A stretch of 64,000 nt of DNA from the NCBI GenBank assembly GCA_963765495.1, contig CAVXWP010000004.1, positions 128,001 through 192,000 on the forward strand. The letters run 5' to 3'. Source of the stretch: Blastocatellia bacterium. GTDB lineage: Bacteria; Acidobacteriota; Blastocatellia; UBA7656. This document shows, one piece after another, positions 1-64,000 of this stretch. The notes beneath the pieces were generated by a model. The model saw nothing but the letters and a program-made list of their open reading frames with translations, did not search any database and was not told the origin of the DNA. A program made the position numbers and the translations under genes. Each line of letters starts with the position of its first letter. The stretch's first letter is position 1.

Positions 1-1377
1 AGACCCGTCCAGATCATCACGTCCCGTCCATTGTTTCCAGATGCCGCCCGATTGCGTAAACAACCGCAGACCTTCAACCTGGACCGGCGCGCGTGGCAGC
101 GTCAATCTCTGTTCGGGTCGCCCGTTACCTGTGCCTGCAAGCGCCACCCGTATTGTGATCTGCCCTTCTTTTGTTCCATCCGGCCCGTCATAGGCGAGTA
201 TCATCACCTCTGGATTATCGGGCGCGCCCGCCTCATCGAAAAACTCAAGCGCAGTGATTGTGCCGCCTGCGTTCAACGTCATGTTTAATCGCGTAGTCGC
301 GCCGGGAGTCGGCTCCGTCCCGACCACCGTCACACTGGCGGCGATTTTGAAACGCTGCCACACGGGCACGGCCTGCTCTATGATGACGCCGTTCGTAGTT
401 ATGTCGGCCAACTGCGGAGAGGCATCATAAGAGCCCCGCTCCAACCGACAACGGAGATAAAAGAGCGACTCGTCGCCCACATTTCCGAGATCAGTTTTAG
501 CGATGTTCGCGGGCAGATTGATTTCGACTATGCCGTCGAGCGTCAGTGATCTCGTGTCGTCCATCACCTGCCCTATATCGGGTCGCGCAAACCCCTCAAC
601 AACCTCGAGCCGGGTCCACTCCTCGGGGCTGCCTCCTGTAAAGCATTCCCAGATCACACGCGCCGAATGATGCGGCGGCGGGTTTAACATCTCGGGCAGT
701 TGATCGGATTCCGCGCAGGCGAAATCGGGCAGGACGTGACGACAGGCTTCGCGTTGCGCCGCAGCTTCGGCTACGATGCGCGCTCGTTCCGCGCTTCCGC
801 CTTCGGGCGTTCCGGTGAAAAAGGCAAGCGCCACAGGCGTTTCGACGGGCAAAACTGCAAAGCCCAGATAAAGCGCCGCGCCGGGGCTTGGAGCCGGACC
901 AAACGGCAGGATCGCCAGATTGTCACGGCGGTCGCTCGTCCGATTGATAATGATTCCATCGCCCGTGTCTACCTGTAAGACGCTCAATTCGACAACCGAA
1001 ACATTTATATCCCGCGTCGTGCAAAACGGGGTTGAGGTATTGTCAGAACCCACGGCCTCAAACTCGGCTCCCGCCGGTATGAGAAAAGAAGGCGTCGCGG
1101 CCTCCGGCGTGAAGGATAAGACTCCTTGAGAGGGGCGAGGCGGAAGCGGATGAAATCCTACAAGAGCGAGAAACTTTCGCCGATGTCGTTCGGGTATCTG
1201 GTTAGTCCGGTAGATGTCGGACTCGACCAGCCAGGCAAATAATTCTATAAGCGTGATGCCGGGGTCGTGGATGTTATGGTCGGTCCAGTTCGGCGCGTAG
1301 CGCGGAATCAGGGCGCGGCCTTCTTCGACAAGATCGGCCCATCGGCGCGTATCGAGATTTGGTAACGGGAGAGGCAT
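1..1377 (-). CDS. Baseplate J-like assembly protein (Afp11-like), 3' end outside the window
   Basis: Absent from the ORF track; read manually from the ATG at 1377: MPLPLPNLDTRRWADLVEEGRALIPRYAPNWTDHNIHDPGITLIELFAWL, the typical WTDHNxxDPGITL N-terminus. The frame appears open to position 1. Confidence 0.9.
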   Translation of the reverse strand, partial: MPLPLPNLDTRRWADLVEEGRALIPRYAPNWTDHNIHDPGITLIELFAWLVESDIYRTNQIPERHRRKFLALVGFHPLPPRPSQGVLSFTPEAATPSFLIPAGAEFEAVGSDNTSTPFCTTRDINVSVVELSVLQVDTGDGIIINRTSDRRDNLAILPFGPAPSPGAALYLGFAVLPVETPVALAFFTGTPEGGSAERARIVAEAAAQREACRHVLPDFACAESDQLPEMLNPPPHHSARVIWECFTGGSPEEWTRLEVVEGFARPDIGQVMDDTRSLTLDGIVEINLPANIAKTDLGNVGDESLFYLRCRLERGSYDASPQLADITTNGVIIEQAVPVWQRFKIAASVTVVGTEPTPGATTRLNMTLNAGGTITALEFFDEAGAPDNPEVMILAYDGPDGTKEGQITIRVALAGTGNGRPEQRLTLPRAPVQVEGLRLFTQSGGIWKQWTGRDDLDGS

Positions 1378-1381
1378 AGAA

Positions 1382-4300
1382 TTATCCTTCGCTCGCTCTC
1401 AGTTTTATCTGCAAAGGCCCGGCAACCACTATGCGGTTTACAGGCACCTCGACCTTCTCTCCTTGCGGCGTTTCGCCGACCAGCAGATTTATCGTTTCGA
1501 CATAATCCACCCCTTCGATTGCTTCCAGAACCGCAGCTACATCCGAGAGGTAAACGCCGCGCCCGAAGTCCCAGCCCGCGCCTTCCGGCCCGCCCGTGAG
1601 CGGATGGAGGAAACGGGCAAGCGCCAGCCCGACTCGTTCGCCTACAGGTCCGGCCTCTGATGGATTGAGCGCGGCAACGACCGCCTCTACGCCGATAGGC
1701 AGGTAAACCGGTCCGATGACGGCCAGCCCGCCCATCGATGCGGGGCTTCGAGCGAGCAGGAAATCTCTCACGCGGCGGCGCAATTCAAACGAGGGTTGCG
1801 GCTGGGCATCGTTGCTTTGAGGCACGATGACGAGTGTCACCCATCCGGGCGCGGGGCGTCCGTTGGGATGAGTTCCAGGCAGCGCGCGGGCCGAGGCGAC
1901 AGCGGGCGAAGCCTCGCGCGCGAGCGTCTCGAAATCCGCCCGCGTAAGAGCTTGATGCCGATGACGTATCACTTGCGGGCCGCGCCTGAGCACGGATTCG
2001 ACCGATTCGGTATCCGCGCCGCCCTCGGCCGCTCGCGGATTTGTGATGCTCGACGCCACCACGCCGCTCAACAACTGTGAAATGCTCCCCGCCGATACGT
2101 TGCCTGCCAGCCCGCCGCCGGAGCGATAATTCAGGGCGCGAATATTGTCCGCGCCCGCCGGTGGGATGCGGCCACGCGCCCCGTCGCCAAAGATGATTCG
2201 CCCTTGCGTGCGCTCTATTACCAGATCGCGATCACCGGGGCCTGAGAAAAAGAGGTTTGGGCGAACGCGCCAGCGGACCCACGCCTCCGAGACCTGCCCG
2301 CTGCGGCGATCCGTAACCGTGCGAATGTCGGCGTCGGTCATCCCTTCGCGCAAGATTTCATCACGCAGGATAGGCAACTCGACAGCGGCGCGCGGGCCTT
2401 CAAGTTCCCGCACCTCGACCGCTTCGCCTTCAAGCACCGGAGTGTGACGGAAAAAGAGCACCTCTCCGGCCTGCGCGCCGCTTGAACCAAGCAATTCGTT
2501 TTCGATGGTTTGAGTTTGAGTCGCCCAGACTGAATTCGGATGAATGCCTCGAAACTCCGAGCGCGGCGGTTCGTCTTCAAACTCAAGTCGGGCGCGCATC
2601 CACGCGCGAGGCACGCCAAAACGCGGCAGAGAGGCAAGACTCACCGTCGCGCGGCCATAGGTCTGCTCAAGCGGTGTCTTGAACGTCAATTTATCGCGGC
2701 TGACCCCTGTGACAATCGCCATCTCGCCGTTGCCCTCTTCGGAGATGTAAATCAGATTGCCCGGTTTGAAGCGCGCAGCCTGCCGCGCATCACTCAACTG
2801 CGCATCGGTCCCTCCCGCTTTCAAAACCGAGGCCAACAAAGCAGGCTCGACGCCCGGCCAGACGGCTGCGATCATTCCCGGCAGCGCGAGACTAGAGGTT
2901 CCGTCTTCGACACTCAAGGGCAGCCATTGCTCACCGTCGTGATACTCCCACTTGAGGGCCGGTCCTTTTGTTTGTTCCGCAACCTCTTCGATATTGAAAT
3001 ATAGGCTGATCAGGTCGGCCGGGAGCGGGCGGTCGAATCCGAGATAGAGCGCCGGAGTGCGATCATCCGTAGGTTTATATGGATCGAAAGGCGGACCCGA
3101 AAAATCCGCACTTTTCATATGATCCCTGAATTGAAAATCGTTGAATGAAAGACAATCCTCGGGCGCGGTCTTTGGCGACTTGTAGACATAACCAAGATAA
3201 AACCCTTCTATCGAAGGCGGCCTCGGCTCTACGACCGACATCAGGTTGACTTTATTCGACACCGCATCGTGCCAGCTTACGATACGCAGGCGACCATAGG
3301 TGCCGTCATCGAGCCTCACGCGCATCCAGCGCGCGGTCACATCATTGACTGTCGCAGGTTTAAAGTCGGCGGGAACGGTGAAAGAGACTACACCCCCGCC
3401 TGTAAAATTTGTAGCCTTGTCATTAACCGGCCCAAGAAGCCGCTTCCAGCCGGTCCCGTTCCAGTATTCCCAGACGAGACGCGGAGGAGCGAGCGCCTTG
3501 TCCTCTTTTCCGACCGTGCCCGCGCCTTCGAGCCCCCAGAGCGTTTCGAGCGGCGTGAGTATCGCCTGCGCGTTTGTCGAAGCCGTGTGCAGCAACCCTA
3601 CGAGTTGCGCGGGTTTATCAGAGTTGGAGGCGAACGGAATAAGATCGAAGAGGAAGCTCTCGAAATCATGGTCTATGGCCTTGACCGCCGCATCGGCCAG
3701 ATCGGCCAGATCGCTAAGAGCGGTGATCTCGGTCAGGTCTGCGGTAGCGGCTTCCAGTTGCGTTACCTCCGTGAGCCCCTGAATAAAGATCAGGCTGGTC
3801 AGATCGAGGATGATAAGGCTTCGAGCCGCATCGCTCACGGTGCGGGCCGCCCACCTCGCGGCGTTAAGCACAGGATCGCGCGCCGATGCGGCGACGAGCG
3901 CCCCAAGCTTGGCGAGCGAGTCGAGCGCGTCCTGCGCCCGCGAGGTGATCTTGACCGTGAATTTCCCCGCCGCATCCATCAACTCTTTGAGCTTCTTGGC
4001 TCCATTCTGGGAAATACTCAACACGATGATCGAAGCGGCTATCTGAGGCTGCATGTCATCAATTGCCTGCACCACATCCGTGATCGCGCTGCTCAGGGAG
4101 GCGAAGTCGGGATTGGCCTGCATGGCGTTTTTCTTGTTTTCAAGCTCCGTGATCTTATCTGAGAGCGCGTTTACCGGCCCCTGTGGTGGTTGATTCGGGT
4201 CGATCAGCACCGATTCGGCGAGGCTTCGGGCGCTCTTGCCCGCATCAATGACAGCCTGGGCCGCTTTGTCTGTCGTGTCGAGAATAAGCTTTCTGGCCGA

Positions 4301-5425
4301 CTCTTCGAGCAATTCGGCCTCAAGCTTATCGGCTTCCTCTTCGGGCGTTACGGCGCGGCTGAAACATATCTTCACCTGAGCGCCCGGTTTGCTAAAAATC
4401 TCTTCGCTTGCAAAATAGAAGGCGCTGTTATGATCGGCGTTTTTCCCAAACGGAGAGAAAGGCTTTGACACGTCTAGTTTGCTGCCGTTTGCGAAAGCCT
4501 GATCGGGCTGAATGTCTCCGCCACATCCGAAAATGCTCTTATGAAGAGGTCGTTCGATTACGCTTCGCGCAAGTATACGATCAACTGCGGGAAGTTCGCT
4601 GCCGGGCTGAGGCGGGAGCGGCTCGGTCAACCGCCCGCGCACCCAGAAATTTTCAATCCCGTTTACCTTTGTCTTAACCGCGTCCCCGCACTCGGTCATC
4701 AGCCGGATTACCCCGCTGCGCGACAGCCCGTCGGTGCCGTCGAAACTCTGCCCCGCCTGATCCTTTGCGCTGAACTCCTTGAAACCCTGCCATCGCTCTC
4801 CATCCCAATACTCCCACGCGACCGCGAGTTTTCGACCGCCGCGAGCGAGATCGAGATAAAGCTCGACCGTAGCCTTTCCCACAAGCGAAAAAGTTATACT
4901 GTGAGAGAGGTAGAGTTCGTGCGCCATCGGCTTAAGCGGCTCGAAAAGCGTAAACGTTTCGCCGCGAGCGGAGGCCGCGCTGTGGTCTGCATAGGAATCG
5001 CGACCGGGCCAGACCGTAACGATTTCGGCAAGCCGGGCCTGAGCAAGAGCAATATCGCGTTCGGTTTCAAATATCAGCGGCTGAGACTCGCCGGGCCGTT
5101 TTGCGCCCACGCGAGTGCGAGCAGGCACACGCCCATCGCCTACGCCGGTCATCGCTTGAAATAGAACCGGAGCGCGTGCCGCCTGCGCGGGCAACAGGTT
5201 GACCCCGAGCAGGTCGAGAAAACCGAGTTCGTTCTTTTCAGGCGCTTGATTTAGCCTTTCGATCAGGCTTTCAAGATAGCGCGCAAATACCTGAAAGAGG
5301 GCCATTGGCGGGCTGCCCTCCGCAGGCATCCAGCCGGGCAGATAACCGGGCATACGCGCAAGCAGTTCCCTCAGCAGGGAGCGCGAGACGCGCGCATCAA
5401 GTTTTGGAGTCGCATCGCAGGTCAC
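1382..5425 (-). CDS. Large baseplate J-like protein (1347 aa) with inserted domains
   Basis: RLNQAPEKN..FLDLLG N-terminus; FGDG..GRIPP, YRSGGG..GNV and NP..A.GG.D.ES..RA.T..DFE baseplate-J motifs; GTG start overlaps the gp25 stop (GTGA). Confidence 0.9.
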   Translation of the reverse strand: MTCDATPKLDARVSRSLLRELLARMPGYLPGWMPAEGSPPMALFQVFARYLESLIERLNQAPEKNELGFLDLLGVNLLPAQAARAPVLFQAMTGVGDGRVPARTRVGAKRPGESQPLIFETERDIALAQARLAEIVTVWPGRDSYADHSAASARGETFTLFEPLKPMAHELYLSHSITFSLVGKATVELYLDLARGGRKLAVAWEYWDGERWQGFKEFSAKDQAGQSFDGTDGLSRSGVIRLMTECGDAVKTKVNGIENFWVRGRLTEPLPPQPGSELPAVDRILARSVIERPLHKSIFGCGGDIQPDQAFANGSKLDVSKPFSPFGKNADHNSAFYFASEEIFSKPGAQVKICFSRAVTPEEEADKLEAELLEESARKLILDTTDKAAQAVIDAGKSARSLAESVLIDPNQPPQGPVNALSDKITELENKKNAMQANPDFASLSSAITDVVQAIDDMQPQIAASIIVLSISQNGAKKLKELMDAAGKFTVKITSRAQDALDSLAKLGALVAASARDPVLNAARWAARTVSDAARSLIILDLTSLIFIQGLTEVTQLEAATADLTEITALSDLADLADAAVKAIDHDFESFLFDLIPFASNSDKPAQLVGLLHTASTNAQAILTPLETLWGLEGAGTVGKEDKALAPPRLVWEYWNGTGWKRLLGPVNDKATNFTGGGVVSFTVPADFKPATVNDVTARWMRVRLDDGTYGRLRIVSWHDAVSNKVNLMSVVEPRPPSIEGFYLGYVYKSPKTAPEDCLSFNDFQFRDHMKSADFSGPPFDPYKPTDDRTPALYLGFDRPLPADLISLYFNIEEVAEQTKGPALKWEYHDGEQWLPLSVEDGTSSLALPGMIAAVWPGVEPALLASVLKAGGTDAQLSDARQAARFKPGNLIYISEEGNGEMAIVTGVSRDKLTFKTPLEQTYGRATVSLASLPRFGVPRAWMRARLEFEDEPPRSEFRGIHPNSVWATQTQTIENELLGSSGAQAGEVLFFRHTPVLEGEAVEVRELEGPRAAVELPILRDEILREGMTDADIRTVTDRRSGQVSEAWVRWRVRPNLFFSGPGDRDLVIERTQGRIIFGDGARGRIPPAGADNIRALNYRSGGGLAGNVSAGSISQLLSGVVASSITNPRAAEGGADTESVESVLRRGPQVIRHRHQALTRADFETLAREASPAVASARALPGTHPNGRPAPGWVTLVIVPQSNDAQPQPSFELRRRVRDFLLARSPASMGGLAVIGPVYLPIGVEAVVAALNPSEAGPVGERVGLALARFLHPLTGGPEGAGWDFGRGVYLSDVAAVLEAIEGVDYVETINLLVGETPQGEKVEVPVNRIVVAGPLQIKLRASEG

Positions 5426-5832
5426 GTTCGCTTGTCCTCCAAAAGGTAAAACGGGTAGACGAGGTTATAAAATGTATTCGTGGTCCGAACGCGGTAATTG
5501 ATCTCGATAAGCAAACGGCCCTGCGACTGGTCTGCGCTTACGCTGACTGTGATCCTGTCTATTCTGGGCTCCCAGGTGATAAGCGCTTCTTCCACGCGAT
5601 GACGCGCAAGCGCCATCGTAGTCGTGTTTATCGGCTCGAAGGCGAGCGCGTTCAAATCCGCGCCAAAATCCGGGCGCATAAGGCGCTCGCCTCGAGCCGT
5701 CCCCAGAATAATCATGATGGCCTGTTGAATGTCTTCGCCGTCGTCGGCAAGCGCAAGTTCGCCCGTCGAGCCCAGTCCAATAGGAAAGCCCCAGCCCCGA
5801 CCAAGAAAAGCTTTGTCATCTGTTTCCGCCAT
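5422..5832 (-). CDS. GPW/gp25 family baseplate wedge protein (Afp9-like)
   Basis: FLGRGWGFP, IL.T..GER.MRPDFG, WEPRI and NLVYPFYL motifs. Confidence 0.95.
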   Translation of the reverse strand: MAETDDKAFLGRGWGFPIGLGSTGELALADDGEDIQQAIMIILGTARGERLMRPDFGADLNALAFEPINTTTMALARHRVEEALITWEPRIDRITVSVSADQSQGRLLIEINYRVRTTNTFYNLVYPFYLLEDKRT

Positions 5833-5863
5833 CCTCTGTAAATCACTCCTTCAGAATCAATAC

Positions 5864-6149
5864 TTTTTTGACAGGATTAGATTGGATTGAACAAGAATCT
5901 TGTCTAAATCACTCCGCAAGAGATTGGTACAAATGAGTGTGAATGAAATGCATCTCGGAATAGGCCGGGACGGACGCGGATCGGGCGGATTTTCGCGGAT
6001 TAGCTCATAGTGGGTCAGATCCGCGTTGATCCGCCCGATCCGCGTCCGTCCCGGCCTATTTCTGATTACCATACTTTGGAGTCTCATTTGTACCAATCTT
6101 TTGCATTCCGATTTAGTTCAATCTATTCCTGTTAATCCTGTTTAAAAAA
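5864..6149. repeat. Nested inverted-repeat (palindromic) element between PAAR and gp25
   Basis: Inner IR 5959-5990/6029-6060, middle IR 5916-5937/6083-6104, outer imperfect IR 5864-5892/6116-6149. Confidence 0.85.
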
Positions 6150-6199
6150 TTCATCTCTTCACACACACTTTCATCTATATCAATACCTTCCCGCTTGAT

Positions 6200-6481
6200 T
6201 CAGCCGCCGATCAGCACGGTGAATGCGCCTGCCACGATGGGCGCTCCGCAGCCTGATATATCGCCCAGCCGCAACGCGGGTCGCCCGCCGATAAAGACAT
6301 TTGCGCTGCCTTTTGCAAACGGCGTGGGCGGGTGCGGCCCGGCCACAGGCGGCATCGCGCAGGTGTGCAGGTCTCCAACAACAGCCGCGGGCTGCCCGCC
6401 TATCAATACATTCGCAACACCGGGACCGCTCACCATACCGGGATGGCCTGTCGGATCGTTGATTCGCGCTGCTGGCGGCAT
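6200..6481 (-). CDS. PAAR domain spike tip protein
   Basis: MPPAARIND, GQPAAVVGD and GRPALRLGD repeats with His/Cys metal ligands. Confidence 0.95.
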   Translation of the reverse strand: MPPAARINDPTGHPGMVSGPGVANVLIGGQPAAVVGDLHTCAMPPVAGPHPPTPFAKGSANVFIGGRPALRLGDISGCGAPIVAGAFTVLIGG

Positions 6482-6491
6482 ATTCGTCTCC

Positions 6492-7187
6492 TTATGAATT
6501 TATCTTCACCATTCCTGCGGTGATCGCCGCTTCCATTAAGGCTGTTAAGTCAATGTTGCTCGATAGCAGACTAATGTTTTTGAAATCGAGCGTCAGACTG
6601 GTTACTCCTACCTGCAGGGTGATACTTTTCTGATCGATGGTCAGGCTGTTTACCCCGACCTGAAGCGTGATCTTCAAGGGCGACATTATTTCTACCCCCG
6701 TGGGCGAGAGCCTGAGCGTCTGATGAGGCCCGGTAGGCAAAGACGGCATTGGCATAGTGACGGGAGCCGTAGGCGGCGTTTGAATCGTGATTGCGGGCGG
6801 CAGTTCTTCAATCACGATCTGATTTCCGGCAAACGTGCGTATAGCCCTGACCTGCTGAAGCGGCGACGGCAAAGGCGGAAGCGCAACGGCATTCCACAGA
6901 CTCCCCAGTATGTAAGGCGCGTTGATATCGCCGTGTTCGAAGGCGACAAGGACTTCGGCTCCGATGTCGGGGATAAAATATGTGCCGTGAAACAGCCCGG
7001 CCATCGGCACGGCCACCCGCGCCCACGGGCTCAAATCGAGGCTGTCCACAAAAGGCAGTTGCACCTGCACTCGCCCAAGCGACATCGGATCAACCGGATT
7101 GATCACTTTCCCGGTTGTTACGCCAAAGAATTTCTTTTGCCCTTCTTCGACAGAAGATTCGAGTCTCTCTAGGAGTTCTTCAATCAT
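6492..7187 (-). CDS. Spike protein (phage baseplate assembly protein V / gp5 OB-fold plus short beta-helix)
   Basis: DP..LGRVQV..P, WARV, P..G.EVLVAFEHGD...PY.LG.LWN. Confidence 0.92.
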   Translation of the reverse strand: MIEELLERLESSVEEGQKKFFGVTTGKVINPVDPMSLGRVQVQLPFVDSLDLSPWARVAVPMAGLFHGTYFIPDIGAEVLVAFEHGDINAPYILGSLWNAVALPPLPSPLQQVRAIRTFAGNQIVIEELPPAITIQTPPTAPVTMPMPSLPTGPHQTLRLSPTGVEIMSPLKITLQVGVNSLTIDQKSITLQVGVTSLTLDFKNISLLSSNIDLTALMEAAITAGMVKINS

Positions 7188-8371
7188 GGGATCAATTCCT
7201 TTCTAACCTGGAAACTTGTCCGGTAGCCGCTCGCGTCTATCGTATGATTGGCGCTCGACACTCGATAATCGCCGCTGAAATCGGGTCCCAACCCTTCGAG
7301 GCGAATCACCGCGCCCGAACGTATTCGCGGATCGCCTACGCAGGAGCCGCTCCCTACCAGACGGTTATTGAGTTTGGTGCGTAGTTCGTGCGCGATGGCC
7401 AGAGCGCTATTTGCAATGTCGGCCGGGCTTCCCACGGGCCGGTTGATGATCGTAAAGACCGGGTCGCCTGTTGCGCCCGCCGGGGCAGCCACGCCGGGAA
7501 GCACAGAGATTCCTACCATCTCGCGATCAAAGTCGTAGAAGACCGACACCAGAAAATCGAGCGGTATCTCGCGCAGGGTGAACTTCATCGCCACGCCTGC
7601 CGCATCGCCTACCGTGCTTATCTTGGGCGAGAATTCGAGCAGCGATTCTCCCCACGTCAAGGTGAGTCGCGGCTCGTATTCCTTGAGAAAACGAGTGAGG
7701 TAAAGTACATCTCCTTCGACGTGAAATTCCGCATCATAGGTGTCGGCTATCTCGGTCAGCAGTTCAAGATGAGACTGCCCTTTTTGTTTGCGCCCGGTCC
7801 CGTTGAATATATAGTTGACCGCTGCCATTGCCGTAGATGCCTCCACCACTATCGGCTCTATGAATGGAAGAAGCAGATTCTCTATGCTCAGGATCGAAGC
7901 GATAATAAAATCGGGCAAAGGGCCAAACCCTCGGCCATAACTCCCCTTTGACAGCCTGTGAAGATAATCGTGCGCGATGATGGTCATAGTCGGCATCCCG
8001 CCGTTTGGAAAGCTCGCTTCGACGCCGGTTATCTCTCCTGAAAACAGGTCCTCCAGCGGGTCGGGCGAATAACCCATCGCCACGGTCAATTTATTGTCAA
8101 TATCAAATGTTCCAGCGGGCAACAGACCCGCCGAACTGACGGGGCCGATCTTTACGCCGGTCGGAAACGGCTGGAACCCCAGCCCGCGTATGTGCTCCTG
8201 CAACCACCGCAAATCGGGATTGGCCAGCCCGATCTCTACGCGGTCGGAGGCGCTTAACCCCTGCTCGTAACGGACGCTCGTAACGGCGGACCGCACGGTG
8301 GCCGGAAGATCACGGTCGCTTATGCGAATTTTGAACTCCGGCACGTATACCGGATAGCGTGATGATTTCAT
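7184..8371 (-). CDS. Phage late control D / gp27-like baseplate hub (N-terminal half of a split VgrG)
   Basis: MGY..LF.GEIT..E..FP..G.P and GDP.IR.G..I.L.GLG..FSG.Y.V....H.I...GY.T.F motifs; coupled to the spike gene. Confidence 0.88.
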   Translation of the reverse strand: MKSSRYPVYVPEFKIRISDRDLPATVRSAVTSVRYEQGLSASDRVEIGLANPDLRWLQEHIRGLGFQPFPTGVKIGPVSSAGLLPAGTFDIDNKLTVAMGYSPDPLEDLFSGEITGVEASFPNGGMPTMTIIAHDYLHRLSKGSYGRGFGPLPDFIIASILSIENLLLPFIEPIVVEASTAMAAVNYIFNGTGRKQKGQSHLELLTEIADTYDAEFHVEGDVLYLTRFLKEYEPRLTLTWGESLLEFSPKISTVGDAAGVAMKFTLREIPLDFLVSVFYDFDREMVGISVLPGVAAPAGATGDPVFTIINRPVGSPADIANSALAIAHELRTKLNNRLVGSGSCVGDPRIRSGAVIRLEGLGPDFSGDYRVSSANHTIDASGYRTSFQVRKELIP

Positions 8372-9054
8372 CTCAGGATGTCTCCGGTTTCGGGATCGCG
8401 GAACGGCAGCCGGGGAACCAGCAACCGTTCGCCTACGGCCAGTTCTCTCGGATTACTTATCCCGTTACGCAATGCAATTGGACGCCAGAGCGCCGCGTTG
8501 CTGTAGACGCGGGCGGCGATGCCGGATAGCGTTTCGCCTTGACCTACCAGATATATCTGAGAATAATCGGCCGTTTCTCGCTTGACCTCTTTTGCTTCAA
8601 GATCGGCATTGGTGAACTCGTTGAAGGTGACTTGCAATCGAGCGCGCAGCGGCACGCCGTCCTGTCGAAACATGATAAAACGCTGAGTGACCTTGGCCAG
8701 CACGCAGGTAAAAGTCAAAGAACCCCACGTAAAGACCAGCACAGGCGGCGCGTGCGTCTCGGGATTGATGTCGAGCAGAGCCACTATGCGCCCGGTCAGA
8801 TCGCGCACATCCTGCCCGGCCTGATTTATCGTCTTGCTCCCGGATTTGTGCGATTCGTATGTGTCTACAAGCAACTCCATCTCTAACGATTGCAGGTTGC
8901 CGTGGATGAATTGCAGAAGCGGCGAGCGCAATCCGGGCACGGCCATCTGGGCAAAGTTGTTATCCTTGCTCAAACTGTACTCTTCGGGGTTGAAGAGGAC
9001 TTCGATCTTCTCACCCGTATCGTTGTTTGTGATGAGCGCCTTTTCGAGCGACAT
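8368..9054 (-). CDS. CIS tube-initiator protein with C-terminal LysM domain (Afp7-like)
   Basis: FNPEEY, PP...F.WG, F..DG.PLRA; LysM motif V..GETLS.IA..Y....WR.IA..N.I.NP. Confidence 0.92.
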   Translation of the reverse strand: MSLEKALITNNDTGEKIEVLFNPEEYSLSKDNNFAQMAVPGLRSPLLQFIHGNLQSLEMELLVDTYESHKSGSKTINQAGQDVRDLTGRIVALLDINPETHAPPVLVFTWGSLTFTCVLAKVTQRFIMFRQDGVPLRARLQVTFNEFTNADLEAKEVKRETADYSQIYLVGQGETLSGIAARVYSNAALWRPIALRNGISNPRELAVGERLLVPRLPFRDPETGDILR

Positions 9055-9057
9055 TGA

Positions 9058-9657
9058 TTAACGTCTCCCCAACCGCTCGCGGTGAGCGTTTATGCGGCGA
9101 TCAATCGCCGTGACTACTTGATCCGTAAGGCGGTTGATGTCAACCGCGCTCAACCCCGTATGCGAAACGGGCGATTGCGTCTTTGCGGTTCGGGCGGCAG
9201 GATCGGCTCCCGATGACGCGTCTTCACGAACCGAAGCAGGCAAAGCGGAACGCACCACCACCTTTTCGAGATCGCGTATCGGAATCGCATCCGCTTGAGC
9301 CGGGGCTTGAGGCTGAGACCGAACAAACGCCTCGCTTGTTTCAATTCTCGTCGTCCGTTTTAACACCCGCTCAACGATGGCTTCCTCCCTGAAGACACGC
9401 TCAAGCGCAGGCGCGAGTGCTTGTATCGCGCCGGGATCGGTAGCAAAACGAGGAGCGCCCGTCGCCTGACGATTGACAACCGGGCTGAGTCGCAATGCGA
9501 TATGAATATCGGTCTGCGACCTGTTGCGCGTGACAAGCGTCAATCCACGCGTGCGTAGAAACACAAGTGGCTCGAAGCAGGAATGGTGCCGGGTTATGCC
9601 TTGCGCGGCGCGGGTTATTCTAATGTCTCGAAAAACTGTCTTCAGTCTGTCTGTCAT
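9058..9657 (-). CDS. Hypothetical eCIS protein
   Basis: Coupled to both neighbours; C-terminal DINRLTDQV..AIDRR..A.RERLG motif of the kind seen in eCIS loci. Confidence 0.7.
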   Translation of the reverse strand: MTDRLKTVFRDIRITRAAQGITRHHSCFEPLVFLRTRGLTLVTRNRSQTDIHIALRLSPVVNRQATGAPRFATDPGAIQALAPALERVFREEAIVERVLKRTTRIETSEAFVRSQPQAPAQADAIPIRDLEKVVVRSALPASVREDASSGADPAARTAKTQSPVSHTGLSAVDINRLTDQVVTAIDRRINAHRERLGRR

Positions 9658-9813
9658 GACTCGTTCATCCGGTTATTGATACTTGAGATTTCTCTCACCC
9701 AGCGGCGGCGGTCTTCGTGTTCGAGCCCCATTACCTGATCGTGCGGCCAGTGAAAGTGATACGTGACAAAGGCTACCTCCTCATAAAGCTGGTCGAGGGG
9801 GTAGCCTAGGATT
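9654..9813 (-). CDS. DUF6760-like small protein, probably the -1 frameshift extension of the tail chaperone
   Basis: YP.DQLYEEVAF..YHFHW....M.LEH..RRRWV.EI..IN motif; similarity begins right at the GGGGGAAT run. Confidence 0.75.
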
Positions 9814-10168
9814 CCCCCACAGTAACCGCCTCCGGCTCGAAAGAGTGCTGACATTGAGGACACGTTACAGACTCGCGACCGCCTACTCTGTTGATCTCGT
9901 TGTAGAGGTCTTGCAGGTATTGGAAGTCGGCGGCAAACAACCCTTCGATAGTCTTTGGCGTTATCGGCTGCACTCCGCCGAGCCTTGTCACCACGCGCGC
10001 CAGTATGATGATGGAAAGGTAAGCGGGATTTTTTTGCACTCGCGGGTCTTTTGCCGGCAAGATTTCATCGGCGGCAGTCGCAAGCCTCATCACTCCTTCG
10101 CGGTGAAGATTCCCGTCTTCGTCGAGATACCCCATAGGCAGTGCGAACTCGTGTTCGGTTATAAACAT
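9806..10168 (-). CDS. Phage tail assembly chaperone-like protein
   Basis: TE..F.LP.GY.D..G.LHR.G.MRLATA.DEI...DPRV..NPAYL; C-terminal CPQC; lies directly after the tube gene. Confidence 0.85.
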   Translation of the reverse strand: MFITEHEFALPMGYLDEDGNLHREGVMRLATAADEILPAKDPRVQKNPAYLSIIILARVVTRLGGVQPITPKTIEGLFAADFQYLQDLYNEINRVGGRESVTCPQCQHSFEPEAVTVGES

Positions 10169-10170
10169 CG

Positions 10171-10608
10171 CTATGCCCTCTCTATTCCTTCGTGAGCCAG
10201 TTCCAGAGTCTCGATGGCAACGTCATTGCCTTCGGCGTTGAAATCAGGCCCATCCCATTTCGACGGCCAGGCGTTTACAAAATTCCAGCGCATCTTTTCG
10301 GTGCCGTGCCGGTCAAGCAGGATGATAGAGCCGTTCTTGCGCTGTACATCGCCCAGCACCGCCTGACGGTGCCAGTCGTACAAATCGTGGTCGTCGGTCA
10401 GCCCCCACTTGAGCGTGATGTTGCTGTATTTGGTCATGCCCGGAAGCTTGCGAGGCGTAGTATTTTCTCCACCCTCGCGATGCTCGACGACATCAATAGT
10501 GGAGTCGAAACCGCTCACCTGTTGAAAGGCCGCTCGCGTGATTCCGTCAATCTCTACCAGAAAATTGTAATTGCCGTAAGGATCGTTTCGTTGTCCCGTT
10601 TGTGGCAT
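10171..10608 (-). CDS. Tail tube protein (T4 gp19-like)
   Basis: DPY..YNF.VEIDG, KLPG..KY.NITLK.G, W.F.NAWP.KW.GP, IE.LEL.HEG. Confidence 0.96.
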   Translation of the reverse strand: MPQTGQRNDPYGNYNFLVEIDGITRAAFQQVSGFDSTIDVVEHREGGENTTPRKLPGMTKYSNITLKWGLTDDHDLYDWHRQAVLGDVQRKNGSIILLDRHGTEKMRWNFVNAWPSKWDGPDFNAEGNDVAIETLELAHEGIERA

Positions 10609-10626
10609 GATCGCCTCCTTTCAAAT

Positions 10627-12606
10627 CTATCCTTCGGTCACCTCTGAATCGCCCTGCCATATTCCTATGCGCACGATTATGAACTCAGCCGGGTAAGTGG
10701 GGCGCACGCCGATCTCGATGTAGAGGCGACCAAGCGCAAGCGTTGAAGGCGGATTGAGCGCCTCGTCTATGCGCACATAAAATGCCTTGTTTGCGGTCTC
10801 GCCAAACAGCGCCCCGTCTCTCCATACGCGGGTGAGAAATTCCGTGATCGTTCGCTTCAGTTTTTGCCACAGCGCGAGGTTGTTCGGCTCGAAAACTGCC
10901 CAGTTTATGCCTTCCTGAATCGACTCTTCGAGAAAGAGGAATAGCCGTCTGATGTTGACGTATTGCCAGTTCCTGTCTGTGGCCGTGGTCCTCGCGCCCC
11001 AGACCATCGGCTGCGCCTGTTCGGGAAAGACGCGCAACACATTTATGCCCAACAGATTGAGCGGGCCTTGCTCTTCATTCGTCAGTCGCCGCTCAAGCCC
11101 GAGCGAGCCCCGGATGTTGGCGTTGGCCGGGGCCTTATGCACCCCTCGCTCGGAGTCTGTGCGGGCATAGATACCGGCCAGGTGGCCCGATGGAGGCCAC
11201 AACTCATCTTTGCCCGTCAGGGGATTGCGCGCCAGAATCCACGGGTAATAGAGCGCGGCAAAGCCTTTCTCTGATCGCACATCGCTGAACTGTTTTCTGA
11301 TGCCGTTACCCGGCGCGGAACCGATAATGGAATCCAGTATGGCAAAACGGTCCTGCATCGCCTCGCAATGCGCGATGATCGCCTGCTGCACGACCTTATC
11401 CGTGGCTCCGGGGATCGAGACAAGCGATACATCATCATATGCTTTGAGCAAATCCAGAAAGCCGTTCGGATCGACCCCTATATTGGCCCAGGCAGATGCG
11501 CGGTCGTCGCCCTGACCGCCCGCGAGATTATAAGTGCCTGCCGCCGGGCGAGGGTCGGCGGGCGCAGGTGAAGGCGGCGCGGGCGGGTCTGAAATCGTGA
11601 CGGTTTCAGAGGCAACATTTGTGGCCCAGTAACCTGGATGTTGCGGGTGCATCGAGAGTAATTCGAATGTCTCGCTTTGCCCCGTGGCCGCATCGCTGAT
11701 TATTAGATCGAATTCAAGCGAGGCGATTGTCGGCAGATCGCTCGCATCCTCAAGGCTATAAGTATGCTCCAGCGGCGCGGACAAGGTGACGGTATCGCCG
11801 CCGGATGTTTCAACCGTGCGGATTTCGCTGTCAGCGCCGAGCTTGACCTGCACCGCCGTTCCACGAGGCAGGGCTTGATTGAGCGAAATGGCCGAGGGCA
11901 CATCGACCCGGAAGACCTTTTGCCCGATGATCAGATCGGCCGTGCGGACCTTACCCCCGCCAAAGTTGACGTTCCCTTCGACGGGCGCGTTCAAGACTAT
12001 CGTGTCGGTTCCCTGCACGGCCTTCACAACGGCGGTCGCCGTATCGGATGCCTTGACAAGCATCACCCTGTCACCCGGAGCAAACCCGGCGGTGCTCGCC
12101 ACAGTAAGCTCCCGGCGGTCGGCAGAAAGCGCCGTCAATGTAGTCCCCGCTCGATGGGCCGAAAGACTTGTCTTCGCGCTTCCGGAATCGGCCAGCATCT
12201 TTGCGAGCCGGCTGCTATTGATAACCTGAACCGCTATCGAGTTGCCCGGGGGGCCTTCTTCGCGCGCTCTCGCCACAAGCGCAGGGTCTGGGGGTGAAGC
12301 CTGTCGGCTGTCGAGATCGGCAGAAGCCATCTCACCTGTGCCTGCGCGCACGACATAGCAAGCGGTTCCTCCATTGAGGAAGAAGCCATAGACGCCGGGC
12401 GCGAGATAACTGGCAGGCGTTTCGGCTATGAACCCGCCAAATGTGCCAACGAAGGCGTCCCAGCTCTGGATGAGAGTAGGTGTGCCTATCGGCCCTTTCG
12501 CAGCGGTGCCGATAAAGGCCGCCGTGCTTGTGCCTACGCCCTGAATCGGCGCGCCGGGAGCGAATTCTTCTATGTAAACGCCCGGAAAGGAAACCTGTAC
12601 TGCCAT
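10627..12606 (-). CDS. Contractile tail sheath protein
   Basis: PGVYIEE, PPSGH.AG.YAR.D..RGVHKAPAN, WGART, YVN.RRLF, WAVFEPN and PAEFI motifs. Confidence 0.97.
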   Translation of the reverse strand: MAVQVSFPGVYIEEFAPGAPIQGVGTSTAAFIGTAAKGPIGTPTLIQSWDAFVGTFGGFIAETPASYLAPGVYGFFLNGGTACYVVRAGTGEMASADLDSRQASPPDPALVARAREEGPPGNSIAVQVINSSRLAKMLADSGSAKTSLSAHRAGTTLTALSADRRELTVASTAGFAPGDRVMLVKASDTATAVVKAVQGTDTIVLNAPVEGNVNFGGGKVRTADLIIGQKVFRVDVPSAISLNQALPRGTAVQVKLGADSEIRTVETSGGDTVTLSAPLEHTYSLEDASDLPTIASLEFDLIISDAATGQSETFELLSMHPQHPGYWATNVASETVTISDPPAPPSPAPADPRPAAGTYNLAGGQGDDRASAWANIGVDPNGFLDLLKAYDDVSLVSIPGATDKVVQQAIIAHCEAMQDRFAILDSIIGSAPGNGIRKQFSDVRSEKGFAALYYPWILARNPLTGKDELWPPSGHLAGIYARTDSERGVHKAPANANIRGSLGLERRLTNEEQGPLNLLGINVLRVFPEQAQPMVWGARTTATDRNWQYVNIRRLFLFLEESIQEGINWAVFEPNNLALWQKLKRTITEFLTRVWRDGALFGETANKAFYVRIDEALNPPSTLALGRLYIEIGVRPTYPAEFIIVRIGIWQGDSEVTEG

Positions 12607-12666
12607 GACGATTCCTCCTGTTGATTTGGTATGGCATCGCGGTCGCCCGTGCGGCTCGATGCCGGT

Positions 12667-13608
12667 CTATTCAAACCGCAGATCATACTCGCCGCTTGGC
12701 GAGGGCACTTCTATCAATCGCGGCGGCGGCTCCTGAAACGCGCCCGCTCGCCAGCGCAGGCTATACTGGCCTGCCCGCAGCTTGTTGAATGTGTACTGGC
12801 CGAGCGCGTTTGTTTCGGTCGTCTGCAACGGCTTGCCGGTTGTAGTCTCAAGTTGAACCCACGCGCCCTGTACGGGCACGGGATCGGGGCCTGTGGCATC
12901 GAGTACGTGCCCGCCTATTTGAATCCACACTTCAGCCGTTTCGGGCAATCCGCTCTGGCGATACTCGGTTATGCGCGTAGTCACCATCGGTCCGCTGATC
13001 TCTGCCGGGGATGCGACAGGCAGAGTCACAATCAGGTAAATAGCCGGTTTCCACGGGTGTGACGACCCCATCGTATTCCAAAACTCCGCCAACTTTGGAA
13101 AACCTTCGACCGGCAGAACTTCTGCGGGCAATTCTTCATCGGCGATGAGATCGGGGAAACCCTGTGGAAGCGGGTCGGGCTCATATATCAACCGTGGCAC
13201 AAGCGAGTCATGGTGCATAAGCACACGCGTTGTTTCATAAAGCAGGGCATGTTCATCGAGCGTCGGTTCGATTTGCGGAGCAATGTCGGCGGGGCTCCAC
13301 GCCGTTATCAAATAATGACAATCAATGCGTTGCGGAGCGGGGGTCTCGATTACCACTCCGTTATTTATCTCGCGGGTCCGTTGGTTGGAGCGCAACTTTC
13401 GATTTTCTCTCAGATCAAACAGATAGGCGTTTAGCGCCATAGCGGGGAACCCGTTCACGGTCAGGCCAGCGACATATTGACGCCAGCCCTCATTGGGCGG
13501 TTGAAAGCGCACCTGGTCGTCAATCACATCCTGATTAGGAGCAGGCCGCAGCGATTGAACCTGTGACATGAACAGATGTCGCAATAGATTGTCGAGATGA
13601 TTGAGCAT
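12667..13608 (-). CDS. DUF4255/Pvc16-like cap/terminator protein with C-terminal carboxypeptidase-regulatory-like domain
   Basis: N.YL.DLRENR.LRSN, R.DCHYLITAW, W......KP...L.VT.P; C-terminal G.V.D.....V.GA.V...T...G.Y.F..L..G.Y.L. Confidence 0.88.
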   Translation of the reverse strand: MLNHLDNLLRHLFMSQVQSLRPAPNQDVIDDQVRFQPPNEGWRQYVAGLTVNGFPAMALNAYLFDLRENRKLRSNQRTREINNGVVIETPAPQRIDCHYLITAWSPADIAPQIEPTLDEHALLYETTRVLMHHDSLVPRLIYEPDPLPQGFPDLIADEELPAEVLPVEGFPKLAEFWNTMGSSHPWKPAIYLIVTLPVASPAEISGPMVTTRITEYRQSGLPETAEVWIQIGGHVLDATGPDPVPVQGAWVQLETTTGKPLQTTETNALGQYTFNKLRAGQYSLRWRAGAFQEPPPRLIEVPSPSGEYDLRFE

Positions 13609-13683
13609 ATACAAGACTCATCTGCCACACCTTTTTGAGTTCGACTCATCTGGATGCAGAATCGGGTGTGGGTTTCAGCCGGT

Positions 13684-14166
13684 TTATCCGGTGCGCCCGG
13701 TCTCGTAAATCAAGTGTCCAAGCTCCATCTCCTTAGCCAGATAATCAGAAAGCTGTTGCGCCTTTTCCTCTGACGGCGCATCCAGACCCAGCAGTTCTTT
13801 GGAATGCCATTCCCACAGACATCCCATCTCTTCCATCTTATTCATCACTTCATCAGGCGAACCGGGATGAGTCGTCTCTTTGAACCATACCCGGAAACTG
13901 TAGTGACCCGATTTCCAAACAATCTGCCGGATCAGGTATTGAGGCTCTCCCTCTGTAGTGGTTTCTACGTGATCGCCAAGGTCAAGGTCATAGATAAAAA
14001 ATGGTATGCAGCATATCTCGAAAAGGTTTCCGTTAAGCTTTCTGGCCCAGAGTTGTTCGAAGCGCCCTCCGGGCACGTCATCTTCAAGCCGGGCCATGAT
14101 GATGAAGTCGGCCCGATCACGCCAGACAGGATTCAGGTGAACAGCTATGTTCTCTTCATTAATCAT
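13684..14166 (-). CDS. DUF4265 domain protein, candidate immunity protein
   Basis: EQLWA......F.I..IPFF.Y.L.LGD.V and SGH..FRV motifs; starts 3 nt after the HNH toxin stop. Confidence 0.75.
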   Translation of the reverse strand: MINEENIAVHLNPVWRDRADFIIMARLEDDVPGGRFEQLWARKLNGNLFEICCIPFFIYDLDLGDHVETTTEGEPQYLIRQIVWKSGHYSFRVWFKETTHPGSPDEVMNKMEEMGCLWEWHSKELLGLDAPSEEKAQQLSDYLAKEMELGHLIYETGRTG

Positions 14167-14169
14167 TTA

Positions 14170-17100
14170 TCAAGGCTTCTTTCCAGCCAGACTTCGCAGC
14201 CAGTCCGGCCAGTGAAGAGGCGGCCACTGACCCGTATAACCGGCCGGTGGTGTCTTCGGATAAAAATCGTCCTGCTTTGAAGTATTGCAATGGTTGCAGG
14301 TAAGCTGCGCGTTTTGAATTGTCGCATCTCCGCCCTTTTCCCTCGGATACGCATGATCGACATCTGTAGCCGTTCCCGGACGAGCGCAATAGACGCAGGT
14401 CTTTGTGGGGTCCGCAGCAAAGGCCTGATCCTTTACCCTGTCTGAAAATTTCTGTTTGGCAGTCGGCCCGCCATGCGTTCCGGGTTTTATCGTGGGCCCC
14501 TTGATCTGCGCGACATTTATATGCAGATTGCGCAAATCCCCCTCATGCTGGTTCAGCTCATCTTGCAACCTGTCACGGTCGGCTGTTGCCTTTTGATATT
14601 CGTCTATGAGTGCTTTCTTCTTGTCCCCCCTGGCATTCCGTATCTGCCCCGACAGGGAGCCGACCTTTCCCTGAGCTTTGCCCAGTTTGGTTTTCTTGGA
14701 ATTTATTTCCGCCTTCTTCTGCTCAATCTTCTGATCGAGAGCCGCCAGTTTCTCATCGTGAGTCGGGCTCTTTGCCGGGGCGGCGGCGGGATGCGTTCCC
14801 TGCGCATGTGTACCGCCAGTCTGTTTAGCCGGGGAACCCTGCGCGGCGGGCGGGGCCGGTTTTGACGCAGCGCCGGAAGGCTTTCCTTGAGCTGCATGCG
14901 CGGGATGAGAAATCGGCGGCGCGCTGACCCCTTGAGCCGCAGAGGATGGTTTGCCAGGGCTTGCCGAAGCCGTTACAGGTTGCGTGGCAGGCGCGCCTGC
15001 CGGAGGGGCCGGATGGTAAACAGTCGGGCCGTGTGTTCCCGTCGCTGCCTGCTGAGATGCCTGGTTCTGCTGTCGCTGGGCCTCCAGGGCTGCCTCGGCT
15101 TCGGCTGCCTGTCTTTTTTGTCGGTACTCCAACCCGCGCTCGATCGGCGTTGCGGTTTTCTGCGCCGGTGCCGGTTTATCAGGGTGAACATCAGACGTAT
15201 GAAGAGGCGCTTTTTGGGGAGGCGCTGCGGCTGGCTTACCCGACATAGTATCGGCAGCCCCCTGTCTTTTTTGCCTATACTCCAACCCGCGTCCAATCGG
15301 TGTTGGAGGGGGAGGCGCAGCCGCCGGAGGCTGATTCACAGGCGCAGCGGCCGAGGACTGATTCACAGGCGCAGCGGTCGGTTTATCAGGATGAATATCG
15401 GCAGTCGGATGAACGGCATTTGCAGGCTGCGCGCCACTGGATGATGCGCGCCGATCACTCAATTTCGTTACCGGCTTTTGGGTCTTCAACTGCGGCCCCC
15501 TGCGACCCTTCGCATCACCTATGGAATGAACTGTTCCTCCCTTTGAAGCCGGCGCACCCTGTTGATTGGCTGCCGGGAGGTGGTCAGGAGCATTTGTTGA
15601 AGGGGCTGGCGCAATGTGCGTGCCAGAGGTCACAGAAGTCCCGCCTATCGCTCCGGCATCTGCCGGAGCAGGTTTTGCGGTACCAGCCCCCGTGTGCTCG
15701 CCCGATTGCAGCCCGGTGTCGGCAGGGGGCCTTGCAGGGGGCGAAGAAGGCGGCAGATCGGTATCAACCTTACCTTTAGCAGCCGGATCGGAAGCGTGCA
15801 TCTCCGTATCAACTTTACCTTTAGAAGCCGGGCCGGATTTGGGCTTTCCGGGTTGAGCAGAGGTGTGTCCGACCGGAGGGCCAGCTTTGGGTCCAAATGC
15901 CTTCTTCCCGGCGCTTATCCCCTTAGAAATGAGTTTGTCAATCAACTCGCTGGCAATTCTTTTGGCGATGGCTTGCGAAGCAAGATCAATCTCATCCGGG
16001 GTGCGGGCGTAAAGCGCTATATTTCCCGTCTTTCCAACCCATTCGGCAAGCTCCATGTATCTGGCTATTTGCATCGTCCCTTGAATGAGTTGACCAACAC
16101 CCGGAAGGCGTTTCCCGATCAGTTCTATTCCCTCCGAAATAAGTTGATTCAAGACCTCGCGCCCGATATTTTTCAGTCTGTCATCAAGGTCGGTTGCAAA
16201 AGCCCACGGCAGATATTTCACCGCATTGCGAACTGCGGTAACCAGATTCTCGTAATTTCGCTCAGGCTCGCCCTTCTGCTTGAGCGATTGTGAGATGATA
16301 AAGGCCACTCCTCCTTTAGCGCCCGCCGCCGAGGACAACTGCTCTTTCGCGGGCACGTATCCCGTTAATACCTTTGTTATATTTACTTCCCCTTCCCCGG
16401 CCTCGACTCCATTATCAACCCGGACGGCAGCATACATGCGTTGAGCGGTACTTGAGGACGCACTGCCGATCAGGCTGCCTCCGACAAAATAGGTGCCGGG
16501 CTTCATCGTCACAGTGCCTACATTAAGTGTTGATCCTGAAAAGTAGCCGGATCTATCGAGAAGATAAACTCGATTGCTCGTGACATAGTAAACCTGCTGT
16601 GTAGCGTCAAAGAGCGTCAGTTCGTCTTCGGCTACGGGCCAGGGTTTGGCGTCGTAGCGTTTCCCGAGCGCCTCGATTGCCTTCCCAACCGTCACCGCTT
16701 TCAACCGCGCCAGCCCGCCTTTGATCTCGCCTTTGCCTCCCTCTGAGATACCGAGTCTCTCGGCCTGCGTCTGCGGTTGAGCCTGGACATCAGTAGCGAT
16801 GGCCATGCCGGATGATTTTTGCTGAGCGGCCTTCTCCGGCGGAGGCTTCTTATCATCCTTCTTCTTATTGGCCTCCTCTTTTTTCGCGGCGATATGTTTC
16901 AGCAGTGCGCGTGATGTTTCCGGGTCCAGAACGCCGTCGACCTTTCTGCCGGTTGCCTTCATCATGTCTGTCTGAAATTCGGCAATCGCATCAATAAACG
17001 GTTTGGCGCTTTCAATCGCTTTATTATCATCTATAACTTTTATGTCGATTTTTTTATCGTCGCCGGTTTCTTTATATGTCTGGTTGGATTTCGTATCCTC

Positions 17101-17829
17101 CCATAATTTCCGCAGCTTTTCATCATAAGGCCAGCCCGGAGGGACCATTTTTCTGAAATGTGTTTCAAATGCTCTATTAGCCGTGAAGGCCGTCTTATAA
17201 AAATTCGGACTTCTTGTCGGCTTCTCCTTCAATGCCAGCCCCGGCGCGCTGTTTCCTGAAACCTGAACAACCCCGCTGCTCGATCTGACTCCATCGGCGG
17301 CTCTGTCGGCGCTTTGCTCGATTGAACTTGTGGCAGGCATTGCCCGATGGTTTGCGCCTCCCCTGGATTGCTGAACAACGTGCGCCAGTTCATGCGCCAG
17401 CAGATGCCTTCCGCTGTCGGTCTCAGGAAGGTACTGCCCGGGGCCAAAAACAACGTCATTGCCTATCGTATATGCATAGGCGTTTATAGCCTCGGCAGAT
17501 CTTTCTGCTTTATGACCCGTGTGGATGCGCACTCGGCTAAAGTCCTGATCAAAGCGTGACTCCATATAACTTTGAGTCCTCGAGTCAATCGGCTGCCCGG
17601 TGCTGTTCAAACCATTCAGGGCAAGGGGTAATAGCAGACGCGAACGGGCCGTTTCGCCAGAAGCGCCAGGAGCAACGAGGTCTGCAAACGCTCGATTGCT
17701 CAGAGCCAGTTGCTCGGCTTGAATGTTCGTATGCGCAACAGACCGAGATTGTGGCGGCCCCGCCGCACGGTGTTTACTTTTCTCTCCGGCGGCTTCCGCT
17801 TTCGAGGATTTTGATGATTGCCCAGACAT
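14170..17829 (-). CDS. DUF4157 (eCIS core) protein with PG-binding-like motif, Pro/Ala linker, coiled coil and C-terminal HNH endonuclease; candidate eCIS toxin
   Basis: G.P......MESRF..DFS.VRIH..A.AYT.G..V.F..G.Y...LLAHELAHVVQQ; C-terminal CVYC..DVDH..P...GG.....N.Q..CNHCN..K. Confidence 0.9.
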   Translation of the reverse strand: MSGQSSKSSKAEAAGEKSKHRAAGPPQSRSVAHTNIQAEQLALSNRAFADLVAPGASGETARSRLLLPLALNGLNSTGQPIDSRTQSYMESRFDQDFSRVRIHTGHKAERSAEAINAYAYTIGNDVVFGPGQYLPETDSGRHLLAHELAHVVQQSRGGANHRAMPATSSIEQSADRAADGVRSSSGVVQVSGNSAPGLALKEKPTRSPNFYKTAFTANRAFETHFRKMVPPGWPYDEKLRKLWEDTKSNQTYKETGDDKKIDIKVIDDNKAIESAKPFIDAIAEFQTDMMKATGRKVDGVLDPETSRALLKHIAAKKEEANKKKDDKKPPPEKAAQQKSSGMAIATDVQAQPQTQAERLGISEGGKGEIKGGLARLKAVTVGKAIEALGKRYDAKPWPVAEDELTLFDATQQVYYVTSNRVYLLDRSGYFSGSTLNVGTVTMKPGTYFVGGSLIGSASSSTAQRMYAAVRVDNGVEAGEGEVNITKVLTGYVPAKEQLSSAAGAKGGVAFIISQSLKQKGEPERNYENLVTAVRNAVKYLPWAFATDLDDRLKNIGREVLNQLISEGIELIGKRLPGVGQLIQGTMQIARYMELAEWVGKTGNIALYARTPDEIDLASQAIAKRIASELIDKLISKGISAGKKAFGPKAGPPVGHTSAQPGKPKSGPASKGKVDTEMHASDPAAKGKVDTDLPPSSPPARPPADTGLQSGEHTGAGTAKPAPADAGAIGGTSVTSGTHIAPAPSTNAPDHLPAANQQGAPASKGGTVHSIGDAKGRRGPQLKTQKPVTKLSDRRASSSGAQPANAVHPTADIHPDKPTAAPVNQSSAAAPVNQPPAAAPPPPTPIGRGLEYRQKRQGAADTMSGKPAAAPPQKAPLHTSDVHPDKPAPAQKTATPIERGLEYRQKRQAAEAEAALEAQRQQNQASQQAATGTHGPTVYHPAPPAGAPATQPVTASASPGKPSSAAQGVSAPPISHPAHAAQGKPSGAASKPAPPAAQGSPAKQTGGTHAQGTHPAAAPAKSPTHDEKLAALDQKIEQKKAEINSKKTKLGKAQGKVGSLSGQIRNARGDKKKALIDEYQKATADRDRLQDELNQHEGDLRNLHINVAQIKGPTIKPGTHGGPTAKQKFSDRVKDQAFAADPTKTCVYCARPGTATDVDHAYPREKGGDATIQNAQLTCNHCNTSKQDDFYPKTPPAGYTGQWPPLHWPDWLRSLAGKKP

Positions 17830-17859
17830 ATTTATCTGCTTGGAGGCTGCGCTCCTCTT

Positions 17860-17913
17860 CCCGTATTCAGGCTCCCGTATTCAGGCTCCCGTATTCAGGC
17901 TCCCGTATTCAGG
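17860..17913. repeat. 14-bp tandem repeat (CCCGTATTCAGGCT, ~3.9 copies) overlapping the ATPase stop codon
   Basis: Directly visible in the sequence. Confidence 0.9.
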
Positions 17914-20138
17914 GGTTCGGATTCGGAGATTGCCTTGCCCATCTTCTGGTATTCTCTCCTGGTAGCGTGGAGCAGGTGAGCCATCGTTATCGGGCTGGCC
18001 TGTTCAGCCGCAAGAAAGGCTGCCGTCAGGGCTATGTTTTTGATATTGCCGCCACTCAATTTGTACTGGCGGGCCAATAAGTCAAGGTCCGCCTCATCCG
18101 AAAGGGGTGTCTCTACAGGCCAGATGCCTGACCATATGAGCCTGCGATTTTCTACATCCGGGAACGGGAAATGAACTGTGAATGCAAGTCTCCGAACGAA
18201 AGATTCATCCATGTTCTGGCGCAGATTGGTTGCCAGAATCGCAACGCCTTCAAACTCTTCCATCTTTTGCAGCAGGTAGGAAATCTCTATGTTGGCGTAG
18301 CGGTCGTGCGAATCGCGCACCTCGCTGCGCTTGCCGAAAAGCGCGTCGGCTTCATCAAAGAAAAGAATCGCATTAGCGTCTTCGGCTACCTTGAAGATTC
18401 GATCAAGATTCTTTTCCGTCTCGCCTATGTACTTGCTGACTATCCCGGCAAGATCAATTTTGTACAGATCAAGCCCCAGTTCACCCGCGATTATTTCGGC
18501 CGCCAGAGTCTTGCCCGTCCCCGATGGCCCTGCGAAAAGCGCATTCACACCCTTTCCTGCCGATAGCCTGCGCCCGAACCCCCATTCGTCAAGAACGATC
18601 TGCTGATGAATGACGCGATTGCAAATCTCTCGCAGTTGAACGAGTGAGTCGTCGGGCAAGACGATGTCGCGCCAGCTATAGGCCGGCGCTATCTTGCGCG
18701 CAAGCTGGGCCAGTTCGTGACCTGACTGATTGCGGGCGGCGGCAAACAGATCCTTGATAGTGACCGGCAAGTCTTTCTGTATAGTCTCGTCGAAAGGTTC
18801 AGCCAGGCGCATTCTCACCTGATTACAGGCGGTCGCCACGGCGTCTGCAATCCTCATTTCATTCAGGCGAAAGCGACCGGCAAGAGCAGTCAACTCTGCT
18901 TCGGACATTGCGAGCCCTTCATTTGCGAGAGTTGTTGCCCATATCTGTTTGCGACGGGCAAAGGCGGGGCTGTCAAACGACACCGTAATCACCCCTACGG
19001 GCCCGCGCCCCGGCGGAACCCAGGGACCGGTTCCGGCCAGAATCGTGACACCGGAATCTTCGGTCAAGAAGTCCAGCAGCCTCTCGAAATGCGTTGCCCG
19101 TCTATCGGCCTCCGACCCGCTCAACCCGTCCAGGTAGAGTATTGCGTCCTGGAACCATGCTTCACGCAAAACCAGTTCGAGAAATCGCTCGAATCCACCC
19201 TCGGCATCTATAGCGCGGGCTAAATCAACAAACAGCAATCTGGCCCCGGCGGCGCTTGCCAGAACTTCAGCCGCGTGCCGCCTGCCCGCGCCCCGTTGCC
19301 CTCGGAAGTAAAGGCGCAACGGTCTGCGCGTTTGTCGGGCATTGAGAATGGACGAAAGAATTCCCCGTTCCATCTCTTCGCTCAACATCGAACGGTCCGG
19401 CGAGCGATACGGAGCAATCAATCGACAGCAGGGCGAAAGACGAGCATCCAACCCGCCATCTCCAATCAATAAACTTACTACCTGTTCATCCAGCTTGAGA
19501 TTACAGGCGAGAAGCGGCGACTCCACACGGCCCGTCTCTGGAACCAGACGCAGCAAGTTATGACAGATGAGGGGCGCATCGGAGGTGAAATTTCTGCGCG
19601 AGGAAAGCTTATCTGAGACGGATGAACAGAGCAGGTTCAGCGCAAGGTCAACGGTGGGTCTGCGTCTTGAGACATTGTCCTGTAAATAGGCATACAACCT
19701 TTCATAACGCAGATCGAGTTCCGGCGCGAGGGCAATAAGTACGACTCCAAGATCAAAGTTTGATAAATCAAATACCTCAGCAAGCCATGCCAGCCGGTGT
19801 GAATCCCGCCGGATCTCGGCAAGCCCCTCTTCAACCATCTCTCCGCCCTCGTGAAATATTGGTCGGCCCGGTTCGCAGTCCAGCAATCGGGCTACGTCAT
19901 CGTGAGAGATGTAAAGACCGCGAAAGGGGTCAGTGGCTGCCTCGGCTCCATAGGCGATGTTGGCCTTTGCCACTGCCCGATTTATCAGCCTGTCCACCCA
20001 TCTGAGCGCTTCGATCAGAGAGGGGGATTCACCTGCATTTGCGCCAGTACCCTGCTCGTCGGTTTCTACCGATGCAGTCGCATCTACCGTATTGCTTGCA
20101 GGAATTTGTTGGTTGGCATCGAGCTTTGATGAGGCCAT
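17895..20138 (-). CDS. eCIS AAA+ ATPase (Afp15/Pvc15-like)
   Basis: APELD.RY..LYAYLQD...RRPTV.LA; Walker A GPSGTGKT; SKYIGETEKNL; Walker B LFFDEADALFGKR; DRYAN.E.SYLLQ. Confidence 0.95.
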   Translation of the reverse strand: MASSKLDANQQIPASNTVDATASVETDEQGTGANAGESPSLIEALRWVDRLINRAVAKANIAYGAEAATDPFRGLYISHDDVARLLDCEPGRPIFHEGGEMVEEGLAEIRRDSHRLAWLAEVFDLSNFDLGVVLIALAPELDLRYERLYAYLQDNVSRRRPTVDLALNLLCSSVSDKLSSRRNFTSDAPLICHNLLRLVPETGRVESPLLACNLKLDEQVVSLLIGDGGLDARLSPCCRLIAPYRSPDRSMLSEEMERGILSSILNARQTRRPLRLYFRGQRGAGRRHAAEVLASAAGARLLFVDLARAIDAEGGFERFLELVLREAWFQDAILYLDGLSGSEADRRATHFERLLDFLTEDSGVTILAGTGPWVPPGRGPVGVITVSFDSPAFARRKQIWATTLANEGLAMSEAELTALAGRFRLNEMRIADAVATACNQVRMRLAEPFDETIQKDLPVTIKDLFAAARNQSGHELAQLARKIAPAYSWRDIVLPDDSLVQLREICNRVIHQQIVLDEWGFGRRLSAGKGVNALFAGPSGTGKTLAAEIIAGELGLDLYKIDLAGIVSKYIGETEKNLDRIFKVAEDANAILFFDEADALFGKRSEVRDSHDRYANIEISYLLQKMEEFEGVAILATNLRQNMDESFVRRLAFTVHFPFPDVENRRLIWSGIWPVETPLSDEADLDLLARQYKLSGGNIKNIALTAAFLAAEQASPITMAHLLHATRREYQKMGKAISESEPLNTGA

Positions 20139-20330
20139 AGGCTGTCAGTCCACGCGGTGAATTTTGAATCAGCCACACTTATGCCGGACCTTTTCAGATA
20201 GAGCCGTTGGAATCAAAAGGCCCTGTTTTGCGGGCGAATTTTCATGCCATACAACCAAATCTGCAAAGGGAATGTCTTACACCTTACAACACCGTCCAAC
20301 TCTTTTTGAGGAGCCAGGAGTTGAACGCAA

Positions 20331-20377
20331 AGGGTATATCACTCGGGTGTCTCACGAAGCGTCTCAGAAGTGTCTGT
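20331..20377 (-). promoter_or_regulatory. Putative SARP-type direct-repeat operator plus -10 box upstream of the eCIS operon
   Basis: GTCTCA/GTCTCA/GTCTGT at 20349, 20361 and 20372 (11-12 bp period), next to TACCCT on the minus strand (20331-20336). Confidence 0.3.
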
Positions 20378-20453
20378 CTAACCGTCAGGCAGAAAATTTA
20401 TGAACCGAAATCTGAACGGAACATGAGAGCCAGAAAGCAAAGATCCTGCTTTA

Positions 20454-21398
20454 TCAGGAGACTCCTTTGTCGATCTGTTCATTTAAAGAATTATTTGGAG
20501 GAGGGAAGGTGGATTGTGTCTGCTGTTGAATTTCAACCAGTAAATCCTGAAGCTGGCTGACGAGGTTAAGAGCCTTTGCAAATACGTTGGAAGTAACCGT
20601 GGTCCCGACAGAAGCCTGATCCATCGGCAATACAGGCGGATCGAAATGGTCTACACATATCTGGTCGTAAGCCTGGATCGTTCGCCTTTCAGGTTTGACG
20701 CCCAGGTCTTCCTCGAGCGCCTCCACACAACGCTGATACTGACGCAGGGCCAGGGTGCGATCACCTGCCAGATAATACAGTCGCATCATTTGCCTGTGCG
20801 TGCGCTCGCGCGCCCGGTCATATTGAAGTATGCGTAATCCATAAGCCAGCCCTATTTCATATTGGTGATGCTGTTCGCAATAATCCATCAACTTATCGAG
20901 CATGGAAAGATGCATGTTTTGGAAGCGGTCGCGCTCATACAGACACCATTCCCTGTAGGAACCTGCTAGCAGTTCATTTGTGTAGAGTTGAACCGCGAGA
21001 TGAATCGTCTGAATCTCTTGAGCGCCCAGTTCTTTCACCACGGGTTGTTGAATAAGCGAGAAGGCTTTCTCAAACACGTCAACATCAAGCCAGAGGTCTG
21101 ATCTGGGGTTGAGTTGCAACCATTCGGGGCTTACAAGCACGATTCGATTACTCTCGGATTTGGGTTCCAGCACGGCCTGAAGCTGCCAGAGCGCCTGACG
21201 CAGATACTTTTTCGCCTGAGATGTAGAACAGTCTTCCCACAACAGGGCGGCCAACGCTTCACGCGAGTGCGAGACATTTCTGTGCAGCAACAGGAAGCTG
21301 AATAATTCCTGCACCTTGCAGGAATCGAGACCCTCCAGGGCTATGTCATTGCGTAGTACGCGGAGCCTGCCAAACATATATATATTCAGTTTAGCCAA
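20454..21398 (-). CDS. SARP/AfsR-like transcriptional activator (winged helix plus BTAD)
   Basis: SRE.LA.LLW......A...LRQALW.L; W.DV..FE; E..HR..MRLY...G.R..AL.QY..C...L..DLGV.P; TTG start with GGAGG RBS. Confidence 0.9.
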   Translation of the reverse strand: MAKLNIYMFGRLRVLRNDIALEGLDSCKVQELFSFLLLHRNVSHSREALAALLWEDCSTSQAKKYLRQALWQLQAVLEPKSESNRIVLVSPEWLQLNPRSDLWLDVDVFEKAFSLIQQPVVKELGAQEIQTIHLAVQLYTNELLAGSYREWCLYERDRFQNMHLSMLDKLMDYCEQHHQYEIGLAYGLRILQYDRARERTHRQMMRLYYLAGDRTLALRQYQRCVEALEEDLGVKPERRTIQAYDQICVDHFDPPVLPMDQASVGTTVTSNVFAKALNLVSQLQDLLVEIQQQTQSTFPPPNNSLNEQIDKGVS

Positions 21399-21787
21399 GT
21401 CGGTTTACCTCCAGTTTCAAATAGCGGCAACCTTCCCCTAATATGTCCAACCACTTATTCTTCGGGCCATTAATCTGGTATGTACCTGAGTTCGAAAATA
21501 GAGACGGAAACTCGACGGGTCAATATAGGTAGTTATTTTGCGTGCTGCCCATCAACCCAAAGTAGTCCCTATAACCATCGCCATTCTACAGGTTTTTTAT
21601 CACTTTGGGTAATAGAAATGACAGATTTAGACGCGGTTCAGCAATCATTTTTTTGAGCACCCAAAAACAGCAAAGAATACCAGGAACTACCTGAGAATAT
21701 AGATGGTCCCGCTCCGGCAATCTCTGATGGCATAATTTGGAGGAATAGTTGTTGTGTATGGCAGGCTGGCTGGGGTAAAAAGATCGT

Positions 21788-22537
21788 ATGCCGCACGTAT
21801 ATGGAGTTCTGCCCGTACTGGAAGCGATTCGCGCAGGAGGGCGCAGGATAGAACGTATAGTCATAGCCGAAGGCACGGGTCACGCTCGACTGCGCGAAGT
21901 CATCGAGTCTGCGCGCCGGGCCGGAATCCCTCTCAGGCGCGAGCCGCGAATCGCGCTCGACCGGTTGAGCGGAAATGCCAACCACCAGGGGGTGATCGCA
22001 ATTGCCGCCGCCGCAAGTTACGCTGACGCAGACGACTTGATTTCGACTATCACGCCCGACAACCTGTTTCTGCTCCTCGATGGAGTCGAAGACCCTCACA
22101 ACCTCGGGGCCATAATCCGCACCGCCGAATGCGCCGGCGTCACTGCCCTCATCATCCCTGAGCGAAGGGCCGCGCATATCACAGACGTTGTAGCAAAGAC
22201 ATCGGCAGGCGCGGTCGAATACTTGCCTGTGGCCCGCGTGACCAACCTCAACAGCTACATCGAAGAACTCAAAAAGAGAAACGTGTGGGTCGTGGGCGTA
22301 GAAGGCTCGGGTGAGATAAGCTACACCGCATACGATTACAAAGGCGCGACGGCGCTCGTATTTGGCGGCGAAGGCAAAGGGCTTCACCGCCTTGTGCGCG
22401 AGCGGTGCGACGTGGTCGTAGCAATCCCCCTCGGCGGGCGCATCACATCGCTAAACGTTTCGGTCGCCGTGGGTGTAGTCTTATTCGAAGCCGTCAGGCA
22501 AAGGAATCAGCCGCGTATCAATCGCACCGAAAAATAG
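21788..22537 (+). CDS. rlmB: 23S rRNA (guanosine-2'-O)-methyltransferase RlmB
   Basis: NHQGV, LDGVEDPHNLGAIIRTA, GGEGKG and SLNVSVA SPOUT motifs. Confidence 0.95.
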   Translation: MPHVYGVLPVLEAIRAGGRRIERIVIAEGTGHARLREVIESARRAGIPLRREPRIALDRLSGNANHQGVIAIAAAASYADADDLISTITPDNLFLLLDGVEDPHNLGAIIRTAECAGVTALIIPERRAAHITDVVAKTSAGAVEYLPVARVTNLNSYIEELKKRNVWVVGVEGSGEISYTAYDYKGATALVFGGEGKGLHRLVRERCDVVVAIPLGGRITSLNVSVAVGVVLFEAVRQRNQPRINRTEK

Positions 22538-23004
22538 AGAACCGCAATTGAAGCGAGCGTAGCCAGTGCAGCAGCTATAGAACCCGCGCGGTTTCCGGGC
22601 GCGGTCTCGGGCGAACCGGCGTGCTCTTTGGCCGCGCGTATGCTCGAATAGTCGTGATAGAGCATCAGCAGGATGGCCACGGCTATGAAGGCCAGTTTCC
22701 ACGGCAGCCACGTGGCAAGAAACGGGTCTACCTTCGTAGGATCGAACGCCTCGCCGTTGAATAGCTGGCCGATCTTCACGCGCGCGGGTCTGAGCGACAG
22801 GTTCCCGATGCCTGTGATAATCAATAAGAGCATGGAACCCCAGGCCAGGTTGCGAAATTTCCGCGCAAGCCCGCGCAATATGCGCTGCTTCTCCTCTGGG
22901 TCCTGGCGGACAGCAAAAGGTATGACAACCGCTGCGGTGTAAATCAACCCACCCACCCAGATGGCTGCCAGCAATAGGTGTATAAAAACGTTGAACTGGT
23001 ACAT
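22507..23004 (-). CDS. CopD/DUF4149-like membrane protein
   Basis: HLL.AAIWVGG, four hydrophobic segments, KL...HD. Confidence 0.7.
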   Translation of the reverse strand: MYQFNVFIHLLLAAIWVGGLIYTAAVVIPFAVRQDPEEKQRILRGLARKFRNLAWGSMLLLIITGIGNLSLRPARVKIGQLFNGEAFDPTKVDPFLATWLPWKLAFIAVAILLMLYHDYSSIRAAKEHAGSPETAPGNRAGSIAAALATLASIAVLYFSVRLIRG

Positions 23005-23040
23005 GGTTTATCTTTCGATCAAGTCTCCAGGGAAATATTG

Positions 23041-24276
23041 TCAACCGGTCAGGTCTTCGGTTCCCTGCCCTTGCAGTTTAACCGACTCCTCGCTCGTCTT
23101 CGGTGAATGCAGAGTGAGGGCCAGACCGAACGCGACCGCCATAATAACGCCGCCCGTCCAATAAGGCGAGCGCCCGTAGGTGGCGAGTCTTTCAACATCC
23201 TGATTCAACAACCATCCGCCAAGCACGGGGCCTATGATTCGAGCGAGACTCGCAACCGACGACATCACTCCCAGCACCCTTCCCTGCAAGCCGCCGTGAA
23301 CCGTCTTTGAGGCCAGCCCGTTGAGCGTCGGGGTCACAAGGCTGTTACCGATGGCTATTCCCGTGCTTGCCAGGATCAGCATCGTCAGTGAACTGCTTGC
23401 GGGCAGTACAAACAGACTCCCTGCCAGTATAAGAGTTCCGGCGACGGCAAGCGTCTTATCGCCAAAAACTTTAACAAGGCGGCCAAGCAATCCGCCCTGT
23501 ATGATCGCGCCAAGCACGCCGACATAGGCAAACATATAGCCTGTGTGGGTGGCATCAAAATTGAAGCGGTGACTGGCAAACAGCGCGTAGGTCGCAGTCA
23601 GCATCGCAAAGGCTATGGTTGCAAAAAAGTATGTAGCCATCACCGGAACAAGGCTGCGATTTTCCGCGTCTTTGATGACTTCAATAATAGATGCGCGCCC
23701 TTGCGCCTGGCTGCGGTGTTCGGCAGAGAGACTTTCCGGCAGCATGAAATAGAGCGCCGTTGCGTTTGTTGCGGCAAGAGCAGCCGCAAAGAAAAACGGC
23801 GCAGCAGGCGAGATATGGCTCATGATTCCACCGATGGCCGGGCCGAAAATAAACCCGAGGCCAAAGGCCGCGCCTATCAATCCCATACCCTTCGACCGCT
23901 GCTCGGGCGGCGTCACATCGGCGATGTATGCCTGAGCGGTAGATATATTCCCACCCGTGACCCCGTCTATGATGCGGGCTACGAACAGAAGCCATAACGT
24001 ATTTGCAAATCCCATGGTGAGAAAGCCTATCGAGGTGCCGATGAGACTGCCGAGCAACACGGGGCGACGGCCTACGCGGTCTGAAAGCTTTCCGAGAATG
24101 GGCGCGAATATAAACTGCATAGCCGAATAGACGGCCAGCAGTATGCCTACGACGGCTTCCGAAGCGCCGAAACGTTCGGCGTAAAGCGGCAGCACGGGAA
24201 TCACTATTCCGAAACCGACGAGGTCGATGAAGATTGTTATGAAGATTATTACAAGAGGTGATCGGCGACTAGCCAT
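23041..24276 (-). CDS. MFS transporter, DHA1/TetA-like
   Basis: D.VGFGI.IP.LP, G.LSDR.GRRPVL, AQAYIADVT, G.GF..GPAIGG. Confidence 0.92.
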   Translation of the reverse strand: MASRRSPLVIIFITIFIDLVGFGIVIPVLPLYAERFGASEAVVGILLAVYSAMQFIFAPILGKLSDRVGRRPVLLGSLIGTSIGFLTMGFANTLWLLFVARIIDGVTGGNISTAQAYIADVTPPEQRSKGMGLIGAAFGLGFIFGPAIGGIMSHISPAAPFFFAAALAATNATALYFMLPESLSAEHRSQAQGRASIIEVIKDAENRSLVPVMATYFFATIAFAMLTATYALFASHRFNFDATHTGYMFAYVGVLGAIIQGGLLGRLVKVFGDKTLAVAGTLILAGSLFVLPASSSLTMLILASTGIAIGNSLVTPTLNGLASKTVHGGLQGRVLGVMSSVASLARIIGPVLGGWLLNQDVERLATYGRSPYWTGGVIMAVAFGLALTLHSPKTSEESVKLQGQGTEDLTG

Positions 24277-24396
24277 CTGCCGTTCTTATTTCCTTTCCAA
24301 ATCCAGTCAAATTTATAATAAGTGGCAATATGGAGTTTACCAGTTTAGCTCATACTGGCAAATTGCCATTGCAGACAAACGCATCTCGTAAAAAAG

Positions 24397-24460
24397 TTTT
24401 GCGTACATTGCGGCTTTGCGACGAGCTATTTCACGCAAAGCTGCAAAACAGGCTAAAAAT
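24397..24460. repeat. Palindromic element, TTGCGGCTTTGCG / CGCAAAG family
   Basis: Imperfect IR; a related copy lies at 56484-56542. Confidence 0.6.
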
Positions 24461-24481
24461 GTCCTGAGAGACAAAATCTTA

Positions 24482-25714
24482 TCAGAATAACTGGATTGCG
24501 CGTATCAACAGGTCCCGCTTTAGCGTGACATAACTCTGCTCTCCCACCATTGCCCGCATAAGCACTGTTCGTACTCCTTTGTGGTACTTTGCGAACTGAA
24601 CCATGGCATCGCCAAAAATCTGACCACAAAAAGCGCCGTTATAGAAGCGATTTAACATTTGAGATGCCCGTCTGAGTTCCTGTCCGAAGGCTTCACGCCA
24701 CGCCCGCTCGTAATTTGATGTTGCCCGATTATATTTATCTGCAAAAGTGATTCCGCTTTCATTCCCAACCATTAATGCCTCGGCGAGCAAATCGGCGGAC
24801 TTGAATGCATAATAAAGCCCCTCGCCAGTAATAGGATCAACAAAACCTGCGGCATCGCCTATTAACGCCCATCCGTCTCCGCTCGCCTTCAGATTGCTCC
24901 ATGTGGTCTTATCAAGCACCGGAATCTTTGCTCCAAAAAAGCTGGCCTGTTCAAAATCAATGTCAGGCTGACCAAAGTATTCAACTATAAATTTTTTAAG
25001 CAGGTCTCGAAGTTCTAAAGACGGGCGCTCTCCCAGTTTTGAGGCTACACCAAAATTCATTGCTCCGGGGCGGGGGAAGGCCCACAGATACCCGGTAAAA
25101 TTTTTCAACAGACGTATAACCGCTTCGTTTTTTGATGTCCCGTTATTGTTTGCGCCGCCAGGCTGGGCCGGCTCTTCCTCGGGGAGGGTAATATTATATC
25201 CGAGTGCCAGCGCGAGGTCTCGCGAGGGAAAGATGCCGACAAGGCGGCGGCGGGTGAAGCTTGCAGCGCCATCAGCCCCTATCAGGAACCGGGCCCGCCA
25301 TATCTGACCATCGCCGGTCTTGATTTCCCAAAGGCCGCCCTGACGGGAAAAATCTACTACCGACAGGCGTACAAATTCCGCCCCGGCTTCCATGGCGCGG
25401 TCAAGCACAAGGCCGTTCAATACTCGGCGTGAATAGATGGCAAAGGGCTCTTTGAGTCTGAGGCTCACTCGTCGCTGACTCGGAGATATAACCGTTATGC
25501 TCTTCACAAGATTGTAAGGATAACCCGAGTTTTCAAGCAGGAAGGCAAATTCCCGAATAGCGCGCGTAGGGACTCCGCCTCCGCAGGGTTTTTCCCATGC
25601 GCCTTTCGGATCAAACAGTGTCACATCGCGGCCAGAAGCGGCCAGTCGCGAGGCCAGATGCGCCCCGGCAGGCCCCGCGCCGATTATCGCTATTTCCGTC
25701 GACCGTTCCGCCAT
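24482..25714 (-). CDS. Geranylgeranyl reductase-family FAD-dependent oxidoreductase
   Basis: GAGPAG, KPCGGG, GADG, GY.W.FP, GDAAG.VDP.TGEG. Confidence 0.9.
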   Translation of the reverse strand: MAERSTEIAIIGAGPAGAHLASRLAASGRDVTLFDPKGAWEKPCGGGVPTRAIREFAFLLENSGYPYNLVKSITVISPSQRRVSLRLKEPFAIYSRRVLNGLVLDRAMEAGAEFVRLSVVDFSRQGGLWEIKTGDGQIWRARFLIGADGAASFTRRRLVGIFPSRDLALALGYNITLPEEEPAQPGGANNNGTSKNEAVIRLLKNFTGYLWAFPRPGAMNFGVASKLGERPSLELRDLLKKFIVEYFGQPDIDFEQASFFGAKIPVLDKTTWSNLKASGDGWALIGDAAGFVDPITGEGLYYAFKSADLLAEALMVGNESGITFADKYNRATSNYERAWREAFGQELRRASQMLNRFYNGAFCGQIFGDAMVQFAKYHKGVRTVLMRAMVGEQSYVTLKRDLLIRAIQLF

Positions 25715-25785
25715 AGAGGGAAAAGTCTAACGGTGCGCGCACCGGCAGGCAAGCCCCCCGTATTATCATCTGGATTCTCTCCAGT

Positions 25786-27936
25786 TTAAGTAACTTGATA
25801 AACCTTGCCCTTGAATACGACGATTACTTTCTCGCCAAGTGAGAAATACTCGGTAAGGCCAGTCTCTTTTCCGATCAGATCGAAAAATTCATCGCTGCCG
25901 AATTTCACCTTGATTACGGGCAGATTGCTCTCTTCTTTGTATTCAGTATCAACCCAGATGTCGTCCTTCAAGGTGAAGGTCTTGTCGCTGACCCTGGCTA
26001 TATTGTTGAGATATTGCTCGATTCCATCGCCCGAATTCGATTGCCTCATCTCTTTTTCAGCGCGACTGCGGGCCACGGCTCCCTGTCCGCTTCGAGCGGA
26101 AACGCCGTTTTCAGTCATTGCCTTCAATTGTACGGGAGCGCCCGGCGCATCTCTTCTCGCCAGGTCCTTCATGTCTTCCGTGACCAGAAACGAAGTGTAG
26201 GGTGTGACTATACCGAATCTGGTTCCAAGCGCGACTATCTCATCAACCAGTTCGCGATTCTCTCCGTTGAGCCTGATCTGCTCAAGCAGATAACCTGCTC
26301 GGCGAGTCGCCCAGAGCCTCGGAAGAAACTGGTTGTCGCTCTTATCGGAAACAAACGTCTGGTTCGCAAATGAAAATGTCTGCGCGCGATCACCCACCTT
26401 GCCTGCGAGCTTCACGGTCGCGCCGCTCCTGGCGTTCTTGTAGCGGCCTACGATTGTGAGTTGAGAGCCCTTGAACAGATCGGGCAATGAGCGCGGGTAT
26501 ATCATATCGGCTTCGATCCCGCCCAGATCGAGTTCCAGCCCCGAAAGAACCGGGTAGTTTACCTTTGCAAAGAAATTAGAGACCTTCACTTCAAGGTCTT
26601 CGCCCGGCTCGATGTAATCGCTTGTTCCGCGATTGTCGGAAGAGAGCTTATCGAGCAGGCTGGTGTTCACATCATACCCGACGCCGAAAGAGAACAAACG
26701 CACACCGGCGCGATTTGCATCCGCTACGTTTTTGAGTATCTGTTTGACATCCGTCGACCCCACGGTTGGAAGCCCGTCTGTAAGAAAGACGATCATCGAG
26801 GGACGGTTGGAGTCGTGAAACTGTTTTAGCGCGGCGACAAGAGAGTCGTTTATGTTTGTCCCGCCTTCGGCGCGAAGCGCTTCTATGAAAGAGAGGCCCT
26901 GCTGTTTGGCCTCTTTTCCGGCTTCCACGAGCGCGCTTTTCATCAGATGCTCTTCGCCGGAAAACGAGATGATGTTGAAGCGGTCTCGCGGCGAAAGCGA
27001 CTCTACGCCGAACTTCAGTGCCGCCTTCGCTTTCTGGATCTTTTCGCCGCTCATAGAGCCACTTGTGTCGAATACAAAGATCACATCTTTTGCGATTCGC
27101 TCCTGCTCGCCTATGTTTACTTTCGGAGAAATGAGCATCAGAAAATATCCGTCTTTTCCCGGCTCTTTTTGCGTAAGCAACGACAGACCGAAATCCTTTT
27201 CCGACAGCGAATAATACAATTGGAAATCTTTCTGCGTGTCTTTGCCAGACCCTTCAAAACTGAGTGTGGCCCGCCGCTCTCCGTCACGGTTTACTGAAAT
27301 CTGATGCGAAGGTGAATAGATATTTTTCAGATCAAGCTCAGACTTTATCTCGACCCTTGCGGCAATCTGTTCGACGGGTTGAGCAAGCATTCGCCGCCCG
27401 GCTCCAAGTTCATAGCGATACTCAACCGTGCCGCCTTCATTCTTGAGAACCTGCGTGTAGGTGAGGTCTATTTTCTTTCTGCTCCGGGGTTCGATAGGAA
27501 ATACATTTGCCTGAAACAGATCTTTCCCGACATATTCGAGCAGACCGGGGTCTATCATCTTGCGCACTATCTCGTTGTAAATCTGCCTGGCCTTTCCTTT
27601 TTCGAGAACCTCGGCGGCCATACGCTTATCGCCGTCATAAATTGCGAAATCGGATATCGAGGCGCTCTCAGGTATAGGGAAAAAATAAGACCCTTCCAGC
27701 CGATAAGGCGTATCGTTCTCAAATACCTGTTCGACTCTTGTCGTGGCGACCTGAGACTCAATGCGGGTTTCGATCTTTACAGATTTTATCTTGAGGACTC
27801 GCGGAATCGGTCGAGGTCGCGGGATCGGGTGCGGGGGGCATCTGTCACATTCACGCGGTATTATTACGCCCTGTCCAAAGGCCGCGCCGGAAATGAACAG
27901 AAGTATCCCCAGGGTTTGTAAGACTATTTTTTTCAT
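25786..27936 (-). CDS. Secreted VIT and vWA domain protein
   Basis: Signal peptide; VIT-like N-terminal domain; MIDAS DTSGS; LTDG; FGIVTPYTS. Confidence 0.9.
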   Translation of the reverse strand: MKKIVLQTLGILLFISGAAFGQGVIIPRECDRCPPHPIPRPRPIPRVLKIKSVKIETRIESQVATTRVEQVFENDTPYRLEGSYFFPIPESASISDFAIYDGDKRMAAEVLEKGKARQIYNEIVRKMIDPGLLEYVGKDLFQANVFPIEPRSRKKIDLTYTQVLKNEGGTVEYRYELGAGRRMLAQPVEQIAARVEIKSELDLKNIYSPSHQISVNRDGERRATLSFEGSGKDTQKDFQLYYSLSEKDFGLSLLTQKEPGKDGYFLMLISPKVNIGEQERIAKDVIFVFDTSGSMSGEKIQKAKAALKFGVESLSPRDRFNIISFSGEEHLMKSALVEAGKEAKQQGLSFIEALRAEGGTNINDSLVAALKQFHDSNRPSMIVFLTDGLPTVGSTDVKQILKNVADANRAGVRLFSFGVGYDVNTSLLDKLSSDNRGTSDYIEPGEDLEVKVSNFFAKVNYPVLSGLELDLGGIEADMIYPRSLPDLFKGSQLTIVGRYKNARSGATVKLAGKVGDRAQTFSFANQTFVSDKSDNQFLPRLWATRRAGYLLEQIRLNGENRELVDEIVALGTRFGIVTPYTSFLVTEDMKDLARRDAPGAPVQLKAMTENGVSARSGQGAVARSRAEKEMRQSNSGDGIEQYLNNIARVSDKTFTLKDDIWVDTEYKEESNLPVIKVKFGSDEFFDLIGKETGLTEYFSLGEKVIVVFKGKVYQVT

Positions 27937-28123
27937 CCTTAATCTCTCTGACGCTCTTTATTTTTGTTGTTATAAGGCGGAGGTCGCTCAAGGGTAAATC
28001 GCTAACGCTCCAGCCCGTGCTCTGGCCTGAGCTCCTCCGCCGATTATTGAACGATCAACCCGCAGGGCTTTGCCATTTTTTTTACAGGATTAACAAGATT
28101 GTCTTTTCATTCTCTAAACCCTG

Positions 28124-29011
28124 TCAATTCTGTCTCGAATTTACCCACGCCGTGTACCACAGATTTGCAAGCATTTGCGACCCGGCTGCGAGCCGTCGGG
28201 CGACAAATTGTTTCGAGGCCGGATTCGCATTCGATGCATCCCACCGCGCCGTCTTGTCCATGCGGTAGAGGTCTTCTACCTGTCCGTAGGATTCGAAGAG
28301 AAATTTCATAATGTCTGAGAAAGGGTCATCAAGTTTCTCGGCGGTTTTGACAAGCTGGCTAAAATCCTCAGGCTTGATCTTCGCCTTTACATACTCGCCC
28401 TCGAAGCGCCAGTGCAACGGCTCGCGTGTGTAGAGGTCGGGGTTTGCGCTCGTGCTCCACCCGTTGTAATGGATCGTCGTATGAAGCGGCTGCGACCCGT
28501 CGGCTACGTAATGCCCCATCACGCCCCCGTAGTAGATGATGTTTTGCTCTATTTGATTTCGCTCCGCCGCGTTCTGAGGATCGCGCCATAATCGAAACAG
28601 CACCTGTAGCTTCTCGTAATTTTCGAGAATAGAATACGGAAGAAAGCCTATGTCTTTCGGGTCTTTCCCACCCGCTCGCAACCATTCGCCGTAGCGGTAG
28701 CGGTCATTTGGCAGAGCCTCGAAATTTTCCGGCTTGTCTATGTCTATAAAGTGATCCGGCCCGTTTACTTCCCTGAGCGCGCTGTATAGCTCTTTCGAAT
28801 CGCGCCAGCGATCAGGTTCAGGCCCGAGGAATGAGAGACGGTCGGCAGCATCTCTGAAAAAAACCGGCATATCCGAAGGCAGGTGCTCGGCGGCAACTCT
28901 GTTGACATAGCGATGCCCCTCATCCCCCCACGCCTTAACCGAGGGCAAAAACAGGGGCGCAAGGCCCAGTATCAGTACGATTGAAACCATGAGTATTCTT
29001 CTGCTTTTCAA
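28124..29011 (-). CDS. S1/P1 nuclease / Zn-dependent phospholipase C-like secreted protein
   Basis: Signal peptide then WGDEGH; PD.WR, HFID, H...D..QPLH, H..FE; TTG start at 29011 with GAGGAG RBS. Confidence 0.85.
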   Translation of the reverse strand: MKSRRILMVSIVLILGLAPLFLPSVKAWGDEGHRYVNRVAAEHLPSDMPVFFRDAADRLSFLGPEPDRWRDSKELYSALREVNGPDHFIDIDKPENFEALPNDRYRYGEWLRAGGKDPKDIGFLPYSILENYEKLQVLFRLWRDPQNAAERNQIEQNIIYYGGVMGHYVADGSQPLHTTIHYNGWSTSANPDLYTREPLHWRFEGEYVKAKIKPEDFSQLVKTAEKLDDPFSDIMKFLFESYGQVEDLYRMDKTARWDASNANPASKQFVARRLAAGSQMLANLWYTAWVNSRQN

Positions 29012-29072
29012 TTGTTCTCTCCTCGTCTGATTTTGATTGCGGTGGGTTTTCAAATGCTGATCGGTTGGGTAT

Positions 29073-30500
29073 TCAATCTTCGTCGTGCTCGTTGCCGTCA
29101 AAGTGCATCACGAGCGGCTCATCATCGACTACAGTCTCCAGATGCACATCTCGCCCCCAGAGATTATGGACATATTCGAGCGTTTTGCGCGCATATTTCA
29201 TGTCGAGTTCTACCCCTTCGTAGCGGTGCATAAGGTAAAGCTCTCGATTGCCGTCGTAATCGCCGTCGGTCACTTCGATGTAGGGAAATCCGAAATTCGT
29301 CATGTTGGCAACAAGCTGATCGCGCACCCTCTCCCAGTTCTTTTCGGTAACGGTCCATTCCTCGTCGTCAACTAGCTGGTAGACAAACAGATCAAGCTCT
29401 TCGCAAAGCTCTTCGGTCAGATAATTGCGCAGAAATGAAATATCGTTATCCAGTTCGCGCACTTCCATAATCTTTTCGCGGCCCTCGCCTCCGCGTCTTC
29501 CGAAGAGTTTCCGTTCGTCTTCGCTTGGATTATCCCATCGTTTCTCGATGTCTTCGAATATCTTGAATCCCAGATAGTAAGGATTTAACTGCCCCTTGTG
29601 CGGAGAGACTACCCCCGCGTGCAATTCGGCAAACTCGATATAGTCCTTCGTATCAAGATTCATCTCTCGCATGATGCGCGCGTGTGTGAGCGAAGCCCAT
29701 CCCTCGTTCATGATCTTTGTCTGCATCTGCGGGATGAAGTATTCCATCTCTTCGTGAATCATCGCTATGATGTCGCGCTGCCAGTCTTCGAGCGCGGGCG
29801 AATTCTTCATGATGAAGTACATTATGTCTTTTTCGGGCGCGTCAAGGCTCGATTTATGCCGGTTGTCATCATCTTCGTCCGTTGTGCCGGTATCGTTCAC
29901 ACAAAGCTCGTCTTCGGTCATCAGGTCGTCGTAGCGCCCTTCCCGCCTCTTCGTCTTCTTTTCCGATTCGTTCTTTTCTCTTGTCTCTTTCTTGATAAAG
30001 AAATTCGGGTCCACGTGCTCTTCTATCGCGAGCACGGCATCGAGAAAATCTTCCACGACCTTGCGGCCGTACTTGAATTCGTACTCGTTCATACGGCGCG
30101 CGTGCATGGCCGCTCCGTCTACCATGCGGCGATTTGTTCGGGAAAAGTAGACGTTGTTTTTGAAAAAGTCTACGTGGCCTAAAACGTGCGCAATCACAAG
30201 TTTGTTTTGAATAGGCGAGTTGGTTTCAAGCAGAAAGGCATAAGACGGGTTGGAATTGATGACGACTTCGTAAATCTTCGAAAGCCCGAAATCATACATC
30301 ATCTTCATCCGGTGATAGGCCTTACCGAAAGTCCAGTGCGAGTATCGCCCCGGCAACGCGTATGACCCTATCTCGTACATCACGGTGGCAGGCACTATCT
30401 CGAAATGGACGGGAAACGGATCAAGCCCAAGCGTGCCGGTCGCAATCTCCAGGATCTGCGCCATAGCCTCTTCCAGTTCTCTGACCTCTTTATCAACCAT
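29073..30500 (-). CDS. spoVR: SpoVR family protein
   Basis: [43 protein letters not shown]. Confidence 0.95.
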
Positions 30501-30520
30501 AGTTCTTAGCCGCAAACCCT

Positions 30521-31678
30521 TCAGGCTTCATCCCCGCGTTTGCCAAAAAACTCTTTGAGCGCCGGATAGACATCTTCCTTATCATCGATGCGGACGCCCA
30601 CGAATCTCTCCTGATATTGCAACCTGTCTTTGAAGATTGAAAGCAGCGCGCCAGACGAACGGCGATAACTCGACGCGCCCTCTTCGCCGATCTCGCCGTA
30701 GCCAAACAGGTTGCAGGTATTGATCAATTCATCGGCCAGCTTGACCGCCTCGTCGTTATCCGAGTAATAGTTGTCGCCGTCTGAGAAATGGAACGGATAG
30801 ATGTTCCAATCATTTGGACGGAACCGCTCGCCGATTATATCGAGCGCAAGCTTGTAAGCAGAGGAAACCACGGTTCCGCCCGACTCCCCCTGCGTGAAGA
30901 ACTGTTCTTCGGTGACCTCTTTCGCTTCGGTGTGATGACTGATAAAGACTATCTTGACGTGATCGTATTTGGTCTTGAGAAATCGCACCATCCAGAAGTA
31001 AAACGACCGCGCGATGTACTTTTTAAACTCCCCCATGCTCCCCGACACATCCATCATTGCGATGACTACGGCGTTGGATTCGTATGTGATCTGCTCTTCC
31101 CATGTCTTGTAGCGAAGGTCTTCTTTTTTGAAGGGGCCTATTCGGGCCGCGCCGGTTTCGCGGGCCTGCCGCTTTATGTTTTCGAATATGCTGCGGCGCT
31201 TGTCGAGGTTTGCCATTATCCCTGAACGGCGAATCTCCGTAAATTTCGTGGTCTTTGACTGGACAGCCTGTTTGGCTTTTTCTTCGAGGTACGGTAGCCT
31301 GAGGTCTTCAAAAATCAGCTTGGCGATTTCGTCTATGTCCACTTCCGCTTCGTAATATTCATTTCCGGGCTGATCGCCGCCGCCCGGCCCAGGCCCCGCG
31401 CCACCCTGCCCCTCGCGGGCTATCACATCGCCTACTTTTGTGTTGCCGTCGCCCGTGCCTACCTGTTTCTTCTTGCGATAATCGAAACGAAACTTGTACT
31501 CGTCAAGCGACCGGATCGGCACTTTGACCACGCGCTTTCCATCCGACAGGATGATCGATTCATTCGAGACGATGGAACCGAGATTCTTCTTTATCGCCTC
31601 GCGCACCCTGTCCTTGTGACGCTCCTGATCTATCTGTCCCTTGCGTTGTAACGACCAGTCATTTCGTTGTACTGACAT
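30521..31678 (-). CDS. yhbH: YhbH/YeaH (UPF0229) vWA-like protein
   Basis: D..RH...[31 protein letters not shown]. Confidence 0.95.
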
Positions 31679-31767
31679 AATTCGCTTTCCAGAAAATTAG
31701 GCCCGCACCTCCTGGCAGAGCGTGCGGGCGTGACCGGAAATATTTTGCTTTCGGCGCGCCCGCACAC

Positions 31768-33693
31768 CTAGCGCGACAACAGCGTGCCGACGTAAGTGAG
31801 CAATTCGTTTGCGCACACCGTGCAGTAACCATGCTCGGTTACCAGCCGGTCTATCACTTCGTTTATGCGCCGCAACTGATCGGCATCCGGCGTCTTTGCC
31901 GAAGTAGTGATCTTCACAACGTCCTTGAGGTCCGAAAATATCTTCTTCTCGATAGCCTCTTTTAACCGCTCGTGCGAGCGATACTCGAACGCCTTGCCCT
32001 TGCGGGCATAGCTGGAAATCCTTATAAGAATCTCCTGCCTGAAGGTGTTCTTGGCGTTTTCGCTTATGCCGATCTGCTCTTCGATTGAACGCATGAGTTT
32101 CTCGTCAGGTTCAAGCTCTTCTTCGGTGATCGGGTCTTTCAGCTTCTCCTTGTTGCAATAGGCTTCGACATTATCGAGATAATTGTCGCAAATGCCTTTG
32201 GCCATCTCTTCAAATGAATAGACGAATGCGCGCTGGACCTCGTTTTTGGCGATGTCGTCGTATTCGCGCCGTGCCACCGAAACAAGATTCAGATAATGCT
32301 CTCGCTGCTCGCCCGATATTCCGGTGTGCTGCTCGAAGCCGTCCTTGATCGCCCTCAGAGCGTCAATCGGATTGATGCAGAGGATGTTGTCGCGCACGAG
32401 CGCGCTCGAAAGCCGGTTGATGACATAGCGAGGGCTGATGCCGTCCATCCCTTCGCGCTGCGCCTCTTCCTGAAGCTCGCGCACATCCTTCGACTTGAAG
32501 CCTTCCACATCTTCGCCGTCATAAAGCTTCATCTTCTTGACTATGTCGATGCTCGCTCGTTTAGGCTCTTCAAGCCTCGTCATCACCGCAAACATCGCGG
32601 CGACTTTCAGTGTGTTCGGCGCGATGTGCACGTTGCGCAGAGCTTCGGATTGCTTGAGCAGTTTGTCATAGATGCGTTCCTCCTGAGAGACCTTCAGGTT
32701 GTAAGGAACCTTTATCATGATTATGCGGTCCTGTAGAGCTTCGCTCTTGCGATTGGCCACAAACGACGAGTATTCGTTCTCGTTTGTGTGCGACAGTATC
32801 GCTTCATCCGCATAGATCATGGCGAAACGCCCGGTCTTGATATTCTGCTCCTGGCTGAGGGTCAGCAGGCTGTAGAGGAATTTTTCATCCACCTTCAACA
32901 TCTCGACAAATTCCATCAACCCGCGATTGGCGATGTTCAATTCGCCGTCGAAGCGATAGGCGCGAGGGTCGGATTCGACCCCGACTTCGCCGATTGTCGA
33001 AAGATCTATCGAGCCGGTGAGTTCGGTGATGTCCTGGCTCTTTGGATCAGACGGGGCAAAGGTCCCGATCCCTATACGGTCTTTTTCGGAGAATACTATG
33101 CGATGGACCAGCACATCTTCGTGGCGTCCGCGATAGACATGCTCAAGGTTATAGCGGCACTGCGGGCAAAGCTCGCCCTCGATATACATTCCGTAATGGC
33201 GCGCGATCTCGGGGCGCAATTCGGGCGGGATCAAATGAAGCGGTTCTTCGTGCATGGGGCAGTCTTTTATAGAGTAGACCGCTCCGTCATCGGTTCTGGA
33301 CCACTTCTCAAAGCCGCGCTTGAGCATCGTGACTATGGTGGATTTGCCGCCGCCTACAGGCCCCATCAAAAGCAGGATTCGTTTGCGAACTTCGAGCCGC
33401 TGCCCGGCGGACTTGAAGTATTCGACTATCTTTGAGATCGGCCCCTCGATCCCGAATAATTCGTTGCTGAAGAAATTATATTTGGTGATCTCGTCGCGCG
33501 ATCCTTCGTTAATCTTCTCGACACCGGCATCCAGTACCATGTCACAGATGCGGGCGTGCGAAAGTTTTGATACGTTTGGATTTTGAAGGACTAGTTCGAA
33601 ATAATCCCTGAATGTTCCCTCCCAGGCCAATCGCTCGCGGTCGCGGCGATGTGACTCCAGAAGGTCGCTTATATTAAATTTGCTTTCTTCCAT
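31768..33693 (-). CDS. prkA: PrkA/YeaG family AAA+ serine kinase/ATPase
   Basis: GPVGGGKS, CPMHEEPL, DPRAY.FDGELN.ANRG..EF.EMLK; start placed at ATG 33693 (GGAGGT RBS). Confidence 0.95.
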   Translation of the reverse strand: MEESKFNISDLLESHRRDRERLAWEGTFRDYFELVLQNPNVSKLSHARICDMVLDAGVEKINEGSRDEITKYNFFSNELFGIEGPISKIVEYFKSAGQRLEVRKRILLLMGPVGGGKSTIVTMLKRGFEKWSRTDDGAVYSIKDCPMHEEPLHLIPPELRPEIARHYGMYIEGELCPQCRYNLEHVYRGRHEDVLVHRIVFSEKDRIGIGTFAPSDPKSQDITELTGSIDLSTIGEVGVESDPRAYRFDGELNIANRGLMEFVEMLKVDEKFLYSLLTLSQEQNIKTGRFAMIYADEAILSHTNENEYSSFVANRKSEALQDRIIMIKVPYNLKVSQEERIYDKLLKQSEALRNVHIAPNTLKVAAMFAVMTRLEEPKRASIDIVKKMKLYDGEDVEGFKSKDVRELQEEAQREGMDGISPRYVINRLSSALVRDNILCINPIDALRAIKDGFEQHTGISGEQREHYLNLVSVARREYDDIAKNEVQRAFVYSFEEMAKGICDNYLDNVEAYCNKEKLKDPITEEELEPDEKLMRSIEEQIGISENAKNTFRQEILIRISSYARKGKAFEYRSHERLKEAIEKKIFSDLKDVVKITTSAKTPDADQLRRINEVIDRLVTEHGYCTVCANELLTYVGTLLSR

Positions 33694-34023
33694 CTGGTAC
33701 CTCCGAATCCCACATGGGAAGATCGAGAACAGACACTTTCCTGCTGCGTCTGAAAGCGCCGACCATAAAGGCCGGCAGAGCATCACCCGTGGGCCAGTTT
33801 TGAAGCCCCTCCCTGAGCGGGAGACAAACGGCTTCGCCACTATAAACTGCGAGAGTTAGGACGACACTCAGTCTACGCCCTTTCGGACTCACAGTCGGAG
33901 GTCCGGGTCCGGCTGCTCATGGCTCGACTGGATGCACGCTCAACCTCTTGTTTCTGAAGCGAAGCATCTTGTCAAACTAGCTCAAGCTCAATCATCAATT
34001 GTTATGGCTTCCAACTGCTATGC

Positions 34024-34032
34024 ATTATAGCA
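34024..34032 (-). promoter_or_regulatory. Putative extended -10 promoter (TGcTATAAT) for the prkA operon
   Basis: Exact TGnTATAAT on the minus strand, ~330 nt upstream of prkA. Confidence 0.5.
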
Positions 34033-34084
34033 CAGCATTGCAAGCACCCGGGCGTGAAGTCAAAACCCCAAGTGATTTAAGCAT

Positions 34085-35014
34085 TTAGGGGTCTATATCA
34101 AGCACCACTTTCGGCCTCACCACCCTCATCTCCTCATCATAAAGGCCAAGCCCAACCAGTGCGCCCCGCTCATCACACAGGCGTATGGATTGCCCCCAAT
34201 CACCGGGCGCGTCTGTCAAAGACAACTCGATAGCGCGGCCTGTGACCACTCTCTTCAACTCTTCCCCGTCAAGCTCTACGCGGGGCAGATGGGTGAGCAT
34301 ATCAGCCGGGCTGATCAGGCTATCCTGTATCGTCCGGTCGCGGCCACGGGTCTCGACTTCTTCCAGAGTCAATGCCCGCGCCAGATCGAAATGGCCCACT
34401 GCCGTGCGACGGAGAGCGCATAGATGAGCGCCTGCGCCGAGCCTTTCGCCGATGTCGTTGGCAAGCGTACGGATATAAGTACCCGAAGAGCAACGAACCC
34501 GCATCACAAAATCTTTTGTTCCATCCGGGTTCAACCTGAGCGGCTCGGCGGATTCGGCCATCTCAATCGAGTAGATGTTTATCTCAATCATCTGTCGTTC
34601 GACTTCCCGGCCTTCGCGGGCCGCCCGATACAGCCTCTCGCCAGCGACTTTCTTGGCCGAATACATCGGCGGCAGTTGCAAGCTCCGGCCTGAAAATTCG
34701 CTCAAGACCCCGCGCACCTCTTCTTCGCTCAAGTTGTTCGATGATGCGAGAGGCGTGATCTGTTTGCCGGTCAGGTCCTGCGTGTCGGTGGCAAACCCTA
34801 GCCTGACGGTTGCGGTGTACTGTTTGTCGAGACCTGCAAGAAATTGAACGAGCCGGGTGGCGCGTCCCAGACAGACGACGAGCACACCTGTCGCAAAGGG
34901 GTCGAGCGTGCCCGCATGACCTACGCGCCGTGTGCCGCAAGCCTTCCGCACTCGCGCCACAGCGGTGTGTGAGGTAATGCCTTCCGGCTTATCAACTGTT
35001 AAAGCGCCTAGCAT
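34085..35014 (-). CDS. truB: tRNA pseudouridine(55) synthase
   Basis: DKP.G.TSH, GHAGTLDP.ATGVL, PPMYSA.K..G..LY, CSSGTYIR; an alternative start at 35080 is possible. Confidence 0.96.
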   Translation of the reverse strand: MLGALTVDKPEGITSHTAVARVRKACGTRRVGHAGTLDPFATGVLVVCLGRATRLVQFLAGLDKQYTATVRLGFATDTQDLTGKQITPLASSNNLSEEEVRGVLSEFSGRSLQLPPMYSAKKVAGERLYRAAREGREVERQMIEINIYSIEMAESAEPLRLNPDGTKDFVMRVRCSSGTYIRTLANDIGERLGAGAHLCALRRTAVGHFDLARALTLEEVETRGRDRTIQDSLISPADMLTHLPRVELDGEELKRVVTGRAIELSLTDAPGDWGQSIRLCDERGALVGLGLYDEEMRVVRPKVVLDIDP

Positions 35015-35138
35015 GACGGGATTTGAGATTTGAGATCCGAAATCTGAGATTCTCCGACTCAGATCAGGTCTGGTTTCCATTTGAATAGTTGGGACAGACG
35101 GTCCATTTGACTATATGTCGAGCCAGACACATTTGCGG

Positions 35139-37262
35139 TTACTGGCTCTCTAACTTCTCTTTTAATCCTGTGAGCGACCCGTTGAGCTTTTTATAAAGCG
35201 ATTCGATTTGCGCCCGGCGCACCGACTCGGTCGGAGAACCGGGTTCAAAGCTGGCTATATAAAAATCGAGTGCGCGTTTCTCATCGCCCACCTGTTCGGT
35301 GGCTACGGCCAGATGCCAGAGTGCCGTTTTTCGCTCCAGATTATCGGGGTAGACCTGAACCGCTTTTGCCAGAGTTTCGAGCGCCGCTCGCGTATCGCCC
35401 TTCTTGAAGAGTATCCACCCCAGCGCATCATATGCCCGGCCAAGAAATACATCCCGGCGGCCTTGACGATCAAGCAGAGGCGCGTCGCGCATAGACCCGT
35501 CAGGCTCGGTAGCCGAATCGGCCATCTCTATGGCTCTTCTTGAAAGCTGTTCGGCGGCATCGAGCGCGACCTCAAGTTCGGTGAGCTTGCGCGCAGCGAC
35601 TATCATGCGAAATGCCTGACGACCATCATCGAGAGTTGTGAAGGTCTTGACCGCCTTGATCAAATCGGCAGCGCCGGGCAGACTCGAATCCGCCCCGGCC
35701 GACAGTTCGTTTGAATTAATCGGGGGGCTGGCCCGTCGCGGGCGAGTGGCGTTTTTGAGCGAATCATCCGCCTGCTTTCCTCCTCCTCTAGCCCCCCTGC
35801 GCCCCGTGGAAGCGGCAGGTTTGCGCGCTTTAGCCATTACATTTGCGTAATGATCCATACGCGCCAGCGCCTCGGCCAGCCGATACTGCATAGTAGTTGT
35901 CGGATAATCGTTTGAGAAAAGCGCCGCCTTGCGCTCGCGTTCAAGCAGCAAATCCAAACTGGGCGACCTCGCCTTCACCACTCCGCCAAGCAAGGTCTCG
36001 AACTCGCCTTCATCAGAGATTGTGAAATTCTGCTTTATCACATCGAGAGCCTGATCATAACCGTCAAGCGTCATCAAGGCTTTTACAAGCTCGAACTTGA
36101 GAGTCGCAAAACCCGCGAGCGTCTGTGCCTGAATGATCGTTGCAAGCGCATCGCCGTATTTGCCTTCGACCGCGTCAATGTTGGCTTTGGCGATAAAAGT
36201 CCACGCATAGCGAGGCTCTATGTGAGCGGCGCGCTCCATATAGGGGCGGGCGACGAGCGGCTTTCTCCGATTCGTGTAAAAGAAGGCAAGCTGCGTCATC
36301 AGGCGATAATCTTCCGGCGCAAGCTCGGCTGCGCGCTTGATCTCCGCATCGGCCTCTTCGTTGCGGCCAAGAGCAAGCAGCGACAAGGCCAGCCCGCCGT
36401 GCGCCTCCGCATCATCCGGTTTGAGCGCTATCTGTTTATTGTAATAGGTGATTGCCCGCTTGTGATCGCCCCCGGCGCGAGCCAGATTGGCAAGGTTCAG
36501 ATTGGCGAATTCGTCAGCCGGGTCTATTTCAAGCGCCCGCTCGAATTCCGACATCGCCTCTTCCAGTCGCAGGTTTATCAGATAAGCGCTGCCCAGCCCG
36601 TTGTGGGCCCGGTGATTATCGGGAGCGATTGCCACGGCATGCTCCAGCACGCGGACTGCTTCAATGGGGGCTTCGATCTGGACGTAGAAGAAACCAATCT
36701 GCACCAGCCGATTCGGGTCTCGTTCGAACCGGCTCTCAAAGGATTGCATCAGTTCTACGGATTCGACTCGATAACCGAACGCGCTCATCGCAAGCGGCAG
36801 GGGGAAGATAAATTGTCCGAAGACACGGTCGTTGATTTCGGCAGGCGCGTTGTTGAATACGGCCTTGAAATCGCGCATGGCCGGTTGCGGGTTGCCTTCT
36901 CTCAAATGCTGCTCGCCCCTGAGCGCATATTCCCTCATCAGCAGGTCGCGCGCCTGTTTTTCAAGCCCCGCGTCTCGATGAGCGGCGACAAATCTTTCGA
37001 GCAGTTTTATGCGTTCATCCTGCGTGGCAGCCGAACGGGCGCGCTCAAATGCTTCGCCGGGCGATTCCGAAGCAGCTTCGCTCGAAGCCGGGGCGGGCCT
37101 GTTTGGTGCTTTTCCGCCTTTTCTGCCTTTTTGAACCATCGAACCTGCCGACATCCCGTCAATCGAAATCGCCAGAACCAGCAGGGCCGGAAGCAGACAC
37201 CTACGCGACAGAAGCATAAAGCTTCCGGCAGTATTAATACATAATCCCTTGATCGTGTTCAT
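35139..37262 (-). CDS. Exported tetratricopeptide repeat protein
   Basis: N-terminal hydrophobic segment; multiple TPR units (A....P....AH..LG). Confidence 0.85.
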   Translation of the reverse strand: MNTIKGLCINTAGSFMLLSRRCLLPALLVLAISIDGMSAGSMVQKGRKGGKAPNRPAPASSEAASESPGEAFERARSAATQDERIKLLERFVAAHRDAGLEKQARDLLMREYALRGEQHLREGNPQPAMRDFKAVFNNAPAEINDRVFGQFIFPLPLAMSAFGYRVESVELMQSFESRFERDPNRLVQIGFFYVQIEAPIEAVRVLEHAVAIAPDNHRAHNGLGSAYLINLRLEEAMSEFERALEIDPADEFANLNLANLARAGGDHKRAITYYNKQIALKPDDAEAHGGLALSLLALGRNEEADAEIKRAAELAPEDYRLMTQLAFFYTNRRKPLVARPYMERAAHIEPRYAWTFIAKANIDAVEGKYGDALATIIQAQTLAGFATLKFELVKALMTLDGYDQALDVIKQNFTISDEGEFETLLGGVVKARSPSLDLLLERERKAALFSNDYPTTTMQYRLAEALARMDHYANVMAKARKPAASTGRRGARGGGKQADDSLKNATRPRRASPPINSNELSAGADSSLPGAADLIKAVKTFTTLDDGRQAFRMIVAARKLTELEVALDAAEQLSRRAIEMADSATEPDGSMRDAPLLDRQGRRDVFLGRAYDALGWILFKKGDTRAALETLAKAVQVYPDNLERKTALWHLAVATEQVGDEKRALDFYIASFEPGSPTESVRRAQIESLYKKLNGSLTGLKEKLESQ

Positions 37263-37336
37263 AAGAATGCAAATACTATAGCGGTTTTTGCTGGAATCTG
37301 CTACACGGAAGAGTAACCAGAGAAGCGTGTGGCGAT

Positions 37337-37446
37337 GGCTGATGCGTGATGCGTGATGCGTGACTTTGAGGAAGCCTGTTTGTTAATGACAGATTGCAAA
37401 TCAAGTAAATCACGCATCACGCATCACGCATCACGCATCACGAGCC
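37337..37446. repeat. Inverted heptamer tandem repeat element (TGATGCG)3 ... (TCACGCA)4
   Basis: Directly visible in the sequence. Confidence 0.9.
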
Positions 37447-39189
37447 CTACCGCCTGCCCGGAGCCGGGCGCTCCGGGCCCATCGCTTCGTTAAGCACGCG
37501 GCCGACTCGATTCGAGGGAGGCTCGATGCCGAGCAATGCCGCAATCGTAGGCGCAATGTCGGAGGGGGAGCATTCGCCGTAGTAGCGACCCGCGCGCATG
37601 CCAGGCCCGCTGATGATTACCGGGACGTGTGTGTCATAGTTGTAAGGCGAGCCGTGCGTGGTCGCTATATCTCCTTCAACGAAAAACATGAAGGGTCTGG
37701 TTACAATCCAGACGTCCCCTGACCGCTCTCGATTGAACCCGTTCATCACACGGCGAGCAATGGGAGTCCTTGGAACGCGGCCTTCAACCAGTTCGGTTCG
37801 AGTGAAGTAATTGACGATGCCGGGAACTTTTAGCGCCGCTTGCCCCGCTATGCGCTCGGCCTCCGCGGGATCGACTTTGCGTTTTTCCATCATCTCAGGG
37901 TCGAGATACAGTTGATCGTTGACAAATGCCTGTACCCACTTCTCTCCCCCGAAACGGGCTGCCAGAGCCTTATTCACGGCATCAATCAATTGCTCGGGCG
38001 AGATTCGCCCCGCATCAAAGCCGAGAGATTCGGCGCGCTCGGGCACCGGAGAGACACCATGATCTCCCGTCAGGAATACTATCGTGTTACCCTGACCTGC
38101 ACGCCGGTCGATATAGGTCAAAAGATCGGCGATTACGCGATCAAGCTGAATATATGTATCCATCACTTCAAGGCTGTCCGGCCCTTTGGTGTGGCCTACA
38201 AGATCGGGAGTCGAAAAACTCACGGACAATAAATCCGGGTATTGATCCGCGCCGAGAGATTCGGCTTCGACGGCAGCCTTTGCGAAATCCGCCAGATACT
38301 CGGAGGCGAAAGGCGTGAATTGAAAAGCGCCATAGAATTTCGGGCCGGGTTTGTCGGCTCCGCCGTTTATCGTGTAAGGAAACTTCTCGTCCGACGACGC
38401 TTTCGCATCAGACCTGCTGGCTGCCCCTGCCTCCTCGTAGGCTTCGGGTTTGAGCGCAAGGTTCCACTTCGCGCCAAAGTATTTATCAGGGCGATGCGAT
38501 TTATTGAACGCACCGACCCACGGGGGAAGCGCCTTGAAATAGTAATCGCTCGACATCATCGTGCCTGTCGAGGCATCAAACCAGTATGCGCCGTTGGGCC
38601 GTTGCCCGCCGGGAAACACGGCCGAGCGGTCTTTCAAAGAGAGAGTCACGACTTTTGATCGGAGGTTTGTGGCAAGCCGCATCTGATCGCCTATGGTAGT
38701 GCCTATGAGCGCGCGCGGGCTCGGAGCGCCTCCCCTCTCCGCCGGGCCGTGATCGGTAACCGCGTGCGCCTTATCGTCAGAGACTATCATTCGCGTCTTG
38801 CCCGTTTCACGGTCAAAGTACATGTTGCCGACGATGCCGTTTTCAGCCGGAATCGAACCTGTAAAGATTGCCGCGTGTCCCGGAGCCGTATATGTAGGCA
38901 CGTAATCATATTTTGCGTCGGTAAAGAAAGCACCTTCGCGCATAAGGCGGCGGAACCCGCCTTCGCCAAATGCCCCCGCGAAGCGTTCGAGGAAATCGTA
39001 TCGGAACTGGTCTACGATAATAGCCAGCACAAGACGAGGGCTCGCGTTGTTTCGATTCGCTCCGCGTCGAGGTGATGTCTGTTGCCTCTGAGCCGTCCCG
39101 GTCGCGGGAGAGAGAGAAGCAAACAAACAGGTGAGCAGAATTATCGCGCGCGTTTTTCCATATTTCTTTTGATTCATAATAGATTCCAC
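37447..39189 (-). CDS. Alkaline phosphatase family protein (PafA-like, Thr nucleophile)
   Basis: VDQFR, T.TAPGHA, D..GH..GP, T.DHG, THGS.Y.YDTHVP. Confidence 0.92.
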   Translation of the reverse strand: MESIMNQKKYGKTRAIILLTCLFASLSPATGTAQRQQTSPRRGANRNNASPRLVLAIIVDQFRYDFLERFAGAFGEGGFRRLMREGAFFTDAKYDYVPTYTAPGHAAIFTGSIPAENGIVGNMYFDRETGKTRMIVSDDKAHAVTDHGPAERGGAPSPRALIGTTIGDQMRLATNLRSKVVTLSLKDRSAVFPGGQRPNGAYWFDASTGTMMSSDYYFKALPPWVGAFNKSHRPDKYFGAKWNLALKPEAYEEAGAASRSDAKASSDEKFPYTINGGADKPGPKFYGAFQFTPFASEYLADFAKAAVEAESLGADQYPDLLSVSFSTPDLVGHTKGPDSLEVMDTYIQLDRVIADLLTYIDRRAGQGNTIVFLTGDHGVSPVPERAESLGFDAGRISPEQLIDAVNKALAARFGGEKWVQAFVNDQLYLDPEMMEKRKVDPAEAERIAGQAALKVPGIVNYFTRTELVEGRVPRTPIARRVMNGFNRERSGDVWIVTRPFMFFVEGDIATTHGSPYNYDTHVPVIISGPGMRAGRYYGECSPSDIAPTIAALLGIEPPSNRVGRVLNEAMGPERPAPGRR

Positions 39190-39294
39190 CGTGGCTTGTA
39201 AGAGAGAGAACCTAATTCACGCGCAACGGGCATGTCAACTGAGGATCGGTCGCCGGACGTTAAAATTTTGTGACGGACAGGGCCATTCAGTTCT

Positions 39295-40119
39295 TTAACG
39301 GTTCGATTTCAGGAGTCTTTTGACATCTACCCTGACACCGAAATTTTCTTCGAGCGCTCGCTCGTATTCGTCTTCTCCGGCCAGCAAAATTTCCCGGCGC
39401 TCTCCGCCTTCTGTGATAATCAATCGCATATCGCTCAACGTTACTCGGCCCCACGACTTTGCAAGAGTGCAGAGAGGGCTCTTTGTAAAATGCGACTGCG
39501 GCGATGTCTGATGGTAATGACACATTTCCAGATAATCGCTCATCACACGCGGCTGCAACGAAAAAACATACTGGTCCTTCCAGTCGGAATCATCGTCTCG
39601 TCTGAGCAGCTTTAACAGGTCGCCATCTCGCGTAATGAGGTAACGGCTCCAGTCTCGCGCCTGCTCGCCTCTTTCATCCAATCGAAGAGGCTCGCGAAAG
39701 CTGTCGCCAAATCCTACGTCTGCAAGCCAGCGGTCTTCCAACTGCACAAGCAGAGCCATGTGATCAAACTCGGGGCCGAAGGTGTCTTCGCCGCTGGTCA
39801 CTCTTGCCGAGAGCAGCGTCACATCGAAGCCGAGTTCCCTGAGAAGAGCCGCAAACAACCCGTTCATCTCATAGCAAAATCCGCCGCGCCGATGCCTTAC
39901 GATCTTGTCAAAGAGCGAGGCTTCATCCAGTCGAATCGGCCTGCCAAGATGAATCTCCAGATTCTCGAATGGAACCGCCAGATGATGCGCCCTGTGCAAC
40001 GCCCGCAACGTATCAACGGTTGGCTCGATAGAACCGGAATAGCCGATTCGCTGCAAATAAGCGTTCACATCCAGCCGGGCGTTTTTCTCAACATTCTCTG
40101 TATGAGTGTCCACAATCAA
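39295..40119 (-). CDS. Arylamine N-acetyltransferase
   Basis: YL.RIG, PFENL, RRGG.CYE.N, H..L.V, DVGFG (Cys-His-Asp triad). Confidence 0.93.
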   Translation of the reverse strand: MIVDTHTENVEKNARLDVNAYLQRIGYSGSIEPTVDTLRALHRAHHLAVPFENLEIHLGRPIRLDEASLFDKIVRHRRGGFCYEMNGLFAALLRELGFDVTLLSARVTSGEDTFGPEFDHMALLVQLEDRWLADVGFGDSFREPLRLDERGEQARDWSRYLITRDGDLLKLLRRDDDSDWKDQYVFSLQPRVMSDYLEMCHYHQTSPQSHFTKSPLCTLAKSWGRVTLSDMRLIITEGGERREILLAGEDEYERALEENFGVRVDVKRLLKSNR

Positions 40120-40131
40120 CTCCTGACCTCA

Positions 40132-42306
40132 TCAACCGAGCACAGAGTTTATATCGATTTCGATGCCCGAAGCGCCCCGCACGCACTCGACGACCGCGAA
40201 TGTCGCAAGCGTAGTCGCCACGAGCGATTCAAGGCTTATGGGCGCTAGACGGCCTTCGCGCGCCGATTCGAGAAAGGCGCTTATCTCAGCGCCGTGTCCT
40301 TTATCCTGCGTGCTTCCTCCGAGGCGCGTCTTCTTTGCGCCGCGTATGAATTGCCCGCTTTTGTAATCGTCTATAGTCGCAACCGAGCGATCACACAATA
40401 TTTCTATCTGCTCTTTCGGAACGGATTTGTCACCGCTCGCCGCGTAGACTATCGAAGCAACAGACCCGTCACCGAGCCTCAGCGAAATGGCCACGCTGTC
40501 ATCAACGTAGCCCGATGTTTTCAGGTGCGGCACGCCTTCGGCCGATACGCGAACGGGCAGAGAATCGGTCAGATACTGAACCAGGTCGATGAAATGGCAG
40601 ACCTCGCCAATGACGCGACCCCCGCCTTCTACGGGGTCGAGCGTCCAGTGGCCAGAAGCAAGCCCGCCTGCGTTCACCCGATAGAGGATTGTCATCGGTC
40701 CCGACCTATGCTCGAATCTCGCTTTGACCTCCCGAGCAATAGGAGCAAAGCGCCTATTGTAACCGACCATCAACAATCCGCCGGTTTCGCGGGCAGCGGC
40801 GGCGACCTCGCGCAATCCTTCCTCGGTGATGGCGAGCGGCTTCTCTACGAAAACCGCTTTCCCTTTTCTGAGAGCCTTTGCCGCAAGCAAGGCGTGAGAA
40901 TCGTGCCGGGTCGTTATGAAGACCGAATGAGTGTTCTCATTTTCAAGTATCTGTTCATAATCGGTGGTCGAATACGAGAATCCGAACTGCTCGGCGGTGT
41001 TACGGGCGCTGACGCCGGTTGCGGTTGCAAGCCCGGTCAGTTGAACGCCCTGAGAGCGTTTTACGATTGGCAGTAACACGCCTCGGGCAAAGTTCCCGGC
41101 CCCGATAAATCCTATGCCTATCTGACCATTTTCGAGCCGCTTTGTCTGATGCGGTCTTATCCCGGAGGCAGCCGCTTTTGTCGCGTTTGGATATTCGAGC
41201 ACGACCCCGCACGAGCGTTCGCCGCTCTGCCCCAGAATCAGGTCGTATGCCTGCTTTGCATCCTCTACGGTGAAGCGGTGCGTAGTCAGCAAATCCGTAT
41301 TTATTTTGCCTTCGGCAACAAGCCCTAAAAACGATTCCATATTCCGTTGCTCGGTCCAGCGCACATATCCTATGGGATAGTCGTTTCCCTTCTCTTCGTA
41401 TGAGGGGTCATAACGTCCAGGCCCGTAGGAACGCGAGAGCCTGACTTCAAGCTCTTTCATATAGTAAGCGTTTCGAGGGATGTCCATGCCCACGAGCCCT
41501 ACGACGACGACCCTTGCCCTGTCTCTGGCCAGATCGCATGCCAGCACGACCGGCTCGCTCGATTTTGTGCCGGCGGTAATCAATATGGAATCCGCGCCGT
41601 GCCCTCCGGTCAATTGATCGCAAAAGGCGAGCGCCGTTTCACGGTCTTCTGACACAAGGTCTGCGCCCGATTTCTTTGCAAGCGCGCAGGCCGCCGGGTC
41701 TATGTCTATTCCAAGCACGCGGCAGCCCGCCGCCTTTAGGATCTGGACTGCCAATTGCCCGACAAGCCCCAGACCTATCACGGCAATCGCCTCGCCCAAT
41801 CGGGCATCGGCCTGCCGAACTCCCTGCAACGCTATTGCGCCCACGGTTGTGTACGCGGCTGCTTCAAGCGATGCGCCTTCGGGAAGCTTGCAACAGAGAT
41901 TTCTGGGGATGAAATTCACTTCCGCGTGTGACGCGTAACCGCCGCCCGCGCACGCTACGCGGTCGCCCGCTTGAAGGTCGCGGACATCGCTGCCTACCTG
42001 AATCACAATGCCCGATGCGCTGTAGCCGAGCGGCTTTATCTGATCGAGCCTCGCCCTGACTTTTTCATATGTCGAGCGCAGCCCCTCTCGTTTGAAAGTG
42101 TCAAACACCTGGCGGACGAGGTCCGGGCGGCTTCGAGCCTTGCCGAGGAGTGAACTCTGAGCCGTCTCGACAATTGACCTCTCGGTGCCTGCGCTGATAA
42201 GCGAACAGGCGGTTTGCACAAGCACGCCGCCGGGACGGAGCGCGGGCGGGGGAAGCTCTTCCACTTTCAACTCCCCCGTGCGGTAATTCTGTGTGACTTG
42301 TTTCAT
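40132..42306 (-). CDS. Bi-domain oxidoreductase (Zn-type dehydrogenase plus Gfo/Idh/MocA)
   Basis: SLISAGTE, LGYS, SRSYGPGRYD, GAGNF, VEKP, GYNRRF. Confidence 0.92.
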   Translation of the reverse strand: MKQVTQNYRTGELKVEELPPPALRPGGVLVQTACSLISAGTERSIVETAQSSLLGKARSRPDLVRQVFDTFKREGLRSTYEKVRARLDQIKPLGYSASGIVIQVGSDVRDLQAGDRVACAGGGYASHAEVNFIPRNLCCKLPEGASLEAAAYTTVGAIALQGVRQADARLGEAIAVIGLGLVGQLAVQILKAAGCRVLGIDIDPAACALAKKSGADLVSEDRETALAFCDQLTGGHGADSILITAGTKSSEPVVLACDLARDRARVVVVGLVGMDIPRNAYYMKELEVRLSRSYGPGRYDPSYEEKGNDYPIGYVRWTEQRNMESFLGLVAEGKINTDLLTTHRFTVEDAKQAYDLILGQSGERSCGVVLEYPNATKAAASGIRPHQTKRLENGQIGIGFIGAGNFARGVLLPIVKRSQGVQLTGLATATGVSARNTAEQFGFSYSTTDYEQILENENTHSVFITTRHDSHALLAAKALRKGKAVFVEKPLAITEEGLREVAAAARETGGLLMVGYNRRFAPIAREVKARFEHRSGPMTILYRVNAGGLASGHWTLDPVEGGGRVIGEVCHFIDLVQYLTDSLPVRVSAEGVPHLKTSGYVDDSVAISLRLGDGSVASIVYAASGDKSVPKEQIEILCDRSVATIDDYKSGQFIRGAKKTRLGGSTQDKGHGAEISAFLESAREGRLAPISLESLVATTLATFAVVECVRGASGIEIDINSVLG

Positions 42307-42309
42307 AGG

Positions 42310-42389
42310 CAGTGGTCGGTGGTCGGTGGTCAGTGGTCAGTAATCAGCCATCTGATCTGACCACTGACCACCGACCGCTGATCACCGAT
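42310..42389. repeat. Inverted heptamer tandem repeat element (GTGGTCG/A)n ... (CTGACCA)n
   Basis: Directly visible in the sequence. Confidence 0.85.
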
Positions 42390-43349
42390 TCAAATATGAG
42401 GGTATTCTGCTCGCCTTTTGTGCCTGTAGTTTTGAAGGATTTTGTGAACCTGCCGCGGGCTGACTTTTTCTATTCGCTCGGCAATGCTGTAGTGCAATCC
42501 GTGCTCGGGTGGAGAAGGCAGGGTCAGGTATTCGGAATAAGCGTCAAGTATATTCTGCTGGATTTCGGGCGACGGATCGGGAACGTTGGCAAACGAGCGT
42601 TCATCATCGTGGAGCACGTCTAGCCATCTGAGCACCTGCCACCTGGTAACAAATTTAAGCTCTTCGGCTATCTTTGCGGGCAACTCTGTCAGCCGATAAC
42701 GCTCATTTTCAAGTTCCTGCCAGTAGAGTTTTTCCACCTCGAAAAGCTGCTGGCGCGTAGGCGTGGGCGTAGGCGATTTTTGATACTCCGCAAGCGACCA
42801 CTCTCGAATCACCTTCATTACCTGCTTATACGGAACATTGAGCGCGAGGCTGATGGCGCGGCGGCGTCCCCCTTCCGGGCGATGCCCGCTTTCGACAAAC
42901 CTTTGATACATCTGGATCGCGCGCGCCTTCTGCTCCTCTGAAATCGTGGCGCTGGCGTGGCTCAATTCGCGCAGCACATCGGCAACAAGCTGTCGCTTCA
43001 GCCATAGCTTGTTGGCTATCTGAGAATGAGCTTCTTTAAGAGAGACATCTCCGTTTCTGTACTCCTCTTCGTACATCTGAATGATTCGTTCGCGAATCTC
43101 GGGAGTCATTTCGGAGGCTTTGGGCGCTCGCATAACCCGCTGTTTGCGCGGGGCCGCAGACGGAAAACTCGACGGTGAGGCAGGTCTGGGAGCCACGCGG
43201 GTGGCTTGCGCTACAACTTTTGGCGGCGCGGGAACATGTTTAACGACCTTTTTCTTTACGCACTTCAGACAGTACATGGCCTTCCGGTCGGGCGAAAAGA
43301 AGGTCGAGTTACACACTGAACACGTTCTGCGAAATTTCATTCCACTCAT
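42390..43349 (-). CDS. Hypothetical protein: N-terminal Zn ribbon plus four HTH-like repeats
   Basis: CSVC...CLKC; four ~50-aa repeats. Confidence 0.75.
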   Translation of the reverse strand: MSGMKFRRTCSVCNSTFFSPDRKAMYCLKCVKKKVVKHVPAPPKVVAQATRVAPRPASPSSFPSAAPRKQRVMRAPKASEMTPEIRERIIQMYEEEYRNGDVSLKEAHSQIANKLWLKRQLVADVLRELSHASATISEEQKARAIQMYQRFVESGHRPEGGRRRAISLALNVPYKQVMKVIREWSLAEYQKSPTPTPTRQQLFEVEKLYWQELENERYRLTELPAKIAEELKFVTRWQVLRWLDVLHDDERSFANVPDPSPEIQQNILDAYSEYLTLPSPPEHGLHYSIAERIEKVSPRQVHKILQNYRHKRRAEYPHI

Positions 43350-43427
43350 AATATTTCCCTAGTTTAGTTTCTAAGCTCTCAAACTTCAACCTTTCATCAT
43401 ATTTTCTGCCGCCAAATTTCACTTACC

Positions 43428-44468
43428 CTAATCTTTTAGAGTATAAGCCAGCAGCATCTGAGGCATCGCCTGCAAGGGCAGCATGGCGTTTGCGCAGCCT
43501 CTTTCGATAACAGAGCGCGGCATGCCAAAGACAACCGCCGTTTCGTTCGACTCCACGATCACGTGGCCGCCTGCCCTTCTCACTATCTCAGCGCCTCTTG
43601 CGCCATCCTCACCCATGCCTGTAAGCACGAGGGCGAGCGTTCTCGCTTCGCAAACCATTGATGCCGACTCAAACAGCGCATCAGCCGAAGGCGCGTGAAG
43701 ATCGGACGTTACGGGTTTACGGACTCGCATCTCCATCTCGCCTTGTTTGCCCGTAATCGTAGTCTGCATTCCAGCAGGTGCTATATAAATATTTCCTTTC
43801 AAGATCGGGCGCATATCGCTCGCCTCTTGAACTTTGTAATGAGAGAGCGAATTAAGTCTCTCGGCAAAAGGGGCCGTAAACCCGAACGGCATATGCTGAA
43901 CTATGATTATTGGCGAAGACAATCGCTTTGGTAAATGTGCAACCAGCCTCTGTATGGCGGCCGGTCCCCCCGTAGATGCAGCGATACAGATCACTTCGAC
44001 CTCGGCGTTGCGAGCATCCTGCTCGGCCTTAAGTATCTGAGCCATCTCATCGGCGCTCGTCTTCGGAACCGATGAGGGTCTGGCCAGCGCAGCCTCCTCT
44101 ACACGGCGGATGATCTTTTCTTCGAGGGTAGAGACCGCGGGTGTCGAGCGCGGAGTCGGCTTGAGAAGGAAATCAACCGCGCCGAGTTCGAGCGCCTTGA
44201 AGACGCGGTCGCGGTCGCTGAAGGAACTGCATACGACTATTGGAATCGGGCGAGTCTCCATCGCCCACCTGAGTACGCCAAACCCATCCATTCTTGGCAT
44301 CATCAAATCGAGCAAAACTATATCGGGATTAAGCTCGACGATTCGCTTTATAGCCACATCTCCATCTTCGGCCATCCCTACGACGGAAAGACGGCTCGAA
44401 CGCGCAAAAATCCGTGTGAAGCGCATGCGGTAATATGGCGAATCATCTACGATGAGCAAACGATGCAC
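43428..44468 (-). CDS. cheB: Chemotaxis methylesterase CheB (REC plus esterase)
   Basis: VDDS, LD..MP.MDG, ASTGGP, VQHMP, LTGMG.DG, FGMP. Confidence 0.96.
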   Translation of the reverse strand: MHRLLIVDDSPYYRMRFTRIFARSSRLSVVGMAEDGDVAIKRIVELNPDIVLLDLMMPRMDGFGVLRWAMETRPIPIVVCSSFSDRDRVFKALELGAVDFLLKPTPRSTPAVSTLEEKIIRRVEEAALARPSSVPKTSADEMAQILKAEQDARNAEVEVICIAASTGGPAAIQRLVAHLPKRLSSPIIIVQHMPFGFTAPFAERLNSLSHYKVQEASDMRPILKGNIYIAPAGMQTTITGKQGEMEMRVRKPVTSDLHAPSADALFESASMVCEARTLALVLTGMGEDGARGAEIVRRAGGHVIVESNETAVVFGMPRSVIERGCANAMLPLQAMPQMLLAYTLKD

Positions 44469-44484
44469 AGTTCCCTCTCAAACC

Positions 44485-44606
44485 GATGCGTGAAGAGTGA
44501 ATCGTGATACGTTATTCGTGAAATAAGTAATGATCTTATAACCAGCCATCAAGCTGATAATCACGTATCACGATTCACTCTTCACGCATCACGATTCACT
44601 CTTCAC
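44485..44606. repeat. Inverted repeat built from degenerate heptamers; overlaps the cheR stop
   Basis: 28-bp perfect IR at 44485-44512/44563-44590. Confidence 0.88.
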
Positions 44607-45441
44607 CCTTCCTATGAGCAAGTTCGCGGCCAAACTGAACCGTCTTGAACCCTGTGCCAAGCGGCAGAAGCGATTCGGCATGGCCCAGCAAAAGGTACCC
44701 GCCGCCGCGCAGCATTCTATAAAAGGATTTCACGGTCTCTTTTGCCGCGTTGTCTTCGAAATACATCAGCACATTTCGGCAAAAGATCGCGTCAAATCGT
44801 CCCCTGCCTTTGTCGGTCTCGTCTGTCAGGTTGAGTTTCATCAAATTGAATTGCTCGAAATGAACCGAGGAGCGCAAGAGGTCGCTTACCGTCCACAACC
44901 CCTTTGAGACATGGGAAAAGTATTGTTTCTTGAACGAAGCATCCATCACGCGAAAGCTCGAAGAGGTATAGGTCCCGCGTACGCCCGCCTCGACTACCCT
45001 GTGGCTCAGATCGCTCGCAATAACCCGCGCCCGTCCGTTGCCAAGCAATCTTTGCTCGTTCATAAGCATAGCGACTGTAAAGGCCTCTTCGCCGGTCGAA
45101 CATCCCGCGCTCCATATCCTGAGCGGTCTTTCGCTGCGGGCGAGTTGCGGCAACAGATGTTCGGAGAAGAGATTGAGCTGACGCTTCTCTCTGAAAAAGT
45201 ATGTTTCGTGGACCGCTACCGCATCCAGCATCGCATCCATCTCTTCGCCGTCGAGGAGTTTCTCGTAATCTGAATAAGAGGTGACTCCGCGAACCCGCAG
45301 CCGGGGGGCAAGCCTGCGTTCAAGAATAAAACGCGCATTTTCGTCGCGGGCTACATAAATTCCGCTCGTCGTAGTAATGCGCCCTCTGAGTCGCTCGAAT
45401 GTCTTCGAGTCGAGTTCCGGTCCTTTCAACTTCGTGCTCAT
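44596..45441 (-). CDS. cheR: Chemotaxis methyltransferase CheR
   Basis: ETYFFRE, IWSAGCSTGEE, FCRNVLMYF, LGHAESL. Confidence 0.96.
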   Translation of the reverse strand: MSTKLKGPELDSKTFERLRGRITTTSGIYVARDENARFILERRLAPRLRVRGVTSYSDYEKLLDGEEMDAMLDAVAVHETYFFREKRQLNLFSEHLLPQLARSERPLRIWSAGCSTGEEAFTVAMLMNEQRLLGNGRARVIASDLSHRVVEAGVRGTYTSSSFRVMDASFKKQYFSHVSKGLWTVSDLLRSSVHFEQFNLMKLNLTDETDKGRGRFDAIFCRNVLMYFEDNAAKETVKSFYRMLRGGGYLLLGHAESLLPLGTGFKTVQFGRELAHRKGEE

Positions 45442-45482
45442 ACCGATCTCACCATCCACATTAATCACGCCCGCTTCACGGG

Positions 45483-46004
45483 TTACATCTCACCCAATCG
45501 CTCTACATCAATGATAGGTATCTGTCTTTTTTCGCTCTTGAACAAAGCGCGAACCGGCCAGCCGAACCCTGCGCCCGCGCCCCGGTTGTTTTGAGAAGCT
45601 CGCGAGACGGGGTGAATCTTTTCAGGTGGCAGAACCACTACGCCTTCGACGCGGTCGGCAAGCAATCCGAGTTGAGCTTCTCCCTTCAAGAGAATCAGTC
45701 GTCGTCTCGCGGCCTTATGTCCCGCGCTCAGGCTCAGGTCTAGGATTATGATCATGTGCCCGCGAACGCTCGCTACACCCACGATCCCGTCAGGCGGGCT
45801 CGGCAGAGGAGAGACGACGGGGCAATCAACCACTCCGTCAGTATGCTCGACGCCTATGGCAAACTCTTCGCCCGCAATCTGAAATTGCAGCAGCGACACC
45901 TGTTCATGCTCATCCAAAGGCGTGTCGGGCGAGAACAATTCCAGAGGAATCGCGCCCCGGGCAAGGCTCGTTTCAGTGTCTTCCTTCCTGTTTTTTTTAC
46001 CCAT
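45483..46004 (-). CDS. cheW: CheW adaptor
   Basis: F.I..E.FAI, P..P..I.GV..VRG....LDL, GLL.D.V. Confidence 0.9.
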   Translation of the reverse strand: MGKKNRKEDTETSLARGAIPLELFSPDTPLDEHEQVSLLQFQIAGEEFAIGVEHTDGVVDCPVVSPLPSPPDGIVGVASVRGHMIIILDLSLSAGHKAARRRLILLKGEAQLGLLADRVEGVVVLPPEKIHPVSRASQNNRGAGAGFGWPVRALFKSEKRQIPIIDVERLGEM

Positions 46005-46071
46005 TCGCTTTATCTGAGTTCGCGGTCAAGAATTCGGTTGCCTGAGGTTTACAAGGATAATCGCCAGCCAA

Positions 46072-48225
46072 TCACATTCTCAAGCTTCTGAGTAGAAGCA
46101 GGCTCGGCAGATCAAGCACAAGGGCGACATCGCCGCCTTCAAGGTCCACCGCGCCGATGACTCCCTTGAATCGCTTTCCCAAAGAGCCAAGCGATTTTAC
46201 TATGATCTCGCGCTGCTCAAAAAAATTTTCCACGGCGACGGCCACGTGTCTTTCGGCGGCTCGCGTGATAAAGACCGGCACGCGAGGCGACCTGCTTTTG
46301 GCGGCGAGTTCACCGAGCCTTGCGCGCACGTTGCTTGAAAATGCGCCGCCCGAACTCGCGCTTTGAGACAGCACCCTCGCTCCTCCAAGCGCAAGCAGAT
46401 ACTTTAGCTCGACAAGCGGTATCGTAGAGTTGCGCCAGCGTATGTTTCGCTTGCCGTCCCGGCCTACGATGTCGCCCGCGCTCACGTAAAGCAATTCGAT
46501 GATCTGGCCTACATTGATCGCGTACCTCCACTGGTTCACACCGACAATAAAGGCCGAGATCATCACGAGCGTGGTCGGCACAACGAGTTCGAACCTTGTG
46601 CCCTTCCCTCTTTCGGAAAAGACCAGTATCTCTCCGCCCAGTTCGTGAATGGTGCGCTCGACGGCATCGAGCCCGACACCGCGACCCGAGACGGACGAGA
46701 CGTGTTCGGCGGTGGAAAAACCGGGCCGGAATATCAATCTGAGCGTCTCTTCGTAGCTCAGTTCTTCTTCGGGGTCGATAGCGCCTATCTCGATTGCGCG
46801 GGTGCGGACCTCCTCCGGGTCAATGCCGCGCCCGTCGTCGGAGATGGCAACAATGGCTCGTGTGCCGTCGAGGCTCGCCTCGATACGAATCTTGCTGCGA
46901 ATTCGCTTTCGCGCGGCTCGTCGTTCTGCGGAAGGCTCGAGCCCGTGGTCTATGGCATTGCGCAGGATATGGTAAATGGGGTCGCTTATGCGGTCTACGA
47001 TGACCTTGTCGAGTTGGGTTTCGCGTCCGGCCACTTCGACCGAAACGCTCTTTTTCAACTCGCGCCCAAGCCGTTCGGCGAGCCTTGCGGCGCGGGTAAA
47101 GGTCTGCGCAAGCGAGACCATACGGAGTTCGACAAGCCGCTCTTCAAGCTCCAGAAACTCACGCTCGATTCGCCGCGCGTTGAGCTTGAGATCAAAGCGC
47201 TCTCTGGCCCCCAGGCCCGCCGCTACCAGAATCTGATCGGCCATCGATGAGAGGGTTTGAGTTCGGATGGCAAGCTCGTGCGCAAGCCCCGACAGTTCGT
47301 CGATTTGAGACAGGTCTACGCGCACGCTGAGCGAAAGCGGCTGGAGAGATTCCTGAGCGAAGGTCTGCGGGAGGACAGCGGCAAATCTGCCCTTTTCAGG
47401 GCTTATGCTTCCCTCTTCGGTCTCCTTTTTCTTCTGTTTGCGGCCTACCCCGATAAGGGCTGCGCCCGCCCGCCGCCACGTGGAGCCTTTCAGATGCGAG
47501 ATTTTCCCGCCGAAGGGCTTTACAAGACGCTTGATGTCTGACTCTTTCATCTGAGCGGCGAAGATCAGCTTGAAAGCCACACAGGTCGGCTCTTCGGCAG
47601 GTTCAGGAAGCGTGGTTATGAGTTCGCCGTTTTCAGCAAGCTTTGACGTGAGTGCGCGATAATGTGTGTCGAGTTCGCCTACCTGAAATTGAACCACAAG
47701 AGCGAAAAACGATCTGCCGATGCGGAGGTTTTCGATTATTCTGTGTTCTTCATACTCGGTAAGCATCCCGCGTTCGCGCTCTGACAGACCGAGCGATTCT
47801 ATCTCGGCGGCATCCTTTCGGGCGCGGGCACGCGGCAGGGCAGCAATCGCCGCCAGAAGCTCGCGCAACCGATCAAACTCTTCTTCGGTGGCCGAGCCGC
47901 GAGCCGAGCCTCCGACAAGAGCCGCAAGCCCCGCGCCCGCTTCCTGCAATGCGGCGGTGGCCTCTCTATCGAGTGAAAGCCTGCCGAGCCTCATATCATC
48001 GAGCAGGTCTTCAAACTCGTGCGCAAGCGATTTGACATCAGGGAGGCCCATCATCCCTGACAGCCCCTTGAGCGAATGGACCGAACGAAATATGCGGTTG
48101 ATAAGATTTATATCGGGGCTCGACTCGCTGCTTGCATGCAACGAGTCGAGGTCGGAAAGCAATGAATCCAACAATTCTTCCGACTCGGAAAGATACTCAC
48201 TCAGTAGCGCCTTATCTTCTATCAT
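46072..48225 (-). CDS. cheA: Chemotaxis histidine kinase CheA
   Basis: Hpt FR.VHSLKG; H..RNA.DHG.E; DDG.G; F.PGFST; SGRGVG.D; C-terminal CheW domain; start placed at ATG 48225. Confidence 0.96.
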   Translation of the reverse strand: MIEDKALLSEYLSESEELLDSLLSDLDSLHASSESSPDINLINRIFRSVHSLKGLSGMMGLPDVKSLAHEFEDLLDDMRLGRLSLDREATAALQEAGAGLAALVGGSARGSATEEEFDRLRELLAAIAALPRARARKDAAEIESLGLSERERGMLTEYEEHRIIENLRIGRSFFALVVQFQVGELDTHYRALTSKLAENGELITTLPEPAEEPTCVAFKLIFAAQMKESDIKRLVKPFGGKISHLKGSTWRRAGAALIGVGRKQKKKETEEGSISPEKGRFAAVLPQTFAQESLQPLSLSVRVDLSQIDELSGLAHELAIRTQTLSSMADQILVAAGLGARERFDLKLNARRIEREFLELEERLVELRMVSLAQTFTRAARLAERLGRELKKSVSVEVAGRETQLDKVIVDRISDPIYHILRNAIDHGLEPSAERRAARKRIRSKIRIEASLDGTRAIVAISDDGRGIDPEEVRTRAIEIGAIDPEEELSYEETLRLIFRPGFSTAEHVSSVSGRGVGLDAVERTIHELGGEILVFSERGKGTRFELVVPTTLVMISAFIVGVNQWRYAINVGQIIELLYVSAGDIVGRDGKRNIRWRNSTIPLVELKYLLALGGARVLSQSASSGGAFSSNVRARLGELAAKSRSPRVPVFITRAAERHVAVAVENFFEQREIIVKSLGSLGKRFKGVIGAVDLEGGDVALVLDLPSLLLLRSLRM

Positions 48226-48319
48226 AAGGTGACGGAACGAAGTGCAAATGGCAAAGAGCGAGGCGCAAGAGGCAAAGGGCGCTTTACTCCTGACTCTTTG
48301 CGCTTCGCTCTTCGCTCGT

Positions 48320-48769
48320 TCATTGCTTTGTGTTAGTAGCGATTGAGGCCGACTGATTGATATCAAGATCGCGTTTTATTGCATCAAGAATACCGTTAAT
48401 GAATTGTGTGGCTTCAAAGGTCGAAAACCTTCGAGCTATCTCAAGCGCTTCATTGATTACTACGGTTCTGGGAGTGTCCGACTCGTGGAGAAATTCGTAG
48501 ATTGCGAGACGCAGGATATTGCGATCGACTACGGCCATACGCGAAATACGCCAGTTTTCCGCCCGCTGCCTTATCAGATCATCTATCTCTTCCAGATGAG
48601 ATAAAGAGCCGAGCGTCAACCGATTGGCAAAATCTCTGGCAACATCGCCGACTTCATCGCCGAAGCTGTCCCAGTAATAGCCAATAATATCTTCGACCCG
48701 CGGTCGCGCAATGTCATATTGAAAGAGCATCTGTAAGGCACAAACGCGGGCCTTACGCCTGGCACCCAT
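48320..48769 (-). CDS. nusB: Transcription antitermination factor NusB
   Basis: RRKAR..ALQ.L, W...R...VDR.ILR, INEA.EIA..F, FING.LD. Confidence 0.96.
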   Translation of the reverse strand: MGARRKARVCALQMLFQYDIARPRVEDIIGYYWDSFGDEVGDVARDFANRLTLGSLSHLEEIDDLIRQRAENWRISRMAVVDRNILRLAIYEFLHESDTPRTVVINEALEIARRFSTFEATQFINGILDAIKRDLDINQSASIATNTKQ

Positions 48770-48803
48770 AACAAACCCGTTCCTTGATGTAAGAGTATGC
48801 CTC

Positions 48804-49286
48804 TCAGTCAGAGCGTCCACTACCAAATTCGCGATATAGATTTGCAAGCTCGACGGCAGTCATCGCAGCTTCAAACCCCTTGTTGCCGGATTTGGCTCCG
48901 GCGCGATCAATAGCCTGTTCGAGAGTGTCGGCTGTTATCACTCCCAGTGCGATAGGGAGGTTCGTTTCGAGAGATACGTGAGCGATGCCTTTGAAGACTT
49001 CGGAAGCGATGTATTCGTTATGTGAGGTTTCGCCTCGGATGATCACGCCAATGCAGACTACAGCATCATAGTCGCCGCTTGTGGCTGCTCTTTTCGTAGC
49101 CATCGGCAACTCGAAAGAACCCGGAACCCTTATGATCGTTATTGCGTCGTTTTGTGCGCCGAGCCGCTCGAAGGCATCGACTGCGCCGCTGATCAATCGG
49201 CTCACGACAAAATCGTTCCACCGGCTGGCAACGATTGCCACGCGAAGCCCTTCCGCGTTCAGCCGCCCCTGGATCGTCTTAGCCAA
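48804..49286 (-). CDS. ribH: 6,7-dimethyl-8-ribityllumazine synthase
   Basis: SRWN, VPGSFELP, G..IRGET.H, QA..RAG.K.GNKG. Confidence 0.96.
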   Translation of the reverse strand: MAKTIQGRLNAEGLRVAIVASRWNDFVVSRLISGAVDAFERLGAQNDAITIIRVPGSFELPMATKRAATSGDYDAVVCIGVIIRGETSHNEYIASEVFKGIAHVSLETNLPIALGVITADTLEQAIDRAGAKSGNKGFEAAMTAVELANLYREFGSGRSD

Positions 49287-49451
49287 TTCGCGCAGTCTCC
49301 CTTCCAATTCGGCTCCGTTTTTTGCCCTATTTCCTCAAACAGATACGGCAGCCATTTTCAATCAACGACTGGGACGAGTATAGGCGGCTACTCGCAGGCA
49401 TGTCAAGTTAAGCCAATTCCCGTCCAGGGCCATTGCAAAGTCGAGCAAGAA

Positions 49452-49549
49452 TGTAGGGGCAGGGCTTGTCCCTGCCCGAATCGCGCTTACGCGCGATGGC
49501 AGTCATCGCCCTTCGGGCGATCCGGGCAGGGACAAGCCCTGCCCCTACA
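49452..49549. repeat. REPIN: inverted pair of GTAG-family REP sequences
   Basis: Perfect 27-bp IR TGTAGGGGCAGGGCTTGTCCCTGCCCG with two small internal hairpins. Confidence 0.85.
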
Positions 49550-49770
49550 ATACATGTCAAGCTACTTTGCTATGGCCCTGAATTCCCGTCCAGGGCAGTT
49601 TGAAGGCCGGGTGGGACGCAGGCGTCGTGCCACTTGCAAACAGCCCCGCCGATTCTCACATAATCTTTCGTATTCCGAGCACTGCGTGTACAATAACAAG
49701 TTCTTATTGCGGTGTGAGAGCCGGCCTTGCGGGTTTCGGCACGCCGACCGGGTAGCTTTGGAGGTAAAGG

Positions 49771-50913
49771 ATGAATTTCGAGCTTAATGAAGAGCAGCAA
49801 CAGATAAAGCACTCCATACGCGAATTCGCCGAGGCCGAGCTTGGGCCTCACGTTCTGGAGTGGGACGAGTCGCAGCATTTCCCTATAGAATTACTGCCCA
49901 AGTTTGCCGAGCTTGGAATCACGGGCGTGATGTTCCCCGAAGAGTACGGGGGCGCAGGGATGGGTTATGTCGAGTATGCGACCATTATCGAAGAGCTGGC
50001 TCGCGTTGACCCTTCGATAGGGCTCTCGATTGCCGCTCATAATTCGCTCGGAGCCGGTCACGTCTATCTGGCGGCAAACGATCAGCAAAAAGAGAAATAC
50101 CTCGCACCCATGGCTCGCGGCCAGTATCTGGGAGCCTGGGGACTTACCGAGCCAAGCTCGGGGTCGGATGCGAGTTCAATGCGTACCGCCGCTGTCCGGC
50201 GAAACGGCGGATGGGTGTTAAGCGGTTCGAAAAACTTCATCACAAACGCTACCTTTGCCGGAATCACCGTGGCCCTCGCCATCACGGACAGAACCGCCGG
50301 GACTCACGGCATCTCGGCTTTTATCGTAGAGCGCGCGACAAAAGGATTTTCAATTGCAAAGAAAGAGAACAAACTCGGCATGCGCGCAAGCGACACGGCG
50401 GCGCTCGTCTTTGATGACTGCTTTATCCCGGACTCGAATCTGATAGGCGAGCCGGGACAGGGTTTTATTCAGGCCATGCGCGTGCTCGACGGCGGGCGCA
50501 TCTCGATTGCGGCGCTCGCAATAGGCATAGCTCAGGGCGCATACGAAGCGGCATTGAAATATTCCAAAGAGCGCTATCAATTTGGCAGACCCATTGCCGA
50601 ATTTCAGGCCATTCAGTTCAAACTCGCAGACATGGCCACGCAGATTGAGGCCGCACGGTTGTTAACCCTTCGCTCGGCGGCGCTCAAGGATCAGGGCAAG
50701 GTGACTACAAAAGAATCGTCTATGGCCAAGCTCTATGCCAGCGAAGTGGCTGTGCGGGTCGCCGAAGAGTCGGTTCAGATTCACGGCGGTTACGGTTATA
50801 TAAAGGACTATCCGGCTGAGAAATTCTGGCGCGATTCAAAGCTTTGCACCATTGGCGAAGGCACGAGCGAAGTGCAACGCATTGTGATCGCCCGACAGCT
50901 TTTGAGGGGATAA
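49771..50913 (+). CDS. Acyl-CoA dehydrogenase
   Basis: LTEP..GSD, G.K.FITN, KLGMR.S.T, R.QFG, Q.HGG.GY, I.EGT.E.QR. Confidence 0.95.
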
Positions 50914-50914
50914 C

Positions 50915-51009
50915 GCGAAGCGTGATGCGTGATGCGTGACTTTCAGGCAGATGGCTGATAACAGGAAATTGCCTCCATCACGCTTCACGCTTCACGCTTC
51001 ACGCTTCAC
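50915..51009. repeat. Inverted heptamer tandem repeat element (GTGATGC)n ... (TCACGCT)n
   Basis: Directly visible; same family as 37337-37446. Confidence 0.88.
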
Positions 51010-51018
51010 CAACCACGC

Positions 51019-51960
51019 ATGACGATTTCGGAAAAGATCATAAGCGGAGACAAGCGTTTCATCGGACGCGCCATCAGCATGGTCGAAGACCTCCGCCCCG
51101 ACGCCGCCGAGTTGCTCAAAGAGATTTATCCTCACACGGGCCGCGCTCTCGTCATAGGGATAACGGGGGCTCCCGGCGCGGGCAAGAGCACTCTCGTTGA
51201 CCGACTGGCCGCACATTATCGCGGGCTTGATGAAAAGGTGGGCATCATCGCCGTTGATCCTTCGAGCCCCTTCACCGGAGGCGCGATCTTAGGCGACAGG
51301 ATTCGCATGCAGGGTATGGCCACCGACCCGGGCATCTTTATCCGCAGCATGGCTGCTCGCGGCCATCTCGGCGGACTCGCGCGCGCGACGGTCGATGCGG
51401 TAGCGATACTGGATGCCGCCGGGTATAATAAAGTGATTGTCGAAACGGTCGGCGTGGGACAGGACGAAGTTGATATTGTGAAGACGGCTGATGTTACCGT
51501 GGTAGTGCTCGTCCCCGGAATGGGCGACGACATTCAGGCCATAAAGGCAGGGATAATGGAGATCGGCGATGTCTTCGCCATCAACAAGGCCGACCGCGAC
51601 GGGGTGTTAAGGACCGAGCGAGAGCTTGAATCGCTGCTTTCGATCTCGGAAAGGCCCGATGGTTGGAAGCCCCAAATAGTCAAGACGATTGCGACCGAAG
51701 ATAATGGGATTGACAGGCTGGCTGAGGCGATTCATGGTTACGCAGATTTCGTAGCATCGAATCAGGAGCGGGGCGAAGACAGGCGCGCAAGCGTAGCCGA
51801 GCACCGGATAATTGAAATGCTCCGCGACAGGCTTCTGAGGCTGGCTCTTGAAAAAGCAGTGAACCGGGACGAGTTGCGTGCGCTGGCACAGTCGGTGGCC
51901 GATCGCCGCCGCGATCCCTACTCGGCAGTCGACGAGATTATCGCGCGACTCGGTATTTAG
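51019..51960 (+). CDS. meaB: Methylmalonyl-CoA mutase-associated GTPase MeaB/ArgK
   Basis: GAPGAGKST, VDPSSP..GGAILGDR.RM, ETVGVGQ, NKAD. Confidence 0.95.
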   Translation: MTISEKIISGDKRFIGRAISMVEDLRPDAAELLKEIYPHTGRALVIGITGAPGAGKSTLVDRLAAHYRGLDEKVGIIAVDPSSPFTGGAILGDRIRMQGMATDPGIFIRSMAARGHLGGLARATVDAVAILDAAGYNKVIVETVGVGQDEVDIVKTADVTVVVLVPGMGDDIQAIKAGIMEIGDVFAINKADRDGVLRTERELESLLSISERPDGWKPQIVKTIATEDNGIDRLAEAIHGYADFVASNQERGEDRRASVAEHRIIEMLRDRLLRLALEKAVNRDELRALAQSVADRRRDPYSAVDEIIARLGI

Positions 51961-52034
51961 CGAGTTGTCCCTCGTTGTTAAGAGTTGATTGCAAAGGGCA
52001 ACCGATAAGGGATAACTGACAACTAAAGGGATTT

Positions 52035-52448
52035 ATGAAAATAGACCATTTAGGAATAGCAGTTCGCTCGATTCAGGACTCGCTCGCCTTTTACCGTGAC
52101 ATGCTCGGGCTTGAACTCTCAGGCCAGGAAACGGTAGAAGACCAGGGCGTACACGTAGCGCTTCTGCCTGCGGGCGAGGCGCGAATCGAGCTTCTGGAGC
52201 CGATTTCAGACGATACTACGGTGGGCCGCTTTATCGCTAAACGCGGAGAAGGACTGCATCATATTTGCTATGAGGTCGAAGACCTGCAATCCAGATTGGA
52301 AAAGCTCAATTCGCAGGGCGCGCGGTTGCTCGATGGTTATCCGCGACGCGGCGCTGAGGGCAAACTTGTTGCCTTTCTGCACCCGGCGAGCGCTAACGGC
52401 GTTCTCGTCGAACTGGTTGAAAAGGCGAGGATACCGGAAGGAGATTAA
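52035..52448 (+). CDS. mce: Methylmalonyl-CoA epimerase
   Basis: DHLGIAV, IELLEP, GEGLHHI, FLHP....GVL.ELV. Confidence 0.94.
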   Translation: MKIDHLGIAVRSIQDSLAFYRDMLGLELSGQETVEDQGVHVALLPAGEARIELLEPISDDTTVGRFIAKRGEGLHHICYEVEDLQSRLEKLNSQGARLLDGYPRRGAEGKLVAFLHPASANGVLVELVEKARIPEGD

Positions 52449-54062
52449 ATGACAACCAATTCAGATTCGGATGAGAACTTAAAACCCGAAGCAGATTCGT
52501 CATCAGACGAATCTGTCAGAGATGAATTCGCCACTACCCCCCTGGCTAAAACCGAGACCAGCGATTTGCCGGAGACGACCGACGCCAAAGCCGAGCCAAC
52601 AGCCGAAGTCGAAACCGAGCCGATAGCTGAGGCCGAGGCCGAGCCGACAGCCGAAGTCGAAACCGAAACGACAACCGAGGCCGAGGAGTCGGATGAGGTG
52701 AAAGCCGTGGCCGAGGAAGAGGCATCATCCGAGGCCGATGACGACGAGGTTTCGGCTGATACTCCCTCGCAGGGCGAGATTGTGAGCAAGGCCCCAAAAC
52801 GCAAGGCCGCAAAGTCGAATTCTGTTTCGGGGAAAGTGATTGCCGCCGTCCTGGTCGTGGTAGCGCTGGCAGGCGGCGGGTTGTGGGCGCAGTGGTCGTC
52901 TTCATCGTCCGGGTCTGTAAGCCTCTCTTCGGCGGATATGGAGATTCTGGTCAATGAGTTGTTCCCGCCCGCGCAGCAAAGCCAGCTCGCATCAGACCCG
53001 GAACAGAAAGGGAAGCTCGTCAAGAACCTCAGACAGATTCTTGCCGTGGCTCAATATGCCGACCAGCACGAGGGCTACGGCAAAAAACCCGAGGTCAAAT
53101 CTCAGATAGACCTTCAATCCGATCTCGTCCTGCGCGAAGCCTACATGAAAAAGAATCCCGGCGCGCAGATGAGCGACGATGAGGTCAACGCATACTTTCA
53201 GGCGCATCCGAATGAATTCAATGAGTTCCTTGATGCCAACCCGCAATACAAACAACAGGCACAGGGGCCGCAGGGCGAGAAGATCAAACGGCAGTACGGC
53301 GAGATAAAGGCGATGGCCGAAAAGGCGCGCAAAGAAGGCATCGATAAAGACCGGGCAACCCAGATACGGCTTCTTCTGGAACGCAGCCAGACGCTTTTTC
53401 AAGCATACATCTCCGATTATAACAAGAATATGGAGAAGCAGAGCACGGACGCCGAAATCGAGCAATATGTAAGAAATCATCAGGACAAGCTCAGACACGT
53501 GCGCCATATCCTTATCAGCACACAGGCACAGGGGCCGGAAGCCGAACCCGATCAGGACAAAGATAAGGCTGCCGCCAAAGGCAAAAAGGAAGAGAAACCC
53601 AAGCAGTTGACCGATGAAGAGGCTCGACAGAAGGCTCAGTCCGTTCTCGACCGTCTTCACAAGGGTGAGAATTTCGCCACACTTGCGAGCGAGTATTCCG
53701 ATGACCAGGGCTCAAAGACAAAGGGCGGAGACCTTGGGTTTGTGACCGAAGACGACCCGCTTGTCCTCGAGTTCAAAAAGGTGGCCTTATCGCTTGAGCC
53801 CGGACAGATGAGCGATCTGGTCAAGACCGAATTCGGTTATCACATAATCAAGGTCGATCCGGTCGATCAGTCGCTTCTGAGCGATCCTGAAACAAAGGAG
53901 AAAATCTCGCAAGAGATCACGAGAGACAAGATCGAGGCACACATAAACGAGATCGTCGCCAACAGTAATGTTCAGGTAGCGGAAAACTTCGAGATAAAAC
54001 CGCAGCCGGCAATGCCTCAGATTATGCCCTCGGTCACTCCGCAGACTCCGCCAACCCACTGA
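52449..54062 (+). CDS. Membrane-anchored parvulin-type peptidylprolyl isomerase (PrsA/SurA-like)
   Basis: HILI, F..LA..YS.D.GS...GGDLG, V.T.FGYHII; one TM segment after an acidic N-terminus. Confidence 0.88.
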   Translation: MTTNSDSDENLKPEADSSSDESVRDEFATTPLAKTETSDLPETTDAKAEPTAEVETEPIAEAEAEPTAEVETETTTEAEESDEVKAVAEEEASSEADDDEVSADTPSQGEIVSKAPKRKAAKSNSVSGKVIAAVLVVVALAGGGLWAQWSSSSSGSVSLSSADMEILVNELFPPAQQSQLASDPEQKGKLVKNLRQILAVAQYADQHEGYGKKPEVKSQIDLQSDLVLREAYMKKNPGAQMSDDEVNAYFQAHPNEFNEFLDANPQYKQQAQGPQGEKIKRQYGEIKAMAEKARKEGIDKDRATQIRLLLERSQTLFQAYISDYNKNMEKQSTDAEIEQYVRNHQDKLRHVRHILISTQAQGPEAEPDQDKDKAAAKGKKEEKPKQLTDEEARQKAQSVLDRLHKGENFATLASEYSDDQGSKTKGGDLGFVTEDDPLVLEFKKVALSLEPGQMSDLVKTEFGYHIIKVDPVDQSLLSDPETKEKISQEITRDKIEAHINEIVANSNVQVAENFEIKPQPAMPQIMPSVTPQTPPTH

Positions 54063-54084
54063 ACCGGCCCAAAGGATTTGAAGG

Positions 54085-54127
54085 GATGGATCGAGCGTTT
54101 ATAAAAACGCGCTCGATCCATCTTTTT
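54085..54127 (+). terminator. Intrinsic terminator
   Basis: 13-bp stem GATGGATCGAGCG/CGCTCGATCCATC followed by TTTTT. Confidence 0.7.
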
Positions 54128-54145
54128 GCCGGGGAAAATAGACCT

Positions 54146-54988
54146 ATGAAATTGGGAGCATACGAAATTGATGTAGTATCTGACGGCACGTTCGCCCTCG
54201 ACGGGGGCGCTATGTTCAGCGTCGTCCCTCGTGTCTTGTGGGAACGGTATTTCCGGCCCGACGATCAGAACCGCATCCGGCTCGGCCTCAATTGCCTGCT
54301 CGTTCGCACAGGTCGTGAAAACGTTTTGATAGACACGGGAATGGGGCGAAAGTGGGATGCTCGGTCGCGCGAAAGATACGGCGTAACAGATGAGACAGAC
54401 TTAATCAGCGAGATTCAAAAACGAGGACTCGCGCCCGAAGATATCGATATAGTCATAAATACTCATCTTCATTTCGATCACGCGGGGACAAATACGATTG
54501 CTCGGAACGGGCGAGTGGAACCTGCATTCCCACGCGCTCGATATTTCGCTCAGAGAGGCGAACTCGAACACGCTCGGTCCCCGCACGAGCGCGACCGCGC
54601 AAGTTATGTTGATGCGGATTTCACCCCCGTAGTCGAAGCCGGGCAATTCGAACTGATAGACGGCGACACCGAAATCGTCCGGGGCATTCGCGCATTGAAG
54701 GTCGCAGGGCACAACCGCGATCTCCAATGCGTCCGCATCGATTCGGAAGGCGAGACGGTCTTTTTCTTCGCCGACCTGTTGCCCACGACCGCGCATGTAT
54801 CGCCCGCCTGGGTCATGAGCTTTGATCTCTATCCGGTCGAAACGCTTGAACAGAAAAAGAGGTTAATCCCTCAGGCAATCGAAGAGAACTGGATTTGTGT
54901 TTTCTATCATTATCCCCATACGCCGATAGGGAGGATCAAAGAGCAGGGCGGAAAATACAGGGTCGAATCTGCTTTACAAGAATTATGA
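54146..54988 (+). CDS. MBL-fold metallo-hydrolase (YtnP-like)
   Basis: LDGGAMF.VVP..LW, THLHFDHAG, GH, ADL.PT. Confidence 0.92.
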   Translation: MKLGAYEIDVVSDGTFALDGGAMFSVVPRVLWERYFRPDDQNRIRLGLNCLLVRTGRENVLIDTGMGRKWDARSRERYGVTDETDLISEIQKRGLAPEDIDIVINTHLHFDHAGTNTIARNGRVEPAFPRARYFAQRGELEHARSPHERDRASYVDADFTPVVEAGQFELIDGDTEIVRGIRALKVAGHNRDLQCVRIDSEGETVFFFADLLPTTAHVSPAWVMSFDLYPVETLEQKKRLIPQAIEENWICVFYHYPHTPIGRIKEQGGKYRVESALQEL

Positions 54989-55064
54989 ATTTTGAGTTAT
55001 GAGTTTTGAATTTTAAGTTTCAGACTCCTCAAAATCCAAAACTCATAACTCAAAATTCAAAACT
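54980..55064. repeat. AT-rich inverted heptamer tandem repeat element
   Basis: TGAATTTTGAGTTATGAGTTTTG pairs with CAAAACTCATAACTCAAAATTCA. Confidence 0.85.
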
Positions 55065-55086
55065 AATTTTTCAGGAGGCATACAAA

Positions 55087-55959
55087 TTGTCACAGGCAAA
55101 GACAGGTGTGATAGGCGGAAGCGGGCTGTACAAGATGGATGCCCTTACCGATGTCGAAGAGGTTGAAATAGCAACACCGTTCGGCAAACCATCCGATGCT
55201 TTTATAGTCGGGAGCCTCGACGGCAACCGCGTAGCCTTTTTGCCGCGCCACGGTCGAGGTCATCACTTGCTGCCTACCGAGATACCGTTTCGCGCAAACA
55301 TCTACGCTATGAAATTGCTTGGCGTGGAGAGAATAATATCGGCAAGCGCGGTCGGCTCACTCAGAGAAGATGTGAAGCCGATGGATATAGTCCTGCCGGA
55401 TCAATTTTTTGATCGGACCCGCCATCGCATCTCCACTTTTTTCGGCGAAGGGATAGCCGCGCACGTAGCGATGGCCGACCCCGTATGCCACGATCTGTGC
55501 GATGTGCTTGAAAGCGTAGGTCGCCAGTCTCTCGAAGGCACAGACATTCATCGAGGCGGGACTTATCTGTGCATGGAGGGACCGGCATTTTCTACGCGGG
55601 CGGAATCGGAAGTCTATCGCTCGTGGGGGATGAAGATAATCGGCATGACGAACCTTCAGGAAGCAAAGCTTGCGCGCGAAGCCGAGATTTGCTACGCCAC
55701 GGTGGCGCTTGTGACCGATTACGACTGCTGGCACCCGGATCACGATTCGGTGACGGTCGATATGGTGATTGAGTATCTGAACAAAAATTCCGCAAACGCT
55801 CAACGGCTGATAGCAGGGGCGGTCAAGCGATTGGCCGACGAGGAGCGCGCGTGCAAATGCGGCGATTCTCTGCGATATGCTATCATTACGGCGCGTGAAA
55901 AGATCGCTCCAGAAACCCGGAATCGGCTCGAAGCGATCATCGGTAAATATGTAAATTGA
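55087..55959 (+). CDS. mtnP: S-methyl-5'-thioadenosine phosphorylase
   Basis: GGSG, PRHG..H, EGP.FST.AES, GMT...EA.LA.E, TDYDCW; TTG start after AGGAGG. Confidence 0.94.
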
Positions 55960-55976
55960 ACTTGAGAGGTTGTTTT

Positions 55977-56393
55977 ATGTCAGGCATGAAGTCTATTGCC
56001 GGAGCATTTGTTTTTATCCTGGCGGTCGGCTGTCTAGCAGCTCTCGCGCAGGGGCCTGCGCGCGGGCGAATAGAGGAGCCACGCGATCCCGAACTGGAAA
56101 TTACGGCGAGGCACAACCTTGATGTGGCGCGGTGGTATATCACCAAGCGCAAGGCATATCAGGGCGGCCTCGACCGTCTCAAAGAGATCGTAGAAACCTA
56201 TCCCGACTTCTCAGGCATGGATGAGGTCGTATATTGGATGGGAGAAGCTAACCTGAAACTGGATAAACCTGAAATAGCCGTTACCTTCTATAAGCAACTG
56301 GTAAAGGATTATCCTGAAAGCCAACTTGTAAAAAAGGCGCGAGAGCGCCTTGATGAATTGAAACAGGTGACAGAGAAAAGGGCCAGGAGCTGA
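55977..56393 (+). CDS. Short BamD/TPR-like exported protein
   Basis: Signal peptide; VA.WY....Y.G...R...I...YPD; L...YP.S. Confidence 0.7.
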   Translation: MSGMKSIAGAFVFILAVGCLAALAQGPARGRIEEPRDPELEITARHNLDVARWYITKRKAYQGGLDRLKEIVETYPDFSGMDEVVYWMGEANLKLDKPEIAVTFYKQLVKDYPESQLVKKARERLDELKQVTEKRARS

Positions 56394-56451
56394 AAGCCAG
56401 GAGCAAAGGGCCAGGGGCAAAGGGCTAGGGGCAAAGGGCTAGGGGCAAAGG
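56378..56451. repeat. 14-bp tandem repeat (GCAAAGGGCTAGGG-like, ~5 degenerate copies)
   Basis: Directly visible; overlaps the upstream stop codon. Confidence 0.8.
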
Positions 56452-56606
56452 ACCATTTAATTCCTGGAAAATTCTTAGCGTGCTAAGCGTGCTTTGCGGC
56501 TTTGCGAGAAATAGATAAACGCAAAGTCGCAAAGCGCGCTATGTCTCACCGGGCAATCAGTGTTTTTTTGTCCTGCTCTTCACCCTGTCACCTGAGAGGA
56601 AAATCA

Positions 56607-57548
56607 ATGTCCATACTTGTCGTGGGGTCGGTGGCCTTTGACTCAATAAAGACACCTTTCGGAGAAAAAGAGCATATCATCGGCGGATCGGCGACCTATT
56701 TCAGCGTCGCCGCTTCTTTTTTTACAGACGTTCGCGTAGTGGCAGTAGTCGGAGACGACTTCGGGCCGGATGAGGAAGCCGTCTTCCGCGGGCGAGATAT
56801 AGATATTTCGGATCTGGAGCGGGTGACCGGTCAGCCGAGTTTCCATTGGAGGGGCGAGTACGGCTATGACCTCAACGTGGCCCACACGCTCGATACGCAA
56901 TTAAACGTCTTTGCTGATTTCAAACCAAAGCTTTCGGATGCAGCCCGCAAAGCGCCTTACCTCTTTCTGGGGAACATACAGCCGCAGTTGCAGGTCGAAG
57001 TGCGCGAGCAGGTTGGGGCTCGCGTAGTCGCCGCAGATACCATGAATTACTGGATAGAAAAGACGCCAGGTGAGTTACGCGAGATGCTCAGGCACATAGA
57101 TATTTTAATCATCAACGACACCGAAGCCAGAGAGCTTGCCGGGGAAGCAAACCTCGTGCGCGCTGCCCGGCGCGTGCTCACGATGGGGCCGAAACGCCTG
57201 GTTGTGAAACGCGGCGAATACGGCGCGGCGATGTTTACCGAGGATTCTTACTTCGCCACGCCAGCCTATCCGCTCGAAGAAGTGTTCGATCCTACGGGCG
57301 CGGGAGACAGTTTCGCGGGCGGATTTATGGGATACCTCGCCGCCACGCAGGTATCCGATGACGCCGCCTGCCGTCGGGCGATCATTTACGGCTCGGTGAT
57401 GGCATCCTTCAACGTGGAAGAGTTCAGTTGCGAGCGGATGCGTCGCCTGACCCACGACGAGATAAGCTCTCGTTTCCGTGAGCTTCTGGCGATCACACAT
57501 TTTGAAGAGGCAGAGATGCCGCGTCGTCTGGTCAGCAGCGCAGATTGA
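56607..57548 (+). CDS. PfkB family sugar/nucleoside kinase
   Basis: GGS..Y, IN..EA, VK.G..GA, DPTGAGDSFAGG. Confidence 0.93.
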   Translation: MSILVVGSVAFDSIKTPFGEKEHIIGGSATYFSVAASFFTDVRVVAVVGDDFGPDEEAVFRGRDIDISDLERVTGQPSFHWRGEYGYDLNVAHTLDTQLNVFADFKPKLSDAARKAPYLFLGNIQPQLQVEVREQVGARVVAADTMNYWIEKTPGELREMLRHIDILIINDTEARELAGEANLVRAARRVLTMGPKRLVVKRGEYGAAMFTEDSYFATPAYPLEEVFDPTGAGDSFAGGFMGYLAATQVSDDAACRRAIIYGSVMASFNVEEFSCERMRRLTHDEISSRFRELLAITHFEEAEMPRRLVSSAD

Positions 57549-57580
57549 GCGGGCAGATCGAGAGGAGAACTGCGCCGCAA

Positions 57581-57988
57581 TCATTCAGGCATACAGATTT
57601 TACAGGGCTTGAGGCCGCGTCTTATCGCGGCTTCTTCGCTGAGCGCGCTACGGTCACAGCTTGAGGGCAGATGTGTTGAGTTATGGTAAAATTCGCCGTC
57701 TCCCGCACACGAATAGACCAGCCGAACCGGTGCAGATAGCCGTTTGACTTCGGGGCCTTCGAGCTTTTTCACCTGCACGGCGGTTGTAGCCGCGTCAGCC
57801 GTCGTAATCACAGACGGCTTTTCAGCCGCCTGATTGTCGGCAGTTCCGGTCATCTCGGCTTTCAGATAACAGACGGCCACCCATCCGGCGACAAGCAGGA
57901 CGGTAAACGCTGTTAAAGAGACAAGTTTATTGATTATCAGCAGAGGGTGGGTACTGCGTAAAGGGCTTCTAGCTTGGAGGCCTGCCAC
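57581..57988 (-). CDS. Membrane-anchored hypothetical protein with C-terminal Zn-binding motif
   Basis: TM segment; YH.....C......EA..RGL.PC.IC.P; GTG start after AAGGAG. Confidence 0.65.
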   Translation of the reverse strand: MAGLQARSPLRSTHPLLIINKLVSLTAFTVLLVAGWVAVCYLKAEMTGTADNQAAEKPSVITTADAATTAVQVKKLEGPEVKRLSAPVRLVYSCAGDGEFYHNSTHLPSSCDRSALSEEAAIRRGLKPCKICMPE

Positions 57989-58128
57989 AGATTACGCTCC
58001 TTTCGAGTGCTTCAATAAGGTATCTTTGGAAGCGTGGAAGGTATCATGGCGAGATAATCGAGTCAAGTGATAATTTACACGAAAAGCCCGCGCCGGTCGG
58101 GCCGGAGTTTGCCGAGATGGTGAGCGAA

Positions 58129-58977
58129 ATGAGATTTACAAAGATACAAGCTCTGGGAAATGACTTCCTGATAATCCCGGTTGATGATGTAACCGCGCTT
58201 TCAAATCCAGGCGAGATGGCCAGAGAGATGTGTGGGCGCAATTACGGCGCGGGCGCTGACGGCATTGTATTTGTCGCGCGGTCTCAGAATCAGGCGGCCG
58301 ATTTCACATCACGCATCTTCAACGCCGATGGAAGCGAAGCCGAAATTTCAGGCAATGGAACCCGGTGCGTGGCCGCATATGTCTATCACTCGGATTTGTG
58401 GAACGGGCCGAGCGTCAGAATAGAGACGGTGGTGGGGGTAAAAGAAGGCCGTCTGGCCGGACGTGAAGCCACGCGCTTCGAGTTCGAGTTCGATATGGGA
58501 GAGCCGCGATTTTCGAGCCTTGACCTGCAAATGACGCTTGATGAACCGCTCGCTGAGGTTGTCGGCTTTCCGCTCAAAGTCGGCCAGAACACTTTCGAAG
58601 TGACATGCGTTTCTATGGGAAACCCGCACTGTTCATTGTTTCTGCAAGGTACGCAAAGCATCAATCCCGATGAGACAGGCCCGCGCATCGAAAACCACCC
58701 GCTCTTTTCAAATCGCACAAACGTAGAGTTTGTAAGAGTGATCTCGCCCGATGAGATCGAAGTCTCATTCTGGGAGCGCGGGGTCGGGCGCACGCTCTCT
58801 TCCGGGACAGGCTCAAGCGCAGCTTCGGTAGCCGCTATGTTGAACAACCTCACCGGGCGCGACATCCGTGTGCGCACACCGGGCGGCAACCTCAGAGTCG
58901 AATGGCGCGCCGATAACAGGGTGATGCTCACAGGCGAGGCGGAAGTGATCTATGAAGGGCGCTGGTTGAAAGCGTGA
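58129..58977 (+). CDS. dapF: Diaminopimelate epimerase, Ser/Ser active-site variant
   Basis: GNDF, GADG, N.DGS.AE.SGNG.RC, GNPH, TNVEF, ERG.G.TLSSGTG. Confidence 0.9.
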   Translation: MRFTKIQALGNDFLIIPVDDVTALSNPGEMAREMCGRNYGAGADGIVFVARSQNQAADFTSRIFNADGSEAEISGNGTRCVAAYVYHSDLWNGPSVRIETVVGVKEGRLAGREATRFEFEFDMGEPRFSSLDLQMTLDEPLAEVVGFPLKVGQNTFEVTCVSMGNPHCSLFLQGTQSINPDETGPRIENHPLFSNRTNVEFVRVISPDEIEVSFWERGVGRTLSSGTGSSAASVAAMLNNLTGRDIRVRTPGGNLRVEWRADNRVMLTGEAEVIYEGRWLKA

Positions 58978-59096
58978 TGCGCTCCACGATTACTATTGCG
59001 CATCAATGGTCGGGATAATATTATACTGAGCGGGCCTCGCGAGGTCTGGAGTTAATTATGCCTCTAGGACGCGGAGGCCGGTCAGGTGGGGGATCA

Positions 59097-59465
59097 ATGG
59101 CTTTTTGCCCAAACTGTGAAGCTGAGTACAAAGAAGGTATTAACGTTTGCCCTGATTGCAATATGGAGCTTGTCGCCGAGCTTACCGAAGCAAACAAGGT
59201 CCACGACACGAGCGATGGTGAACCCGTGGCGCTGCAATCTTTCAAGTCGAGCGCCGAGGCCGAAATGGTTCACGAAGTTCTCGCCTCAAATAATGTGCGT
59301 TCTTTTGTTCAGGGAGGCAATTTCGCTGTAATACCCGGCAGCTTTTCACAGGAAGTCGTCGTCATGGTTGACGAGCGAGACCTTCCACGCGCAATCGAAA
59401 TCTACGAAGCCTATTTCAACGCCGAATCATCTGCCCCTGAAGAAGAAACCGAAGACGAACAGTGA
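59097..59465 (+). CDS. DUF2007-like protein with N-terminal Zn ribbon
   Basis: FCP.C..EY......CPDC...LV; EA.....L....I/V; V.V...D...A. Confidence 0.8.
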   Translation: MAFCPNCEAEYKEGINVCPDCNMELVAELTEANKVHDTSDGEPVALQSFKSSAEAEMVHEVLASNNVRSFVQGGNFAVIPGSFSQEVVVMVDERDLPRAIEIYEAYFNAESSAPEEETEDEQ

Positions 59466-59532
59466 CGCCCGGCGCTCGTGATGAAAATCGAATCCCTGGC
59501 GACTCACTTCGTGGTTCTTGAGGGGGTCTGTC

Positions 59533-60627
59533 ATGAAGAATCTCTTCCGTAATCTCTTTTTGTTTTCAATCGTAGCGGGACTCGCGTCTCTTGCGCACGC
59601 GCAGGATGGGCCAACGAGGGCTGAATTCGAATGTCTGTCGATGGCCAATTCGTCGAAGCTGGCCGTGCCTGGAGAACCGGGCCGCTCCGCATCATTTCAT
59701 CACGTCTGGTTGCCCGAGCTAAAGCAGGGCACTTTCGAGTCGAACGGGCTGAACCTGCTTTATGACATGGAAGGCACGGGCAGCGAGGTCGTCATCGTAG
59801 TGCATGGCGGGCCGGGTCTGCCGCACGAATATTTTCATCCGGCGCTTTCGTCTCTGGGGCCGTATGTGACGCTGGTTTATTTCGACCGCCGGGCCGATAT
59901 GCTCAGCACTCGCTCTTTGCACGAGCCGGTCTCTCTTGATGAGATGGCCGACGACATAGACGCCTTGCGGCAGAAGCTTGGATTGAGCCGGGTCACGCTG
60001 CTCGGACACAGCTTCGGAGGCGCGATTGCGCTTACCTATGCATTGAAGCATCCCGAAAATGTCAAACGGCTCATCCTCGTAGGCACGTCTGCCGTACTGG
60101 AAAATCCTGCTGATATTGAGAAGCGAATGATGAAATCGCTCTCGCCCGACGAGATGGCAGCCTTCAGTTCGAACGAGGGGCGGACGGGCGCAGGGTCTCC
60201 GTGCGATAGGGTGCGCAATCGCTATCGCGCGCTCTTTCCGCATTATTTTCTTCACAAGCCTGATGCGGTCACGCTTGATCGCGGAACCTACATGGCATAC
60301 TTCGACATGCTGGCAAGGAAGCAGATGGCCGCAGACGACAAAGACAGATTCGATGTTCGCGCCCAGCTGGGCCAGATCGATGTGCCGGTGCTGATCCTGG
60401 AGGGTCGCTACGATCAGGTAACACCGCTCGGATATTCGTCTGAAATGGCAAAGGAGTTGCCGCAATCCAGACTCGTTGTGATGGAGCATAGCGGGCACTT
60501 CCCTTTCACCGAAGAGAATTACCTCTTCACCGAATGGGTGCGTATGTTTATCAACGGGACGAAAGACAGATACGATGACAGGGCAAGCACGCAGCCGATC
60601 ATAACTCAGACCGACGGCTCGAACTAG
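59533..60627 (+). CDS. Exported alpha/beta hydrolase (proline iminopeptidase-like)
   Basis: Signal peptide; HGGPG, GHSFGG, G..D, SGH. Confidence 0.9.
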   Translation: MKNLFRNLFLFSIVAGLASLAHAQDGPTRAEFECLSMANSSKLAVPGEPGRSASFHHVWLPELKQGTFESNGLNLLYDMEGTGSEVVIVVHGGPGLPHEYFHPALSSLGPYVTLVYFDRRADMLSTRSLHEPVSLDEMADDIDALRQKLGLSRVTLLGHSFGGAIALTYALKHPENVKRLILVGTSAVLENPADIEKRMMKSLSPDEMAAFSSNEGRTGAGSPCDRVRNRYRALFPHYFLHKPDAVTLDRGTYMAYFDMLARKQMAADDKDRFDVRAQLGQIDVPVLILEGRYDQVTPLGYSSEMAKELPQSRLVVMEHSGHFPFTEENYLFTEWVRMFINGTKDRYDDRASTQPIITQTDGSN

Positions 60628-60650
60628 AATTTCTATCGGTTAAAAACATG

Positions 60651-60695
60651 ATGGACAGGATATGGTGAATCGAAGAAAATATCCTGTCCATTTTA
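60651..60695 (+). terminator. Hairpin / probable terminator
   Basis: ATGGACAGGATAT/ATATCCTGTCCAT followed by a T-rich tract. Confidence 0.55.
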
Positions 60696-60720
60696 TTTAT
60701 TTCCGATTCGGGTTTTGCCA

Positions 60721-61059
60721 ATGAGCGATGAGCTTATAGTCTTTGTGACGGTCCCAAACGACGAAGAAGCCCGGCGCGTAAGCGAAACGGTAGTCTCTGA
60801 ACATCTGGCCGCCTGCGTCAACATACTTCCCGCAATCGAATCAATCTACTGGTGGGAAGACAAAGTAACACGCGACCGCGAGCTTCTGCTTATAATCAAA
60901 ACAACCGGCGACCGTTACGCTGAACTTGAGCGCCGAATCAAGGAGCTTCACAGCTACACCACGCCCGAAGTGATTGCATTCAAGATAGAGCGGGGTTCGG
61001 AGGCTTATCTGAAATGGCTCAGGGAGGCTATCGCACGGGGTGAGGCGAAAGACAATTAG
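60721..61059 (+). CDS. cutA: Divalent cation tolerance protein CutA
   Basis: LAACVN, S.YWW, IKT, HSY..PE.I. Confidence 0.95.
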   Translation: MSDELIVFVTVPNDEEARRVSETVVSEHLAACVNILPAIESIYWWEDKVTRDRELLLIIKTTGDRYAELERRIKELHSYTTPEVIAFKIERGSEAYLKWLREAIARGEAKDN

Positions 61060-61086
61060 CTTTCACGGTGTCTTATTGCAAAGGGG

Positions 61087-61123
61087 AATAGGCCGCGTAT
61101 GACACGGATGCGGCCTATTTTTT
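61087..61123. terminator. Terminator between convergent cutA and purH
   Basis: AATAGGCCGC/GCGGCCTATT stem with a T tract. Confidence 0.65.
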
Positions 61124-61141
61124 CCCGCCTCATTTTGATTT

Positions 61142-62731
61142 TCAATGCTTGAAATGGCGCATACCTGTAAACACCATAGCAATGTTATGCTCATTGGCCG
61201 CTGTTATTACTTCTTCATCGCGCACGGAACCGCCGGGCTGGATTACTGCGGTGACGCCCGAACGCGCCGCCTCGTCAATCCCATCGCGGAACGGAAAAAA
61301 TGCATCTGAGGCGAGCACGGTTCCTTCGAGCGGCAACTGCGCTTTCATCGCTCCTATCTTAGCCGAATCAACCCGGCTCATCTGCCCCGCGCCTACGCCA
61401 ACCAGTTGCCCTTCGCGAGCATAGACTATGGCGTTTGACTTGACGTGTTTTGCGATAATCCACGCAAACAGCAAGGCTCGCATCTCTTCATTCGTAGGGT
61501 CTCTATGCGTCACGACCCTGAGGTCGCCTTCGTCCAGAGTTCCACGGTCGCGGTCCTGAACCAGCAAACCGCCGCTGATCATGCGAAGGTCGTAAGGCGC
61601 TTCGCCGCCCGCTCCTTCGCCCATTCGCATCACCCGCAGGTTCTTTTTAGCAGCGAGCGCCTGAATCGCCCCCGGTTCATAATCGGGCGCGATGATCGCC
61701 TCAAAAAAAGTCTCGGCAATAGCGCGGGCCGCATCTGCTGTGACAACGCGGTTGAAGCCTATGATGCCGCCAAATGCCGAAACCGGGTCCGTAGCCCTGG
61801 CTTTCTCGAAGACCTCGCGCGCGTCCTCGCCCGTAGCGGCTCCGCACGGATTCGTGTGCTTTATTATTACCGTGGCGAGGTCACCAAATTCCGACACGAG
61901 CGCCCACGCGGCATCAAGGTCAATCAGATTATTGTAAGAGAGCTCCTTGCCCTGAAGTTGTTCGGCGCAGGCCACTCCGCCTTCCGAGTCATATGGAACA
62001 TAGAGCGCCGCCCGCTGATGCGGGTTTTCGCCGTATCGCAGATTTTCGCGCTTCTTGGCAAAGAGCGTGAATCTGGCGGGCAGGTTTTCGGTCTTCTCTA
62101 CTCGCAGGGCTTCCGATTCAGCGTCCATGACGACCGCGCCCACCAGGAATTCCGAAATCGCGGCATCATATTGCGAGGTCGCTTCAAAGGCATGTCGGGC
62201 AAGCCGCAGCCGAGTCAGGCGAGACACAGCGCCGTCGCCTGCGTCCATCTCGTCGGCTATGACCGGATAATCGCCAGGCGAGACTACAACGGCGACATCC
62301 TCGAAATTTTTGGCCGCCGACCGAATCATCGAAGGGCCGCCGATATCTATGTTCTCTATGGCCTCTTCCACCCTAACATCGGCGCGGGCAACGGTCTCGC
62401 GGAACGGGTAGAGGTTCACAACTACCATGTCGATGTATTCGATATGGTTCTCTTCCACCTGCAAGCGGTGGGTTTCATCATCGCGAACGGCCAGTATTCC
62501 GCCATGAACTTTCGGGTGCAGAGTCTTGACTCTCCCGCCGAGTATTTCGGGGAACCCGGTCAAATCCGACACATCGCGGACCTCAAGCCCTGCCTCCCTT
62601 AACATCCGAGCGGTCCCTCCCGTCGAAACGAGTTCTACCGAGTGGCCGCTCAACCGCCGGGCAAATTCTACCAATCCGGCTTTATCCGATACGCTTATCA
62701 GCGCGCGTTTGATCTTCTTCAAAATTGACAC
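61142..62731 (-). CDS. purH: Bifunctional AICAR transformylase/IMP cyclohydrolase
   Basis: [49 protein letters not shown]. Confidence 0.98.
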
Positions 62732-62985
62732 CTCTCAAGCTGGAAAAAGAAAAAGACAGGCAATTCACTTGTTGAGACAATTGAAGCGCCCGCCACGATT
62801 TCCTACTATTATGGATATATGTCCTGTCACCTTCGATCAGAAACTAAAGATTCAAAAATTGCTCGAAACGAACTGTACAATATCACAGTTGCGGCGAGGA
62901 TCAAATTCGTTTCAGAGCAGGCGAGTTGCCCTGCTCTTAGCGCGCAGCTATACTTTTCGGCTTTCAGGACCAGGGGAGGGAAATA

Positions 62986-64000
62986 ATGAATGTCACGCAC
63001 CTCTATTGCTCGGCGTGCGGCAAAGAGCGCGAAGCCGGGCATCTTTACAACCTGTGCGACTGCGGCAAGCCGTTGATGGTTGCCTACGACCTGACACGTG
63101 CGCGGGCGACCATGACAAAAGAGGGGCTCGCCTCGCGCAGACCCGATTTATGGCGCTACAGCGAGGTGTTGCCTGTCACCGACACGAGCAATCAATTATC
63201 GCTTGGCGAAGGGATGACCCCGCTCATCCGGGCCACGCGGTTGGGCGAAAAGCTCGGCATGCCGCACCTCTACATAAAGGACGAATCGCTCAATCCTACG
63301 GGCTCGTTTAAGGCGCGCGGCATGGCCGTAGCCGTTTCGATGGCCAGAGAACTGGGTGCGCGCAAACTGGCGGTGCCCTCGGCGGGAAACGCGGCTGGGG
63401 CGCTCGCTGCCTACGCCGCAAAGGCCGGTCTCGAAGCCTTTATCTTCATGCCCGAAGACACGCCCCTCGCCAACATAATAGAGTGCAGACAGACAGGGGC
63501 AAATGTGGAACTGGTCGATGGATTGATTACCGATTGCGGGCGGATTGTAGCCGAGCGAAAGGAGAGCGAAGGCTGGTTTGACGTGTCTACTCTGAAGGAG
63601 CCTTACCGGATCGAAGGGAAAAAGACTATGGGTTATGAAGTGGCCGAACAACTCAACTGGGAATTGCCCGATGCGATACTTTATCCGACAGGAGGAGGGA
63701 CCGGGTTGATAGGCATGTGGAAAGCCTTCGACGAGATGGAACGCCTCGGGTGGATAGGAAGCAAACGGCCTCGGATGATAACGGTGCAGGCCGAAGGCTG
63801 CGCGCCAATAGTTCGGGCATTCGCTTCGGGGGCGAGTGTGGGCGCTGAGATTGAAAACGCGCAGACTATCGCGTCAGGGTTGAGGGTTCCGCGCGCAATA
63901 GGCGATTTCCTGATGCTTGATATACTCAGAAAGAGCCGGGGGACTGCCGTCGCGGTCAGCGACGCGGAATTGCTTGCGGCTGTAAAAGAAGTCGGGTCGG
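62986..64000 (+). CDS. thrC: Threonine synthase, runs off the right edge
   Basis: Absent from the ORF track; read from ATG 62986: MNVTHLYCSACG..., LGEG.TPL, KDE..NPTGSFKARG (PLP lysine), SAGNA, EGKKT, YPTGGG. Confidence 0.92.
   Translation, partial: MNVTHLYCSACGKEREAGHLYNLCDCGKPLMVAYDLTRARATMTKEGLASRRPDLWRYSEVLPVTDTSNQLSLGEGMTPLIRATRLGEKLGMPHLYIKDESLNPTGSFKARGMAVAVSMARELGARKLAVPSAGNAAGALAAYAAKAGLEAFIFMPEDTPLANIIECRQTGANVELVDGLITDCGRIVAERKESEGWFDVSTLKEPYRIEGKKTMGYEVAEQLNWELPDAILYPTGGGTGLIGMWKAFDEMERLGWIGSKRPRMITVQAEGCAPIVRAFASGASVGAEIENAQTIASGLRVPRAIGDFLMLDILRKSRGTAVAVSDAELLAAVKEVGS

Follow-up and report, generated by a model that had tools for sequence, protein, structure and literature searches.

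Gene content of the eCIS locus

The window, i.e. the whole 64,000-nt stretch of DNA analysed here, contains an Afp/PVC-type eCIS (a phage-tail-like injection machine) of a soil acidobacterium with a single cargo gene (Table 1). This gene, P0001, starts 65 bp after the gene for the eCIS AAA ATPase, orthologues of which (44-49% identity) are present in genomes of the same family. It is followed by P0002, which encodes a DUF4265 protein, and 69 bp further downstream by the gene for a Pvc16-type cap. At the P0001-P0002 junction (...CCT TGA TAA ATG...) the gap of 3 nt is a second stop codon. On the minus strand we found no terminator-like site from the ATPase gene to the cap gene and one after the BTAD gene (20459-20444, minus strand), the regional counts of such sites being not above chance. 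Outside the window the operon goes on with genes for Tail_P2_I and Ig-like domain proteins (Big_1, Big_5), and it contains no other DUF4157 gene; the Ig-like domains beyond the baseplate are uninformative on the target. A first-pass annotation had described a 1219-aa DUF4157-HNH reading frame with a 160-aa DUF4265-like one 3 nt later, located between ATPase and cap, as well as the motifs HELAH and CVYC..DVDH..N..CNHCN (zinc-binding). Both reading frames and their domains were confirmed, the location is borne out by the Pfam matches of the flanking genes, and the motifs are present in the translation.

Table 1. Features of the eCIS locus, with positions in the window
Feature	Position	Strand	Evidence
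BTAD-domain transcriptional activator, head of eCIS cluster	20454..21398	-	PF03704 BTAD, E 1.3e-16
eCIS AAA+ ATPase (Pvc15-like), 747 aa	17895..20138	-	PF22977 WHD, E 6.2e-35; PF00004 AAA, E 1.5e-28
P0001, DUF4157-linker-HNH polymorphic cargo toxin (predicted), 1219 aa	14170..17829	-	ORF and Pfam
P0001 aa 1-70, basic low-complexity N-terminus, putative eCIS packaging signal	17620..17829	-	pI 10.4
P0001 aa 80-157, DUF4157 / eCIS_core / PVC-metallopeptidase domain	17359..17592	-	PF13699, E 5.7e-32
P0001 aa 200-650, region without family match	15880..17232	-	Pfam and NCBIfam scans
P0001 aa 651-1019, Ala/Pro/Gly-rich linker with internal duplicated segment	14773..15879	-	A 20%, P 16%, G 10%
P0001 aa 1020-1103, charged helical (putatively coiled-coil-like) pre-toxin segment	14521..14772	-	weak SMC-like and Kre28 matches
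P0001 aa 1104-1210, HNH (beta-beta-alpha-Me) nuclease toxin module (predicted)	14200..14520	-	PF01844; IKPG..GGPTA..CxxC..DH..N..CxxCN..SK..FP..PPxGYxGxWPP
P0002, DUF4265 protein, 160 aa, proposed cognate immunity protein	13684..14166	-	PF14085
eCIS cap / tail terminator (Pvc16_N and CarboxypepD_reg domains)	12667..13614	-	PF14065, E 9.9e-21
eCIS structural genes, whole block	1..12606	-	domain matches
Sheath	10627-12606	-	eCIS structural block
Tube	10171-10608	-	eCIS structural block
LysM tube-like	8368-9054	-	eCIS structural block
VgrG-related	7184-8371	-	eCIS structural block
Spike OB	6492-7187	-	eCIS structural block
gp25	5422-5832	-	eCIS structural block
Baseplate J	1382-5425	-	eCIS structural block
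Second baseplate gene	runs off window start	-	eCIS structural block

The genes found between ATPase and cap vary among 10 related eCIS loci, comprising 0-2 DUF4157 genes and differing small genes (HEAT, CxxCxxCC, unknown). As none of these 10 loci carries the HNH and DUF4265 cassette, the DUF4157-HNH fusion is rare, a point against the toxin-immunity reading.

Domain structure of P0001 and P0002

The basic N-terminus of P0001 is read as a putative packaging signal; the tube-lumen cargos Cgo1 and Cgo2 likewise have a disordered N-terminal domain ahead of DUF4157 (PMC8894135). In the domain that follows, the match to PF13699 (eCIS_core, the former DUF4157) scores 110 bits (cut-off 22), and HELAH is intact (aa 146-150, window 17380-17394; HELAHVVQ at aa 146-153, as read from the translation); an HExxHxxQ-E signature has been described for the PVC-metallopeptidase domain (PMC3482391). 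Residues 200-650 match no Pfam or NCBIfam family; the first ~120 of them also occur in some other DUF4157 proteins, with a BLASTP alignment to P0173 reaching ~aa 317. The linker contains EYRQKRQ twice (aa 850 and 901), and long linkers have been noted for DUF4157 toxins (PMC8213781). The pre-toxin segment, where the weak SMC-like and Kre28 matches span aa 1023-1151, is common to P0001 and P0342, the sole other DUF4157-HNH protein found (alignment aa 953-1207, 36% identity).

The C-terminal module matches PF01844 HNH at aa 1145-1187 (E 3.4e-9; score 37 bits, cut-off 21.4) and also PF14279 HNH_5. Its zinc-finger core reads C1145-x2-C1148...D1158-H1159...N1173...C1178-x2-C1181-N1182 in the translation (window 14284-14397), and in the alignment of the HNH clade (A2) C1148, D1158, H1159, N1173, C1178, C1181 and N1182 are invariant. 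The last metal-ligand position of the motif is Asn (N1182) and not His, which counts against the toxin-immunity reading. Searched against PDB sequences, the HNH profile found IscB (1.2e-8), Cas9 (2.6e-7) and Gme HNH (8.5e-7). Nearly all top structural matches of the AF2 model (pLDDT 91.8) are likewise HNH nucleases, at modest scores (VIA Z <= 5.7, Foldseek E >= 0.012).

P0002 matches PF14085 DUF4265 at aa 37-148 (E 2.7e-25; score 89 bits, cut-off 27). Since every Pfam score far exceeds its curated cut-off, the domain assignments of P0001 and P0002 are no chance pattern. The HNH module is basic (median pI 8.6, 22 sequences) and DUF4265 acidic (median pI 4.8, 26 sequences; P0002 4.7). The DUF4265 model (AF2, pLDDT 91) has a single clear structural relative, PDB 5ueb, with Foldseek E 1.4e-8, TM 0.71/0.80, VIA Z 15.2 (137 residues, rmsd 3.4) and a profile E of 0.0013. 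This entry, a hypothetical Neisseria gonorrhoeae protein from structural genomics titled 'novel crystal structure', resembles DUF4265 in fold, but the identity is only 16-19% and it has no published function; one paper connects its Tudor-like domain remotely to DUF2314 by HHsearch (PMC8466066).

Linkage of the HNH module and DUF4265 in other genomes

We examined 78 loci from other genomes, each with a gene for a DUF4265 homologue. At 31 of them a homologue of P0001 aa 1100-1219 ends just upstream on the same strand (tblastn; HMM E <= 8.2e-10), and 4 further loci hold weak HNH remnants. The remaining 43 have no HNH upstream, which counts against the toxin-immunity reading: DUF4265 often stands alone, and a lone copy may represent an orphaned immunity gene or serve another purpose. 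Among 30 upstream ORFs scanned at HNH-less loci 20 matched no Pfam family, and several encode housekeeping proteins (M20 peptidase, UvrA, SufB, ribosomal L19); elsewhere in this group DUF4265 adjoins an Imm1 (L022) or a Barstar (L032) gene.

In the opposite direction, 68 loci were found with the HNH-clade alignment, 55 of which fit the clade HMM (E <= 3.9e-17). DUF4265 is present in 53 of these 55, and in 50 its match begins 0-86 bp past the toxin ORF (exceptions: L129 and L162 without DUF4265; L134 at 2982 bp, L142 at 997 bp and L164 at 176 bp), while none of the 13 weaker HNH hits has it. Contigs outside the first set account for 35 of the 55 loci, 31 of them with an adjacent DUF4265. The genome to which the window belongs contains a single DUF4265 and a single clade HNH, adjoining each other. 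At several loci only 34-63-aa or frameshifted HNH tails precede an intact DUF4265, a pattern also seen at polymorphic toxin loci. Toxin and DUF4265 diverge in step, their pairwise identities being correlated (42 pairs; Mantel r 0.66, reached in 0 of 2000 permutations), a value inflated by shared ancestry.

All upstream proteins scanned (21 and 48 in two scans) have the HNH at the C-terminus. Among the 48, 19 match RHS_repeat, 3 PT-HINT and 1 Fil_haemagg_2 with PT-VENN (CdiA type); teneurin-like and SpvB/TcdB-like regions also occur, and DUF4157 is found in none. Among the 150 HNH-clade cluster representatives listed, only 2 have DUF4157. Members from many phyla share an HNH module of ~105 aa (34-58% identity to that of the window in alignment A2) with DUF4265 directly downstream, but at non-eCIS loci and behind Rhs/YD, HINT or filamentous haemagglutinin parts instead of DUF4157. 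Across phyla and delivery systems, the HNH module and DUF4265 are closely linked in both directions, and within the HNH clade this linkage is strict. The polymorphic-toxin organisation proposed at first pass holds; DUF4265, suggested there as the cognate antidote, behaves as the immunity gene of the module. The same annotation had asked whether C-terminal domains swap together with the downstream gene, and DUF4265 does travel with HNH across delivery systems.

DUF4265 has no known function, and chaperones in the vicinity of eCIS cargo have been a matter of speculation (Danov et al. 2024, PMC11297309). That DUF4265 helps to load the cargo as a chaperone or adaptor, like the T6SS adaptor proteins, and is not an inhibitor is highly improbable in our view: an adaptor should track the delivery domain, but DUF4265 follows the toxin domain under Rhs, CdiA, PT-HINT or DUF4157, and it also occurs toxin-less beside Imm1 and Barstar genes.

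Possible target of the proposed toxin

CdiA-type and Rhs proteins are classes known for interbacterial antagonism. The occurrence of the cassette on them argues against a reading which we regard as rather unlikely, namely that the same toxin and immunity protein belong to an eCIS aimed at eukaryotes (protists, fungi, invertebrates), with DUF4265 only protecting the producer. The toxin-less DUF4265 genes that other bacteria carry next to further immunity genes point in the same direction, being expected if bacteria are attacked with the toxin, and one related eCIS locus, in which a DUF4157-Tse3_N gene (Tse3-like muramidase N-domain) is followed by a HEAT gene, suggests bacterial targets in this lineage. 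However, the eCISs that have been characterised are directed at eukaryotic hosts, and immunity genes are reported to be missing for most eCIS toxins (PMC8213781). Moreover, the cargo would be made in the cytoplasm, where a DNase needs an inhibitor regardless of target; because it would endanger the producer before loading in any case, an immunity gene alone is no proof of an antibacterial role.

Cytoplasmic Streptomyces CIS are reported to work inside the producer. An eCIS of this kind, which the first-pass annotation had also raised, with DUF4265 as an antitoxin that on being lost would set the nuclease free to bring about regulated cell death, would agree with toxin and antidote appearing co-transcribed (3-nt gap, no terminator-like site from ATPase to cap). 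We consider it very unlikely, since the other carriers of the cassette are secreted or surface toxins and the locus has a full eCIS gene set (ATPase, cap, baseplate) with Ig-like domains in the post-baseplate genes.

Comparison with known systems and proposed mechanism

Colicins E7 and E9 carry an HNH-type DNase at the C-terminus of a modular toxin, which is inhibited by the small acidic Im7/Im9, the product of the gene immediately behind it. P0001/P0002 resemble them in the C-terminal warhead (a predicted DNase here) and the small acidic downstream product, but the fold of Im7/Im9 is unrelated to DUF4265. The colicin DNases are of the H-N-H type without a four-Cys zinc finger and are delivered via receptor and translocon, not by injection.

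DUF4157 ('PVC-metallopeptidase') with variable toxins, including PVC-exported HNH clades, was tabulated by Zhang et al. 2012 (PMC3482391). Those toxins and P0001 share an N-terminal HExxHxxQ peptidase, a variable C-terminal toxin and an adjoining PVC-type AAA ATPase, and by its description their 'NGO1392-like HNH' (CxxC, DH, CxxC) resembles the P0001 module with its two CxxC pairs and DH. Many PVC toxins have no adjacent immunity gene, whereas P0001 has one; the immunity proteins given for the HNH clades are Imm-SuFu, Imm-SUKH, Imm13, 14, 18, 21, 24, 33 and 38, and the accessible text does not mention DUF4265 (PMC3482391). DUF4157 proteins of P0001-like layout fill the AlgoCIS tube lumen (Xu et al. 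2022, PMC8894135). Cgo1 and Cgo2 of Algoriphagus machipongonensis are like P0001 in their disordered N-terminus, DUF4157, variable C-terminus and position inside a CIS cluster, and Cgo1 is toxic in E. coli; their C-terminal domains differ, P0001 having a recognisable HNH and a dedicated downstream gene, and the word 'immunity' is absent from the accessible main text (PMC8894135). Geller et al. 2021 showed eCIS-linked toxin-immunity pairs at the bench and took the EAT5 pair as support for antibacterial eCIS (PMC8213781). EAT5 (RES-like) and its upstream immunity gene are, like P0001/P0002, genetically tied to an eCIS operon, but the toxin is NADase-like, immunity protein and gene order are different, and that pair was bench-tested whereas ours is known from its genes (PMC8213781).

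We infer nuclease activity, inhibition by binding and particle loading, as well as the kind of target cell, in the following course. The basic, disordered N-terminus and DUF4157 would mark P0001 for the eCIS route, and between DUF4157 and the ~105-residue C-terminal HNH nuclease 'warhead' lies a very long spacer. In the producer cytoplasm, the acidic DUF4265 would bind the basic HNH domain and keep it from cutting DNA up to the point at which the ATPase passes the toxin into the tube, the immunity protein being left behind at loading. After injection, the HNH domain would cut the target DNA, possibly once freed by the DUF4157 peptidase.

The general design has been published, both for variable toxins joined to DUF4157 (Zhang 2012) and for toxin-immunity pairs of eCIS loci (Geller 2021), and the novelty of the first-pass reading was overstated in respect of both DUF4157-toxin fusions (PMC3482391) and such pairs (PMC8213781); we found no published account that makes DUF4265 the immunity family for this clade of HNH domains. 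Taken together, domain content, gene order and linkage indicate that the eCIS cargo is probably a DUF4157-routed polymorphic HNH toxin whose warhead forms one mobile toxin-immunity cassette with the downstream DUF4265. Judged from sequence, DUF4265 is very probably the antidote of this HNH toxin type.

Gene pair and its eCIS cluster

A DUF4157-HNH nuclease followed by a DUF4265 gene, read as an effector-immunity pair, had been proposed in the first-pass annotation, and both reading frames are present at exactly the positions given there (Table), the DUF4265 gene (P0002) beginning 3 nt after the gene for the DUF4157-linker-HNH protein (P0001), with the junction CCT TGA TAA ATG. Pfam matches above the cut-offs bear out the proposed N-terminal DUF4157 with HELAH, the C-terminal HNH domain and the DUF4265 assignment, as well as the position of the pair between an ATPase and a cap gene: a WHD+AAA ATPase gene, itself preceded by a BTAD regulator gene, lies upstream and a Pvc16_N cap gene downstream. 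According to Pfam and NCBIfam, the minus strand of window 1-20138 carries co-directional genes for a sheath, tube, spike, gp25, baseplate J, Pvc16-type cap and AAA ATPase, which identify it as a cluster for an Afp/PVC-type extracellular contractile injection system (eCIS); the order after the cap is sheath, tube, LysM tube-like, VgrG-related, spike, gp25 and baseplate J. The operon extends past the window start with a second baseplate gene, a Tail_P2_I gene and two genes with Ig-like domains, after which comes a histidine kinase gene, and no second DUF4157 gene was found within the operon, the stretch beyond the window start included. The best protein matches of the ATPase are spread across phyla and give no usable taxonomic placement, whereas GyrB of this genome has mostly Acidobacteriota relatives (Bryobacterales, Acidobacteriaceae and Terriglobales), with up to 70% identity in the best segment.

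The GC3 of the cassette (HNH module plus DUF4265 gene) is 0.55, near that of the rest of P0001 (0.52-0.64) and below that of the structural genes (0.61-0.67), a difference too weak for dating any acquisition. A promoter and terminator scan of the region returned site counts at chance level. The host genome contains exactly one DUF4265 gene and exactly one HNH domain of the clade described below, and the two lie side by side. Elsewhere in this genome we observed a second contractile-sheath locus (contig C3, ~211-234 kb), which encodes two sheath-like proteins and a separate AAA ATPase sharing 39% identity with that of the window. A second, short DUF4157 reading frame of 176 aa lies on contig C8 (905603-905842). 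The Pvc16-type cap in the window has an extra C-terminal CarboxypepD_reg/prealbumin-like domain, and so do the cap proteins at most of the related loci.

Coordinates of the gene pair, the cap gene and the regions of P0001
Feature	Position	Evidence or remark
P0001, DUF4157-linker-HNH protein	window 14170-17829(-)	1219 aa
P0002, DUF4265 protein	window 13684-14166(-)	160 aa
Pvc16-type cap	window 12667-13614	
Basic low-complexity N-terminus	aa 1-70	pI 10.4
DUF4157/eCIS_core	aa 80-157	PF13699, E 5.7e-32, 110 bits (cut-off 22)
HELAHVVQ (intact HExxHxxQ)	aa 146-153 (HELAH, aa 146-150)	read from translation
Similarity to other DUF4157 proteins	continues to ~aa 317	sequence alignment
Ala/Pro/Gly-rich linker with internal duplication	aa 651-1019 (window 14773-15879)	
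Charged helical pre-toxin stretch	aa 1020-1103	
HNH toxin module	aa 1104-1210	bounds from alignment with relatives

Anatomy of P0001 and assignment of the HNH nuclease

P0001 has the features of a DUF4157 cargo: its PF13699 domain scores above the cut-off, retains HExxHxxQ, lies N-terminally and is followed by a variable C-terminal domain. At the C-termini of 119 DUF4157 relatives, a wide variety of Pfam domains is found. The stretch of aa ~340-650 gave no family match in Pfam or NCBIfam. Within the linker, the duplicated segment recurs after ~50-70 residues (EYRQKRQ at aa 850 and 901, DKP at aa 815 and 884). In the alignment with relatives, the toxin module starts at IKPG..GGPTA, ~35 residues ahead of the first CxxC, and ends in a conserved FP..PPxGYxGxWPP tail.

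By family, residues and fold, the C-terminal domain belongs to the HNH/EndoVII (beta-beta-alpha-Me) nucleases and is predicted to cleave DNA in a metal-dependent manner. It matches PF01844 HNH (aa 1145-1187; E 3.4e-9, 37.2 bits, cut-off 21.4) and also PF14279 HNH_5, and its core reads C1145-x2-C1148 ... D1158-H1159 ... N1173 ... C1178-x2-C1181-N1182. Across 22 clade members D1158, H1159, N1173 and N1182 are invariant, and of the four cysteines of the structural zinc site (two CxxC pairs, C1145/C1148 and C1178/C1181) only C1145 falls just short of invariance. The profile of the module hits IscB and Cas9 in their HNH domains, as well as the Gme HNH nicking enzyme (E 1e-8 to 1e-6). Most of the top structural matches of the AF2 model (pLDDT 91.8) are HNH nucleases, with modest scores (Foldseek E >= 0.012; VIA Z 5.7-4.5). 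P0001 is a possible member of the NGO1392-like HNH toxin clade of Zhang et al. 2012 (signature CxxC, DH, CxxC, Q): it has CxxC, DH and CxxC, and Q1186 follows CNTSK, but in the alignment of the present HNH clade most members have G at that position.

A full HMM search yielded 173 cluster representatives of the HNH clade at E <= 1e-30, and in nearly all of the 150 listed, which are proteins of 93-3045 aa, the module forms the very end of the C-terminus. The idea that the HNH is a homing or restriction-type nuclease fused by chance was rejected on account of this near-constant position among the 150 listed and of the presence of the clade on known toxin carriers.

Reciprocal linkage of HNH toxins and DUF4265

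Comparative genomics gives good support to P0001 and P0002 being a toxin-immunity pair. Starting from the toxin, 68 loci were found with the HNH-clade alignment, and 55 of them reach E <= 3.9e-17 against the clade HMM. DUF4265 is present at 53 of these 55 loci and starts 0-86 bp after the toxin reading frame in 50 of the 55, with more distant copies at L134, L142 and L164; DUF4265 was not found at any of the other 13 loci, whose HNH matches are weaker. Of the 55 clade loci, 35 lie on contigs absent from the set obtained with DUF4265, and 31 of these 35 have an adjacent DUF4265 gene. Toxins and DUF4265 proteins diverge in a correlated manner (42 pairs; Mantel r 0.66, none of 2000 permutations being as high), to which shared ancestry contributes, and the acidic DUF4265 family (median pI 4.8) contrasts in charge with the basic HNH module (median pI 8.6). 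Two strong clade members, in Pseudonocardia eucalypti (L129) and a Pyrinomonadaceae MAG (L162), have no DUF4265 within 4 kb; these toxins may use another immunity protein.

All 48 clade toxin reading frames that were scanned end in the HNH domain; RHS_repeat was found in 19 of them, PT-HINT in three and DUF4157 in none. One of the 48 is a CdiA-type carrier with haemagglutinin repeats and PT-VENN (L143; Pseudomonas reactans, NZ_JACAPG010000002.1) in which DUF4265 follows the HNH domain, so the cassette would also serve contact-dependent inhibition systems.

Starting from the other partner, we collected 78 loci with a DUF4265 homologue on contigs from one genome per species. In 31 of them the DUF4265 gene is closely preceded, in the same orientation, by the end of a homologue of P0001 aa 1100-1219, and four more show weak remnants. 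The DUF4157 region and the middle region of P0001 have no match at any of the 78. In each of the 21 upstream proteins scanned, HNH forms the C-terminal end, behind Rhs/YD, teneurin-like, SpvB/TcdB-like or PT-HINT bodies. Truncated (34-63 aa) or frameshifted HNH tails precede DUF4265 at eight loci (L024, L031, L048, L065, L067, L072, L075 and L080). For the loci lacking HNH, 30 upstream reading frames of at least 100 aa were scanned: we found Imm1 (L022), Barstar (L032), sub-threshold Imm11 (L064) and an Rhs protein with no detectable HNH (L070), the others belonging to six further, mostly housekeeping families or, in 20 of the 30, to no family. Judging from these upstream genes, DUF4265 is often an orphan and sometimes lies amid immunity genes. 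A metagenome scan with P0002 added 24 loci, none above 50% identity, with an HNH HMM match upstream in 12 and DUF4157 in none; closer homologues (P0003-P0008) are 58-72% identical.

The polymorphic-toxin organisation claimed in the first-pass annotation thus holds: one toxin module occurs on many delivery parts (DUF4157 in P0001 and in P0342, another DUF4157-HNH protein; Rhs, PT-HINT, CdiA-type and teneurin-like elsewhere), the putative immunity gene lies directly 3', and displaced toxin fragments and orphan immunity genes are found.

The DUF4265 family and its fold

P0002 belongs to PF14085 DUF4265 (E 2.7e-25, 89 bits, cut-off 27). Among 170 candidates 150 homologues were found at E <= 0.001, all 120 listed matching PF14085, and they occur in Actinomycetota, Chloroflexota, Planctomycetota, Pseudomonadota, Acidobacteriota and other phyla. 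The AF2 model (pLDDT 91) consists of two halves, the N-terminal one rich in beta structure and the second one ferredoxin/ACT-like. Only 5ueb, a Neisseria gonorrhoeae structure that is unpublished and labelled 'novel', is clearly related to the model (Foldseek E 1.4e-8; VIA Z 15.2, the next match having 9.3; profile E 0.0013); the other matches are generic ferredoxin/ACT-like ones to residues 86-160 (Z <= 9.3), and no known immunity protein appeared in the fold searches. In the ESM Atlas, P0002 retrieved only clusters named 'DUF4265 domain-containing protein', with no functional name. The Tudor-like domain of 5ueb is reported to have a remote HHsearch link to DUF2314 (PMC8466066), and DUF2314 is tabulated as Imm34 (Zhang et al. 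2012; PMC3482391). A complex prediction from the HNH-clade and DUF4265 alignments gave a score of 0.00 (mark 0.32), which speaks neither for nor against binding.

Rarity of the eCIS version and the ATPase-cap slot

Among the 150 listed clade representatives, only P0001 and P0342 have a DUF4157 HMM match. P0342 (1114 aa) was confirmed as DUF4157-HNH by Pfam and has the helical pre-toxin stretch and the HNH domain in common with P0001. A word-indexed search with P0001 aa 1100-1219 (30 candidates, proteins of 670-2134 aa) returned the query alone; it is uninformative, as Rhs proteins with the HNH module do exist.

A comparison with related genomes, covering 10 eCIS loci whose ATPases are 42-56% identical, shows that the ATPase-cap slot is variable. 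The cap directly follows the ATPase in three loci, five slots hold one or two DUF4157 genes (with C-termini of OmpA, Tse3_N or no known family) and the other two only CxxCxxCC or family-less genes; neither HNH nor DUF4265 occurs in any of the 10. The small genes after the DUF4157 genes differ as well (HEAT repeat, CxxCxxCC or no known family), so that the exchange of C-terminal domains together with the downstream gene, suggested earlier as a check on the pairing, is seen in these slots.

Among eCIS loci from the same bacterial family, one DUF4157 protein carries the N-domain of the T6SS muramidase Tse3 and is followed by a HEAT-repeat gene (L120:2975-5581 and L120:5437-6222; also L112:5067-5792), and a HEAT-repeat gene likewise comes after another DUF4157 gene; these may be further cargo-immunity pairs, directed against the bacterial cell wall. 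A CxxCxxCC gene (PF03692, putative zinc-/iron-chelating) is present in the slot of three of the 10 related loci (L112:5792-6535, L117:3675-4295 and L119:15208-15984).

Relation to previous work and implications

The architecture and the idea of an antibacterial eCIS cargo are already known from three studies. Zhang et al. 2012 (PMC3482391) defined the PVC-metallopeptidase, i.e. DUF4157, as the N-terminal part that stays constant among PVC-route polymorphic toxins, listed HNH clades for this route and described many such systems without adjacent immunity genes. Geller et al. 2021 (PMC8213781) named DUF4157 an eCIS core domain, reported linkers of > 1000 aa and validated eCIS toxin-immunity pairs, immunity genes not being found beside most antibacterial eCIS toxins. 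In Xu et al. 2022 (PMC8894135), the tube lumen is filled by DUF4157 proteins (Cgo1/Cgo2 only). We did not find DUF4265 as an immunity protein or PF14085 in the literature, the name DUF4265 being met only in an unrelated context and being absent from the accessible text of Zhang et al. 2012 (PMC3482391); supplementary tables of papers on eCISs and polymorphic toxins may list it. The one useful new assignment is DUF4265 as the probable immunity family of the zinc-finger HNH toxin clade, the overall design not being new.

A bacterial target of the candidate toxin is plausible. Somewhat short of an even chance, in our estimate, is the wider proposal that the eCIS is a true interbacterial weapon whose DNase and antidote cassette was drawn from a pool common to Rhs and CDI toxins, and that DUF4265 together with 5ueb represents an immunity fold that had not been recognised before and acts on a single zinc-finger HNH clade. 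If true, contact-dependent and free-particle injection systems would use the same toxin-immunity modules. The assignment gives the widespread DUF4265 a testable function, since such proteins would provide cognate immunity to a defined clade of HNH toxins. The locus also provides a clear case of a candidate eCIS cargo gene and its putative immunity gene side by side, and is therefore well suited for asking how the cell that makes an eCIS toxin withstands it and whether environmental eCISs are directed against bacteria.
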